From assembly GCF_000956175.1 (NCBI RefSeq), contig NZ_CP011070.1, forward strand, positions 1,078,147 through 1,110,146: a stretch of 32,000 nt of DNA. The letters run 5' to 3'. The stretch comes from Nitrosopumilus adriaticus. Lineage in GTDB: Archaea; Thermoproteota; Nitrososphaeria; Nitrososphaerales; Nitrosopumilaceae. Under the pieces are notes generated by a model. That model was not told where the DNA came from. It did no database searches and was given only the letters and a program-made list of their open reading frames with translations. A program made the position numbers and the translations under genes. This document shows, in pieces, positions 1 through 32,000 of this stretch (position 1 is the first letter of the stretch; the number at the start of each line of letters is the position of its first letter).

Positions 1-721
1 TCGAATTTTTCATCTGAGAAATCAAATCATTAATGGCAGCTAAATCATTTTGTTTAATAGTTTGATTTGAATTAATCGTGCCCACTTGAAGATTTGAATT
101 ATTCATTTCCCCAACGGTTACATTGTAAACAGTTGTAGGTGATGCTTCATTAGAATCTGAATCATTATTATTTGATTCTGCTTTTTTTAGATTTTTATCA
201 AATTTTTCTCTAGATTGTGCCATTAATTGATCTAATCTTTGATCATCAATCAAATCAGGATGGCTAGAAATTGCAAGATAATATGCAGTGTATTTTCCTG
301 AATTGAGTTTTATAATACGCGTTTTATATGAAACCAAACTTGGGTGTGTATCATCTTGATGTTCGGAGAGTACTGATGAATACATACAAACTTTTTCAAA
401 TAATTGATTTAATCCAGTATGATCCACACGTCCATTATTTTTGTTGATTTCTAAAAATCGATTAAGAGATTTTTGATCAGACTCAAAATTTACAACAACA
501 TATGCTTCTCTATTTCTATTAGCCCAATCTTTGATATGATCCTGTAATCGATTAACTTCATCATCATATGGTGTAATGAATGCCATCACCATTCCAGTTT
601 TAACTAATTCTTGAAAATCCACTTCATCTCCATTTCTAATACTGTCCCAAATTTTTCTTGGATATGGCACATCCATAAATGAAGTAATGTTTCCCCTAGG
701 TTGTTGTTCTGCATCACTCAT
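1..721 (-). CDS. hypothetical protein; C-terminal part runs off the left edge of the window
   Basis: My own reverse-strand translation from the ATG at 721-719 (MSDAEQQPRGNITSFMDVPYPRKIWDSIRNGDEVDF...) appears to stay open to position 1. It is absent from the ORF track, presumably because no stop lies inside the window. No motif recognised. Confidence 0.45.
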   Translation of the reverse strand, partial: MSDAEQQPRGNITSFMDVPYPRKIWDSIRNGDEVDFQELVKTGMVMAFITPYDDEVNRLQDHIKDWANRNREAYVVVNFESDQKSLNRFLEINKNNGRVDHTGLNQLFEKVCMYSSVLSEHQDDTHPSLVSYKTRIIKLNSGKYTAYYLAISSHPDLIDDQRLDQLMAQSREKFDKNLKKAESNNNDSDSNEASPTTVYNVTVGEMNNSNLQVGTINSNQTIKQNDLAAINDLISQMKNS

Positions 722-791
722 AATCCTTTTCAAAATTGTATGAACTTAAGCATATTGGAAAAAGTAATACACTAAAAAAATAACTAAGATC

Positions 792-1457
792 ATGGAACTG
801 GATGAACAATTAATTAAAATGGGAAAATTATGTTCGATTTATGAAAAGCAATTCCTTCAATTTAGCGATATTGTGCCTTATGTTGATAATGATTGGACTT
901 TAACCAAATCTCCATTATTGGCTTCAATTCTACTGGGCATTGGACCCCAAATAGAGGCAATGACCAAAATAATTTTCAATGCTTTGGGATTCACAACAGA
1001 AAAAAACAAACCTGGGTTTTGGGATTATTATCCCGAATTAAACCAGAAGAGGATGTTTACTAGTCATTCAGTCATTCTTAAAAATTCAGCATATCAAGGA
1101 TACAAAATACTTCATCCATTTAACGAATTAGGAAGTAATACAGACAATGTTATGTGGTGGGAGGCATACAATAAACTCAAGCATTCTCTTCCGGAAGGAT
1201 TAGAATATGGTTCATTACAAAACACAATTCATGGACTTGCCGCTCTTTCAAGTCTTTTACATATTGCATATGAAATTAAATTAAATTTAACAAAAGAGCG
1301 TGATTTTATTTTGGATTCAAAAAATTGGCATATTACAAATTTGGGAGTTTTTGAAGGTAGAAATGAATGGCCCCCAGTTCAAAATCCATTACATAAAATT
1401 TTAGATTGGAAGTCTGAATTATTTTTCTTTGATAACGTATTGACACTTCGTGTTTAA
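792..1457 (+). CDS. hypothetical protein (helical; WWEAYNKLKH segment is vaguely HEPN/Abi-like, unverified)
   Basis: 221-aa ORF with ATG start, followed 25 nt later by a same-strand ORF (operon-like). No confident motif. Confidence 0.45.
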   Translation: MELDEQLIKMGKLCSIYEKQFLQFSDIVPYVDNDWTLTKSPLLASILLGIGPQIEAMTKIIFNALGFTTEKNKPGFWDYYPELNQKRMFTSHSVILKNSAYQGYKILHPFNELGSNTDNVMWWEAYNKLKHSLPEGLEYGSLQNTIHGLAALSSLLHIAYEIKLNLTKERDFILDSKNWHITNLGVFEGRNEWPPVQNPLHKILDWKSELFFFDNVLTLRV

Positions 1458-1481
1458 TGAAAATGTATGCAACACAGATGA

Positions 1482-2411
1482 ATGATACTCAAATGGAATT
1501 GGTCTAAAAACATGGCAAAAAAATCACAGTGGACTGGTGGAATATTAGGAGTTGCACGTTTTTCTTATAGAATAATCGACAATCCGCCAACGTTAAAAAT
1601 CAGATATTCAATGCCTGAAGGATCGGGAATTTGTACTGATGTAAACCATTCCATGATACGTCCTTTTAGAAAAATTCTTAATGATGCAAAATATCCCGGA
1701 AAAATCACATATGTTTTCATTCGTGATGAAAAAAAGTATCATGTACTAGGAGCATTTAGCCATACCAACAGAAACATCATATTTTTCCCTGGTGTGGTAG
1801 ACAAAAGACTTCTCAATTTTGGAGAAGATGAGTTATTATCAAATGGAATTGAAAAACACGTAGATCATTTTACGCTAGAGAATAATTTGGATTCTTGGCA
1901 TGTTACTGTTCAAGAAAAAGAATTTGACGGTACAAGATTCAAATCACAAAAAACAAAAAAAATTGATGAAAATAATTACTTGTGGTTCATTTTCAAGATA
2001 TCTGATTTGAATAAAATGGATTTATTACCAAAAGAATTAAGGTTTGAACTTTATGAGTCTCTTGATGAAATAAAGCGAAGATTGCCAATAATTACAAAGG
2101 CCCGGGAAAATGGAATATTTCAAGTTACAGAATTAAATGATAAAGAAAAAAGTCCTTTTTTTTGGTATGTAGAATTTTTTATTTCAAAATCAAATAAAAA
2201 AGAAGACCATCCTAAATCGCCAGTCATAGTAATGCCTAACAAAGATACAAAAATTTTAGAAGGTAGAAAAAAAGCCATGATGCGTACTCATCAAGTTTTT
2301 TTGGATGGATTTGATGGCTCTGTTTTTGTCCGAGTTTCAAAAGTTCAAGGAACCATTAATAGTCATATAATTTTTGAAAGTGGTCAAAACATAATTCCTA
2401 GCTCTAAATAA
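1482..2411 (+). CDS. hypothetical protein
   Basis: 309-aa ORF tightly following 792..1457. An alternative ATG lies at 1512 (MAKKSQW). No motif recognised. Confidence 0.45.
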   Translation: MILKWNWSKNMAKKSQWTGGILGVARFSYRIIDNPPTLKIRYSMPEGSGICTDVNHSMIRPFRKILNDAKYPGKITYVFIRDEKKYHVLGAFSHTNRNIIFFPGVVDKRLLNFGEDELLSNGIEKHVDHFTLENNLDSWHVTVQEKEFDGTRFKSQKTKKIDENNYLWFIFKISDLNKMDLLPKELRFELYESLDEIKRRLPIITKARENGIFQVTELNDKEKSPFFWYVEFFISKSNKKEDHPKSPVIVMPNKDTKILEGRKKAMMRTHQVFLDGFDGSVFVRVSKVQGTINSHIIFESGQNIIPSSK

Positions 2412-2620
2412 TTTTACTATAAGTTTCTGAAATAATTCAACTGTTGGTTGTGTGGGGCTAAATTCCTTGTCAATTTCATGACCAAAACTTGCAGTCTACC
2501 AATTTGATTTCCGTTTGATCATAGAGATTTGTTATGAGATTATTTTCAAATATGCGTAATTAGCCTCGATATAGATTATTTTAAATTAAAAATCAACTAT
2601 CGATTTAAGAATAATTATCA

Positions 2621-2712
2621 GATACAAGAATAAACAAGAAAAATAAACTCAAGTTTAGAAAAACAAGAATAACACAATAACCAACAACAAGTATTCAAGA
2701 AAAAACAAGACT
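2621..2712. repeat. cluster of ACAAGAA(T)A short direct repeats upstream of 2720..3319
   Basis: ACAAGAA at 2624, 2634 and 2663, with variants TTCAAGAA at 2694 and AACAAGAC at 2704. The region is low-complexity A-rich, so significance is uncertain. Confidence 0.3.
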
Positions 2713-2719
2713 GCAACAA

Positions 2720-3319
2720 ATGAGTAAGACAAAACAAGAAACAGTTCTTAAATTCAGCACAATAGATGAGGCCGAAAAGAAACTCTATGAGATGATAAAA
2801 TCAGGAACAAACTTTCGAGAAATCGCAAAGACTGGCTTTGATATTTCAGGGAACATAAAGCGATACAATCCCTCACAAATCAGCAAAATTAAGGCTAAAT
2901 TTGAGCCTAAATTGCCTGAAAACAATCGAGATCCAGACAAGGCAAAAGTATTTTCATTATTCAAGAAAAACAAGAAACCAACTGATGTAATCATTGAGAC
3001 TGGCCTGAATTACGAATATGTTAAAAAATCATATGAAGAATATTTAGAGTTTGAAGAGAAAATGCTAGTGCCAAAATACTGGATAAATAATTTGGTAAAT
3101 TATGCTGATGGGATATCCGAACAAGTTGGAAAAAACAAACTAGGCCATATTCACTATGCATTATCTGTTGCACATAACTCTCATGTAGAATTACAAAAAC
3201 ACATCTACTATTGCTGTGTATGTGAAGAACAAATTCCAATCAAGGATAAAACATTACAGGCTGCATGTGATTATTTGTCTCAGAAATGGGGGCATGCAGA
3301 ATGTATCAAAAATCAATAA
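2720..3319 (+). CDS. hypothetical protein, possible N-terminal HTH and C-terminal Cys/His cluster
   Basis: 199-aa ORF with ATG start. The C-terminus reads YYCCVCEEQ...ACDYLSQKWGHAEC. First gene of the pPolB-element region. Confidence 0.45.
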   Translation: MSKTKQETVLKFSTIDEAEKKLYEMIKSGTNFREIAKTGFDISGNIKRYNPSQISKIKAKFEPKLPENNRDPDKAKVFSLFKKNKKPTDVIIETGLNYEYVKKSYEEYLEFEEKMLVPKYWINNLVNYADGISEQVGKNKLGHIHYALSVAHNSHVELQKHIYYCCVCEEQIPIKDKTLQAACDYLSQKWGHAECIKNQ

Positions 3320-3320
3320 T

Positions 3321-3881
3321 TTACTTCAGAGTTTTTTGAATTTCTTTATACCATACTGATGATTCATTACTGTATATGCTAGCAAAAATCTCTGACCATT
3401 CGTCGGGTTTTGATTCGTCTGTGAGATATAATTCATAAAATCTATCTTTTAATTTTTCAAATTTTTTTTCAAACTGTTTATTCTTAATAGATGGAAATTG
3501 TTCAAAAAATTCTTTCCAAAAAAGTTCAATTCCCCCAATAACTTTCATAAAAGATGAAAAAGAATTAGCTCGTTGTAGTGCATTAAGCTTAATATTTTTC
3601 TTATCATATAAGTTCAAATGCTCTTCTAGTTTTTTCAATTCATAATCGGATAAAAATGCAATAAGACTTTCAGAAAGTTTAGATGATTTTGTAGCATAAT
3701 GAACATTTTGTTTATCCACTTGTGTCCTAACAACAATTTTATTTTTTACCATTCTTTTCAAAGTTTCTCTGAATGGTCTATCCGAACATGTTTTTGGAAC
3801 AACTAATTTTTTTAATTCTCCCCAACGTAACGAGTTGTGTTTTTTAATTTCCTTGTAAATTGCGTTTTCAATATAATCCAA
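3321..3881 (-). CDS. winged-helix-like transcriptional regulator (tentative)
   Basis: 186-aa ORF with TTG start. The N-terminus (LRWGELKKLV...FRETLKRMVKNKIVVR) looks wHTH-like. It is divergent from the pPolB operon, the same position as 22560..23144 in the casposon. Confidence 0.45.
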   Translation of the reverse strand: MDYIENAIYKEIKKHNSLRWGELKKLVVPKTCSDRPFRETLKRMVKNKIVVRTQVDKQNVHYATKSSKLSESLIAFLSDYELKKLEEHLNLYDKKNIKLNALQRANSFSSFMKVIGGIELFWKEFFEQFPSIKNKQFEKKFEKLKDRFYELYLTDESKPDEWSEIFASIYSNESSVWYKEIQKTLK

Positions 3882-3921
3882 GTACCCCTCTCCTAAGTAC
3901 CCTAGGGTACATAATGTACCC
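3882..3921. promoter_or_regulatory. operator-like cluster of GTACCC half-sites, including the perfect palindrome GTACCCTAGGGTAC
   Basis: GTACCC at 3882 and 3916, and the 14-nt perfect palindrome at 3897..3910. It lies exactly between the divergent genes 3321..3881(-) and 3952..4218(+). TATAAG follows at ~3922. Confidence 0.5.
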
Positions 3922-3951
3922 TATAAGAATACTCCTAACATAGATTATAGT

Positions 3952-4218
3952 ATGAACAAAGTAAAGAATATGCCTAAGACAGGCATAAAAATCTCCAAAA
4001 ACAAGGTTTCCGAGTTTATTGAAACCAAATTTGGATCTAGAGCAGTATCCGATATGAACAAATCTCGAGTCATTGCTCTTCCAAAAGTTGCACTATCAAA
4101 CATGTGTGATAATTCAGAACCTACAAGATTAGAAGTATCTTTAGTTCAAAAACAAGGTGAACAGTTTATCAAGTTATCACCTTGTACATGTGGAAACCCT
4201 AAAGGAGGTAAAAAATGA
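3952..4218 (+). CDS. small DNA-binding protein, AbrB/SpoVT-like (tentative)
   Basis: 88-aa ORF. KSRVIALPKVALSNM...LEVSLVQKQGEQFIKL resembles the swapped-hairpin AbrB/MazE pattern. Its stop overlaps the next gene start (ATGA at 4215..4218). Confidence 0.4.
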   Translation: MNKVKNMPKTGIKISKNKVSEFIETKFGSRAVSDMNKSRVIALPKVALSNMCDNSEPTRLEVSLVQKQGEQFIKLSPCTCGNPKGGKK

Positions 4219-4544
4219 GTCAAACACACACCCCATTTCTTAAATGGGGACAATACATGTCAAAATCTGAAAAAAATCCAGATACGCTACTAGTCAAAGT
4301 TACTGAAACAAATATTTCCAAATCGGAATATTCAGAAAACGTTCCAGCGATAGTAGATGGAGAGGAAAAAATTATTCCTCTACATAGTTTTGAATCTGCA
4401 AACAAAGGGTTGTTAAAACTATGGCTAAAGGCCAAAAACGATGGAAAACTAGTCGTTGGAACAACCTTCAAGATTTTGACATGGATAGGAACTTCAAAAA
4501 AGAATAAAAACAGACCAATAAGACGATTCAGATTCAAATTCTGA
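4215..4544 (+). CDS. conserved pPolB-module protein of unknown function
   Basis: 109 aa. Clear homologue of casposon ORF 22171..22500, which is also 109 aa: shared LPL.S..S.N..LL.LW, F.L.TW.G.SK and RPIRRF near the C-terminus. Same position two genes upstream of pPolB. Confidence 0.7.
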   Translation: MSQTHTPFLKWGQYMSKSEKNPDTLLVKVTETNISKSEYSENVPAIVDGEEKIIPLHSFESANKGLLKLWLKAKNDGKLVVGTTFKILTWIGTSKKNKNRPIRRFRFKF

Positions 4545-4563
4545 ATTTCTTTTCTTTTTTTAG

Positions 4564-4908
4564 GTGATGATAATGATTAATGATAAAAAGAAACTATTAG
4601 AACAGCTTGAAGCACTAAAGTTATTCCCAAATAATAACTTGGTAAAACAATTACGAAAACAAATCAAAACAAAACTAAAGCAATTAGATATAAAAAAATC
4701 AAAACCAGAAATTTCCATTTCAGAAAAACACGCAATTGCTAATGCTAATCGCTCAGCCAAAGTAAAACGAACCTGGAACTATGTAAAACAAATTCAAAAG
4801 AATTTCCCAAATCTCACCATCAAAGAGATACGATCCCAGCTCAAAGTAAGAGCACAAGGACAAAAAACATCAATTCCTGATGCAATATGGCAGAATCCCT
4901 CCCCATAA
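4564..4908 (+). CDS. small, very basic protein overlapping the pPolB start
   Basis: 114 aa. Strong homologue of 21832..22155 (KLLEQLEALKLFPNN, NFPNL, SIPD.IWQNPSP). The 3' end overlaps the pPolB ATG by 22 nt in both elements. Exact start is ambiguous (GTG 4564 / ATG 4567 / ATG 4573). Confidence 0.7.
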   Translation: MMIMINDKKKLLEQLEALKLFPNNNLVKQLRKQIKTKLKQLDIKKSKPEISISEKHAIANANRSAKVKRTWNYVKQIQKNFPNLTIKEIRSQLKVRAQGQKTSIPDAIWQNPSP

Positions 4909-6665
4909 GTGATAGCAAGTCCCTTACAGGATTATACACTACAGGTCATCAAGACAGAAGATATGCCAATTCCAAACTACGCCAAATCTGTGCATTAGAT
5001 ACAGAGACTCATGATGGAGATATTTTCCTAATTGCAGACTCTGAGGGCAATTATTTAGATAAAATCACGCCTAAATCAGTCATAAAATGGCTATTTTCCA
5101 AAAGATATGAAGGAACTTGGAACTTTTTTTACAATCTAACCTTTGATGCAGGAGTAATTTTGAAACTCTTAGGTGAGAATCTAAAGTCATATCTAAAAAC
5201 TAGGTCTCTTGATTTTTCCTTTGAGGGTTATTCCATACAGTACATTCATGGAAAGAAACTTGCAATAAAAAAAGGACATCACAGTACAGTCTTTTTTGAT
5301 ATTGCACAGTTCTATCACATGAAACTAGTTGACGCATATCAATCAAACATTGGCAAATTACCTGAAGAGTATCTAAAAATGAAACAAAAACGCTCACATT
5401 TTACAAAACGGTTCTATAATAGAAACAAACAGCAAGTGAGAAATTATTGTATCACTGATTGTATACTAACTAAAAGACTTGCAGAAAAATGGATTACACT
5501 ATTTCATGATGCATTTGAGTTTTATCCTAATCGATGGATTAGTTCAGGATATCTGGCAGAAAAAGTTTTGATAAATAATGAAATAGATATTCCAAAGTTT
5601 AACACTGTCCCATATAAGATTCAGGAATTAGCATTCAGGTGTTATTTTGGCGGGAGGTTTGAGATGCTAAAGCGAGGATTCATTGGGACAGGATACATCT
5701 ATGATATTAATTCTGCATACCCATATGCACTAACTAAAATCCCGAATCTATCAAAAGGAAGATGGATAAAACGAAAATCAATTCATCCAGATTCAAAACT
5801 AGGCTTCTTTAGAATTAAAGCAGACATTCCTGATCTAAAACATGTTCCACCATTCCCATTTAGAAACAATAACATGATAATTTTCCCCAGTGGAAAGTTT
5901 GAAACATTCTGTACATTACCTGAACTGTTGGCATGTAATGATGAATCCATGTATGAAATCATTGATTCATATCAATTCATTCCAGATGTAGAGGAGTATC
6001 CTTACAAAAATTTCATTACAGAAATGTATCAAAAGAGACTGAAACTAAAACAAGATGGTTCACCATTGCAACTACCAATCAAATTGATTCTAAATTCTAT
6101 TTATGGGAAAACGGGTCAGAGAATTAATCGAAAGATAGGTAATCTGTTTAATCCGATAATATTTTCAGCCATTACTGGCCATGCCCGTGCTCAACTGTAT
6201 GAATTTGTTCAAAAGCACAAAATTGAGCGTGAAATTGTGGCTTTTGCCACTGATTCTGTATGTACAACTAGGAAGATAACCTCTAGCTCAAATGAGCTAG
6301 GGGTCTTTAGTTTGGATAAATCTGGTGATGATGTATTTTTCTTACAAAACGGCATTTACAGAATAAATGGCAAATGGAAGCAGAGAGGATTGGGCCATTT
6401 AGGAACTAAAGAGATTGAGCATCTAGATACGGTGGAAAAAGATGGAAAGTTATTTTACAAGTTCAAAGTGCTTCGAGCAGGTCAATTACGTTCATCTATT
6501 ATTCAAAACAATATTGAAGGAATTGGTAAATTTTCCGAGATAACAAGACAGATTGATCTTAATGCAGATAACAAAAGGATATGGCTTGGAAATTTGAAGA
6601 ATATTGATGAAGAAACTGTAAATTTTTCTATTTCTATTTCTTTAAATCATTTCAAAAATATTTGA
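4887..6665 (+). CDS. polB: protein-primed-type family B DNA polymerase (pPolB), copy 1
   Basis: 592 aa. Exo I ALDTET, Exo II FYNLTFDAGV, Exo III YCITDCIL, motif A YDINSAYPY, motif B LNSIYGKTGQ, motif C FATDSV. Collinear over its full length with 20069..21853. Confidence 0.9.
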   Translation: MAESLPISDSKSLTGLYTTGHQDRRYANSKLRQICALDTETHDGDIFLIADSEGNYLDKITPKSVIKWLFSKRYEGTWNFFYNLTFDAGVILKLLGENLKSYLKTRSLDFSFEGYSIQYIHGKKLAIKKGHHSTVFFDIAQFYHMKLVDAYQSNIGKLPEEYLKMKQKRSHFTKRFYNRNKQQVRNYCITDCILTKRLAEKWITLFHDAFEFYPNRWISSGYLAEKVLINNEIDIPKFNTVPYKIQELAFRCYFGGRFEMLKRGFIGTGYIYDINSAYPYALTKIPNLSKGRWIKRKSIHPDSKLGFFRIKADIPDLKHVPPFPFRNNNMIIFPSGKFETFCTLPELLACNDESMYEIIDSYQFIPDVEEYPYKNFITEMYQKRLKLKQDGSPLQLPIKLILNSIYGKTGQRINRKIGNLFNPIIFSAITGHARAQLYEFVQKHKIEREIVAFATDSVCTTRKITSSSNELGVFSLDKSGDDVFFLQNGIYRINGKWKQRGLGHLGTKEIEHLDTVEKDGKLFYKFKVLRAGQLRSSIIQNNIEGIGKFSEITRQIDLNADNKRIWLGNLKNIDEETVNFSISISLNHFKNI

Positions 6666-6668
6666 AAA

Positions 6669-7472
6669 ATGATGGATAATAGGTGGAAGTATGTCATCAG
6701 CAGTATTGTTTTTATCACCTGTATTGGTATTCTGTATTTTCTATTGACTATTGATTTTCAAGACAATTCATTTATGATCTATCCTATAAATGAAAGCGTC
6801 AAAGTACATCATCTTTTTTTAATTCCTGTTTTAACATATTTTGTTTTTTTCATCGTTTGGATGATTACAAAAAAATATGTTGCAGAATGTCTGGAGAATT
6901 TAATTTACAACTGGCCCAAAAAAGGCCTTATAAAAATAATTGATTCCAATACTAGAGATGATATTATTGGTTTTTTTATTCTTAGTACTGTTATTACAGG
7001 TTTTGTCTGGTATGTGTTAGGGATATCAACCTCAGAAGTGTTTCTTGCGTTAGTCCCATTCACCGAATTAGTTCCAGAACTTTATGTACCATGTGAAGCA
7101 TTGGCTCAAATTTTAGATGATTTTTTTGGGGATATAGAGTATATCCTTTTGTTAATTGGTCCAATTTGGGTATTAATTCTAAAAAGAAGTAGACAGTATG
7201 AAATAAAACATTCTAAGGAAAATAAACAAAGAGGATTTAGAACATTAGTGTTGTTTTTTTGGGCAGCCATAGCATTATTTGCTGCAGATAATAGTTTTGA
7301 ATTAGGATGTGATAATGATAGGCCTCCAGGAATATATCTTCTACCACCATCCCCAGCTTATAATTTGTTAACAGATATGATTTCTGCTCTAATTTATGGG
7401 GGATTAATTACTCTGTTTATTTTTGTGTTAAACAAATATTTTACAAAATGGTTTAACTTAGAAAAAAATTAA
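6669..7472 (+). CDS. multi-pass membrane protein, unknown function
   Basis: 267 aa with several long hydrophobic segments (VISSIVFITCIGILYFLL, LFLIPVLTYFVFFIVWMI, IIGFFILSTVITGFVWYVLGI, YILLLIGPIWVLIL, LVLFFWAAIALFAA, ISALIYGGLITLFIFVL). Confidence 0.6.
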   Translation: MMDNRWKYVISSIVFITCIGILYFLLTIDFQDNSFMIYPINESVKVHHLFLIPVLTYFVFFIVWMITKKYVAECLENLIYNWPKKGLIKIIDSNTRDDIIGFFILSTVITGFVWYVLGISTSEVFLALVPFTELVPELYVPCEALAQILDDFFGDIEYILLLIGPIWVLILKRSRQYEIKHSKENKQRGFRTLVLFFWAAIALFAADNSFELGCDNDRPPGIYLLPPSPAYNLLTDMISALIYGGLITLFIFVLNKYFTKWFNLEKN

Positions 7473-9679
7473 TTTTTAATTTTTGTTTTAATAAATTTCA
7501 TTACTAACTTTATTTCTTTAGGGATTTTATTTTCAGATAGTAGTTCAGTTATATGTTCTGTTGCCCTTAACGGTTTACTGTCTTTAGAAGTTGTACTTGT
7601 TTGTAAAGACCCCTCCAAATCTTTTATCAGAACATACATGTTGTGTTTCCGTGCAATTGTATTTAGTTTTTTTAATAAATTATCATCATACCAATATCTT
7701 GTAATAATTTTATCAGTTCTTGATTTTTCTTTTTTAGGTATGATGGAAGATCTAATTTTTTTAATAAAAGACTTTTCGGATTGTGAAAGTCCTTCTGATT
7801 TCTCTATTGCATTAATTGCAGAAGAGGTAATTACTTCTTGGCCATCTATGAAAATTTTTCTAGTACATTCCATCAAACTATCATAATCCAACACAGAAGT
7901 GTGGGGAATTTTTAGTTTCTTGACTAATTTTAGCAATAATGAAAAAGAATCTTTTCCACCCACATCAAGTATCATCCATTCATTATCTTCTATATTGGGA
8001 CCATCAAGTTGATTATCTGTCAAATATCTATCGGTTTTTTCAATAACGATTTTATCTGAAGGACCTTCAACAAGTACCACTCCATGTTGAAATAATATTG
8101 AGCGTATTTCAGAATTATATAATCTAGTGAGTGTCTTTTCACGTTCATTTGTATTCATAGAATCAATAATTTCTTTCAAATTCACTACGGTTGATCCTGG
8201 TTTTGGAGATGTAATTTTCCATGAGTTCTTAAAATTTTCTGGATTTAGTAAATATGGAGAATGAGTAATCAAGATAACTTGATTTTTGTTCTTTGAAATT
8301 GCTTTTTGTATTAATTGTAATACTCTTCTTTGTAAAATTGAATGTAAATTCAAAGCTGGTTCATCTAATAGAAGTACTTTGTTTTTGTGACCAATTACAG
8401 CTGTTAACAAAATTGCTAATTCAATAATCCCTGCAGCCGCAAATTCAATTGGAATCGGAATGTTGTTTTTTATGACTTGGACATACAAATGATCTTTGAC
8501 AATTTCAATTTCCTCATCAGCCATAGCGATATTTGTAGCATTGTCTAATCTATCAAATTCTTTTTCTAATTCTCGTAAGTGTCGTTTTTTAATTTTGGAT
8601 TTAATTGGTTTAACTTGTACCTCTAACTCTAAACCGTTTGTAATTTTTTTAAATTCATTTGTAACTTCTCTATATTGGGTTTTTAATTTAGGATTATCAC
8701 TATTTGCTAAAGAAAAAAGAATCTTTGCTAAATTTTCACCAGAAATATTTATCATTTCATCAAAATATTGAAGATCTTTGGGACTTTGGATCACTTTTGG
8801 CCTAGCTCTAATATCCGATGTTTTAATTATGGATTTTTTAAAAATATGTGAAACAATGTCTACAAAACTTGCACTCTCATCTTCTGGACTTACTGAGCGA
8901 ATAAAATTCCTTGTTCTGATAAATTCTGGAAATGTCTCCTTGTTAGCTTCAAATTCAGTTAGACGAAAACCTCCAAATTCAGAAGATACGCTATCTTCAG
9001 TAATTTCTAAAATATGATCAAAAACATTGTAAGAGAAATTATCCAAATTGGGTAATTTTTGTTTGATATTTAAAATACAATCATTCAGTTTTGGAATTTC
9101 ATTTCTAGCCTGAGTTAAAATAATATCTGAAATATTTCTAATAGTATGACTGTCTCGTTTTTTTAGATTATTTGTTAATCGATAACTTTGAAAATATAGA
9201 TATTGGTTATTCTTGTTAAATTTAAAATAAATGTCTGGAGGGTAACGTGATTTTCCTTCAGTATCAACAACAATTGTTAGTTCCTCACAAAAATCAGAGA
9301 AAAATTTTTCCCCTTTACCAAGTAAAATTTTTTTAAGAATCTCTAAATTTCGTCTTTGATTTTCCTTTTCTTTAGGCCTAATATCTTGATGAATGATTGC
9401 ACATACAAGAAAATTTAATAAAATCTCTTTTTCTTCTTGATCAAATTTTATGTCGATTTCAATTTCATAAGGTTTCTCAAAATCCAAATTATGATAATAA
9501 GCTTCGGCAGGAACATTTCTTTGATTGATGTGACGTTTAACTAATTCAATTGCCCTAAACACATTAGTTTTTCCAGAATCATTGGGCCCTACAATTGTAT
9601 TTAGATCTGAAAATTCTAATTCCTGCATTTTTGTTCCAAATGATAAAAAATTTTTTAATCGAATTCGAATAATTTGCAT
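7469..9679 (-). CDS. OLD-family nuclease (ABC-type ATPase fused to Toprim)
   Basis: 736 aa. The N-terminus is IRLKNFLSFG...IVGPNDSGKTNVFRAIE (Walker A), followed by Walker B VLLLDEP and ILITHSPYLL. The C-terminal Toprim pattern is GVVLVEGPSDKIVIE ... VLDYDS. This is the architecture of P2 Old, Gabija GajA and fused PARIS AriA-AriB proteins. No helicase partner is present. Confidence 0.75.
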   Translation of the reverse strand: MQIIRIRLKNFLSFGTKMQELEFSDLNTIVGPNDSGKTNVFRAIELVKRHINQRNVPAEAYYHNLDFEKPYEIEIDIKFDQEEKEILLNFLVCAIIHQDIRPKEKENQRRNLEILKKILLGKGEKFFSDFCEELTIVVDTEGKSRYPPDIYFKFNKNNQYLYFQSYRLTNNLKKRDSHTIRNISDIILTQARNEIPKLNDCILNIKQKLPNLDNFSYNVFDHILEITEDSVSSEFGGFRLTEFEANKETFPEFIRTRNFIRSVSPEDESASFVDIVSHIFKKSIIKTSDIRARPKVIQSPKDLQYFDEMINISGENLAKILFSLANSDNPKLKTQYREVTNEFKKITNGLELEVQVKPIKSKIKKRHLRELEKEFDRLDNATNIAMADEEIEIVKDHLYVQVIKNNIPIPIEFAAAGIIELAILLTAVIGHKNKVLLLDEPALNLHSILQRRVLQLIQKAISKNKNQVILITHSPYLLNPENFKNSWKITSPKPGSTVVNLKEIIDSMNTNEREKTLTRLYNSEIRSILFQHGVVLVEGPSDKIVIEKTDRYLTDNQLDGPNIEDNEWMILDVGGKDSFSLLLKLVKKLKIPHTSVLDYDSLMECTRKIFIDGQEVITSSAINAIEKSEGLSQSEKSFIKKIRSSIIPKKEKSRTDKIITRYWYDDNLLKKLNTIARKHNMYVLIKDLEGSLQTSTTSKDSKPLRATEHITELLSENKIPKEIKLVMKFIKTKIKN

Positions 9680-9759
9680 GATTCATAATGTAATATCTAT
9701 GGATTATAACGATTATCTATCTTTAAATTCAATTTTAATAATACCAATAAGAAAATCAT

Positions 9760-10662
9760 ATGTTGCTAAATTATACTATTAATGAATTCTATCCAAAAAG
9801 TAAGATCTGGAAGGATTTTCACGTAGCAAACAGAGGGGGAATTAGACCTAGTATAGATCAAAATTTGGTAGTAGTATTCTTAGATGCACCTAATCCGAAT
9901 CCGAAACCAGGGCAAGATCATAATATCTATCATGATAGATATGATACAACAACTGGTGTTTACTACTATACAGGAAGAGGGCAAGAAGGAGACCAAACTC
10001 CAACGGGTCCAAACAAATGGTTAATTGATTCAAATAAAAATAAAACTACAATTCACCTATTTAGACAATATTCACTTGGTAGTTTACATCAATACATTGG
10101 AAAAGTAAAAGTCGTAAAAGTTGCTCAAGAAACTCAACAAGATCATCGTAAAATAAACCGACTTGTCTATGTATTCTCATTACTACCAGAAGCAGATGCA
10201 ATTGTTACTGAAGAAGATGCATTTCAAAGAGAAATCGATTATCAATTAACTACAACAAAAAAAGAATCCAAAGAACAAATTAAAAAAAATATTGCAAATA
10301 TGGATAAACTTACTACAAAACGAGGTAGTAAAACAAGAACCATTACTGTTAGAACTAAAACTGAACATGTACGATATAGAGGAATTGTTTTAGAATTAAG
10401 AAAATTATTTGATGAAAAATGTCAGATATGTAAAATTCCTCATTTTGAGAAAAAATCGGGCAAATATGCAGAAGTTCATCACATCATTCCCTGGGCTAAA
10501 AGTCATGATGATTCAAGTAAAAATTTGATAGTGATTTGTGCGAATTGTCATAGAAAAATGCATTATGCAAAAGATGTACAAAGAATGAAAATGTATGAAG
10601 AATTAATTCATAATTATCCTAATACATCATATTGTACACCTGATTTTTATAAGAAATACTAA
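9760..10662 (+). CDS. HNH endonuclease with an N-terminal SRA/PUA-like putative modified-DNA reader (type IV restriction-like)
   Basis: 300 aa. The C-terminal HNH motif is CQICK...AEVHHIIPW...SKNLIVICANCHRKMHY. The N-terminal pattern GGIRPS..LVVVF...YYYTGRGQEGDQ..GPNKWL...IHLFRQ...YIGKVKVV resembles SRA-HNH/McrA-type enzymes. The HNH call is firm; the reader domain is tentative. Confidence 0.7.
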   Translation: MLLNYTINEFYPKSKIWKDFHVANRGGIRPSIDQNLVVVFLDAPNPNPKPGQDHNIYHDRYDTTTGVYYYTGRGQEGDQTPTGPNKWLIDSNKNKTTIHLFRQYSLGSLHQYIGKVKVVKVAQETQQDHRKINRLVYVFSLLPEADAIVTEEDAFQREIDYQLTTTKKESKEQIKKNIANMDKLTTKRGSKTRTITVRTKTEHVRYRGIVLELRKLFDEKCQICKIPHFEKKSGKYAEVHHIIPWAKSHDDSSKNLIVICANCHRKMHYAKDVQRMKMYEELIHNYPNTSYCTPDFYKKY

Positions 10663-10712
10663 ACCGTGAGAAAGAAAAGATATGTTGCAGGAATTGAAGA
10701 GAAACTAATGGT

Positions 10713-11711
10713 ATGAAAGAATTAGATAAAAAAACCAATGCACTAAATCAAAGTGGCGCATTTTTACAATTTCATGTATTAAATGAATTAACAAAAAAAC
10801 ATTGGGAAACGACTGTTGAAAAACCGGTTTCTGCAGCACCTTTTTTAACTCATCCAGAAAAACAATCGCTCATATACGCTCATTTGTTGGCAGATCGTAC
10901 AATACCTGCAGATCATTTTGCAAAAGCAATGTCTGATTCACAGTTACTCTCAATGAAACAAGAAACTTCTGTGGATATTGATGCCACAAAAGTAATTCCA
11001 ATTGAATTTGATCCAACTATTGTATTTAGATTATGTGTGGAAGTTAAGAAAAATGATCCTCGTTATAGTGATTGGTGTTTTTTCCAACTAAAACAAAATA
11101 CAGAACCTATGAGGGTAATTTCTAAAAATATTAGAAGAGATGGAAGAATAGAACTTTTCAATATTAGTAAAACAGATAGACATGGAGATCCGATTTTTGT
11201 TCAAACAAACCAGTATCCTCATTGGAGTATTTTCAAACATGACATATCTGATTTTGCTTTGGCATTACAAAATGAGCAGATAAAACCAGAATATTTTCGT
11301 TCTGAGAAAACCAAAGTAGATGAAACCGCTAGGCAAATAATCAAAGGAACTTATGGTTGTATATTGGATGATATAATCAAACAAGTAAGTTCTGGAAATG
11401 GATATTCTAATTCCCCAAATATTTACATCCCAATAATAGTAACAAATGCCAATTTGTATTTGTGTAAATTTGATTTGGAGGATATTGATACTTCGATGGG
11501 TCATATTACTAAAGATCCAAAATATGAAAAAGTGGATTCAATTATTTATGAACACCCCACACCAAAAGAAGTTCAATTCCCTCAACCCCTTTCAAGTAGA
11601 TTAGATGAATATTCAAGAGAACAGATAGCAAAATGGCATGTACTGATATTATCTCCAAAAGGATTCACAGAATTTTTAGAAAATCTTGATAAAATTAAAA
11701 GTATGATATAA
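10713..11711 (+). CDS. hypothetical protein, possible PD-(D/E)xK (restriction-endonuclease-like) fold
   Basis: 332 aa, starting 50 nt downstream of the HNH gene on the same strand. Candidate core is SVDIDAT...FRLCVEVKK after an N-terminal GAFLQFHVLNEL helix. Motif-level guess only. Confidence 0.35.
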   Translation: MKELDKKTNALNQSGAFLQFHVLNELTKKHWETTVEKPVSAAPFLTHPEKQSLIYAHLLADRTIPADHFAKAMSDSQLLSMKQETSVDIDATKVIPIEFDPTIVFRLCVEVKKNDPRYSDWCFFQLKQNTEPMRVISKNIRRDGRIELFNISKTDRHGDPIFVQTNQYPHWSIFKHDISDFALALQNEQIKPEYFRSEKTKVDETARQIIKGTYGCILDDIIKQVSSGNGYSNSPNIYIPIIVTNANLYLCKFDLEDIDTSMGHITKDPKYEKVDSIIYEHPTPKEVQFPQPLSSRLDEYSREQIAKWHVLILSPKGFTEFLENLDKIKSMI

Positions 11712-11863
11712 TTTTTGTTTTAGAGATTTAAATTCTAAATCAGATAGCGTAATTTTTACGATTGCCGTGATAAAATCACTGACAGCAATATTCTCTTATT
11801 TTATTATTTTGTTGTTTTAATTTTTCAACACCATCTAAAATATTATTGAAATTTTAAAAAACC

Positions 11864-12574
11864 ATGGCCAAAATCTATGGTCGGGCAGATACTGAAAAGA
11901 GGCTCTTAGACAAACTTCCCAAAGAAGTCAAATCAATTGATGATATGGATATTGTAAAAAAAGAATTCAAAAAACAATATCATTCCATTGAAGACAAAGG
12001 ATTAATCAATAAATTCTCCAGATGGAGAAAAAAACGACAAATAAATAAAATTCAAAACAACAAGGATACCCCCCTCCATTCAGGCACAAAAGGAGAACTG
12101 CGTGCACTAGATACTCTATCGAAACTTGATGATAATCATCATATTTTCTGCGGTGTTATCATGGAGTTACCTCATTATGTTACATACAATGGTAAAAAGA
12201 ATCTAAAATCTGCTCAAATGGATTTTGTTGTAGTATCAAAGAGAGGAATATTTCCAATCGAAGTCAAAAACTGGACTGATACTTACATTTTCAAACACAG
12301 GGCAAATGGTGGACTAGAACCACATGAGCAAGCAGAACGTGCAGGACGAGTTTTGTGGATTTCTCTCAAATCATGGCGCGATCCAAAACAACCCATGGTT
12401 ACTAGTGTCTTGTTGACCCTTCAAGGAAACATGAAATATAATCCTACATACAAATTTGTTGTAGTAAAAGACTTGATTACAATTAATCAATGGATAGAAA
12501 AACGAAAAGAAATATTCTCAGAAAAAGATGTGCAGAGAATTGTGGACAGAATAAAAGATCATGTTACAAAGTAG
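11864..12574 (+). CDS. NERD-domain (nuclease-related) protein
   Basis: 236 aa. GELRALDTLSKL...IFCGV...QMDFVVVSKRGIFPIEVKNW matches the NERD/PD-(D/E)xK signature. Confidence 0.6.
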   Translation: MAKIYGRADTEKRLLDKLPKEVKSIDDMDIVKKEFKKQYHSIEDKGLINKFSRWRKKRQINKIQNNKDTPLHSGTKGELRALDTLSKLDDNHHIFCGVIMELPHYVTYNGKKNLKSAQMDFVVVSKRGIFPIEVKNWTDTYIFKHRANGGLEPHEQAERAGRVLWISLKSWRDPKQPMVTSVLLTLQGNMKYNPTYKFVVVKDLITINQWIEKRKEIFSEKDVQRIVDRIKDHVTK

Positions 12575-12612
12575 TATTTGTTGATTTTACTTAGTAATAA
12601 TTTATTTTGTTA

Positions 12613-13395
12613 TTATGATTTTTTAAGATTATCGATAAATTTTTGAATTTCAGAATTAAGTAAATTATCCTTGTCAATGAGTTGTTTTCTTTTTAGCAAA
12701 TCTAAGAAAAATGACACTAACATTGGGTCCATATTCGTTTTAGCAATAAGTTGTCCTTTTGTTGTTTTTCCATCATATACATATTTTAGAATAATTGCTT
12801 CAAAAATGGTAGTAGTACGCATTGCAAATTCGTCTTTAATGAATTCTTTAATTTCCTCACTAAACTCTGGTTTTTCAATATCTCTATAGAAAATTTTTGC
12901 ACCCAAAATATTATACAGAAAGATTACCGGATAATACAAAATCCAAACAAAGAATCCACTAGTAATTAATATCATTACTAAAAATATAGTAGAAATTCTT
13001 TGGATTTCAGATAATTGATAAATATATGCTGAATGATTTTCAGATGTTATCGTTGCTTCTTTTATCTTCACGTTAGCGATATCAGAATTAATTGTACATT
13101 TTAGATTTGGAGACATTCTATCAAATTCAATTAGATGCCTATTTTCACCAAGTGAAGAAATTGTTCCCTCTATGCAGTTTTGTAAAGTGATATTTGCAGT
13201 ATTGTTGAGAGTCACAAAAGCTTTAACATTTGATGCCTGAATCAATCCAAAATTGTTTAGGGTGATAGATGATTCAGAAATTAAATCATCAGAAATTTCA
13301 AAATGAACTAAAATTTCATTCATAAAATTCCCTTGTGCAATAACTAATGAAATAATTGTAATAATTATGGTAATTGCAAATTTTGTATTATCCAA
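12613..13395 (-). CDS. membrane-anchored protein with a C-terminal wHTH-like segment
   Basis: 260 aa. N-terminal TM (FAITIIITIISLVIA), central TM pair (TIFLVMILITSGFFVWILYYPVIFLY). C-terminus is ILKYVYDGKTTKGQLIAKTNMDPMLVSFFLDLLKRKQLI. Confidence 0.5.
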   Translation of the reverse strand: MDNTKFAITIIITIISLVIAQGNFMNEILVHFEISDDLISESSITLNNFGLIQASNVKAFVTLNNTANITLQNCIEGTISSLGENRHLIEFDRMSPNLKCTINSDIANVKIKEATITSENHSAYIYQLSEIQRISTIFLVMILITSGFFVWILYYPVIFLYNILGAKIFYRDIEKPEFSEEIKEFIKDEFAMRTTTIFEAIILKYVYDGKTTKGQLIAKTNMDPMLVSFFLDLLKRKQLIDKDNLLNSEIQKFIDNLKKS

Positions 13396-13452
13396 TAATC
13401 ATCAGAATAATTATATAAATTTAAGAGTGTTTTATGCCAGAATCATCAGAAC

Positions 13453-13896
13453 TTATGGATGATCATTGTCGATATAATCTAAAGATTTTTCTTTAACAAT
13501 TTTACCAGAACCGTGGCATTTTCTGCGTTCTCTCTTGTGGTATAGTAATCTCATGGTAGTAATTGTAGTACTTTTTGTTACAGGTATATGAAAACCATTA
13601 TTTCGAGAATTACTCCTTACAATAAAAGCTGAAACTTTACGTTTACAATAATGACATCTTGTTTTTCTTACTTTATCACTAGGATGCCAAATATGCATAA
13701 TCATACTAGAGCCTGATTTTATGCATTTTCTACTAAAAAAGCCCTCTTTTTTGTGATGCTCAAGTTTGATTGTTTTGTTAATCTTTGTACCTTTGATACT
13801 TGTGGTGCCAAGAGATTCTGAAAGTACCTCTGCTTTGATTTTCTTTTTACATCTAGTACACTTTACTGTCTCAGTTTTGATTCCTATCTGAACCAC
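13453..13896 (-). CDS. basic protein with two tandem CxxC...HHK...C-x-x-SG zinc-ribbon-like modules
   Basis: 147 aa. Module 1 is CTRCKKK...LEHHKKEGFFSRKCIKSGS; module 2 is CHYCKRK...LLYHKRERRKCHGSGK. The same module occurs once in casposon ORF 17755..17955. Confidence 0.55.
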   Translation of the reverse strand: MVQIGIKTETVKCTRCKKKIKAEVLSESLGTTSIKGTKINKTIKLEHHKKEGFFSRKCIKSGSSMIMHIWHPSDKVRKTRCHYCKRKVSAFIVRSNSRNNGFHIPVTKSTTITTMRLLYHKRERRKCHGSGKIVKEKSLDYIDNDHP

Positions 13897-13984
13897 AATT
13901 CCGATGAGAAATACATCTTGATAAAGAATTTTGAGAATTTTTAGAACTTATGGGGAGTATCTTATTTTTACGAGTGATTTTGAA

Positions 13985-15328
13985 TTATTTTCTTCTTTCA
14001 AATTTTCTTTTCAATCCAACAAATGCAGAACCTAAAATTGGGATGCTGAGTACTCTCTCTAAAACATCTAACAAACCTTCAGATCTAGGAAATAGGAAAA
14101 ATGCAGATAGACTATCTGTAACTCTGCCCACTAAATGACATTCATCAGAAACAGCACAATATCCTGTATAGTTACGCAATACAAGAAATGATAAAATCAA
14201 TACAGGTGCCCAAACTGCTAATGGAAGAAAATAACTTTCACTATACAATGACAAATATTTATGAATAGAATACATGATAGAAGATAATTTCTCACGAACA
14301 GACCCCTTTTGAAGTCCTTTTTTTAAACACTCTAATTCACCTATGAAAAAATTAGATGCTTCAGTAAATCGCAATCTTGTTTCGTAATTTTTTCTTAATT
14401 GCGCATAAATATCTGATACATCATCATAATTTTTATTTTTTTCAAGCATTAATTCATTGATTATTACTTTACGCCACATTCGCTTGGGTGACAACCACTT
14501 TACATTGTTAAATTCAAAATTTTGTAAGTTTACACCTAAAAATGAAACTCCTTCCAAAACAACTGGTTCATTCACCTTCCCAGATACACGAACTCTTTGA
14601 CGCATTGTTGAAAAATCAAAGTTAATAGGGATTTCATAACCCAGGGTTTTGATTTTTGCAGTATTTATTTTAGGAAATTTCATGTACGCTAGATCTAATT
14701 CACCATGAAAATCAACATATGAAAAATTGGCATTAATGAATTCTCCTCTAGACAAATTTGTTGCCCCTTCAAAACTTGCAGATGAAAAATTAATTCTATC
14801 ATGACATCTCATTCCAGGCATAAATGAAGATTGTGCAAATTTTGCACTCGAAAAATTCCCCCATTGCAAAAATATGCTTTCATAAAAATTTGCACCCATG
14901 CGAAATTTACTACCTACAAAAATCGCATCTTCCTTAAAGGTAGTTTTGAAAAAAATAGGAGTCTCAGAAAAATCACAAAACTGAAAATTTACTACTTTTT
15001 CAAATGTTGTATAATAGAAACTAGTTATAGTTGTAAAATACACATTAGCAAAATCTACGGCTTCTTCAAAATATGCAAATTCACAATGAATCTCCGCATG
15101 AATAATTTCTGGCCATTCAAACAGCGGAATATGAAAACCTACTAAATACAATGGACGGTGTTGTTCTAGTTGCTCTTTTATCATATCTCTAACTTGACTG
15201 TCGTGACTTTGTTTGCGTTCTTTCCAAAAAGTAGGATGATGAAATTTACAAAAACCACTATGATCAAATTCTTCATAGGGACAATCATAAGTTCCAGAGA
15301 ATAATTTTGCATTATATGAACAGCCCAT
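13985..15328 (-). CDS. pentapeptide-repeat protein with an N-terminal Cys/His cluster and C-terminal membrane helices
   Basis: 447 aa. N-terminus has CPYEEFDHSGFCKFHHP. A long central tract has pentapeptide-type repeats (FSSASFEGATNLSRGEFINANFSYVDFHGELDLAYMKF). The C-terminus is hydrophobic (LPLAVWAPVLILSFLVL, SIPILGSAFVGL). Confidence 0.65.
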   Translation of the reverse strand: MGCSYNAKLFSGTYDCPYEEFDHSGFCKFHHPTFWKERKQSHDSQVRDMIKEQLEQHRPLYLVGFHIPLFEWPEIIHAEIHCEFAYFEEAVDFANVYFTTITSFYYTTFEKVVNFQFCDFSETPIFFKTTFKEDAIFVGSKFRMGANFYESIFLQWGNFSSAKFAQSSFMPGMRCHDRINFSSASFEGATNLSRGEFINANFSYVDFHGELDLAYMKFPKINTAKIKTLGYEIPINFDFSTMRQRVRVSGKVNEPVVLEGVSFLGVNLQNFEFNNVKWLSPKRMWRKVIINELMLEKNKNYDDVSDIYAQLRKNYETRLRFTEASNFFIGELECLKKGLQKGSVREKLSSIMYSIHKYLSLYSESYFLPLAVWAPVLILSFLVLRNYTGYCAVSDECHLVGRVTDSLSAFFLFPRSEGLLDVLERVLSIPILGSAFVGLKRKFERRK

Positions 15329-15371
15329 AATTCAATTGGGAATTATGAACATAATAAAGTACTTTACGACA

Positions 15372-15394
15372 ACTGTCATAATTTCATTCGTAAA
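15372..15394 (+). repeat. direct repeat copy 1 (ACTGTCATAATTTCATTCGTAAA), left of the tRNA-integrase pair
   Basis: 22/23 identical to 16845..16867, with the single mismatch C/T at 15385/16858. Confidence 0.7.
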
Positions 15395-15479
15395 AAGGAA
15401 TTGAATCATTCTTTGAAAAATAATTTGATTTAGATCGTGTTATAACATTTAATTTCCCAAATTTTCTGACTAATATTAT

Positions 15480-15594
15480 GCCGGGGTAGCTCAGCCTGGT
15501 TAGAGTGCCAGTTCGCTTGGTAATCTCTAACGGTTCTCCAACTAAGGCAATACTCATAATCTGGAGGTCGTGGGTTCGAAACCCACCCCCGGCA
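15480..15594 (+). tRNA. tRNA with anticodon CAU (elongator Met or Ile2) containing a 40-nt intron (15512..15551) in the anticodon stem
   Basis: Hand-folded cloverleaf. Acceptor GCCGGGG/CCCCGGC, D arm GCTC-AGCCTGGTTA-GAGT, anticodon arm CCAG^A-CTCATAA-TCTGG (anticodon 15555..15557), variable loop AGGTC, T arm GTGGG-TTCGAAA-CCCAC, discriminator A. G1:C72 argues against an archaeal initiator. The fold only works after removing 15512..15551. Confidence 0.85.
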
Positions 15595-15602
15595 TTACAG
15601 CC

Positions 15603-15609
15603 TTTTTTT
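15603..15609 (+). terminator. T7 run downstream of the tRNA (archaeal oligo-T terminator candidate)
   Basis: TTTTTTT begins 9 nt after the tRNA discriminator base. It overlaps the stop codon region of the convergent integrase gene. Confidence 0.4.
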
Positions 15610-16780
15610 ATATCAAATAGTAAGAAATAGACAGATTTTTTGAGATATTCCCAAAGATCTGAGAATTATTAATGACTGATTTTAGAGACAATGCCTTGCC
15701 ACATTTCCAACAATTATTTTGTTCAGGATTATTTTGCATCTCACAGATACTACATTTTATTGGCGAACCTCTACTTTCTGCCCTTGATAATCCATAATAT
15801 TTTGTCATTGCATTATCGACATCTTTGTGAGTGAGATGAACATATCTTCCAGGGACTTTGGAATATGAACTCCATCCATGTCTGTCTCTCATTTGCGCAT
15901 CTGTCAAATAATTTGCAGCATCAGTTGCAGCTGAATGTCTAAACAAATTCAAATTAATTGGTTTTTTCAGTTTTGCAATCCTTGCTCTTCTTTTTATCAT
16001 GGCGTTAGCTGCTGCATGAGTCATAGAATCTCCAAAATTTCTCTTACTTGTTTTAATCCAAAGTGGTGCATCATAATTGTCTCTTAATGGATGAACGTTA
16101 AGCCAAGATGACAATGAGGGTCCAGACTTTATTAGACGAACAATCCTCGTCCCAGTCTTTCCACTTACTTGGATTAGTGCGCCAAGATTATCAAAGTGTA
16201 CATGATGAATCTGCAAATTAAGAATCTCTGCAGGTCTGGTTCCTGCTTCTAAATGACAGTCAATGAATGCTCTGTCACGTAAATTCCCATTACATGCATC
16301 AAGTAGTTTCAGTCTATCTTTTTGTGAAATCAGGTCTTTTCTTGCAAGTTTGTTGAATACTAGATGAGTTCTAATCTGTTTTGTTTCAGGTGGGTCACCA
16401 ACTTCGATGTAACTTCGGGACCCGAGTTTGAACCATCTAAAAAATATCCGTAACATCTTTTTATGATCATACGAATAAAATGTCTCTTTGCCTAGTTTGT
16501 CACAGAATTTTTTTGAAATCTGCAATGCAATTTTTCGAATGTCTGATTTTGTGGCATCTTTCCAGTCTTTTTTGAGCATTTTGCTAAGGGTCAGAATTGT
16601 TTGTAGTTGTTTGACTTGGGTGGCTTTAGCAAGGGATTGAATAATCATCTCTTGGTGATATTTGCTAATGAGTTTTTGATTATTTTGAGATAATTCTTTT
16701 TTGATTTTGTTTTGTATTCTTTTGATTTGAGTGTTGTAATAGTGTGATACTTGGTCTTGCGCTAGTTCATATTTTTGCAA
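15608..16780 (-). CDS. int: tyrosine recombinase/integrase with a C-terminal zinc ribbon
   Basis: 390 aa. Catalytic pattern: AGTRPAEIL (Arg), GKTGTR hairpin (Lys), LFRHSAAT (Arg-His), RHGWSS, and the nucleophile Tyr in PGRYVHL. The C-terminus has CSICEMQ...CWKCGK. The gene appears intact. The track start is TTG, so the true start is uncertain. Confidence 0.85.
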   Translation of the reverse strand: MQKYELAQDQVSHYYNTQIKRIQNKIKKELSQNNQKLISKYHQEMIIQSLAKATQVKQLQTILTLSKMLKKDWKDATKSDIRKIALQISKKFCDKLGKETFYSYDHKKMLRIFFRWFKLGSRSYIEVGDPPETKQIRTHLVFNKLARKDLISQKDRLKLLDACNGNLRDRAFIDCHLEAGTRPAEILNLQIHHVHFDNLGALIQVSGKTGTRIVRLIKSGPSLSSWLNVHPLRDNYDAPLWIKTSKRNFGDSMTHAAANAMIKRRARIAKLKKPINLNLFRHSAATDAANYLTDAQMRDRHGWSSYSKVPGRYVHLTHKDVDNAMTKYYGLSRAESRGSPIKCSICEMQNNPEQNNCWKCGKALSLKSVINNSQIFGNISKNLSISYYLI

Positions 16781-16844
16781 TGAGGGAATTATTGTTTTTG
16801 GGATTAATAAGAAGGATGTTCGGTGCCGCCCCTTTTTCTAGTAT

Positions 16845-16867
16845 ACTGTCATAATTTTATTCGTAAA
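16845..16867 (+). repeat. direct repeat copy 2 (ACTGTCATAATTTTATTCGTAAA), right of the tRNA-integrase pair
   Basis: 22/23 identical to 15372..15394. It runs directly into the casposon-like terminus. Confidence 0.7.
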
Positions 16868-16881
16868 CGGGGGGCTCTGCC
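16861..16881. repeat. casposon-like right terminus of the Cas1-less element (TCGTAAACGGGGGGCTCTGCC)
   Basis: GTAAACGGGGGGC (13 nt) is identical to the casposon right TIR at 29979..29991. Both G6 cores are followed by 6-7 nt and then the same T5-ACTCTTTATCAATAAA repeat. I noticed G6/C6 runs elsewhere only in the casposon TIRs (16912..16917, 29985..29990) and as a C7 run at ~12069 inside the NERD gene. Confidence 0.65.
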
Positions 16882-16902
16882 TTTTTACTCTTTATCAATA
16901 AA
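16882..16902 (+). repeat. target-site-derived direct repeat, middle copy (TTTTTACTCTTTATCAATAAA)
   Basis: 21/21 identical to 29998..30018, which is the stop codon plus last five codons (FIDKE*) of aEF-2 on the minus strand. The true duplication is 13-21 bp, depending on how the flanking A/T runs are assigned. Confidence 0.9.
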
Positions 16903-16949
16903 AATAGAATGCCCCCCGTTTACTCGTAAATTTAGACGGTAGACTAGGA
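16903..16949 (+). repeat. casposon left terminal inverted repeat
   Basis: AATAGAATGCCCCCCGTTTACTCGTAAATTTAGACG is the exact reverse complement of 29964..29999 (39 nt if the ambiguous A run from 16900 is included). It continues to 16949 with two mismatches (16939, 16942). Confidence 0.95.
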
Positions 16950-17061
16950 TTATGACGAGAGTTCGTTGGAAAGTCTTTAAGATTAAGTATGATTATGTGA
17001 AATTTGGTGAAAACATATTAGAGATATTCTAAAAAATAATTTAACTTTAGTTGTTGCAATA

Positions 17062-17727
17062 TTGACTTTCTTTGCTTCAATGATGATGTTAGCAACTGCC
17101 TTAGAAACTAGTGATACCACAACACAAATGCTTGCAGAAATCGGGAGATTGGTAGAAAATAACAATAAACAACTTGAAGTTTTAGAAGATACTGGAGATA
17201 CCATAGAACACCAAAGCATTCTAAGTGAATACAATTCTTCAGGTCCATTTCAAGTAATAATTTCAAGATGTAATGATAGTGAAAAATGGGACGCGGATGG
17301 AAATTATTTAGGTATGTTTTATAGCTTTAAACCAACTGTGATTACAAAAGATGGAAATGAATCCACAGTACCATTTAGAATATTTGCAGATTTAGAATTC
17401 AGAGACAAAGAAAACAAAAGAGATGGAGTGGCAAGAAATGACTTTGCGGAAATAGGACTACCATCTTATGTATATAATATTGAAAAATCAGGAGGAGATA
17501 TAGAAGTTAATATTCAATCCATTTTAGATTATGCTAAAGAATCCGGATTTGAGTATGTGCATGTTGATTTTGAGTATGATTTTCAGCCTATATCCCCTGT
17601 AAAAGATAATGCAGGATTTGGTCAACAACAAGATGGGAAGCCATTTCCAATGGTATTGTTCAAATTACATGATAATGGAAAATGGCATGTTGAAGACTTT
17701 GAAGAACAGTATCCTTGTAGAAGTTGA
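17062..17727 (+). CDS. hypothetical secreted/membrane-anchored protein
   Basis: 221 aa with a hydrophobic N-terminus (MTFFASMMMLATALE) and no other motif. Preferred over the overlapping antisense ORF 16983..17234. Confidence 0.45.
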   Translation: MTFFASMMMLATALETSDTTTQMLAEIGRLVENNNKQLEVLEDTGDTIEHQSILSEYNSSGPFQVIISRCNDSEKWDADGNYLGMFYSFKPTVITKDGNESTVPFRIFADLEFRDKENKRDGVARNDFAEIGLPSYVYNIEKSGGDIEVNIQSILDYAKESGFEYVHVDFEYDFQPISPVKDNAGFGQQQDGKPFPMVLFKLHDNGKWHVEDFEEQYPCRS

Positions 17728-17754
17728 TTGATTCAGAAACTCATTTAATGAAAT

Positions 17755-17955
17755 TCAAGAATTTTTTGGTTTGATTGTAACCATTTTATCTGAACCTTTA
17801 CACAATTGATTTCCTTTGTGATGTTTGTGGATTTTGATTTTGTACGTTTTCCATTCTTCAGATCCTAAATCATCTTCGTATGTATGATTAATCGTTTTGA
17901 CCTTATGGCCATGTTTCCATTGTTGACACCATGCACAGAAGACTTTTTCATTCAT
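17755..17955 (-). CDS. small zinc-ribbon-like protein (single copy of the module duplicated in 13453..13896)
   Basis: 66 aa. CAWCQQW...IKIHKHHKGNQLCKGS has the same CxxC...HHK...C-x-G/S-S/G pattern. Confidence 0.5.
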   Translation of the reverse strand: MNEKVFCAWCQQWKHGHKVKTINHTYEDDLGSEEWKTYKIKIHKHHKGNQLCKGSDKMVTIKPKNS

Positions 17956-18162
17956 TTTGTAATGTCCTACTTTACTCTGCCAATTAATCTAAACACTGCC
18001 TTTTCTGAATGTAGAATTTGTTCTAGCAATTTTAATTTGTTCTTCTGAAAGATTTTCCCCATTGGTGTATTCTTCCATCAAATTCCCAGGATCATCTTAT
18101 TGTGCTGATTTTATTTTCTAGATCATTAATAAAATGAATATTTACAGATAATTCTATAGCAG

Positions 18163-18909
18163 TCATGATTTTGAATAATTTTGATTCCATTTTTTTGTCT
18201 GAGTTTTAAAAAATTCAATTGCCTTTTTGTTTTTGATTTTACCTTTTCTATACCACATTACATCTTCTGACATATTATAAGCACAATTTATGAAATGCCA
18301 TGTCGTATCCCATAATGTTTCAAAATAATCCGCATTTTTTCTAATTTTATGAGGGGTTTGAAGAGTGTGTACTAGAGTATTTCTCAATGAAAAGATCTCT
18401 TGAAATTTATCCCAATTATCAATAAGATGGATTTCACTTTCAGGAACTATATTGTTTTTTATTCCAAACCTTATCCAATCATGTAATGTATCAAAAAAAT
18501 TCAAACCCAATAGATTGGAAAATACTTTGTTTATTTCAGAAGAATTTTGAAAGTTAAAGTTTGCAGCTATAATTTTTCCCTTGGTAAAATCTTTCTTTTG
18601 AATTTCTTTAAAATATTTTATCGGAATAGGAATTTCAGAACCCTGAAACAATCGTTCAACATTTAGATCATAATCATCTACTAACCAAGCAATATTATTT
18701 TGTAGATATGATTCAACTATAGTCACCAATCTTATAATGATGTATTTTTTAAGTTGTTTTGAGATTTTTACATTTCGTTTATCTAATTCACGTATTACAT
18801 CTCGTAATTCATTATCCATTACATTTGATAATGTGGAATTTGGAATGAGTTTATCAAAATTTTTAATTTTATGAATATCTAACATTGGGTGTTTTCTAAG
18901 TTTTGTCAA
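18163..18909 (-). CDS. hypothetical protein with a HEPN-like R-x4-H motif (tentative)
   Basis: 248 aa. FSLRNTLVHTLQ fits the HEPN Rx4-6H signature within a helical context. It starts 5 nt downstream of 18915..19595 on the same strand. Confidence 0.4.
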   Translation of the reverse strand: MTKLRKHPMLDIHKIKNFDKLIPNSTLSNVMDNELRDVIRELDKRNVKISKQLKKYIIIRLVTIVESYLQNNIAWLVDDYDLNVERLFQGSEIPIPIKYFKEIQKKDFTKGKIIAANFNFQNSSEINKVFSNLLGLNFFDTLHDWIRFGIKNNIVPESEIHLIDNWDKFQEIFSLRNTLVHTLQTPHKIRKNADYFETLWDTTWHFINCAYNMSEDVMWYRKGKIKNKKAIEFFKTQTKKWNQNYSKS

Positions 18910-18914
18910 ATTGA

Positions 18915-19595
18915 TTATCCCTCAATTGGTTCTAACGGTTTTAAGTCCATTGAAGTCAAGCCTTTATCTATCATTTCCTTAATACCTCCAAAATGTTTAG
19001 TTAATGTCTCATCATTATAAAATGAAACAATTCCATTTAGGGAGAGAATTGCTTGGTCAGTAAGAGAGGACGAATATTGATTTGTAACATTTTGGATTTC
19101 CTTTAACCATGTATCTACCTGTTTTCGTTCATCTGCGATTCTTTTGTCATGATCAGATAGGCGTTCAGACTCGGGTGTAAGTAATAATTTTCTCAAGTCA
19201 TACATTGAAGAATATGCTAAGACACATGGGATGTGCATTGCATCCTGAGCTGCAAATTTCTTCTGAATTTTGTCATGTTCTTCTTTTTGCAAATACTTTT
19301 GTTGATAATCCTCAATTTTTTTCACCTCTTCAAGAATTTCAGTAATCCTATCTTGTTGCTCTTGTGATTTTTCTCTTTTACCTCCTTCATAGATTAAGAT
19401 AGCAGATGCAATAGCAAGGCCTATTCCTATTTCTACTACCAGGGTTGCCCAGTTTGCCACATCCCAACCATCTTTGACTGGAATTTGTAAAGAAAAAGAC
19501 AACACAGTCAAAGAAACTCCAATCCCGACTGCTATTCCAATGAATACCCATGAAATTTTTGCAGTAATTGGGTCCCTTTCCCTATTTTTCTTCAA
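18915..19595 (-). CDS. membrane protein with two N-terminal TM helices and a C-terminal coiled-coil/helical domain
   Basis: 226 aa. TM segments are ISWVFIGIAVGIGVSLTVLSF and ATLVVEIGIGLAIASAILIY, followed by a charged heptad-like region (EQQDRITEILEEVKKIEDYQQKYLQKEEHDKIQKKF). Confidence 0.55.
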   Translation of the reverse strand: MKKNRERDPITAKISWVFIGIAVGIGVSLTVLSFSLQIPVKDGWDVANWATLVVEIGIGLAIASAILIYEGGKREKSQEQQDRITEILEEVKKIEDYQQKYLQKEEHDKIQKKFAAQDAMHIPCVLAYSSMYDLRKLLLTPESERLSDHDKRIADERKQVDTWLKEIQNVTNQYSSSLTDQAILSLNGIVSFYNDETLTKHFGGIKEMIDKGLTSMDLKPLEPIEG

Positions 19596-19653
19596 TTTCT
19601 AATAATTTTACAAAATAACTAGTAATTATGATATTCGTACAATGTTATAATCT

Positions 19654-19850
19654 GTAACAAATAGCTACAAAAGCTAATTGTAGCTATTTGTAGCTCTTTT
19701 GTTACGAATGAAACGTTGTTTCAAACAGCTACAATTCATGCGTAATTAGCTACAAAAGCTGTTTTTAGCTATTTGTAGTGCGTGACAATCCAAAAACAGA
19801 GATATTTTATTACAGAATCAAATTAGTTACAAAAACTAATTGTAGCTAAA
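19654..19850. repeat. iteron-like array of the TAGCTACAA / TTGTAGCTA motif in both orientations
   Basis: Forward copies at 19662, 19727 (AGCTACAA), 19747 and 19824 (variant TAGTTACAA). Reverse copies at 19678, 19688 and 19840. TAGCTATTTGTAG lies at 19766. The hairpin-capable unit TAGCTACAA-N7-TTGTAGCTA (19662..19686) recurs at 19824..19848 with two mismatches. The outer inverted repeat is GTAACAAA (19654) / TTTGTTAC (19698). Confidence 0.8.
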
Positions 19851-19914
19851 TGTTCTGTTTTGAAACAAAATTAAGTAATTTTGGAATGAAATAACATAAA
19901 ATCATCTAATTTTA

Positions 19915-20068
19915 TAATTGTAAAATTTACAATCTGCTATTATTGATAGAATTTGTTTACGTCAAAAACTTACGTAAATCTTTACGCAGTAAAGTTGTAA
20001 ACTTTTTCAAATCAGTAAAATTTACAATATTTTACTAACAAATTTACACATTATTTACTAGTAAATAC
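19915..20068. repeat. dense TTTAC/GTAAA motif array, including a perfect 14-nt direct repeat GTAAAATTTACAAT
   Basis: GTAAAATTTACAAT at 19920..19933 and 20015..20028. There are more than 10 further TTTAC or GTAAA pentamers (GTTTACGTC, CTTACGTAAATCTTTACGCAGTAAAG, TTGTAAAC, TTTTACTAAC, AATTTACAC, TTATTTACTAGTAAATAC). The same pentamers occur in the casposon TIR (CGTTTACTCGTAAAT). Confidence 0.7.
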
Positions 20069-21853
20069 TCAAATTTGCTCTTTAGTAAAATGATTTAAAG
20101 AAATTGGCATGGAATTATTGTATTGTTTTTGATTAATATCATTAATTTTTCCTAACCATAATCTCTTTCTGTCTGCATTGAGATTTACTTTTTTTGTTAT
20201 AGTCATAATTTTCCCGATATCTTTGATATTATTTTGAATAATCCCCGAACGTAGTCTTGTGTTTCTTTTAATGGCAATTTTATAGAATAGTTTATCATCC
20301 TTCTCAAATGTTTCCAAGTGTTCGATCTCTTTAGAACCTAGTTTACCAAACCCTCTTTGTTTCCAAACACCATTGAATCGATAAAAACCATTTTGTAGGT
20401 AAAATGTATCATTTGCAGCTCCATCAAATGAAAATTCTCCTAGTTTCTTTGAATTAATGTTTAGTTTCTTTGTAACACAGATAGAATCCGTTGCAAATGC
20501 TATGGTTTGTTTCTCTAGATTGTTCTCTGTAATGAATCGGTATAGTTGTGCTCTAGTATGCCCTGTAATTGATGCAAAAATTACAGGATTGAATAAATTT
20601 CCGATTATTCTGTTTACTTTTTGCCCAGTTTTACCATAAATAGAATTGAGAATTATTTTGAATGGTTTTTCTAAAGGATTATTTTCATTTTTGAGTTTGA
20701 TGCGTTTTTCATAGAGGGATTCTATGAATTTGCAGTATGGTTTTATGGTGTTGTTAGGCACAAATTGATATCCTTCAAGAATCCTGTACTGAGAGTCATC
20801 TCTACAGGCTTGAAGTTCTGCTAACGTACAATATGTGATAAATTTCCCTGAAGGGAATAAAATATTCTGATTAGCCCTAAATGCAAAAGGTGGAATTATT
20901 TCATCATCTGGAATATCTGCTAAAATCTTGAAGAATCCTAGTTTGGCTTTTTCATGAATTGATTTTCTTTTTACCCATTTACCATTATCAAGATCAGGTA
21001 GTTGGGATATTGCATATGGATATGCAGAATTGATATCGTAAAGGTAAGATTTACCGACAAATCCTCGTTTTATCATCTCAAATCTTCCTCCAAAATAACT
21101 TCGAAAAGCTAAATCTTGAATAGAGTAAGGAATAGAGTCAAACTTTGGAAAGAATACATCATTATTGATTAGAACTTTTTCTGCTAGATATCCTGAACTT
21201 GGCCACTTTGCAGGATAAAATGAAAATGCATTATGGAATAAGGATATCCAATGTTCCGCCAGTTTCTTAGTTAGGATGCAATCTTGAATACAATAATTTC
21301 TAATTTTCTTCTTGTTATGACTGTAAAACCATTTAGAGAATTCTGCACGTTTTGTTTTTAGTGATAAATACTCTTCAGGTAAAGATTCTATATTTTCTTC
21401 ATATGCAGCAGCTAATGATTTACCAAAAAACTGAGCAATATCAAAAAACAATACACTATGATGTCCTTTTTTAATTCGAAGTAATTTTGATGGGATGTAT
21501 TCTAGTTTGAAATCATTCCAGTGAAATTCTAGTTTTCTACTCAAATTGTATCTGAACAGTTCTTGATCAAGAAGTTTGAGAATTACTTCAGCATCATATG
21601 CTAAATTGTAAAAGAAATTCCAAGTATTTTGATATTTTTTGGAGAATAGAAATTGTATTACCGATTCAGGAGTAATATTATCAAGAAATAATCCATCAGA
21701 ATCAGCAATCAGAAAAATATCTCCATGACGTGTTTCAGTATCTAATGCATTGATTTTCCGCAATTTTGAGTATGCAGAATTACGATTTTGAGGCCTTTTT
21801 GTGCGTAATCGGCCCAAATCTTTGTAATCTGTTACGGGGATGGATTCTGCCAT
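20069..21853 (-). CDS. polB: protein-primed-type family B DNA polymerase (pPolB), copy 2 (casposon)
   Basis: 594 aa. Exo I ALDTET, Exo II FYNLAYDAEV, Exo III YCIQDCIL, motif A YDINSAYPY, motif B LNSIYGKTGQ, motif C FATDSI. Long identical blocks are shared with 4887..6665 (TWNFFYNL, KKGHHS, FFDIAQF, YFGGRFEM, IGNLFNP). Confidence 0.9.
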   Translation of the reverse strand: MAESIPVTDYKDLGRLRTKRPQNRNSAYSKLRKINALDTETRHGDIFLIADSDGLFLDNITPESVIQFLFSKKYQNTWNFFYNLAYDAEVILKLLDQELFRYNLSRKLEFHWNDFKLEYIPSKLLRIKKGHHSVLFFDIAQFFGKSLAAAYEENIESLPEEYLSLKTKRAEFSKWFYSHNKKKIRNYCIQDCILTKKLAEHWISLFHNAFSFYPAKWPSSGYLAEKVLINNDVFFPKFDSIPYSIQDLAFRSYFGGRFEMIKRGFVGKSYLYDINSAYPYAISQLPDLDNGKWVKRKSIHEKAKLGFFKILADIPDDEIIPPFAFRANQNILFPSGKFITYCTLAELQACRDDSQYRILEGYQFVPNNTIKPYCKFIESLYEKRIKLKNENNPLEKPFKIILNSIYGKTGQKVNRIIGNLFNPVIFASITGHTRAQLYRFITENNLEKQTIAFATDSICVTKKLNINSKKLGEFSFDGAANDTFYLQNGFYRFNGVWKQRGFGKLGSKEIEHLETFEKDDKLFYKIAIKRNTRLRSGIIQNNIKDIGKIMTITKKVNLNADRKRLWLGKINDINQKQYNNSMPISLNHFTKEQI

Positions 21854-22155
21854 ATCACATCCGGTATTGATACTGATTTTCCTTTACGTCTCTGAGATAG
21901 TTCTGAGCGAATTTGTTTGTAGGATAAATTGGGAAAGTTATTTCTAATTTGTCTAATATAGTTGTGATATCGTCGGAGTTTTCCTGCTCTAGATTTGTTT
22001 TTGTTTTGTTTTTTCTTTTCTTTTTGTGGAATGTCTAATTTTTTTAGTTTAGATTTGATTTGTTTACGTAATTCTTTGACATGTTTATTGTTTGGAAATA
22101 ACTTTAATGCTTCTAGTTGTTGCAGTAACTTTTGTTTATCTTTCATAGTAATCAC
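21832..22155 (-). CDS. small, very basic protein overlapping the pPolB start (homologue of 4564..4908)
   Basis: 107 aa with KLLQQLEALKLFPNN, NFPNL and SIPDVIWQNPSP. It overlaps the pPolB ATG by 22 nt. Confidence 0.7.
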   Translation of the reverse strand: MITMKDKQKLLQQLEALKLFPNNKHVKELRKQIKSKLKKLDIPQKEKKKQNKNKSRAGKLRRYHNYIRQIRNNFPNLSYKQIRSELSQRRKGKSVSIPDVIWQNPSP

Positions 22156-22170
22156 AAAAAAAGAAAAGAG

Positions 22171-22500
22171 TTAGAAGACTAACTCAAATCTTCTAATTGG
22201 TCTTTGATTCTTTGATAGACCTAACCATGTCTTTAAGACAAATTCTTTACCCGGAGTAATTAATTTGTCAGTAATTCCTCGCCTCCAAAGTCTCAGGAGG
22301 GATTCATTTACTGAATCATGGGATTTCAAAGGAAGGATTACTTCATTCCATTCCTTGTCACTTTTTTGTAAAACTACGACATTTGTTGAAAAATCAGTGT
22401 CAAAGGTATCTAGTTCTTTTACCTTAAACTCTACAATGTCTGGTTTTGTTTTTTCATTGGATCTGAATGATCCATATTTTATGTAAGGGATTTCATCCAT
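22171..22500 (-). CDS. conserved pPolB-module protein (homologue of 4215..4544)
   Basis: 109 aa, with LPLKSHDSVNESLLRLW and RPIRRFELVF at the C-terminus. Confidence 0.7.
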   Translation of the reverse strand: MDEIPYIKYGSFRSNEKTKPDIVEFKVKELDTFDTDFSTNVVVLQKSDKEWNEVILPLKSHDSVNESLLRLWRRGITDKLITPGKEFVLKTWLGLSKNQRPIRRFELVF

Positions 22501-22559
22501 GATTAATGTATCATGTTAGAGTTGACATATTCCACCAACATTTTACTAGTCAAAATTAG

Positions 22560-23144
22560 GTGGTAAAGATTAGAATAAACATCAAAAAAGAAATCGTGAA
22601 AATAATTCATGAAAACGAGGGTATTGGCACAAATGAAAGTTTCACTTTATTTAAAAAAACTCATGGAAAGATACTATCCAATCCCACATATCTCAAAAAA
22701 ATTAGAGAGTTAAAAGAAGATAAAAAAATATACGAAATTAAAGATACCAAAGGTCACAAAATAAAACTTGTATCTTTAGCAAGAAAAAAGCAAATTGATG
22801 TTATTTTTAGAGACTATAATCGAGAGTTTAAAAATTTCAAATCTAGACTTGACATATATGATAAATTAAAGCCAAACCTCTTAGATGAACAAAAGATCTG
22901 TCTATTCGCTAATTTCTATACATGTTATTGGATAATGGTGTGGAAATTAAACGAAATTCCTGATTTTTTGGAAAAACCAGCCATAAAACAACTAAAACAA
23001 GATATGAAAGACTTTGAACCTGAATTATTCGTCTATTTTCTAGAAGCTGGAGATTACACTAGAATTACAAGATTAGGTGAAGACGAATTAACTGATCAGT
23101 ATTTTGAAACAATTAAAAAAATCGATCAGATTCTCTTAAAGTAA
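22560..23144 (+). CDS. hypothetical protein, possible wHTH regulator
   Basis: 194 aa with GTG start. It is divergent from the pPolB operon, positionally equivalent to 3321..3881. There is only weak sequence resemblance. Confidence 0.4.
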   Translation: MVKIRINIKKEIVKIIHENEGIGTNESFTLFKKTHGKILSNPTYLKKIRELKEDKKIYEIKDTKGHKIKLVSLARKKQIDVIFRDYNREFKNFKSRLDIYDKLKPNLLDEQKICLFANFYTCYWIMVWKLNEIPDFLEKPAIKQLKQDMKDFEPELFVYFLEAGDYTRITRLGEDELTDQYFETIKKIDQILLK

Positions 23145-23147
23145 ATC

Positions 23148-24224
23148 TTAATTCACTGTTTCAAAGAATTTTTGAGTATTTCGCCATTTGATGTTAGCAT
23201 TAATGTCTAAAACTTTACTGATGTTATTTTTTAATAATCCTGCAGTATTTTGAAATTTTTTCTTTCTTTTTTCAAATTTTACATCTTCAATATAATTATC
23301 TGCAGTAGAGGCCCAATCTACAACCCAAGCATTTTGCTCCAAAGTTTCTTTTGTTGGTATATCATATTTTTTATATCTACTTTCTAATTGAGATTTCGGC
23401 ATATTTTCAATTATCGAATGAGCACTTGGTGCAGCTGAAATTCCAATCCATTGTGGAATAGTATTGTATTCAACTGCTTCATCTATGGCCTTTCCAATAA
23501 TGAATTCATTTCCTTTGTAATAATAGTCTCCAAAAGAAATTGAACCACGAATCGGGCGTTCTAGAATCATACTATCAATTATTGCACTAGAGAGAATCGG
23601 AGATAATTCAAATAATGTTTTTTGTTTATTGTATGGTTGTATAGCAATTATTATTGTGTCAGAAAATGTCATGAATGAATAATCTCTAGTGTTTAATTTC
23701 TTGATTTCTTGTTCAAAATTTTTTGTATAAGTAGACCATGAGTTAATTATTTTGTTTTTCTCTTTTTCTCTATTCCATATTCCTTTAGTTCCTAATGCAT
23801 CTAAGAAGACCACAATTCCTGTTTGTTTTGGTACAGTTTCTGATTTTCTTTGTTGTCTTGCAAGTTTTTTTGATTCAAGAACTGTATTATAAAAATCTCT
23901 GAATTTTTTGTAATGGTCCATCAGGTATTTTGTATCAATATATTCTAGATTTTTTTTAAGAAGTTTTTTACCTAATTTTGTTGTCTGGTAATATCCTCGC
24001 TTAGGAACCGTCACAAGACCTGCATGCTCCAGATAATTCCTTGCCCAAAATGCACGATTTTTTAATTTTGTCTCTGGACCACTTTTTTTGCGTTGATTTC
24101 TTTGCTTTTCAGTAAGTTTGAATTGTTTTGCCAATTTTGTTTCTGCGTCAGAAACTGAGATTTCGTTATTTGATCCTATTTCCAACATAGGCCACATTAA
24201 TCGTTCAAAATCAATTTTTGCCAA
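23148..24224 (-). CDS. Mrr_N-type winged helix fused to a class III nucleotidyl-cyclase-like domain (tentative)
   Basis: 358 aa. The N-terminus (LMWPMLEIGS...AETKLAKQFKLTEKQRNQRKKSGPETKLKNRAFWARNYLEHAGLVTVPKRGYYQTTKLGKKLL) matches the Mrr N-terminal wHTH pattern. The C-terminal half has GIVVFLDALGTKG, SFMTFSDTIIIA and RGSISFGDYYYKGNEFIIGKAIDEAVEY, which resemble the metal-Asp strands and the G..(x)..A.R region of cyclase-homology domains. Confidence 0.4.
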   Translation of the reverse strand: MAKIDFERLMWPMLEIGSNNEISVSDAETKLAKQFKLTEKQRNQRKKSGPETKLKNRAFWARNYLEHAGLVTVPKRGYYQTTKLGKKLLKKNLEYIDTKYLMDHYKKFRDFYNTVLESKKLARQQRKSETVPKQTGIVVFLDALGTKGIWNREKEKNKIINSWSTYTKNFEQEIKKLNTRDYSFMTFSDTIIIAIQPYNKQKTLFELSPILSSAIIDSMILERPIRGSISFGDYYYKGNEFIIGKAIDEAVEYNTIPQWIGISAAPSAHSIIENMPKSQLESRYKKYDIPTKETLEQNAWVVDWASTADNYIEDVKFEKRKKKFQNTAGLLKNNISKVLDINANIKWRNTQKFFETVN

Positions 24225-24259
24225 TTTACAGCTACTTTCTATCAGAAATTAATAACATT

Positions 24260-24330
24260 TCACACCTGCAGGCATAAAGATACATCAAAAAAGTAAACTT
24301 CCTGCTCAATGAGCGATCACACCTTGCAGG
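24260..24330. promoter_or_regulatory. pair of direct repeats TCACACCT(T)GCAGG in the divergent promoter region
   Basis: TCACACCTGCAGG at 24260..24272 and TCACACCTTGCAGG at 24317..24330, between 23148..24224(-) and the methyltransferase (+). The first contains the 8-bp palindrome CCTGCAGG. Confidence 0.45.
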
Positions 24331-24357
24331 ATATACCTATCTTGAAATTATCAAACC

Positions 24358-25200
24358 TTGGCATTAATTGAAAAAGCAAAATCACTAGTTCATCCTAGAA
24401 ACACCCTCAATGATTTGCCCACTGTTGATTGGCTAAAAGCAACTCGTTCATGGTTTATGATGAGGCCAAAAGGGAGAGGTTCAAAAATATCTCATCCTGC
24501 AAGTTTTCCTGAAGAATTAGTTGCAAATTATATTCAATTTTTCACAAAAAAGAATGCACTCGTGCTAGACACCTTCCTAGGTTCAGGAACTACCACTCTA
24601 GTTGCAAGACAGCTGCAGCGAAATGCAGTGGGTATTGAATTAAACAAAAAATATGCTGAATTATCCCAAGAGAGATTAAATGAATTCCCAGAAAATAACA
24701 CAAAACAACTAGTGATTAATGATGATTCTAGAAATTTAAAAAAAATATTCAAAAAACAAGGAATCCCCCAAATTGATTTTTGTATTACATCTCCTCCATA
24801 TTGGAACCAATTAAAAAACAAGGGACTCAAAAATACTGTAGATAGATCAAAGAGTAGAAAAAAATTAAATCTTGATGTCGACTATGGTTCTAATTCAAAA
24901 GACATTGGAATGATTGATGAGTATGATTCGTTTTTAGATGCACAAGATGAAATTTTTGACAAGGTCTATGATCTGATGAAGCCACGAGGGTATTTGCTTG
25001 TAGTTACAAATAATGTCTACAAGGGCGGTAGAATGTGGCCATTAGCATTTGATACGGTAACTAGACTATCAAAGAAATGGGTTCCAAAAGATGAGCAAAT
25101 TTGGTGTCAAGACAGCAGACGATTACATCCATTTGGAATGTTTCATAGTTACATTGGAAACAGAGCACATCACTATTGTTTGATATTTCGAAAGGAGTAA
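24358..25200 (+). CDS. DNA methyltransferase, N4-cytosine/N6-adenine family (PF01555-like)
   Basis: 280 aa. HPASFPEEL, SAM motif LDTFLGSGTT..A..L.RNAVGIEL, catalytic ITSPPYW. Motif I precedes motif IV. The track start is TTG, so the real start is uncertain. Confidence 0.8.
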   Translation: MALIEKAKSLVHPRNTLNDLPTVDWLKATRSWFMMRPKGRGSKISHPASFPEELVANYIQFFTKKNALVLDTFLGSGTTTLVARQLQRNAVGIELNKKYAELSQERLNEFPENNTKQLVINDDSRNLKKIFKKQGIPQIDFCITSPPYWNQLKNKGLKNTVDRSKSRKKLNLDVDYGSNSKDIGMIDEYDSFLDAQDEIFDKVYDLMKPRGYLLVVTNNVYKGGRMWPLAFDTVTRLSKKWVPKDEQIWCQDSRRLHPFGMFHSYIGNRAHHYCLIFRKE

Positions 25201-25243
25201 TACATTCAACAAAATTGATTAAGATCATAAGAGAATATGCACT

Positions 25244-25576
25244 ATGAGTTCCGTTTTACAAATAAATCAGTTTGAATCAAAATTTCAATCTTGTCGAAAT
25301 CATATAAACGGGGAAGGTGGAGAAAAAATCTCTGAACAATACAGAGGCTATGTTTGGAATGATGTAACCCCTGAACCCCATCTGTCAATAGGATTGCCTT
25401 TTGGTCCTGTGGGTTACAATTACTGTGATAGTGGAAGATATATCTATTTGAAAAAAGTGAAAAACCTTCCAGATTCTTCTCCAGATAACGCAAATAGAAT
25501 TCGGGGCAGGATTTTACATGACAGTGTTATGGATTTTTTGATATTTCAAGAAGATATATCGAAAATACTGAAGTAA
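25244..25576 (+). CDS. possible N-terminal fragment of a Cas4-like nuclease (see 25621..26244)
   Basis: 110 aa. YCDSGRYIYLKK...RIRGRILHDSV resembles the Cas4/RecB-family N-terminal Cys...R..Y and G..(I/L)H helix. The downstream ORF's frame is already open from 25522, overlapping this ORF. Confidence 0.4.
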   Translation: MSSVLQINQFESKFQSCRNHINGEGGEKISEQYRGYVWNDVTPEPHLSIGLPFGPVGYNYCDSGRYIYLKKVKNLPDSSPDNANRIRGRILHDSVMDFLIFQEDISKILK

Positions 25577-25620
25577 AAAGTTTAGATGTAAAAAAACATC
25601 TGAATAGAAAAAAAACCAAA

Positions 25621-26244
25621 ATGCTACAAGATATTAAAAAAGAAATATCTAAACCTTCCAATAAATTAAAACAAAAAGAAATCAAAGAAATCCTGAAAGA
25701 TTGTGATTCAGTTCTAGAATTTGAGAGTAATCAATTATCCTCTAGAATTCATTATTTTATTTCTAGAAATGAATCTATCACAAAATCTTCATTGATTCAA
25801 CATTCTGTACCGATAGTTTTGAATGAAGAAATAAAAGAAGCAAAGGCAATGGGATTTGCAGACAAAATAACACCTGATTTTGTTTTTCATAAAGAAAAAG
25901 CAATTGGAGATATGAAAACATATCAATTTGATCAAAAAGATCAATCTTACAAATTAGCAATTACTGGATATGCTCTAGCATATGAAAAACAACACAATGA
26001 AGACATAGATTGTGGATTTATTCTGTATTGTTTACCTCACAAGAATCGGTTTACTCCTTTATTTGAATTAGAAGTATTTCCTATTAGCGATGTTTTACGA
26101 AAAAATTTTATCGAAAAAAGAAATCGACTTGCACAAATGGTATACAAAAAAATTAAACCAAATCTAGCTACTAAATGCCCCGAATCCTGTCCCTATCTTT
26201 CGAAATGCGCTCCTGGAAAAAGTAGAATTGACAAAAATAAATAA
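25621..26244 (+). CDS. Cas4-like PD-(D/E)xK nuclease with a C-terminal Cys cluster
   Basis: 207 aa. Core is PDFVF...AIGDMKT (D...DxK), then YKLAITGYALAYE (Q/Y helix), and a C-terminal CPESCPYLSKC resembling the three-Cys Fe-S ligand motif of Cas4/AddB-type nucleases. Confidence 0.6.
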   Translation: MLQDIKKEISKPSNKLKQKEIKEILKDCDSVLEFESNQLSSRIHYFISRNESITKSSLIQHSVPIVLNEEIKEAKAMGFADKITPDFVFHKEKAIGDMKTYQFDQKDQSYKLAITGYALAYEKQHNEDIDCGFILYCLPHKNRFTPLFELEVFPISDVLRKNFIEKRNRLAQMVYKKIKPNLATKCPESCPYLSKCAPGKSRIDKNK

Positions 26245-27064
26245 AGAATTATTGGATTTTAAGGGTTCTCCAAAAATCATTTTGGAATCATTACAAATTT
26301 TTCAAAAACATCCTAAACAATGGGAAAAAATTCAACAAGAATTAATTCAAATGGCAATTAAAAAAGAAATCAAAGCAATTCCCAGAGTAATTATATCTGC
26401 ATATATTACTCCGATGTTAAGAAATTTGAAATTAATTTATGGTGAAGGCACAGATATTAAAATCACAAATGATGGAACTCAATGCATAGAAGCATTTTTA
26501 AAAAATTCTGAAGAAGGTTATAAAAAAAGACTTGCATATCAAACTATCAAAATTGATGAAGAAAATATCCGATTAATCCCTTATTTAATGAGGCACCACA
26601 ATAAGATTGAAAATTCTGTATCTCTAAATGATTTGAAAGATGAATTGTTCTCTATAGGTGTTCCAAATGCAAAAAAACCTACTCCTGTTGGCAGTTGGAT
26701 TCAACTCCTTACCTTTGTTGAATTGGTGTTTATGTATAATAAAAAATTCTATGTTCGTGAATCGCAGTATGAAACTATGCTCAAAGGAGAAAATAAACCA
26801 AAAAAATCAGATATTGAAAAAGCCTTCAAAAATGCTGCAAATGTACTGAAATCACCCAATACATCTTATGTGTCAATTCCTGAATTCAGAGATCAAGTTT
26901 GTGAAGAATTAAGGATAAGTTCTTTTACATTTTATAATATTCTCAAAAATAATCCTTATAGTATTGGGAAAACCCGATTAATGTTCGCAACTCCAATCAA
27001 GAAGACGCCTGGAGGAATTATAATTGGAAACAAATACTATTATTTTATATCAGTATATCCTTAG
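26228..27064 (+). CDS. hypothetical protein
   Basis: 278 aa with TTG start, overlapping the end of the nuclease gene. Operon position is between the nuclease and the ATPase. No motif recognised. Confidence 0.45.
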   Translation: MTKINKELLDFKGSPKIILESLQIFQKHPKQWEKIQQELIQMAIKKEIKAIPRVIISAYITPMLRNLKLIYGEGTDIKITNDGTQCIEAFLKNSEEGYKKRLAYQTIKIDEENIRLIPYLMRHHNKIENSVSLNDLKDELFSIGVPNAKKPTPVGSWIQLLTFVELVFMYNKKFYVRESQYETMLKGENKPKKSDIEKAFKNAANVLKSPNTSYVSIPEFRDQVCEELRISSFTFYNILKNNPYSIGKTRLMFATPIKKTPGGIIIGNKYYYFISVYP

Positions 27065-27074
27065 TACAATAGAT

Positions 27075-28202
27075 ATGTCTTATTCAAAATTTAATCTAAC
27101 TTCAAATCCTTTCCTTGAAGAAAAACATACTTTTCCAATGGTTGGACGAAAAAAAGATTGGGATAAGATAAAAAATGTGACCGAAGAGTTGCTTACTGCA
27201 GATAGTTGTGGAATTATCACAATTTATGGAGATTATGGAATGGGTAAAACATTCACTTTATTAAAAATGCAAGAAGAATATCAAAAAAATAAAGATTCTG
27301 GTAAAGTTATTTTCTTGAAAACAATTGAAACTGGAATTCCTACAAATTTTTTGAGTGATTTGTTGATTCGAATTACTAGAAATATTGGGAAAGATGAAAT
27401 GGTCAAATTAGCAAAACGTGTTGATTTTGTTTCATTAGATATTGATAATACATTGAAAAATGTTCTGATAAATTTATCTGATGGAAACGAAATTTCTTGG
27501 AAGTGGTTTATTGGAAGAAGTATTACCAACACAGAATTAAAACAAATTCAGGCTGAATTTAAAATCAAAGACAATTATGAAACATTTACCGTTTTCTTAG
27601 ATTTCCTAAAATTCCTCTATGTAGCAGGATGTCAAAATATGATTCTGTTGTTTGATGAATGGGAATATCTACTTTCAAGAGCATCCATTGATCAAGTTAG
27701 AACTATTGTGCGGGATTTACAGAAATTATGGGACGGATATAATGAATGTCGAGCTTCAAATATGAAATTATGTAAAATAATTTTTGTTATTGCATCATCC
27801 ATTGGATCTTGGAGAATCTTCTTAGAGATGATTGATAAAGATGTCAGTAAAAAAGGAGGCGGAGGTACAGAAACTTTTATGAGAAGAATTCCGGAAATGG
27901 CAAAGATTAACTTATCCCCCTTTGCTCTTTCAGACGTAAAAAAATTCATTATTAATAGATTGAAAGAATATCGTTTAAAACCATCAAGTGATGATTTGTT
28001 TCCGCTTACTAATGATTATGTTCAGTTTATCACCGAAATATCCTGGGGAATCCCAAGTAGTATTCTTAGCAAAAGTGCATTAATTATAAAAGAAGCTTCT
28101 GATGGAGAAATTAAACAAGTCACTACTGATTTTTCAAAACAAATTCTGAAAAATCATGGAATTCTACGAGAGTTGGAAGAAGTGGGACCTATTGCAGAAT
28201 AA
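27075..28202 (+). CDS. AAA+/P-loop ATPase (ORC/Cdc6- or archaeal-ATPase-like)
   Basis: Walker A IYGDYGMGKTFTL, Walker B MILLFDEWEY, N-terminal NPF segment. I prefer the ATG at 27075 (MSYSKFNLTSNPF), just after the upstream stop. The track ORF starts at TTG 27024. Confidence 0.7.
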   Translation: MSYSKFNLTSNPFLEEKHTFPMVGRKKDWDKIKNVTEELLTADSCGIITIYGDYGMGKTFTLLKMQEEYQKNKDSGKVIFLKTIETGIPTNFLSDLLIRITRNIGKDEMVKLAKRVDFVSLDIDNTLKNVLINLSDGNEISWKWFIGRSITNTELKQIQAEFKIKDNYETFTVFLDFLKFLYVAGCQNMILLFDEWEYLLSRASIDQVRTIVRDLQKLWDGYNECRASNMKLCKIIFVIASSIGSWRIFLEMIDKDVSKKGGGGTETFMRRIPEMAKINLSPFALSDVKKFIINRLKEYRLKPSSDDLFPLTNDYVQFITEISWGIPSSILSKSALIIKEASDGEIKQVTTDFSKQILKNHGILRELEEVGPIAE

Positions 28203-28213
28203 CAAATTGAATT

Positions 28214-28591
28214 ATGAGTTTTTACATATGTACAGGTAAATCATTAAGAGTTTTTATCAACATCGAAAACTTTCTTAGTGATTCCATTAAATTAAAATTT
28301 TTTTTAATTTTTAAAGAATCAATTAATAAAAAATCATTTAAACTTGATGTTAATTTATCTCCTAATGATGATGGCTTAACATTAACAAAGACCATAATCA
28401 TAAAAGAGCAATTTGAAAATTTCAAAAAAAATGAATCGCTAGGAGTGATCAAAATTAGATCTTCCAAAATCAATAAGGATTTTAATTTGCCTGAAGCTAT
28501 CTGTGTATCACCTGAGGAATCTTCTGATTCGTATCTAGGAGCAAAGGTTACGCTAACGAATAACAATGTTTATGTTCAGTATCGAAAATAA
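28214..28591 (+). CDS. hypothetical small protein (last gene of the plus-strand operon)
   Basis: 125 aa, with an ATG 12 nt after the ATPase stop. The strand choice over antisense ORF 28222..28566 rests only on operon context. Confidence 0.35.
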   Translation: MSFYICTGKSLRVFINIENFLSDSIKLKFFLIFKESINKKSFKLDVNLSPNDDGLTLTKTIIIKEQFENFKKNESLGVIKIRSSKINKDFNLPEAICVSPEESSDSYLGAKVTLTNNNVYVQYRK

Positions 28592-29631
28592 TGGTCAATA
28601 ATTGTCACAATAAAATTTTTCACAATCGTTAATTCTTCTAAATTATTCAATCCAGTTTTCTTTGATCTACCAAACTTAAATTCTACTTCTTTTTTAATTT
28701 GAAAATTCCTCTCCAATTTCTCCAAAAAATTCTTTTTTACTCTATCTGATAGAACTACCATCCCATCCCGAGTATAAACAAAATCAGATAACCTCATCTT
28801 GTATCGATTATTGGTTGCATGTGCAATATCATAAACTGAAGATTCTACTACCCAACGAAATGGTTCTATTACATCATACACTAGTGACATAAATCCCGAA
28901 TGATTCTTGTGCATATATCCAAAGTATGGGTCTAGGCCAAATCCACAGACATACTTGCAAATCTCTCCTGCAAGTACGGAATATCCATAATTTAGCAAAC
29001 CATTGATGGGGTCTGATGCATTTCTCTTTGTTATACGAATAGAGGATTGATTACGAGATTCGAATCCAAATCTCTCATTAAACAGAGTGGCATAATATCG
29101 AAAGTACACATTTGCACTTGATTTCTCTATGGATTCATAATTCTGAATAGTAATTTCAGATATTTTCTTTTGTAATGTTTGAATTATTTTCTCAGAATCT
29201 TTTCTTTCTAATGATTTCAGAAATCTAATCTGAGATTCCAATTTGTCATGAATTGTTTTTCTTGATAACTCTCTACAAACTTCAGGTTTTCGGAAATTAT
29301 CATATTGTGCAATTCTATACTTACTAGCAGTGCTACTCTCCATCACTCCATTGATCAAAGAGATGGGCTTTCCGAAACTATCTGTAATGATGACATTTCT
29401 ATAATGACTAGAAAGTAGTGCTAATGCATCTGTACTAACATAACCTTTTCCTGAAATCAAAATTTTCTCATATGGTAAATTTGTGATAAACCATTCTTCA
29501 GTTTCTTGGGAATGAGAAAAAGGATCAAGGCCATTCTTTAGTATCAGTTTGTGATTTTTTACACTAACTGAAACTCCATAGCCTGTTAAGACCTTGATGT
29601 TATAGTGGTTTTTTCTTCCTCTTAGGGTCAT
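28576..29631 (-). CDS. cas1: Cas1-family integrase (casposase)
   Basis: 351 aa. Cas1 catalytic-domain motifs NGLLNYGYSVLAGEI, GLDPYFGYMHKNH and LVYDVIEPFRW. The N-terminal beta-rich domain is VLTGYGVSVSVKNHKLILKNG. It is a large ORF close to the right TIR, and no CRISPR array or cas2 is nearby. Confidence 0.9.
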   Translation of the reverse strand: MTLRGRKNHYNIKVLTGYGVSVSVKNHKLILKNGLDPFSHSQETEEWFITNLPYEKILISGKGYVSTDALALLSSHYRNVIITDSFGKPISLINGVMESSTASKYRIAQYDNFRKPEVCRELSRKTIHDKLESQIRFLKSLERKDSEKIIQTLQKKISEITIQNYESIEKSSANVYFRYYATLFNERFGFESRNQSSIRITKRNASDPINGLLNYGYSVLAGEICKYVCGFGLDPYFGYMHKNHSGFMSLVYDVIEPFRWVVESSVYDIAHATNNRYKMRLSDFVYTRDGMVVLSDRVKKNFLEKLERNFQIKKEVEFKFGRSKKTGLNNLEELTIVKNFIVTIIDHYFRY

Positions 29632-29890
29632 CTTTAGGAAATAAACCCATTTTCAACTCCAAGGCAGCAGTGTATTTGCTGTATGCGGACAATGCTTTGC
29701 TCATATTGTCTGCCATTCTTACTACAATCTTTACTAGATCAAGTGTGTAATCAGATGATTCTATTGAATCCATAGTTTTAGGATCTTTTGTAGTTGTTAG
29801 TTTGTCATGTTCTGCAAAAGATTCATTGACTTTGGCATTTGCATCCTCAACTGCCTCTCTGAGTTTTTCAAGTTTGGTTTTTCTTGTCAT
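29600..29890 (-). CDS. hypothetical helical protein upstream of and overlapping cas1
   Basis: 96 aa, charged and helical (KLEKLREAVEDANAKVNESFAEHDK). The 32-nt overlap with the cas1 start suggests co-translation. Confidence 0.45.
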   Translation of the reverse strand: MTRKTKLEKLREAVEDANAKVNESFAEHDKLTTTKDPKTMDSIESSDYTLDLVKIVVRMADNMSKALSAYSKYTAALELKMGLFPKDDPKRKKKPL

Positions 29891-29952
29891 TAAGAAACCA
29901 TGATGAACATTATGATCTTAAAGAATTTGCAAAAAATAATAATCTGAAAAAC

Positions 29953-29999
29953 TTCCTAGTTATCGTCTAAATTTACGAGTAAACGGGGGGCATTCTATT
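29953..29999 (-). repeat. casposon right terminal inverted repeat
   Basis: Reverse complement of 16903..16949; perfect over 29964..29999. Confidence 0.95.
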
Positions 30000-30018
30000 T
30001 TTACTCTTTATCAATAAA
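29998..30018 (+). repeat. target-site direct repeat, aEF-2-proximal copy
   Basis: TTTTTACTCTTTATCAATAAA is identical to 16882..16902. The first 2 nt overlap the ambiguous end of the TIR. It contains the aEF-2 stop codon (30001..30003) and codons for FIDKE. Confidence 0.9.
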
Positions 30019-32000
30019 TTCGTTAACGCCTGGTGGATCTGGTGCAAGGCCTTTTCTCTTTCTAATATCGGCAACTGCTGCAGATAACATAGATTTTGGA
30101 ACTTCAGTCCATTCCTTAAAGGAGGTGTTCCATGTTGCACGTCCTGCTGTCTGACCTCTCATTTCTTCAGATAATGTGAATGTTTCAGAAGCTGGAATCT
30201 CACCAGTGATGATACTTGATGCACCCTTTTGTGACATGTCAAGTACTTTGCCTCTCTTTCCAGAAAGAACTGTTGCGACGTTTCCAACCAAATCAGTAGG
30301 AACACGAACTTCAATAGCTAAAGTTGGCTCTAATACTGCAGTTCCCGCAGTTAGTAATGCGCCCATACATGCTCTACGAGAAGCAGGACCCAATTGTGAG
30401 AGTCCTCTGTGAGCTGTGTCTTCATGAGGAACAAAGTGAGTAAAGATAAACTTGCAATCCCTCATCTGTTCTTTACAGAGAGGTCCTTCCTTCATTACTT
30501 CTTCAAATCCAGAATTGATTGAATCAGTTGATTCCTGTACAAACTGCACACCCTTAGTTCCGTTAATCAAAACATTTCCACGAGAATCAAATTTCATAAC
30601 CCTCTTAATTGTATCAGTATCCCATCCAGCTTTCTTTAGTAGTTCTGCAACAACCTTCTTGTCTTTCATGTCACTGATTTCACCAGTTCTTAGCATGTGA
30701 GCAATTTCAGGCTCTAGTGGTTCTACTTTCATGAAAATTTTATTGTGTCTGTTTGGAGATTTTGCCATAATTGGTTCACATGGACCCTTAACAGTTTCTC
30801 TATAGTTAATCAAAGGTTCAGATGTTACAATTTCACATTTTGCATCTTGAATTCTATGTGTAGCAACATCAAGATGTAAAACTCCCATTCCCGCAACAAT
30901 TGTCTCACCACTTTCCTCATCGATTTTGACGATAAGGTTTGGATCTTCAATTGTTAATTGCTTAAGAATTTCAACAAGTTTAGGTAAATCTTTAGGATGC
31001 TTTGGCTCTATTGCAATTTGAACTACAGGTTCTGAGACATAGTGAACTCCTTCAAACATTGGAATATCTTTAATAGATGATAAAGTATTTCCTGCCCTAG
31101 CTTCAGTTAATCCAAGTAATGCAGGAATGTTTCCAGCTCCGAGTTCTCCGACTTGTTCTCTTTGGTTACCCATAAAGAAATTTACAGATTGTACACGTCC
31201 CTCTCTTTTTGCATCAATAATGTTAATTGTTTGTCCGTCTTTGATTTTTCCTGAAAATAATCTACCAATAGCAACAGGACCAGCTGCAGGATCTAACACC
31301 ATGTTTACAATCATCATAATTGTTGGACCTTCATCACTGCATGCAAGCAATGCTTTTCCAACATCAGATTCCAAATCACCTTTCCAAATTTGAGGAATCC
31401 TATATTTTACGGCTTCATGTGGTGCTGGATGATGTTTTACAACCATTCCAAGTACTGCATCAGCTAGTGGTGCTTTTTCTACTAACTCTTCAACTTTTTC
31501 ATTTTCATATGCATCAATGACGTCTTTAAATGAAATTCCACGCTCTTTCATCAAATCAAGATTAATTGCCCATCTATCCTTTGCAGAGCCAAATGTTACA
31601 CTTGCATCTTGGATTGATACTTTCCATTTTTCTTTGTATTCAGGTTCTGCATATGTGTCAATTAACTGATTAAAGTTTGATACAACATCTGCTAATTGCT
31701 GTTGCATTTTTTCAGGAGTTAATCTTAGTTCTTTGATGAGTCTATCAACTTTGTTGATAAACAAAACAGGTTTTACACGTTCTTCAAGAGCCATTCTTGT
31801 TACAGTTTCAGTCTGAGTCATAATTCCTTCAACTGCATCACATACTACAACTGCACCGTCAATTGCTCTGAGGCTTCGAATAACCCTTCCACTAAAATCT
31901 ACGTGTCCAGGAGTATCAATCATGTTTATGACATACTCTTTATCATTTTTTGAAAAGTGTAATGTGACATTTGCTTGGTAAATTGTAATTCCTCTTGCTT
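30001..32000 (-). CDS. fusA: translation elongation factor aEF-2 (5' end beyond window)
   Basis: The track ORF starts at an internal Met (MIDTPGHVDF). My translation upstream stays open to 32000 (..ARGITIYQANVTLHFSKNDKEYVIN-MIDTPGHVDF, the G2/G3 GTPase motifs). NKVDR is the G4 motif, and a diphthamide-site-like HEDTAHRG is present. The gene is visibly less AT-rich than the inserts. Confidence 0.95.
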   Translation of the reverse strand, partial: ARGITIYQANVTLHFSKNDKEYVINMIDTPGHVDFSGRVIRSLRAIDGAVVVCDAVEGIMTQTETVTRMALEERVKPVLFINKVDRLIKELRLTPEKMQQQLADVVSNFNQLIDTYAEPEYKEKWKVSIQDASVTFGSAKDRWAINLDLMKERGISFKDVIDAYENEKVEELVEKAPLADAVLGMVVKHHPAPHEAVKYRIPQIWKGDLESDVGKALLACSDEGPTIMMIVNMVLDPAAGPVAIGRLFSGKIKDGQTINIIDAKREGRVQSVNFFMGNQREQVGELGAGNIPALLGLTEARAGNTLSSIKDIPMFEGVHYVSEPVVQIAIEPKHPKDLPKLVEILKQLTIEDPNLIVKIDEESGETIVAGMGVLHLDVATHRIQDAKCEIVTSEPLINYRETVKGPCEPIMAKSPNRHNKIFMKVEPLEPEIAHMLRTGEISDMKDKKVVAELLKKAGWDTDTIKRVMKFDSRGNVLINGTKGVQFVQESTDSINSGFEEVMKEGPLCKEQMRDCKFIFTHFVPHEDTAHRGLSQLGPASRRACMGALLTAGTAVLEPTLAIEVRVPTDLVGNVATVLSGKRGKVLDMSQKGASSIITGEIPASETFTLSEEMRGQTAGRATWNTSFKEWTEVPKSMLSAAVADIRKRKGLAPDPPGVNEFIDKE

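Follow-up and report, generated by a model that had tools for sequence, protein, structure and literature searches.

What are four consecutive nuclease-type genes doing in the cargo region of a self-replicating archaeal element, and do they form one system or several? The genes lie in a 32,000-nt stretch of Ca. Nitrosopumilus adriaticus NF5 (hereafter, the window), in which a position equals the CP011070 genome position minus 1,078,146, the offset between published gene coordinates and window ORFs being constant. The host element is the family-1 casposon NitNF5-C1, placed at genome 1075658..1095033 by Krupovic et al. (2019, Environ Microbiol, PMC6563490), who described a tandem insertion of NitNF5-C1 and a second casposon, NitNF5-C2, at the 3' end of ef-2 (window 30001..31923). 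The four ORFs fall exactly where an earlier sequence-only reading had put them, and its proposal that a self-replicating archaeal element carries them as cargo is borne out by the published gene table of NitNF5-C1 (Cas1, pPolB, OLD, HNH, NERD, and XerC), which the window ORFs match one-to-one. The same reading called the element Cas1-less, an artefact of the window edge. By the coordinates in PMC6563490, the Cas1 gene (WP_048116294, genome 1076285..1077298) occupies about -1861..-848 in window numbering and ends ~0.85 kb to the left of position 1; this mapping is secure because the other genes show the constant coordinate offset.

Within the window, the recognizable family-1 casposon features are the pPolB gene, the right terminal inverted repeat (TIR), the target-site duplication (TSD), and the ef-2 target, while the left TIR lies beyond it. 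The right TIR and TSD, read directly from the sequence, agree with those in Table S2 of PMC6563490, and the motif GTAAACGGGGGGC occurs three times versus 0.05 expected. The pPolB proteins of NitNF5-C1 and the neighboring NitNF5-C2 are 61% identical, and DNA-level similarity is also found just upstream of both pPolB genes (repeat pairs I2 and I4). Among the genes of NitNF5-C2 are an Mrr-type type IV-like gene and one for a DNA methyltransferase. In NitNF5-C1, the cargo discussed here fills a variable region that begins after the pPolB gene and extends toward the right end of the element (Table 1).

Table 1. Features of the casposon NitNF5-C1 and its nuclease-type cargo, in window coordinates.
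Feature	Position	Strand	Basis and remarks
NitNF5-C1, portion within the window	1..16887		Full element, -2488..16887; supplement coordinates of PMC6563490 mapped on ORFs
pPolB gene of NitNF5-C1	4887..6665	+	Pfam DNA_pol_B_2 (3.3e-25); published annotation; cargo region begins downstream
OLD-family ATP-dependent nuclease, 736 aa	7469..9679	-	N-terminal ABC-type ATPase with long insertion and C-terminal Toprim; published arCOG03235
SRA-HNH endonuclease, 300 aa	9760..10662	+	SRA-like region (~1-145), helical linker, HNH and Cys4 zinc site (221-268)
332-aa protein, PD-(D/E)xK-like core D88...E110-V-K112	10713..11711	+	Stand-alone; residue conservation and AlphaFold2 model
NERD-domain protein, predicted PD-(D/E)xK-type nuclease, 236 aa	11864..12574	+	Pfam NERD; published arCOG06670
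XerC-like tyrosine recombinase, right end of NitNF5-C1	15608..16780	-	Pfam Phage_integrase (1.2e-13); published arCOG01242
Right TIR of NitNF5-C1 (to 16887), then TSD common to NitNF5-C2	16846..16902		Repeat families D4, I3, I6

The locus is largely known already. The OLD (arCOG03235), HNH (arCOG09398), and NERD (arCOG06670) nucleases were given in 2019 as cargo of NitNF5-C1, element-specific and absent from other family-1 casposons, with the 332-aa gene left as a 'hypothetical protein' (PMC6563490), so the novelty implied by the first reading does not hold for these three. What goes beyond that paper is the SRA-HNH architecture of the HNH protein and the large stand-alone PD-(D/E)xK-like family to which the 332-aa protein belongs.

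The four ORFs, separated by intergenic gaps of 80, 50, and 152 nt, are all full length when set against homologous proteins, with no catalytic motif disrupted. Judged on these motifs, four consecutive nuclease-type genes in the cargo region of one mobile element are not a chance ORF pattern. PADLOC assigned two of the window genes, as Old and mREase_IV, and holds no model for NERD-only proteins or for the 332-aa family. Profile searches against Pfam support the Toprim, HNH, and NERD domains that had been proposed; likewise, a precomputed Pfam match and a fold search both recover the SRA-like domain suggested for the N terminus of the HNH protein, and the D...E-x-K core proposed for the 332-aa protein is upheld by conservation.

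The OLD protein matches Pfam AAA_15 (4.6e-18), AAA_21 (2.2e-17), and OLD-like_TOPRIM (2.1e-12, residues 529-600); its top PADLOC model is 'Old' (5.5e-27), and its top sequence match in the PDB is the OLD-family endonuclease chain 6P74 (2.6e-13). Both active regions are intact, with a Walker A motif (GPNDSGKT) at position 31, a Walker B motif (VLLLDEP) at 435, the Toprim glutamate in VLVEGPSD at 535, and the DxD motif (DYD) at 598. The gene is flanked by a convergent gene for a 267-aa predicted membrane protein and by the divergent SRA-HNH gene. No helicase or reverse transcriptase domain was found in any NitNF5-C1 ORF within the window; the OLD gene thus stands alone, an arrangement that we take to be Class 1 in the OLD class scheme. 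Two multi-gene systems were considered and rejected. The locus is not Gabija because no UvrD-like GajB adjoins the OLD gene, as the first reading had remarked; the flanking ORFs have no helicase domain and no PADLOC match to GajB. PARIS (AriA-AriB) was set aside since ATPase and Toprim are fused in one protein, and AriA models cover the ATPase part only.

The HNH protein matches Pfam HNH at residues 221-268 (6.1e-11), with the motifs CQIC, HH, and CANCH present (C221/C224, H240/H241, and C260/C263-H264), and EcoKMcrA (PDB 6GHC) is matched at 9.9e-10. Its precomputed Pfam domains are PF26348 and PF01844, the former named SRA_ScoMcrA in homologue tables. A profile search of the PDB with sequence alone yielded no significant resemblance to any solved SRA domain (E = 2.1), and the PADLOC mREase_IV match (9.4e-11) covers the HNH part only. 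In a Foldseek search with the AlphaFold2 model (pLDDT 80), matches were found to ScoMcrA (5ZMM, 2.4e-12), its SBD-SRA fragment (5ZMN, 8.4e-7), and the SRA domain of SUVH5 (1.7e-5, TM 0.72), as well as to the UHRF2 SRA domain, AspBHI, MspJI, and EcoKMcrA. On the modeled fold, the protein has the predicted architecture of type IV modification-dependent enzymes, closest to ScoMcrA. Three SRA-HNH relatives adjoin C5 methyltransferase genes; because the closest relatives are linked in this way, a simple 5mC-dependent type IV role fits poorly and specificity is uncertain.

The 332-aa protein is assigned to no family in Pfam, PADLOC, or NCBIfam, and neither its sequence nor its fold matches a described family significantly; its fold matches are weak, several of them to PD-(D/E)xK nucleases. 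Residues D88, E110, and K112 do not vary among 34 homologues; in 67 distant family members, D88 remains invariant and K112 is at least 90% conserved. In the AlphaFold2 model (pLDDT 90.3, pTM 0.90), D88 and E110/K112 are on neighboring hairpin strands (83-97 and 100-112). The family is large, with 964 cluster representatives at E<=1e-3. Neighbors of thaumarchaeal homologues include AbiEi/AbiEii, an OLD nuclease, a HEPN protein, ABC-ATPase/Lamassu-like proteins, and integrases, and bacterial relatives are frequently found among housekeeping genes. A type II restriction-modification endonuclease was considered and rejected, as a DNA methyltransferase accounts for one of the 66 neighbor proteins at 18 bacterial loci, and the listed neighbors of the thaumarchaeal homologues include none. 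Another pPolB gene is followed, 1.2 kb downstream, by a 74%-identical homologue whose neighbors differ from those in NitNF5-C1; its placement suggests that the position downstream of pPolB is a recurring cargo slot. In the NERD protein, the Pfam NERD match spans residues 73-170 (E 1.7e-12; 48.3 bits vs. a gathering cut-off of 22.1), and a D...ExK core is present (D120, E133-V-K135).

In the contexts covered, these genes do not travel together. Searches by tblastn with the HNH, OLD, and NERD proteins of the window found no match in eight distinct thaumarchaeal contexts of 332-aa homologues; at the 18 bacterial loci, neither an HNH Pfam domain nor a recurrent partner was found among the two nearest genes per side; and four sequenced contexts of HNH homologues, one of them short, held no 332-aa, OLD, or NERD homologue. 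NitNF5-C2 and the pPolB element in L009 are without OLD, HNH, and NERD. The four genes behave as independent defence-type genes rather than a new multi-gene system, since the 332-aa homologues recur with no constant neighbor across the thaumarchaeal and bacterial contexts and since the SRA-HNH relatives adjoin C5 methyltransferase genes, not OLD, 332-aa, or NERD genes.

On balance, we favor the reading that the four genes are independently acting anti-foreign-DNA nuclease modules, probably acquired separately as accessory cargo of NitNF5-C1. In this scheme, each product would work by its own mechanism. (i) The stand-alone OLD protein: the ABC-type ATPase, by binding and hydrolyzing ATP, would control the Toprim nuclease, so that DNA is nicked or degraded. 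(ii) The SRA-HNH protein: a modified cytosine would be flipped into the SRA-like pocket and a dimeric HNH would cut nearby, as in TagI, ScoA3IV, and ScoMcrA. (iii) The 332-aa protein: a stand-alone nuclease with a putative PD-(D/E)xK-like, metal-dependent active site, whose extra β-rich and C-terminal domains probably select the substrate. (iv) The NERD protein: a predicted nuclease as well. We infer nuclease activity, dependence on DNA modification, and a defence role from the genes, the most likely role being an attack on incoming foreign DNA, i.e., viruses and rival mobile elements. A defence island is a plausible reading, and, if it is true, host and resident casposon would benefit alike.

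The alternative that survives best, though unlikely, is that the four genes serve in conflicts among mobile elements, as weapons or as addiction modules, excluding rivals such as NitNF5-C2 or stabilizing NitNF5-C1 with no protection against viruses. Two diverged casposons, each with its own nuclease set, share one target site here, and P2 Old was itself discovered via interference between two phages. The 'guns-for-hire' concept, moreover, is invoked in the 2019 paper (PMC6563490). Yet both casposons coexist in tandem and no antitoxin or immunity partner is evident; the mechanism also overlaps with that of an attack on foreign DNA, and the target alone differs.

It is rather improbable that the nucleases instead serve the casposon life cycle, whether by processing its ends, excising it, nicking the target, or resolving intermediates of replication or recombination. 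The four genes do sit between polymerase and integrase, and an HNH nuclease is conserved in family-2 casposons; PMC6563490 describes the NERD nuclease as 'related to Holliday junction resolvases' and proposes a possible part in integration for the Cas4 homologues of NitNF5-C2. Against such a function, the nucleases are not common to other family-1 casposons in that paper, the OLD, HNH, and NERD genes are absent from NitNF5-C2 and from the L009 element, most 332-aa homologues are found outside pPolB elements, and the fusion of an SRA modified-base reader to HNH is a restriction-enzyme architecture. That the four genes are decaying, non-functional cargo seems very doubtful: the element is integrated and the SRA-HNH gene is without the methyltransferase that accompanies its relatives, but none of the four ORFs is truncated or has lost a catalytic motif. 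Least credible of all is the dedicated two-gene unit of HNH and 332-aa genes proposed by the sequence-only reading, for which the shared strand and the 50-nt gap speak, since co-occurrence is absent from both sides in the thaumarchaeal, bacterial, and HNH-homologue contexts covered, and the 74%-identical 332-aa gene of another pPolB element has other neighbors.

How do the four independent modules compare with known systems? The OLD protein resembles Class 1 OLD nucleases (phage P2 Old, PDB 6P74) in having ABC-ATPase and Toprim in one chain, a stand-alone gene, and intact catalytic residues; it differs in being archaeal and longer, its ATPase domain carrying a large insertion. Its ATPase and Toprim regions also match the GajA and AriA models of Gabija and PARIS. 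The SRA-HNH protein shares an N-terminal SRA-like region and a C-terminal zinc-site HNH with TagI, ScoA3IV, TbiR51I, and the core of ScoMcrA (PMC6212794, PMC4333417), and structurally it comes closest to ScoMcrA and to SRA domains of eukaryotes. Unlike ScoMcrA, it has no sulfur-binding or head domain, and its near relatives are linked to C5 methyltransferases. With the PD-(D/E)xK superfamily (e.g., AF1548, PDB 1Y88, and R2 RLE domains), the 332-aa protein has in common a conserved D...E-x-K on a β-hairpin after an N-terminal helix, whereas some two thirds of its length consists of extra domains.

At the level of the element, NitNF5-C1 as published is the same locus, although PMC6563490 neither names the SRA domain nor treats the genes as a defence cluster. 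Defence cargo has precedents in pipolins (PMC11551731) and Tn7-like transposons (PMC8649781). Our case differs from these in that the element is a casposon with a Cas1 integrase, the hosts are ammonia-oxidising archaea, and defence is deduced from the genes; what is shared is a variable block of defence-type genes on a mobile element that encodes a polymerase or transposase of its own.

All window ORFs match the gene table of the casposon NitNF5-C1, given for CP011070 in the supplementary material to Krupovic et al. 2019 (PMC6563490), at a single constant offset (window = genome - 1,078,146), and the four nuclease-type genes lie exactly where the sequence-only reading had drawn them. The 332-aa, HNH, and OLD proteins each have a 100%-identical counterpart in Nitrosopumilus adriaticus, and the identity of the element agrees with the pPolB, the XerC-like integrase, the right TIR and TSD, the tandem casposon NitNF5-C2, and the ef-2 gene found in the window. 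The element had been described as Cas1-less, which was an artefact of truncation, since by the published coordinates the Cas1 gene ends ~0.85 kb left of window position 1, just outside the left edge. The two casposons meet in a palindromic junction, in which the right TIR of NitNF5-C1 is joined to the left TIR of NitNF5-C2 and one TSD (TTTTTACTCTTTATCAATAAA) is common to both; a third copy of the repeat overlaps the ef-2 stop codon. NitNF5-C1, the largest casposon identified, encodes a XerC-like recombinase, and its OLD, NERD, and HNH nucleases were explicitly reported as novelties among family-1 casposons (PMC6563490). With the element and all but one of the four nucleases already published, the finding is largely known and its remaining value is narrow. 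What we add is the SRA-HNH assignment and the placement of the ‘hypothetical’ 332-aa gene in a large, stand-alone, PD-(D/E)xK-like family.

Features of NitNF5-C1, NitNF5-C2, and the flanking target gene; genome positions are those of PMC6563490 (NitNF5-C1 table for the four nuclease-type genes).
Feature	Window	Strand	Genome	Remarks
NitNF5-C1	-2488..16887		1075658..1095033	
Cas1 (WP_048116294), NitNF5-C1			1076285..1077298	
pPolB, NitNF5-C1	4887..6665			DNA_pol_B_2 3.3e-25
OLD	7469..9679	-	1085615..1087825	736 aa
HNH	9760..10662	+	1087906..1088808	300 aa
332-aa protein	10713..11711	+	1088859..1089857	332 aa; listed as hypothetical
NERD	11864..12574	+	1090010..1090720	236 aa
260-aa ORF	12613..13395			hydrophobic stretches
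147-aa ORF	13453..13896			Cys-rich
447-aa protein	13985..15328	-		Pentapeptide_3 2e-13; hydrophobic C-terminus
XerC-like tyrosine recombinase/integrase, NitNF5-C1	15608..16780	-		adjoins right TIR
Right TIR and TSD, NitNF5-C1	16846-16902			
Palindromic junction	16846..16938			
NitNF5-C2	16894..30008			published tandem family-1 casposon
35-nt repeat, three copies	19659..19855			intergenic
pPolB, NitNF5-C2	20069..21853	-		61% identical to NitNF5-C1 pPolB
Mrr_N protein (Mrr-type), NitNF5-C2	23148..24224			PADLOC mREase_IV 4.1e-13
N6/N4 DNA methyltransferase, NitNF5-C2	24358..25200			
Csa1/Cas4-like nuclease, NitNF5-C2	25621..26244			
AAA ATPase, NitNF5-C2	27024..28202			
Cas1, NitNF5-C2	28576..29631	-		2.3e-47
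Third repeat copy	29961..30018			
ef-2	30001..31923			abutted by NitNF5-C2

NitNF5-C1 is a casposon with two unrelated integrases, Cas1 and the XerC-like tyrosine recombinase. Besides the four genes, its cargo includes a protein with pentapeptide repeats and two smaller ORFs beside it, none of the three with a PADLOC match. The four-gene region itself has a uniform composition (GC ~30%), and profile searches agree with the OLD/Toprim, HNH, and NERD domain calls made at first reading. OLD carries AAA_15, AAA_21, and OLD-like_TOPRIM domains (best PADLOC model ‘Old’, 5.5e-27), and its sole PDB sequence match is an OLD-family endonuclease chain (6P74, 2.6e-13); as had been noted, it is not part of a Gabija system. 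The NERD domain exceeds its gathering score (1.7e-12), with D120 and E133-x-K135 present.

The HNH protein can now be read as a probable SRA-HNH enzyme of type IV. Its HNH domain spans residues 221-268 (Pfam 6.1e-11) with a CxxC...HH...CxxCH pattern, and the SRA-like N-terminal domain, suggested earlier, is borne out by a precomputed Pfam match (PF26348, named SRA_ScoMcrA in homologue tables, alongside PF01844) and by a fold search. Foldseek with an AlphaFold2 model (pLDDT 80) found full-length ScoMcrA (5ZMM, 2.4e-12), its SBD-SRA fragment (5ZMN, 8.4e-7), the SRA-like domains of AspBHI and MspJI, and the SRA domains of plant SUVH5 (TM 0.72) and human UHRF2, while the HNH part matches EcoKMcrA. 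A sequence-only PDB comparison of the N-terminal domain aligned the same two ScoMcrA SRA motif regions without reaching significance (E=2.1). The SRA-HNH modification-dependent endonucleases TagI, ScoA3IV, and TbiR51I share this architecture (PMC6212794, PMC4333417). Two homologues, P0040 and P0043, have an additional N-terminal domain of ~150 aa; a Pfam scan of P0040 gave no match there.

The 332-aa protein has no family match in Pfam, PADLOC, or NCBIfam, and only two of its 37 homologues in a 90%-clustered collection carry a source name, in each case ‘hypothetical protein’. Nine residues (G15, Q19, E36, E84, D88, E110, K112, D203, and Q208) are invariant in the alignment, which also shows a ‘PIIVTNANL’ strand. 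In the confident AlphaFold2 model (pLDDT 90.3, pTM 0.90), an N-terminal helix is followed by a hairpin with D88 on one strand and E110-x-K112 on the other, a predicted layout that corresponds to the PD-(D/E)xK arrangement; the rest of the protein comprises a beta-rich insertion (roughly residues 120-190) and a domain at the C-terminus. Foldseek returned no significant match among PDB and viral models; its weak top matches include the PD-(D/E)xK nucleases AF1548 (1Y88), R2 RLE domains, Avs3, NotI, phage nucleases, and UL24. Similarly, PDB profile searches with two family alignments (A1 and A5), an hhalign comparison with the window NERD protein, a viral-contig scan with A1, and a tblastn search of plasmid and phage collections with one bacterial member (P0133) each gave nothing.

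When 1.84 billion cluster representatives (50% identity) were searched with a family profile, 964 proteins scored E<=1e-3, of which 253 reached E<=1e-10 and 36 reached E<=1e-30. Distant members, ~300 aa in length, retain the D, ExK, Q, and ‘IVTTANL’ motifs and, like the window protein, have no Pfam domain. A genome scan with a tighter alignment (A6) placed members in Acidobacteriota, Chloroflexota, Cyanobacteria (e.g., Tolypothrix tenuis PCC 7101), Patescibacteria, Burkholderiales, Acidiferrobacterales, and one Woesearchaeota archaeon, in addition to Nitrosopumilales, a patchy distribution that has spread horizontally. The 332-aa gene belongs to a large family of stand-alone, PD-(D/E)xK-like proteins. 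A role as a type II restriction enzyme was rejected for want of a linked methyltransferase (one DNA methyltransferase among 66 flanking proteins at 18 bacterial loci). Tandem paralogy at one thaumarchaeal locus, L011, was rejected too.

The HNH and 332-aa genes had been proposed as a two-gene unit, which is contradicted by the absence of co-occurrence, from either side, in the contexts sampled. From the 332-aa side, tblastn with the OLD, HNH, and NERD proteins of the window found nothing in eight distinct thaumarchaeal contexts (L001-L011), an all-against-all BLAST of neighbours revealed no conserved partner, and among the 66 flanking proteins of the bacterial loci each listed Pfam family occurs in one member and no HNH domain is listed. 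Starting from SRA-HNH, no OLD, 332-aa, or NERD homologue lies near the relatives in L012 (8125..10957), L013 (124..2322), and L036 (53..5891), which are 44-47% identical to the window protein. The sequence-only interpretation is supported in part: its domain calls hold, and so does the lack of Gabija, but the Cas1-less element and the two-gene unit do not. A metagenomic contig, L009 (2..4203), encodes a pPolB 63% identical to that of the window, then two small ORFs, a 332-aa homologue (74% identical, 1.2 kb downstream of pPolB), and a 311-aa ORF that is unannotated. The contig resembles a further pPolB element with the same cargo gene in wholly different company, which supports a cargo region of variable content downstream of pPolB; related pPolB elements sought in viral contigs for cargo comparison were not found. 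The preferred view of the four genes is that they are independent modules gathered in one cargo slot. In another context of a 332-aa homologue, L004, an integrase 30% identical to the XerC-like one lies 1.3 kb upstream.

The SRA-HNH relatives have company of their own. C5 cytosine methyltransferases, orthologous at 44-72% mutual identity, adjoin them in each of the three contexts that offer usable flanks, and a HhH-GPD (Mig-like) glycosylase is present in L012 and L036; the window has no C5 methyltransferase. The linkage of a 5mC-reader-type nuclease to a 5mC writer is unexpected and could mean that the two cooperate non-canonically. L012 additionally carries Helicase_C, MZB/DUF1998, and PLD genes, which resemble a DISARM class 2 set.

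By analogy with pipolins (PMC11551731) and Tn7-like transposons (PMC8649781) as carriers of defence cargo, the four genes most likely form a small defence island borne by NitNF5-C1. PADLOC defence models cover two of the four proteins, OLD and, for type IV restriction through its HNH part, SRA-HNH. Integrases and defence-type genes abound around thaumarchaeal 332-aa homologues (AbiEi/AbiEii, OLD nuclease, HEPN, SLFN/AlbA_2, ABC-ATPase/Lamassu-like proteins, and ThiF with DUF2604). For instance, L007 (5142..15566), where a DUF2604-ThiF set lies on one side of the homologue and HD_assoc_2, DUF6036, and OLD nuclease (639 aa) genes lie on the other, looks like a dense defence island. NitNF5-C2 next door has separate nuclease and modification cargo of its own. 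On the other hand, bacterial 332-aa members often lie among housekeeping genes, and we know of no demonstrated defence role for NERD-only proteins or the 332-aa family. Less likely rival readings are a role in the casposon life cycle, inter-element warfare or addiction, and decayed cargo, the last of which is at odds with an OLD protein whose Walker A, Walker B, Toprim glutamate, and DxD motif are all intact. A 35-nt repeat (AAATAGCTACAAAAGCTAATTGTAGCTATTTGTAG; partly palindromic, copies spaced by 85 and 77 nt) that lies downstream of the NitNF5-C2 pPolB may be a regulatory or replication-related site.

Beyond a small defence island on NitNF5-C1, we consider it possible, though rather unlikely, that the 332-aa family is a new single-gene anti-virus/anti-MGE system and that, separately, SRA-HNH and the C5 methyltransferase cooperate non-canonically. 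The family is always a single gene, often in integrated elements or beside known defence genes, and its product could be, e.g., a novel modification-dependent or structure-sensing nuclease. It is the only part deserving experimental follow-up, as a way into a widespread family of putative stand-alone nucleases, while the HNH gene, as a candidate type IV enzyme, is testable with modified DNA. Ammonia-oxidising archaea are globally important nitrifiers whose virus defence has barely been studied. This locus shows that their casposons carry blocks of defence-type nucleases as cargo, a pattern that parallels bacterial pipolins, Tn7-like transposons, and phage/satellite hotspots.

What the first reader, a model, noticed from the sequence alone, without database searches (positions are those of the whole stretch)
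23148..24224. Unusual fusion: Mrr_N-type winged helix + nucleotidyl-cyclase-like domain
Seen: the first ~90 aa follow the pattern of the N-terminal wHTH domain of Mrr restriction proteins (FKLTEKQRNQR...SGPETKLKNRAFWARNYLEHAGLV...PKRGYYQTTKLGKKLL). The remainder has three segments arranged like a class III cyclase / GGDEF-type palm: VVFLDALGTKG, MTFSDTIIIA and RGSISFGDYYY-GNEFIIGKAIDEAVEY. Inference: a DNA-sensing wHTH coupled to a nucleotide-second-messenger synthase would resemble the sensor half of CBASS/Pycsar-like signalling. No obvious cNMP-binding effector is adjacent, so either the effector lies elsewhere or the domain does something else. I do not know a described system with this architecture.
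Basis: inference. Interest (0 to 1): 0.7.

Follow-up and report, generated by a model that had tools for sequence, protein, structure and literature searches.

The report
DNA-binding domain fused to cyclase-fold enzyme
A gene carried as cargo on a self-replicating transposon (casposon) of a marine archaeon fuses a restriction-enzyme-type DNA-binding domain to a very divergent nucleotide-cyclase-fold enzyme; the enzyme belongs to a large, uncharacterised family found in anti-virus gene clusters, so it is a good candidate for a new kind of DNA-triggered immune enzyme.

Summary
Window 23148-24224 (-) is a real 358-aa gene, identical to Ca. Nitrosopumilus adriaticus NF5 WP_048116358.1 (arCOG11981, "uncharacterized"). 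It is cargo of casposon NitNF5-C2.

- **N-terminal domain:** residues 6-90 are a full-length Mrr_N winged helix (E=1.7e-21).
- **C-terminal domain:** residues ~133-302 match nothing by sequence in Pfam, NCBIfam, PADLOC or PDB. The AlphaFold models are confident (pLDDT 94 and 92.5). By Foldseek they match only class III adenylyl/guanylyl/uridylyl cyclase catalytic domains (top 50 hits, E down to 2e-6).
- **Active site:** both proposed metal-binding Asp residues (D142, D189) are 99-100% conserved in 75 dereplicated relatives, along with R226 and K292. The canonical Asn/Arg pair is replaced by D248 and a variable position 252 that is never Arg (E252 in this protein). A conserved 55-aa helical extension is added.
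- **Family:** about 6,600 sequence clusters, mostly stand-alone proteins of ~240 aa. Fusions to Mrr_N, to tyrosine-recombinase-like domains and to a receiver domain also occur.
- **Context:** the closest Mrr_N-fused relatives sit in DISARM operons. Other members are in casposons, in phages, or in a bacterial two-gene module.
- **Missing piece:** no cyclic-nucleotide receptor is ever adjacent.

The fold is well supported. The signalling role remains unproven.

The parts
23148..24224 (-). Whole gene: 358-aa Mrr_N + cyclase-fold protein (WP_048116358.1, arCOG11981)
   Evidence: ORF list; identical database protein; published annotation as 'Uncharacterized protein' in casposon NitNF5-C2
23955..24209 (-). 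Mrr_N winged-helix DNA-binding domain (aa 6-90)
   Evidence: Pfam PF14338, E=1.7e-21, full profile coverage; PADLOC mREase_IV model matches only its first 117 positions
23847..23933 (-). Helical linker (aa 98-126), a long helix leading directly into strand beta1 of the enzyme domain
   Evidence: DSSP of the AF2 model: H98-104, H106-126, pLDDT >95; weak coiled-coil-type match to the EB3 dimerisation helix, E=0.0035. A role as dimerising/signalling helix is inference
23319..23828 (-). Cyclase-homology-type palm core (aa 133-302): beta1-alpha1-beta2-beta3-alpha2-beta4-beta5-alpha4-beta6-alpha5-beta7-beta8
   Evidence: AF2 pLDDT 94.3 / 92.5, pTM 0.90 for the domain alone; Foldseek against PDB returns only class III cyclases in the top 50, E 1.8e-6 to 1.5e-4, TM (target-normalised) up to 0.68
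23799..23801 (-). Codon of Asp142 (FLDALGTKG), proposed first metal-binding Asp at the end of beta1
   Evidence: 74/74 conserved; codon checked; equivalence to the cyclase metal Asp is inferred from secondary-structure order. The only hhalign segment pairs VVFLDALGTKG with ILFSDIVGFT but is not significant
23658..23660 (-). Codon of Asp189 (FSDT), proposed second metal-binding Asp in the beta2-beta3 hairpin
   Evidence: 75/75 conserved, flanked by S188 (74/75) and T190 (73/75); codon checked
23547..23549 (-). Codon of Arg226 (RG....G on beta4), same R-to-G(+6) spacing as the phosphate-binding Arg of 'RxGxHxG' in cyclases
   Evidence: 75/75 conserved with G227 and G232; mapping is inference
23478..23483 (-). 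Codons of Asp248-Glu249 on helix alpha4 (G244+4, +5), where class III cyclases have the ribose-binding Asn
   Evidence: D 70/75, E 72/75. Position G244+8, which is Arg in cyclases, is E/A/Q here and never Arg
23349..23351 (-). Codon of Lys292 (DIPxK, beta7-beta8), the position of the phosphate-binding Lys of cyclases
   Evidence: 67/75 K; mapping is inference
23154..23312 (-). Family-specific three-helix C-terminal extension (aa 305-357) with invariant K346, N349, T350, F353
   Evidence: DSSP H305-319, H327-337, H341-357; K346 64/64, N349 61/64, T350 61/63 where present; no counterpart in the cyclase hits (query-normalised TM only ~0.5)
24358..25200 (+). Divergently transcribed N6/N4 DNA methyltransferase, 134 nt upstream of the gene
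   Evidence: Pfam N6_N4_Mtase 3e-29; PADLOC MTase_II 1.3e-37
16894..30008 (.). Casposon NitNF5-C2 carrying the gene: pPolB 20069-21853(-), Cas1 casposase 28576-29631(-), split Csa1/Cas4 25244-26244(+), inserted at the 3' end of ef-2 (30001-31923, -)
   Evidence: Pfam DNA_pol_B_2 1.6e-23, Cas_Cas1 2.3e-47, Csa1 1.2e-28; EF-2 domains; element coordinates 1095040-1108154 in CP011070 from the PMC6563490 supplement, with offset 1078146 fixed by exact gene coordinates

Best explanation
The gene encodes a single-chain sensor-enzyme. It consists of an Mrr_N winged helix (DNA binding), a long connecting helix, and a highly divergent member of the nucleotide-cyclase (class III cyclase/GGDEF) palm superfamily. 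The palm keeps an intact two-Asp, two-metal NTP site. It is a mobile defence-type cargo gene of casposon NitNF5-C2. Proposed mechanism: the Mrr_N domain binds DNA, probably foreign or modified DNA as in Mrr-type Type IV restriction proteins. Binding is transmitted through the helix to the palm domain, probably by bringing two copies together as in all class III cyclases. The palm domain then uses NTP in a nucleotidyl-transfer reaction that yields a cyclic or short linear nucleotide plus pyrophosphate. The outcome is either a second messenger read by an unidentified receptor (in relatives possibly the co-operonic DISARM machinery) or direct NTP consumption. In effect it is an Mrr-type protein whose PD-(D/E)xK nuclease has been replaced by a cyclase-fold enzyme. 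What is shown: the two domains, the fold, the invariant acidic, Arg and Lys residues, family size, fusions and genomic contexts. What is inferred: the DNA ligand, dimerisation, NTP as substrate, the product, and the defence role.
For: - **Domains and fold:** Mrr_N E=1.7e-21. AF2 pLDDT 94.3, and 92.5 with pTM 0.90 for the domain alone.
- **Structural matches:** all top 50 Foldseek PDB hits are class III cyclase catalytic domains, E down to 1.8e-6. They include sGC 3uvj, CyaC 1wc1, Rv1625c 7yz9 (TMt 0.67), Rv1900c 1ybu (0.68) and uridylate cyclase 8jsz. Viral-library hits are also guanylate cyclase/GGDEF proteins.
- **Conserved residues in 75 dereplicated relatives:** D142 74/74, D189 75/75, R226 75/75, K147 68/74, K292 67/75.
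- **Sensor-output architectures:** the same enzyme domain is fused to Mrr_N (11 groups), to tyrosine-recombinase-like domains (P0111, P0126, P0130, P0136, P0145) and to a response-regulator receiver (P0042).
- **DISARM context:** 4 of 11 Mrr_N-fused groups, the clade closest to the window protein (40-42% identity), lie in or next to DISARM cores. By PADLOC these are DrmA E=0, DrmB 7.5e-199, DrmC 8e-51 and DrmMII 1e-118 to 4e-125. None of 49 well-flanked unfused groups does (Fisher p=7e-4). In L039 the gene overlaps drmC by 17 nt. An 80%-identical gene pair sits beside DISARM cores whose DrmB proteins are only 27% identical.
- **Other mobile contexts:** four casposon contexts, phage genomes / phrog_23933, and a Dnd/GmrSD island.
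Against: - No cNMP-binding, CARF, SAVED, TIR or membrane effector was found in the window or among 101 neighbour proteins of relatives.
- There is no sequence-level link to real cyclases. Pfam gives no hit at E<=10 for any of 63 members. A PDB profile search finds nothing. hhalign probability is 0.5%.
- The alpha4 Asn/Arg pair needed for cyclase catalysis is replaced by Asp248 and by E/A/Q at position 252. The base-specifying Lys position is variable. The chemistry may therefore differ from cyclisation.
- The window copy has no DISARM genes nearby.
- Residue equivalences rest on secondary-structure order. No residue-level structural superposition was available, because neither the Foldseek alignments nor the model coordinates are returned by the tools.
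- There are no biochemical data.
Confidence: 0.4

Rival explanations
1. It is the restriction (DNA-attacking) partner of the adjacent methyltransferase: a restriction-modification pair in which the cyclase-fold domain acts on DNA itself, as a new nuclease or DNA-modifying nucleotidyltransferase fold, with Mrr_N providing DNA binding.
For: - A divergent N6/N4 DNA MTase lies 134 nt away.
- MTases of four different families are the immediate neighbour in 6 of 92 dereplicated groups and lie within two genes in 8. These are D12 in L005, C5 in L001/L002/L041, N6_N4 in the window and L027, and phrog_56 MTases in phage contigs L126-L128.
- The architecture mirrors Mrr (Mrr_N + nuclease).
- The conserved extra acidic pair D248-E249 could serve hydrolysis.
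- The domain is also fused to, or adjacent to, DNA-processing enzymes: tyrosine recombinases and Cas1.
Against: - No nuclease with this fold is known to me, and all structural neighbours are NTP-cyclising enzymes.
- Most family members are stand-alone ~240-aa proteins without a DNA-binding domain.
- Only about 10% of loci have an MTase nearby, a level expected for defence islands and mobile elements.
- A receiver-domain fusion (P0042) fits a signalling enzyme better than a nuclease.
- In DISARM loci the C5 MTase is the system's own DrmMII.
Confidence: 0.15
2. It is a nucleotidyltransferase with a non-cyclase chemistry and a macromolecular or small-molecule acceptor, for example NMPylation of a protein or a nucleic-acid end, or template-independent oligonucleotide synthesis. 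It would act as a toxin or effector rather than a messenger synthase.
For: - The metal-binding Asp pair, R226 and K292 are retained, but the Asn/Arg pair specific to the cyclisation transition state is lost. New invariant residues appear (D248, E249, K346, N349, T350).
- A tightly coupled upstream partner gene in about 20 bacterial or phage groups, with gene overlaps of 1-28 nt, resembles toxin-antitoxin or enzyme-substrate pairs.
- Absence of any receptor gene.
Against: No positive evidence points to any particular acceptor. The structural neighbours are all cyclases. The partner protein has no known function (PF21648 / PDB 3fy6) and is absent from archaeal loci.
Confidence: 0.2
3. It serves the mobile element rather than host defence. 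It would be a regulator or accessory factor of casposon (or other integrative-element) transposition or replication, for example nucleotide signalling that controls Cas1/pPolB activity.
For: - The gene lies inside casposon NitNF5-C2.
- Relatives occur with Cas1 homologues in three further loci. In N. ureiphilus (L006) the stand-alone gene overlaps the cas1 start by 4 nt.
- There are five clusters of tyrosine-recombinase fusions.
Against: - The gene is not among the genes conserved in family 1 casposons; the published comparison lists it as element-specific cargo of unknown function.
- Most relatives are not in casposons.
- The closest relatives are in DISARM operons.
- Casposons commonly carry defence-type cargo such as OLD, HEPN and R-M genes.
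Confidence: 0.1
4. It is a DNA-binding transcription regulator whose cyclase-like domain is a catalytically dead ligand-binding or oligomerisation module.
For: Winged-helix N-terminus; loss of the canonical Asn/Arg pair; no effector partner.
Against: About twenty polar or glycine positions around the predicted active site are 90-100% conserved. This holds across archaea, bacteria and phages at only ~30% overall identity, and includes both metal Asp residues. That is the pattern of an active enzyme. Most members have no DNA-binding domain at all.
Confidence: 0.05

Closest known systems
Class III nucleotidyl cyclase catalytic domains (Pfam PF00211; e.g. Rv1625c 7yz9, CyaC 1wc1, soluble guanylate cyclase 3uvj)
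   Same: Same palm topology (beta1-alpha1-beta2-beta3-alpha2-beta4-beta5-alpha4-beta6-alpha5-beta7-beta8). An Asp sits at the end of beta1 and another in the beta2-beta3 hairpin. An Arg on beta4 has the same spacing to Gly, and a Lys lies in beta7-beta8. A sensor domain and a long helix precede the catalytic domain.
   Different: No detectable sequence similarity. The alpha4 Asn/Arg pair is replaced by Asp248 and a never-Arg position 252. There is no conserved base-specifying residue. A 55-aa three-helix C-terminal extension with invariant K346/N349/T350 is added. Dimerisation and activity are unknown.
Pycsar (PycC cytidylate/uridylate cyclase + cNMP-binding effector)
   Same: A class III cyclase-fold enzyme used in anti-virus defence. 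A uridylate cyclase structure (8jsz) is among the hits (E=1.1e-4, TMq 0.52). Both occur in defence islands.
   Different: No adjacent effector with a cyclic-nucleotide-binding domain fused to TIR or TM. No PADLOC Pycsar model matches. A DNA-binding domain is fused directly to the enzyme.
Mrr-type Type IV restriction endonucleases (Mrr_N + Mrr_cat)
   Same: Full-length Mrr_N domain at the N-terminus. Location next to R-M-type and DISARM genes.
   Different: The PD-(D/E)xK Mrr_cat nuclease domain is absent and is replaced by the cyclase-fold domain.
DISARM class 2 (DrmA, DrmB, DrmC, DrmE, DrmMII)
   Same: The closest relatives of the window protein are encoded directly after drmC, in the same orientation, or next to drmMII, in four diverged DISARM loci.
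   Different: The protein matches no PADLOC DISARM component model. It is not a described DISARM component in the literature I could search. The window copy has no drmABC nearby.
GGDEF diguanylate cyclases / Cas10-type palm domains
   Same: Same fold superfamily. GGDEF proteins appear among weaker hits in the viral structure library. Receiver-domain fusions (P0042) are typical of GGDEF proteins and cyclases.
   Different: The hairpin motif is F-S-D-T, not GG(D/E)EF or GGDD. No GGDEF or Cas10 structure is in the top 50 PDB hits.

Membership tests
Mrr_N domain (PF14338) | Match to the Pfam profile above the gathering score over the whole domain | tested here: met
   76.6 bits against a cut-off of 29.5, E=1.7e-21, profile positions 1-86 of 87
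Mrr-type Type IV restriction endonuclease | C-terminal PD-(D/E)xK Mrr_cat nuclease domain | tested here: not met
   Only Mrr_N is found in Pfam at E<=0.1. The PADLOC mREase_IV model aligns only over its first 117 of 317 positions. The C-terminus folds as a cyclase-type palm
Class III nucleotidyl cyclase (PF00211) | Cyclase-homology palm fold | tested here: met
   All top 50 Foldseek PDB hits are class III cyclase domains, probability 1.00, E 1.8e-6 to 1.5e-4, target-normalised TM 0.57-0.68 for isolated domains
Class III nucleotidyl cyclase (PF00211) | Two metal-binding Asp residues (end of beta1; beta2-beta3 hairpin) | tested here: met
   D142 74/74 and D189 75/75 at those structural positions. 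The positional equivalence is inferred from secondary-structure order
Class III nucleotidyl cyclase (PF00211) | Transition-state Asn and Arg on helix alpha4 (G-x-x-x-N-x-x-x-R) | tested here: not met
   G244+4 is Asp in 70/75 (Asn in 2). G244+8 is E/A/Q/S/V and never Arg
Class III nucleotidyl cyclase (PF00211) | Conserved base-specifying pair (Lys/Asp for ATP, Glu/Cys for GTP) | tested here: inconclusive
   The position four residues before D189, which holds Lys in adenylyl cyclases, is variable (K 12, L 10, A 7 ...). The second position could not be mapped without a superposition
Class III nucleotidyl cyclase (PF00211) | Sequence match to the family profile | tested here: not met
   No Pfam hit at E<=10 for 63 members. 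hhalign against seven canonical domains gives probability 0.5%. The PDB profile search finds no cyclase
Class III nucleotidyl cyclase (PF00211) | Head-to-tail dimer forming the active site; NTP cyclising activity | not testable with these tools
   Only monomer prediction is available, and no coordinates are returned. This needs AF-multimer and biochemistry
Pycsar | Adjacent effector gene with a cyclic-nucleotide-binding domain fused to TIR or transmembrane helices | tested here: not met
   None in the window ORFs scanned. None among 101 proteins within two genes of relatives. No PADLOC Pycsar hit
CBASS | CD-NTase (Pol-beta-type nucleotidyltransferase) plus Cap effector | tested here: not met
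   The fold is a cyclase-type palm, not CD-NTase. No PADLOC CBASS model matched
GGDEF diguanylate cyclase | GG(D/E)EF hairpin motif and match to PF00990 | tested here: not met
   The hairpin is F-S-D-T. No Pfam hit. No GGDEF structure in the top 50
DISARM | Encoded with drmA (helicase), drmB (DUF1998/MZB) and drmC (PLD) | tested here: not met
   For the window gene no Helicase_C, MZB or PLD ORF was found in the 32 kb. The feature is met for relatives L001, L002, L039/40/44 and L041/42
Type II restriction-modification pair | Adjacent DNA methyltransferase plus an endonuclease of a known nuclease fold | tested here: inconclusive
   An MTase is present 134 nt away. No known nuclease fold is present in the protein. 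MTase adjacency is seen in only 6-8 of 92 groups
Family 1 casposon cargo | Located between the element ends together with Cas1 casposase and protein-primed PolB | tested here: met
   Cas1 2.3e-47 and DNA_pol_B_2 1.6e-23 flank the gene. Published element coordinates map to window 16894-30008

The most novel reading that the evidence does not exclude
The protein defines a new class of single-chain immune sensor-enzyme. It would be a Type IV-restriction-like DNA reader (Mrr_N) that switches on a cyclase-fold nucleotide synthase instead of a nuclease. In this reading it serves as a sixth, previously unrecognised component of archaeal DISARM systems, and it spreads independently on casposons. The wider family (~6,600 clusters, arCOG11981 / phrog_23933) would be an unrecognised branch of nucleotide-based immune signalling, or of NTP-depletion defence, with an unknown product and an unknown receptor.
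Probability: 0.25. Interest if true: 0.85.

Novelty: new variant of a known kind. Interest (0 to 1): 0.68.

Why it matters
Nucleotide-second-messenger immunity (type III CRISPR, CBASS, Pycsar, Thoeris) is a central theme in prokaryotic defence. In all described systems of this kind that I know of, a synthase is paired with a recognisable receptor-effector. Here a cyclase-fold enzyme is wired directly to a restriction-type DNA-binding domain, and no receptor is in sight. It belongs to a family of thousands of clusters that no domain database annotates.

If the enzyme is active, three things follow:
- It would link DNA (or DNA-modification) sensing to nucleotide chemistry in one polypeptide.
- It would add a missing functional component to DISARM. 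To my knowledge DISARM's killing step is still unclear.
- It would show that casposons ferry such modules between ammonia-oxidising archaea.

The altered active site (Asp/Glu in place of Asn/Arg, plus a new Lys/Asn helix) also suggests a product or chemistry not yet seen in this fold.

Tried and rejected
1. **Sequence searches of the C-terminal domain.** Pfam, NCBIfam, PADLOC and PDB searches, by single sequence and by 63-sequence profile, gave no meaningful hit. The only PDB 'hit' is the coiled-coil of EB3 on the linker helix.
2. **Profile-profile comparison.** hhalign against seven canonical cyclase domains, taken from PDB alignments, found no significant similarity either locally (probability 0.5%) or globally. 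Residue equivalences therefore rest on structure only.
4. **Metallo-beta-lactamase neighbour.** A ~467-aa protein with faint Anti-Pycsar Apyc1 and RMMBL marks sits next to the gene in L041/42 and L043. It looked like a possible nucleotide-degrading partner. However, the two MBL proteins are near-identical orthologues (677 bits), whereas the adjacent Mrr_N-cyclase genes are only ~32% identical. The orientation differs between the loci, and the MBL gene is absent from all other loci. I treat it as a shared insertion hot spot, not a partner.
5. **Conserved partner of the bacterial stand-alone enzymes.** A profile of this partner finds nothing in archaeal loci or in the window.
6. **Strict R-M pairing.** Rejected as a general rule, because an MTase is adjacent in only 6-8 of 92 groups.
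7. **Bacterial promoter/terminator scan.** Uninformative for an archaeon.
8. **Literature.** Searches for the architecture, for arCOG11981, and for cyclase links to DISARM or casposons found nothing relevant.
Full report
**1. The observation**

Window 23148-24224 (minus strand) is a 358-aa ORF with a TTG start. Its product is 100% identical to a Nitrosopumilus adriaticus protein annotated only as 'winged helix-turn-helix domain-containing protein' (P0001). Gene coordinates in the supplement of Krupovic et al. 2019 (PMC6563490) match the window with a constant offset of 1,078,146. The gene is NADRNF5_RS06530 / WP_048116358.1, arCOG11981, 'Uncharacterized protein'.

Pfam finds a complete Mrr_N domain at residues 6-90 (E=1.7e-21). 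The PADLOC 'Type IV methyl-directed restriction enzyme' model aligns only over this N-terminal part.

**2. What the C-terminal domain is**

Sequence methods see nothing:
- No Pfam, NCBIfam, PADLOC or PDB sequence hit for the protein.
- No PDB hit for a 63-sequence family profile.
- No Pfam hit, even at E<=10, for any of 63 members.
- No signal in hhalign against seven canonical cyclase domains (probability 0.5%).

Structure prediction is confident. With a 99-sequence alignment the model has pLDDT 94.3. The domain alone gives pLDDT 92.5 and pTM 0.90.

Foldseek against the PDB returns only class III nucleotidyl cyclase catalytic domains in the top 50 for both models. There are 51 hits at E<=1e-3 for the full-length model and 73 for the domain. 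The best E is 1.8e-6, and target-normalised TM reaches 0.68. Hits include soluble guanylate cyclase, GC-A, soluble and membrane adenylyl cyclases, CyaC, Rv1625c, Rv1900c and a uridylate cyclase. The viral structure library likewise returns guanylate-cyclase and GGDEF proteins.

The order of secondary-structure elements (beta1-alpha1-beta2-beta3-alpha2-beta4-beta5-alpha4-beta6-alpha5-beta7-beta8) is that of the cyclase-homology domain. It is followed by a family-specific three-helix extension at aa 305-357.

**3. Active-site conservation**

I examined 75 dereplicated relatives from archaea, bacteria and phages, at about 30% overall identity.

| Residue(s) | Conservation | Proposed position |
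|---|---|---|
| D142 | 74/74 | metal Asp, end of beta1 |
| S188-D189-T190 | 74, 75 and 73 of 75 | D189 = metal Asp, beta2-beta3 hairpin |
| R226-G227 and G232 | 75/75 | phosphate-binding Arg on beta4 |
| G244 | 75/75 | start of alpha4 |
| K147 | 68/74 | loop after beta1 |
| K292 | 67/75 | phosphate-binding Lys, beta7-beta8 |

By position these correspond to the two metal-binding Asp residues, the beta4 Arg and the beta7-beta8 Lys of class III cyclases. This mapping is inferred from secondary-structure order and motif spacing.

Two defining cyclase features are not met. On helix alpha4 the G+4 position, which is Asn in cyclases, is Asp248 in 70/75. The G+8 position, which is Arg in cyclases, is E/A/Q and never Arg. 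The position of the adenine-specifying Lys is variable. In their place the family has invariant D248-E249, and K346, N349 and T350 on the extra C-terminal helices.

The domain is therefore a new, very divergent family within the nucleotide-cyclase palm superfamily. It is not a member of PF00211. The pattern is that of an active two-metal NTP-using enzyme whose exact reaction may differ from canonical cyclisation.

**4. The family**

An exhaustive profile search of 1.84 billion cluster representatives finds 6,608 proteins at E<=1e-3, 2,567 at <=1e-10 and 429 at <=1e-30. Most are stand-alone proteins of about 240 aa. Other architectures are:
- Mrr_N + domain, as in the window protein.
- Tyrosine-recombinase-like domain + domain (P0111, P0126, P0130, P0136, P0145).
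- Receiver domain + domain (P0042).
- Mrr_N + domain + a C-terminal extension (P0176).

Hosts include Nitrososphaeria, Bathyarchaeota and many bacterial phyla. There are also five viral contigs, and PHROGs has the family as phrog_23933, 'unknown function'.

**5. Genomic context**

The window gene lies inside casposon NitNF5-C2 (window ~16894-30008). This element is inserted in tandem with NitNF5-C1 at the 3' end of ef-2. Within the element the gene sits between the pPolB module and Cas1. A DNA N6/N4 methyltransferase is transcribed divergently 134 nt away. None of the window ORFs scanned carries a cyclic-nucleotide-binding, CARF, SAVED or TIR domain.

I analysed 129 loci, which form 92 dereplicated groups.

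- **DISARM.** Of 11 Mrr_N-fused groups, four lie in or beside DISARM cores. This is the clade closest to the window protein, at 40-48% mutual identity. The cores were verified with PADLOC: DrmA E=0, DrmB 7.5e-199, DrmC 8.2e-51, DrmMII 1e-118 to 4e-125. In L039/L040/L044 the gene follows drmC with a 17-nt overlap. None of 49 well-flanked unfused groups has DrmA or DrmB (Fisher p=7e-4). L002 and L041 carry 80%-identical copies next to DISARM cores whose DrmB proteins are only 27% identical, which argues for repeated, non-accidental association.
- **Casposons.** Three further groups contain a Cas1 homologue in the locus. In N. ureiphilus the stand-alone gene overlaps cas1 by 4 nt.
- **Bacterial and phage two-gene module.** About 20 groups have a tightly overlapping upstream partner. 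Its C-terminal half resembles an integron-cassette protein of unknown function (PF21648, PDB 3fy6).
- **STAND ATPase.** Three Bathyarchaeota groups have a convergent large STAND-type ATPase.
- **Methyltransferases.** MTases of four families are immediate neighbours in 6 groups and lie within two genes in 8.
- **Receptors.** No known nucleotide-receptor domain occurs among 101 neighbour proteins.

**6. Interpretation**

The best-supported reading (confidence about 0.4) has five steps:
1. Mrr_N binds DNA.
2. The long helix couples binding to the palm domain, probably through dimerisation as in all class III cyclases.
3. The palm domain consumes NTP in a nucleotidyl-transfer reaction.
4. The product signals to an unknown receptor, or NTP consumption is itself the effect.
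5. The gene acts as a defence or addiction module, carried here as casposon cargo and, in relatives, as an extra gene of DISARM operons.

The domains, the fold, the conservation and the contexts are shown. The ligand, dimerisation, substrate, product and phenotype are inferred.

The rivals are a DNA-acting restriction partner of the adjacent MTase (0.15), a non-cyclase nucleotidyltransferase or toxin (0.2), a casposon or integrase accessory factor (0.1) and a catalytically dead regulator (0.05). The pattern of invariant polar residues argues against the last.

**7. Comparison with known systems and novelty**

The protein works most like a sensor-coupled class III cyclase, and Pycsar PycC is the closest defence analogue. 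It fails the sequence, Asn/Arg and effector-partner criteria of those families. It shares only the N-terminal domain with Mrr. It is not a described DISARM component. I found no paper describing the architecture or the family, although only the open-access library could be searched. The one publication covering this gene lists it as uncharacterised. I rate it a new variant of a known kind. The fold assignment is strong and the function is open.

Noticed in passing
window 25244-25576 (+) and 25621-26244 (+): The 'two Cas4 homologues' reported for casposon NitNF5-C2 look like two halves of one gene. The 110-aa ORF matches Csa1 profile positions 19-88. The 207-aa ORF matches positions 114-290. 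They are 44 nt apart and in different frames, which suggests a split or frameshifted Csa1-type gene.
   Followed up: partly
window 26228-27064 (+) and 27024-28202 (+): Further casposon cargo. A 278-aa protein with no database hits overlaps a 392-aa P-loop ATPase with AAA_22 and BrxC/BrxD-like matches. This may be a separate two-gene defence module.
   Followed up: no
window 1-16887: Most of the tandem casposon NitNF5-C1 lies here: a second pPolB (4887-6665), an OLD-family ATPase/TOPRIM nuclease (7469-9679, -), HNH (9760-10662), NERD (11864-12574), a pentapeptide-repeat protein (13985-15328, -) and a tyrosine integrase (15608-16780, -). This agrees with PMC6563490.
   Followed up: partly
window 22560-23144 (+): A 194-aa ORF converges on the target gene; its stop codon lies 3 nt from the target's stop codon. 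The literature supplement calls it NMD3 (arCOG04149). Pfam gives only a weak TFA2 winged-helix hit, E=0.02. It is not conserved next to relatives.
   Followed up: partly
L022, L024, L026, L028, L033, L083, L085, L086, L092, L093, L095, L096, L125 and others: Bacterial and phage stand-alone cyclase-fold genes have a conserved upstream partner of ~220 aa, with gene overlaps of 1-28 nt. The N-terminal half is His-rich (P.HH.YM..NRG, FY.H.H). The C-terminal half resembles an integron cassette protein (PF21648 / PDB 3fy6). Its function is unknown.
   Followed up: partly
P0111, P0126, P0130, P0136, P0145 (proteins); P0042: There is a recurrent fusion of the cyclase-fold domain to an N-terminal tyrosine-recombinase (Phage_integrase) region that matches only part of the Pfam profile, and one fusion to a response-regulator receiver domain.
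   Followed up: partly
L002 8001-9086 vs L041 7001-8080: 80%-identical Mrr_N-cyclase genes sit next to DISARM cores whose DrmB proteins are only 27% identical and whose C5 MTases are 37% identical. This implies the gene has moved between diverged DISARM loci.
   Followed up: yes
L049 6396-8490: A stand-alone cyclase-fold gene lies 95 nt downstream of a 418-aa protein with an Mrr-catalytic-like region (PADLOC mREase_IV / PDC-S02). A Cas1 homologue is 1.3 kb away.
   Followed up: no
L124 9935-10744; L126 4976-5743; L127 9905-10804; L128 2110-2877: These are phage-borne copies (phrog_23933). One sits just upstream of the small and large terminase and portal genes. In L126 the copy lies between a tape-measure gene and two DNA methyltransferase genes; L127 and L128 also have the two methyltransferase genes directly downstream.
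   Followed up: partly
L041 8301-9704 (-), L043 5552-6958 (+): Near-identical ~467-aa metallo-beta-lactamase-fold proteins (faint Anti-Pycsar Apyc1 / RMMBL marks) lie next to two Mrr_N-cyclase genes that are only ~32% identical. This is probably a shared insertion hot spot, but a nucleotide-degrading partner is not excluded.
   Followed up: partly
L041 9773-14656: Downstream of the DISARM + Mrr_N-cyclase block there is an AAA_5 (McrB-like) 951-aa protein, a 539-aa protein and a solo 113-aa Mrr_N protein. This may be a Type IV McrBC-like system with a detached Mrr_N reader.
   Followed up: no
L007 8748-11612 (-), L014 6729-10091 (-), L053-L059, L063, L064: In Bathyarchaeota-type loci the stand-alone cyclase-fold gene is followed at 3-24 nt by a convergent 950-1,120-aa STAND-type ATPase (AAA_16/ATPase_2/TPR; weak PADLOC PDC-S27).
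   Followed up: no

Follow-up and report, generated by a model that had tools for sequence, protein, structure and literature searches.

Gene content of the cluster in casposon NitNF5-C2

The window analyzed here, a 32,000-nt stretch of DNA, originates from Ca. Nitrosopumilus adriaticus NF5 and contains a gene cluster located inside casposon NitNF5-C2 (Table 1; adding 1078146 to a window position converts it to CP011070 numbering). This element has already been published (Krupovic et al. 2019, Environ Microbiol, PMC6563490), with a span of 1095040..1108154, corresponding to window positions 16894..30008, and in tandem with NitNF5-C1. Already in print are its terminal inverted repeats (TIRs), the target-site duplication (TSD) in ef-2, Cas1, pPolB, a methyltransferase annotated as the tRNA methylase Trm11, "Cas4," and a predicted ATPase (arCOG06460). 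Genes such as the arCOGs of the cluster were termed element-specific, and NitNF5-C2 was credited with two Cas4 homologues, for which a role in integration was suggested (PMC6563490). Our analysis agrees with the published coordinates and recovers the features of a family 1 casposon, that is, TIRs, a TSD of 21 bp at the 3′ end of ef-2, a Cas1 casposase, and a protein-primed PolB with a DNA_pol_B_2 match.

Table 1. Features of casposon NitNF5-C2 and its gene cluster, in window coordinates
Feature	Position	Strand	Remarks
Target-site duplication, left copy	16882-16902		Repeat analysis
Left terminal inverted repeat	16903..16941	none	Repeat analysis
Small N6/N4-type DNA methyltransferase, 280 aa	24358..25200	+	PF01555, 103 bits; PADLOC MTase_II PDLC03353, 1.3e-37
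Csa1 (Cas4-family PD-(D/E)xK, Fe-S) nuclease gene, 1-nt frameshift	25244..26244	+	Annotated as two proteins, 110 aa + 207 aa (ORFs 25244..25576 and 25621..26244)
T6 homopolymer at the -1 frame shift of Csa1	25534..25539	+	CP011070 about 1103680-1103685
"Mid" protein, 278 aa, signature gene of the cassette	26228..27064	+	Predicted tandem winged-helix DNA-recognition subunit
P-loop ATPase (BrxC/D-, AAA_16-, AAA_22-like; distantly ORC/Cdc6-like)	27075..28202	+	Probable start; annotated start 27024 (ORF 27024..28202)
Small accessory protein, 125 aa, beta-sandwich fold	28214..28591	+	AF2 pLDDT 87
Casposase (Cas1) of NitNF5-C2	28576..29631	-	PF01867, 162 bits; context, outside the cassette
Right terminal inverted repeat	29961-29999	none	TIRs 86% complementary
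Target-site duplication, right copy	29998-30018		3′ end of ef-2; encodes the EF-2 C terminus, ...FIDKE-stop

Six tightly packed plus-strand ORFs make up the cluster. Exactly 16 nt of the last one lie within the 3′ end of cas1, which is encoded on the minus strand; the cluster converges on cas1 and, in this arrangement, is not cotranscribed with it. An earlier sequence-only reading had counted "five to six" ORFs at this locus. All six are indeed present, but they represent five genes, since the two nuclease ORFs belong to a single Csa1 gene. Its assignments of a methyltransferase, a Cas4-like nuclease, a P-loop ATPase, and Cas1 were borne out by profile matches (PF01555; Csa1/PF06023; AAA_22, BrxC_BrxD, and ATPase_2; and PF01867, respectively).

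In the methyltransferase, motif I (FLGSGTT) precedes motif IV (TSPPYW); its counterparts in related loci, described below, show CGSGT and TSPPYGD. These motifs, along with PF01555 and PADLOC MTase_II matches, are what a SAM-dependent DNA methyltransferase of a restriction-modification (R-M) system would have. The Trm11 annotation therefore appears doubtful, with the profile evidence favoring a DNA N6/N4 methyltransferase.

The mid protein has no match in Pfam, NCBIfam, or PADLOC, yet its family counts 268 representatives in metagenomes at E<=1e-3. Its AF2 model (pLDDT 93, pTM 0.89) shows tandem winged helices with high confidence. The top fold matches in the PDB were the recognition domain of BpuJI (2vla_A; probability 0.99, E 0.046, TM 0.40) and Nt.BspD6I, and the top match in BFVD was a FokI-annotated protein (probability 0.97, E 0.17). 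These matches to Type IIS recognition domains are all weak (E 0.05-0.17, TM about 0.4). Based on the model, we predict the mid protein to be a DNA-recognition subunit of the tandem winged-helix type.

The ATPase of the window matches AAA_22, BrxC_BrxD, and ATPase_2 and carries Walker A (GDYGMGKT) and Walker B (LLFDEWE) motifs; invariant in its family are GDYGMGKT, DEWE, and GGGGTETFxRRIP. PF10923 was matched by 8/8 family members (best 6e-11), with partial coverage of the profile. PADLOC returned weak BrxD, SngB, and mad8 matches (BrxD 1e-8 at best, 0.027 for the window protein), and the similarity to ORC/Cdc6 is distant (E 0.03). According to an alignment of homologues, translation probably starts at Met18 (27075), in which case the ATPase gene would not overlap the preceding one. 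The small protein yielded generic beta-sandwich matches only, with TM below 0.5.

The split Csa1 nuclease gene

The two nuclease ORFs match successive parts of the Csa1 profile in Pfam (19-88 and 114-290 of 292) in different reading frames. With the intact Csa1 of a related locus (L007) as a tblastn query, residues 1-99 align up to window position 25540, whereas residues 98-328 align from 25534 onward, such that both parts abut inside the T6 run. A T7 run would restore the frame: adding one T results in a 333-aa product with a single PF06023 match of 142.9 bits (cutoff 27), spanning profile positions 19-290 of 292, and with 133.2 bits on TIGR01896 (cutoff 103.35). This product contains the motifs TPDF, GDMK, and YALAYE as well as Cys61 and a C-terminal C-x4-C-x6-C, the predicted ligands of an Fe-S cluster; the cysteines are lost in the Csa1 proteins of two other loci (L001 and L012).

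Judging by these alignments, what was published as two Cas4 homologues is a single Csa1 gene in two fragments, with its frame interrupted in NF5 and unbroken in all seven homologues inspected. For the NF5 genome, 454 FLX-Titanium was the sole sequencing method, with a coverage that we estimate from the read numbers to be about 22x (PMC4839502), and the frame shift may be a 454 homopolymer error. Hence, the NF5 copy has either been recently inactivated or was mis-sequenced; the cassette is possibly decaying in NF5 and may be nonfunctional there.

A portable cassette and its relation to known systems

The gene order Csa1, mid protein, ATPase, and small protein recurs in 12 other distinct metagenomic loci, about a dozen of the 268 mid-family representatives having been inspected for their neighborhoods. 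Junctions in these 12 loci are tight or overlapping, mostly -41 to +18 nt. Because the same order and such junctions recur in 12 independent loci, the gene comparison indicates that the close packing exceeds chance. The sequence-only reading had staked its module on these genes being linked outside this locus as well. Linkage was found in every related locus, supporting a real, conserved, and co-linear module; distant mid homologues (E 1e-10 to 1e-20) are still located between Csa1 and ATPase. The host contigs are Nitrosopumilales-, Bathyarchaeia-, Methanomethylicaceae-, and Thermoproteota-like.

The cassette directly follows tyrosine integrases in L001 and L014/15 and adjoins a CfrBI-type R-M pair in L018; other neighbors are an RHS toxin or a transposase, and L001 additionally carries a Prim-Pol replication module. 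Neither Cas1 (searched by tblastn) nor pPolB was found in 24 cassette loci totaling 210 kb, and the cassette was absent from the IMG/VR viral contigs and the phage and plasmid records searched. Positional homologues of the small protein (126-143 aa) are present in L001-L013 and L018 and 25-39% identical by BLASTP, that of L018 being the most distant and a positional equivalent only. The gene is missing from L014 and L019, and the protein is confined to the cassette subclade closest to the window.

Directly before the cassette, there is usually a dedicated DNA methyltransferase that is Type II-like. These methyltransferases are mutually orthologous and match the REBASE-type Type II model PDLC03322 end to end (1e-81). 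The L021-23 subclade lacks a cassette methyltransferase directly upstream of Csa1, and methylation-based self-discrimination may therefore not be obligatory. The window methyltransferase fills the methyltransferase slot, yet by sequence it is not orthologous to those of the other cassettes: its likeness to them is at the motif level alone (25-35% over 50-87 aa), and it does not match the methyltransferase of L007, in contrast to Csa1 and ATPase, which are 56-61% identical between L007 and the window. On this comparison, the cognate methyltransferase has been swapped for an unrelated small one in the NF5 copy.

How does the cassette relate to known systems? Its parts list had been read as that of an R-M-like system, comprising a methyltransferase, a PD-(D/E)xK Fe-S nuclease, and a P-loop ATPase that together matched no named system. 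Both points hold: no PADLOC model of a named system fits the gene set, and we add a Type IIS-like DNA-recognition protein to the list. The repaired Csa1 resembles that of type I-A CRISPR-Cas adaptation modules (PF06023/TIGR01896) in passing both curated cutoffs at full length, with PD-(D/E)xK motifs and a 1+3 Cys pattern. In type I-A modules, however, csa1 accompanies cas1-cas2-cas4 and an array, while in the cassette it is joined by a methyltransferase, a winged-helix protein, and an ATPase, and two members (L001 and L012) are without the cysteines. CRISPR arrays, cas2, and cas effector genes are all missing from the cassette loci; Csa1 is the only Cas Pfam family in the genes listed for the 24 related loci, no repeat array was reported in the window, and the sole Cas1 is the casposase.

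With BREX/Pgl, the cassette shares a methyltransferase and a P-loop ATPase, including the BrxC_BrxD Pfam domain (in 8/8 cassette ATPases) and the weak PADLOC BrxD matches. In contrast to BREX, it lacks PglZ, a PglX-type methyltransferase, BrxA, BrxB, and BrxL; its ATPase of about 375 aa matches the profile only partially; and it has a dedicated nuclease, which canonical BREX does not. Pfam and PADLOC scans detected no PglZ among the window genes, and it does not appear in the precomputed Pfam lists available for the loci. As for PglX, the best PADLOC model is Type II for the window methyltransferase (PDLC03353) and PDLC03322, matched end to end, for those of the cassettes. The earlier suggestion of a BREX-like module is therefore not supported, and we do not regard the cassette as BREX.

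Type IIS enzymes (FokI, BpuJI, and Nt.BspD6I) provide the top structural matches of the mid protein in two libraries and are likewise accompanied by a separate methyltransferase. Unlike them, the cassette encodes recognition and cleavage on separate polypeptides, cleaves with a predicted Cas4/Csa1-type nuclease that is neither FokI-like nor PD-(D/E)xK fused, and includes an ATPase; the structural likeness itself is weak (TM about 0.4). Type I, Type III, DISARM, MADS, and Shango also combine a methyltransferase, an NTPase, and a nuclease in operons of mobile islands. However, their component families differ, the cassette having no SF2-type helicase/translocase, HsdS, PLD, or DUF1998, and only marginal matches to mad2, mad8, and SngB. 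No Pfam/PADLOC match above threshold was obtained for HsdS/HsdR or a Res SF2 helicase-nuclease; ResIII was hit at E 0.036 only, on the P-loop.

Possible functions and the place of Cas4 in casposons

Taken together, we regard the cluster as cargo of the family 1 casposon NitNF5-C2, its last four genes being a portable operon shared by several Thermoproteota archaeal lineages and most likely serving a multisubunit, ATP-dependent, R-M-like defense (probability roughly 0.6). The R-M-like function is the step that we infer here as most likely. In such a system, the methyltransferase would mark self DNA, the winged-helix protein would read a DNA site much like a Type IIS recognition domain, the ATPase would act as a nucleotide-dependent switch or loader, and the Csa1 nuclease would degrade unmarked DNA. 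More tentatively, with the odds falling a little short of even, Csa1, the winged-helix protein, the BrxC/D-like ATPase, and a dedicated methyltransferase, sometimes joined by the beta-sandwich protein, might constitute a previously undescribed archaeal defense system. Here, a restriction complex that is ATP-dependent and gated by methylation would have a Cas4-family Fe-S nuclease as its effector and would have spread among Thermoproteota on integrative elements and once on a casposon. Every locus has Csa1 as the neighboring nuclease, a putative endonuclease that cognate methylation would block; in the window, the methyltransferase is noncognate. Several points count against defense: PADLOC covers neither the mid nor the small protein and matches the ATPase only weakly, the fold similarity of the mid protein to Type IIS recognition domains is weak, the L021-23 subclade has no cassette methyltransferase directly before Csa1, and the known activity of Csa1/Cas4 enzymes is end processing by an exonuclease rather than restriction by an endonuclease. 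The possible nonfunction of the system in the window is a further such point.

Alternatively, the cassette might serve mobile elements rather than host defense, with the methyltransferase shielding the element from host restriction. Csa1, together with the winged-helix protein and the ORC-like ATPase, would then help the element to replicate, recombine, or partition, similar to the roles of Cas4-like nucleases in archaeal viruses. We consider this unlikely, albeit the strongest competitor: wherever the context is well resolved, it is a mobile element or an integrase-proximal island, the ATPase is distantly ORC/Cdc6-like, and archaeal mobile elements have recruited Cas4-like nucleases many times (PMC5704561). 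However, L001 has its own Prim-Pol module and the casposon its pPolB, and the cassette is absent from the viral, phage, and plasmid records searched. In addition, the methyltransferase belongs to a Type II family in REBASE, and both the adjacency to a classical R-M pair in L018 and the location at the cargo end nearest the integrase are typical of defense cargo.

A third idea, raised by the sequence-only reading and already in the literature (Krupovic 2019, PMC6563490), holds that the nuclease works for the casposon, processing ends or the target site with the Cas1 casposase, similar to prespacer trimming by Cas4 for Cas1-Cas2. Csa1 and Cas1 do reside in one element, where the last cassette gene reaches into cas1. 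Cooperation of Cas4 with Cas1 is well established in CRISPR adaptation. Nevertheless, in 12 loci without Cas1 or pPolB, Csa1 strictly accompanies the mid protein and ATPase, most often with a methyltransferase as well, and it travels with the ATPase cassette in noncasposon elements. Among the listed rows of the 2019 iMGE table, arCOG00047, arCOG04195, and arCOG06460 occur in NitNF5-C2 only and in no other thaumarchaeal casposon, unlike core genes common to the casposons of family 1. Moreover, the gene converges on cas1 instead of being cotranscribed with it, and the one casposon that carries this gene has a copy with an interrupted ORF. As Csa1 is part of a portable cassette carried as cargo, it is probably not a helper of the Cas1 integrase, and we assign this idea a very low probability.

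Least probable of all is that programmed -1 ribosomal frameshifting on T TTT TTG makes Csa1 full-length or that the fragments act as a split enzyme: the site does fit X XXY YYZ, the second frame lies at -1 from the first, and neither half shows damage or is less conserved than the neighboring genes, but the unbroken frame of 7/7 homologues, the sole stable hairpin (25580-25604) beginning about 39 nt past the site, too far for a canonical stimulator, and the simpler account of the same data by a 454 homopolymer miscall or recent slippage mutation all argue otherwise.

What does this mean for casposons and Cas4? The record of two Cas4 homologues in NitNF5-C2 should be corrected to a single Csa1 gene that is broken at a homopolymer, in a genome sequenced with 454 alone. 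Reviews repeatedly invoke casposon Cas4 as support for a casposon origin of CRISPR adaptation (PMC9939771), an argument weakened by the NitNF5-C2 case. Because the portable cassette occurs without Cas1 elsewhere, the NitNF5-C2 nuclease is no evidence for an ancestral Cas1-Cas4 partnership. The cassette is a testable candidate for a new archaeal R-M-like system in which the effector, Csa1, would be unusual and the Type IIS-like recognition subunit would stand alone. Should it indeed be an undescribed defense system, Cas4-family nucleases would have a defense role outside CRISPR, and "Cas4 in casposons" would be defense cargo, not a relic of the ancestral adaptation machinery. On our reading, the locus shows that defense-type cargo can travel on casposons, as it does on other mobile elements.

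The gene cluster and the casposons around it

Between positions 24358 and 28591 of the window, six plus-strand ORFs run from a methyltransferase gene to a final small ORF that shares 16 nt with the 3′ end of cas1, as the sequence-only reading had described. Its protein assignments likewise stand in profile searches: the methyltransferase matches N6_N4_Mtase (103 bits), the nuclease is a Csa1, and the ATPase matches AAA_22, BrxC_BrxD and ATPase_2. A scan for bacterial promoters and terminators gave no enrichment over shuffled sequence and has no bearing on archaeal DNA.

With about 30% GC the window is AT-rich, and an inverted repeat, along with a second copy of the EF-2 3′ end in direct orientation, bounds a 13.1-kb element around the cluster. 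This element is the casposon NitNF5-C2 (CP011070:1095040..1108154) of Ca. Nitrosopumilus adriaticus NF5, which is inserted into ef-2 in tandem with a second casposon, NitNF5-C1 (Krupovic et al. 2019, PMC6563490). Genome coordinates follow from window coordinates by adding 1078146. NitNF5-C1 occupies the window up to position 16887.

Features of the two casposons and their insertion site in the window
Feature	Position	Strand	Details
NitNF5-C1 second pPolB	4887..6665
NitNF5-C1 OLD-family nuclease	7469..9679	-
NitNF5-C1 HNH	9760..10662
NitNF5-C1 NERD	11864..12574
NitNF5-C1 pentapeptide-repeat protein	13985..15328	-
NitNF5-C1 XerC-like tyrosine integrase	15608..16780	-
Direct repeat of EF-2 3′ end	16882-16902 and 29998-30018
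Inverted repeat	16884-16941 and 29961-30018		58 nt, 86% complementary
PolB, protein-primed type (pPolB)	20069..21853		PF03175
Protein of 194 aa	22560-23144	+	NMD3 (arCOG04149) among the entries listed in the 2019 table; only a marginal TFIIE-beta winged-helix match, E 0.02
Mrr_N protein	23148..24224	-	358 aa; PF14338, Mrr N-terminal winged-helix domain, 1.7e-21
Cas1	28576..29631	-	PF01867, 162 bits
EF-2 gene	30001..31923	-	archaeal; ends the window

The XerC-like integrase of NitNF5-C1 directly adjoins a TIR copy of casposon type (16852-16882); a tyrosine recombinase aboard a casposon is unusual, and this one is already published. The pPolB 5′ region and a small upstream gene are 72-76% identical at the DNA level between both casposons, in inverted orientation (4553-5167 versus 21573-22169), an arrangement on which inversion or recombination between the two elements could act. 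Beside the NitNF5-C2 pPolB gene, an intergenic 35-nt repeat, AAATAGCTACAAAAGCTAATTGTAGCTATTTGTAG, occurs in three copies spaced 85 and 77 nt (19659-19855), each holding an internal palindrome, TAGCTACAA...TTGTAGCTA; a regulator or replication protein may bind these repeats. The NMD3 label of the 194-aa protein looks unreliable.

A conserved cassette and its components

The linkage of these genes, noted in the window by the sequence-only reading, recurs outside it. Apart from itself, the ATPase has just seven relatives among 5.8 billion collected proteins (38-57% identity), and every contig that carries one shows the order methyltransferase (385-421 aa), intact Csa1 (319-337 aa), mid protein (222-289 aa), ATPase (358-385 aa) and small protein (126-143 aa), where mid denotes the signature gene between Csa1 and ATPase (26228..27064 in the window). 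Further members were retrieved with a mid-protein profile, and the same order is found in 12 distinct loci besides the window. By exhaustive HMMER search, the mid family comprises 268 representatives at E<=1e-3, 125 of them at E<=1e-10; all four of the more distant members looked up, down to E of about 1e-10, are flanked by Csa1 and ATPase genes. Cassette junctions mostly measure -41 to +18 nt, and 4-nt ATGA-type overlaps occur, which suggests translational coupling.

The positions of the cassette are typical of defence cargo. In the metagenomic loci L001 and L014/15 it lies directly 3′ of a tyrosine integrase, at an island edge beside host genes; other neighbors are a CfrBI-type Type II R-M pair (L018), an RHS toxin (L014) and a DDE transposase (L021). 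Relatives of the window's Cas1, pPolB or Mrr_N protein were found in none of 24 related loci (210 kb), and within the portion of the 2019 iMGE table covered here, NitNF5-C2 is the only element with the arCOGs assigned to Csa1, the ATPase and the methyltransferase. Host genes beside the cassettes fall into 90%-identity clusters with MAG proteins of Bathyarchaeia, Methanomethylicaceae, Thermoproteota and Nitrosopumilales; the cassette is therefore horizontally mobile within Thermoproteota. Searches of IMG/VR viral contigs, phage records and plasmid records did not find it, nor did two scans of species-representative genomes, a weak result in that these scans missed even the NF5 locus. We put the probability that these genes form a conserved cassette, carried as cargo and independent of casposition, at about 0.9.

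The mid protein, without a match in Pfam, NCBIfam, PADLOC or a PDB sequence search, has a predicted fold of helical and winged-helix modules (pLDDT 93, pTM 0.89). Among known structures it comes closest to the domain with which the Type IIS enzyme BpuJI recognizes DNA (prob 0.99, E 0.046, TM 0.40), with the nickase Nt.BspD6I also among the best matches, and a viral library returned a FokI-like-annotated protein first (prob 0.97). These matches to a predicted model are weak, yet consistent between the two libraries. L007 holds the cassette most closely related to that of the window, and its mid gene (L007:2785-3608) is called as two ORFs of 128 aa and 123 aa. These match the N-terminal and C-terminal portions of the window's mid protein, an interruption that reflects either decay or an assembly error.

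The ATPase carries Walker A (GDYGMGKT) and Walker B (LLFDEWE) motifs. All members of its family match the BrxC_BrxD, AAA_16 and AAA_22 domains and share an invariant GGGGTETFxRRIP motif; similarity to ORC/Cdc6 in a PDB sequence search is only distant and weak. The annotated TTG start at 27024 adds 17 residues found in no homologue. Judged by these homologues, translation likely starts at Met18 (27075), whereby the 41-nt overlap with the preceding gene disappears. The small protein is modeled as a confident beta-sandwich with generic structural matches only; it is absent from more distant cassettes and therefore accessory.

The cassette methyltransferases of the other loci are mutually orthologous (24-57% identity over full length) and match the REBASE-derived Type II model PDLC03322 end to end (1e-81). 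The window methyltransferase is a 280-aa protein in which the insert of some 150 aa separating motifs I and IV is missing, and it resembles its cassette counterparts around the motifs only; it gave no match to the L007 methyltransferase, although Csa1 and ATPase of L007 are 56-61% identical to those of the window. Together, these comparisons indicate that a small, unrelated N6/N4 methyltransferase has taken the place of the cognate enzyme in NF5.

Divergent from this non-cognate gene lies the Mrr_N gene (arCOG11981), whose product lacks the Mrr catalytic domain and whose C-terminal 240 aa match no family; among the table entries listed, arCOG11981 is also present in ThaMY3-E2, another thaumarchaeal integrated element. 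The intergenic region between the two genes contains TCACACCT(T)GCAGG twice, about 58 nt apart (24260-24333). By analogy with R-M controller proteins, these copies may be operator sites.

A candidate restriction-modification-like system

The cassette is a portable operon in which a Cas4-family nuclease, a P-loop ATPase and a putative DNA-recognition protein are encoded together with a DNA methyltransferase. The sequence-only reading had compared this parts list with an ATP-dependent R-M or BREX-like module, which is partly supported: the R-M-like side gains from the linkage of methyltransferase, nuclease and ATPase in a conserved operon, while BREX drops out, with PglZ and PglX looked for and absent and the BrxC/D-domain match partial only. 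Nor did Type I or Type III R-M apply (no HsdS, no HsdR, no Res helicase), and matches to mad2, mad8 and SngB, bearing on MADS or Shango, were marginal only. Curated cutoffs place the nuclease in the Csa1 family; the locus does not qualify as an adaptation module of type I-A CRISPR. A full-text literature search found no published description of the Csa1, mid, ATPase and methyltransferase combination. According to Cas4 phylogenomics, some solo Cas4 genes adjoin R-M genes in DPANN archaea (PMC5704561).

On balance, we lean slightly toward defence by an R-M-like mechanism. In such an ATP-dependent system, the methyltransferase would mark self DNA, the winged-helix mid protein would read the DNA site, and Csa1 would degrade whatever DNA is unmarked, with the ATPase serving as switch or loader. 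That the cassette serves mobile elements instead, in replication, recombination or anti-restriction, we regard as unlikely, given that carriers have replication modules of their own (Prim-Pol in L001, pPolB in NitNF5-C2) and that the viral and plasmid collections lack the cassette. The sequence-only reading had also raised the idea, already published along with the element (PMC6563490), that the Cas4-like nuclease serves the casposon; this is highly improbable: Csa1 is linked to the cassette, the other casposons among the iMGE entries covered lack it, Csa1 is oriented convergently with cas1, and its ORF is broken.

The two Csa1 ORFs and the T-run

Two ORFs in different frames cover the Csa1 profile, 25244..25576 at profile positions 19-88 and 25621..26244 at positions 114-290 of 292. 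When compared by BLASTP with the intact 330-aa Csa1 of L007, the first fragment covers residues 1-99 at 61% identity and the second covers 128-328 at 56%; in tblastn both alignments meet within the run atggaTTTTTTgat at 25534-25539. One added T yields a 333-aa Csa1 that can be aligned over its whole length with seven intact homologues, retains the TPDF, GDMK and YALAYE nuclease motifs as well as the 1+3 cysteine pattern, has a single Pfam match (142.9 bits) and scores 133 bits on NCBIfam TIGR01896 (cutoff 103). A PDB sequence search with Csa1 returned nothing useful. By these alignments, the two published "Cas4" ORFs are one split Csa1 gene.

The 454 chemistry is prone to homopolymer-length errors. 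Since the NF5 genome was sequenced by 454 FLX-Titanium only, at a coverage that we estimate at about 22x from the published read numbers (PMC4839502), a T7-to-T6 miscall has to be taken seriously. A genuine, very recent slippage mutation at the T-run is equally compatible with the data. The cluster holds 31 homopolymers of at least 6 nt, among which only this one breaks the frame; no other damage was seen. If the frameshift is real, one might speculate that a non-cognate methyltransferase and a broken nuclease mark decay after the protecting methyltransferase was lost.

We give almost no weight to a programmed -1 frameshift, or to a functional split Csa1 enzyme: the heptamer T TTT TTG fits, yet Csa1 homologues are unsplit and the sole stable hairpin begins 39 nt 3′ of the site, too distant for a frameshift stimulator. 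This 10-bp hairpin, GUUUAGAUGU-AAAAAA-ACAUCUGAAU, is located within the coding sequence of Csa1 (25580-25604), in a 100-nt stretch with a folding z-score of -3.4. Elsewhere in the family, the Csa1 proteins of L001:7467-8426 and L012:196-1200, on GC-rich, Bathyarchaeia-like contigs, lack both N- and C-terminal cysteines; this subclade has apparently lost the Fe-S cluster and kept the nuclease motifs.

The cluster is a rare, mobile and apparently undescribed cassette carried as casposon cargo; Csa1, the winged-helix protein and the ATPase make up its core, a methyltransferase is usually present, and the small protein is found in some copies. Our analysis corrects the published annotation of two Cas4 homologues in NitNF5-C2, makes one line of evidence used in the casposon-CRISPR narrative weaker, and puts the cassette forward as a testable new candidate for archaeal defence.
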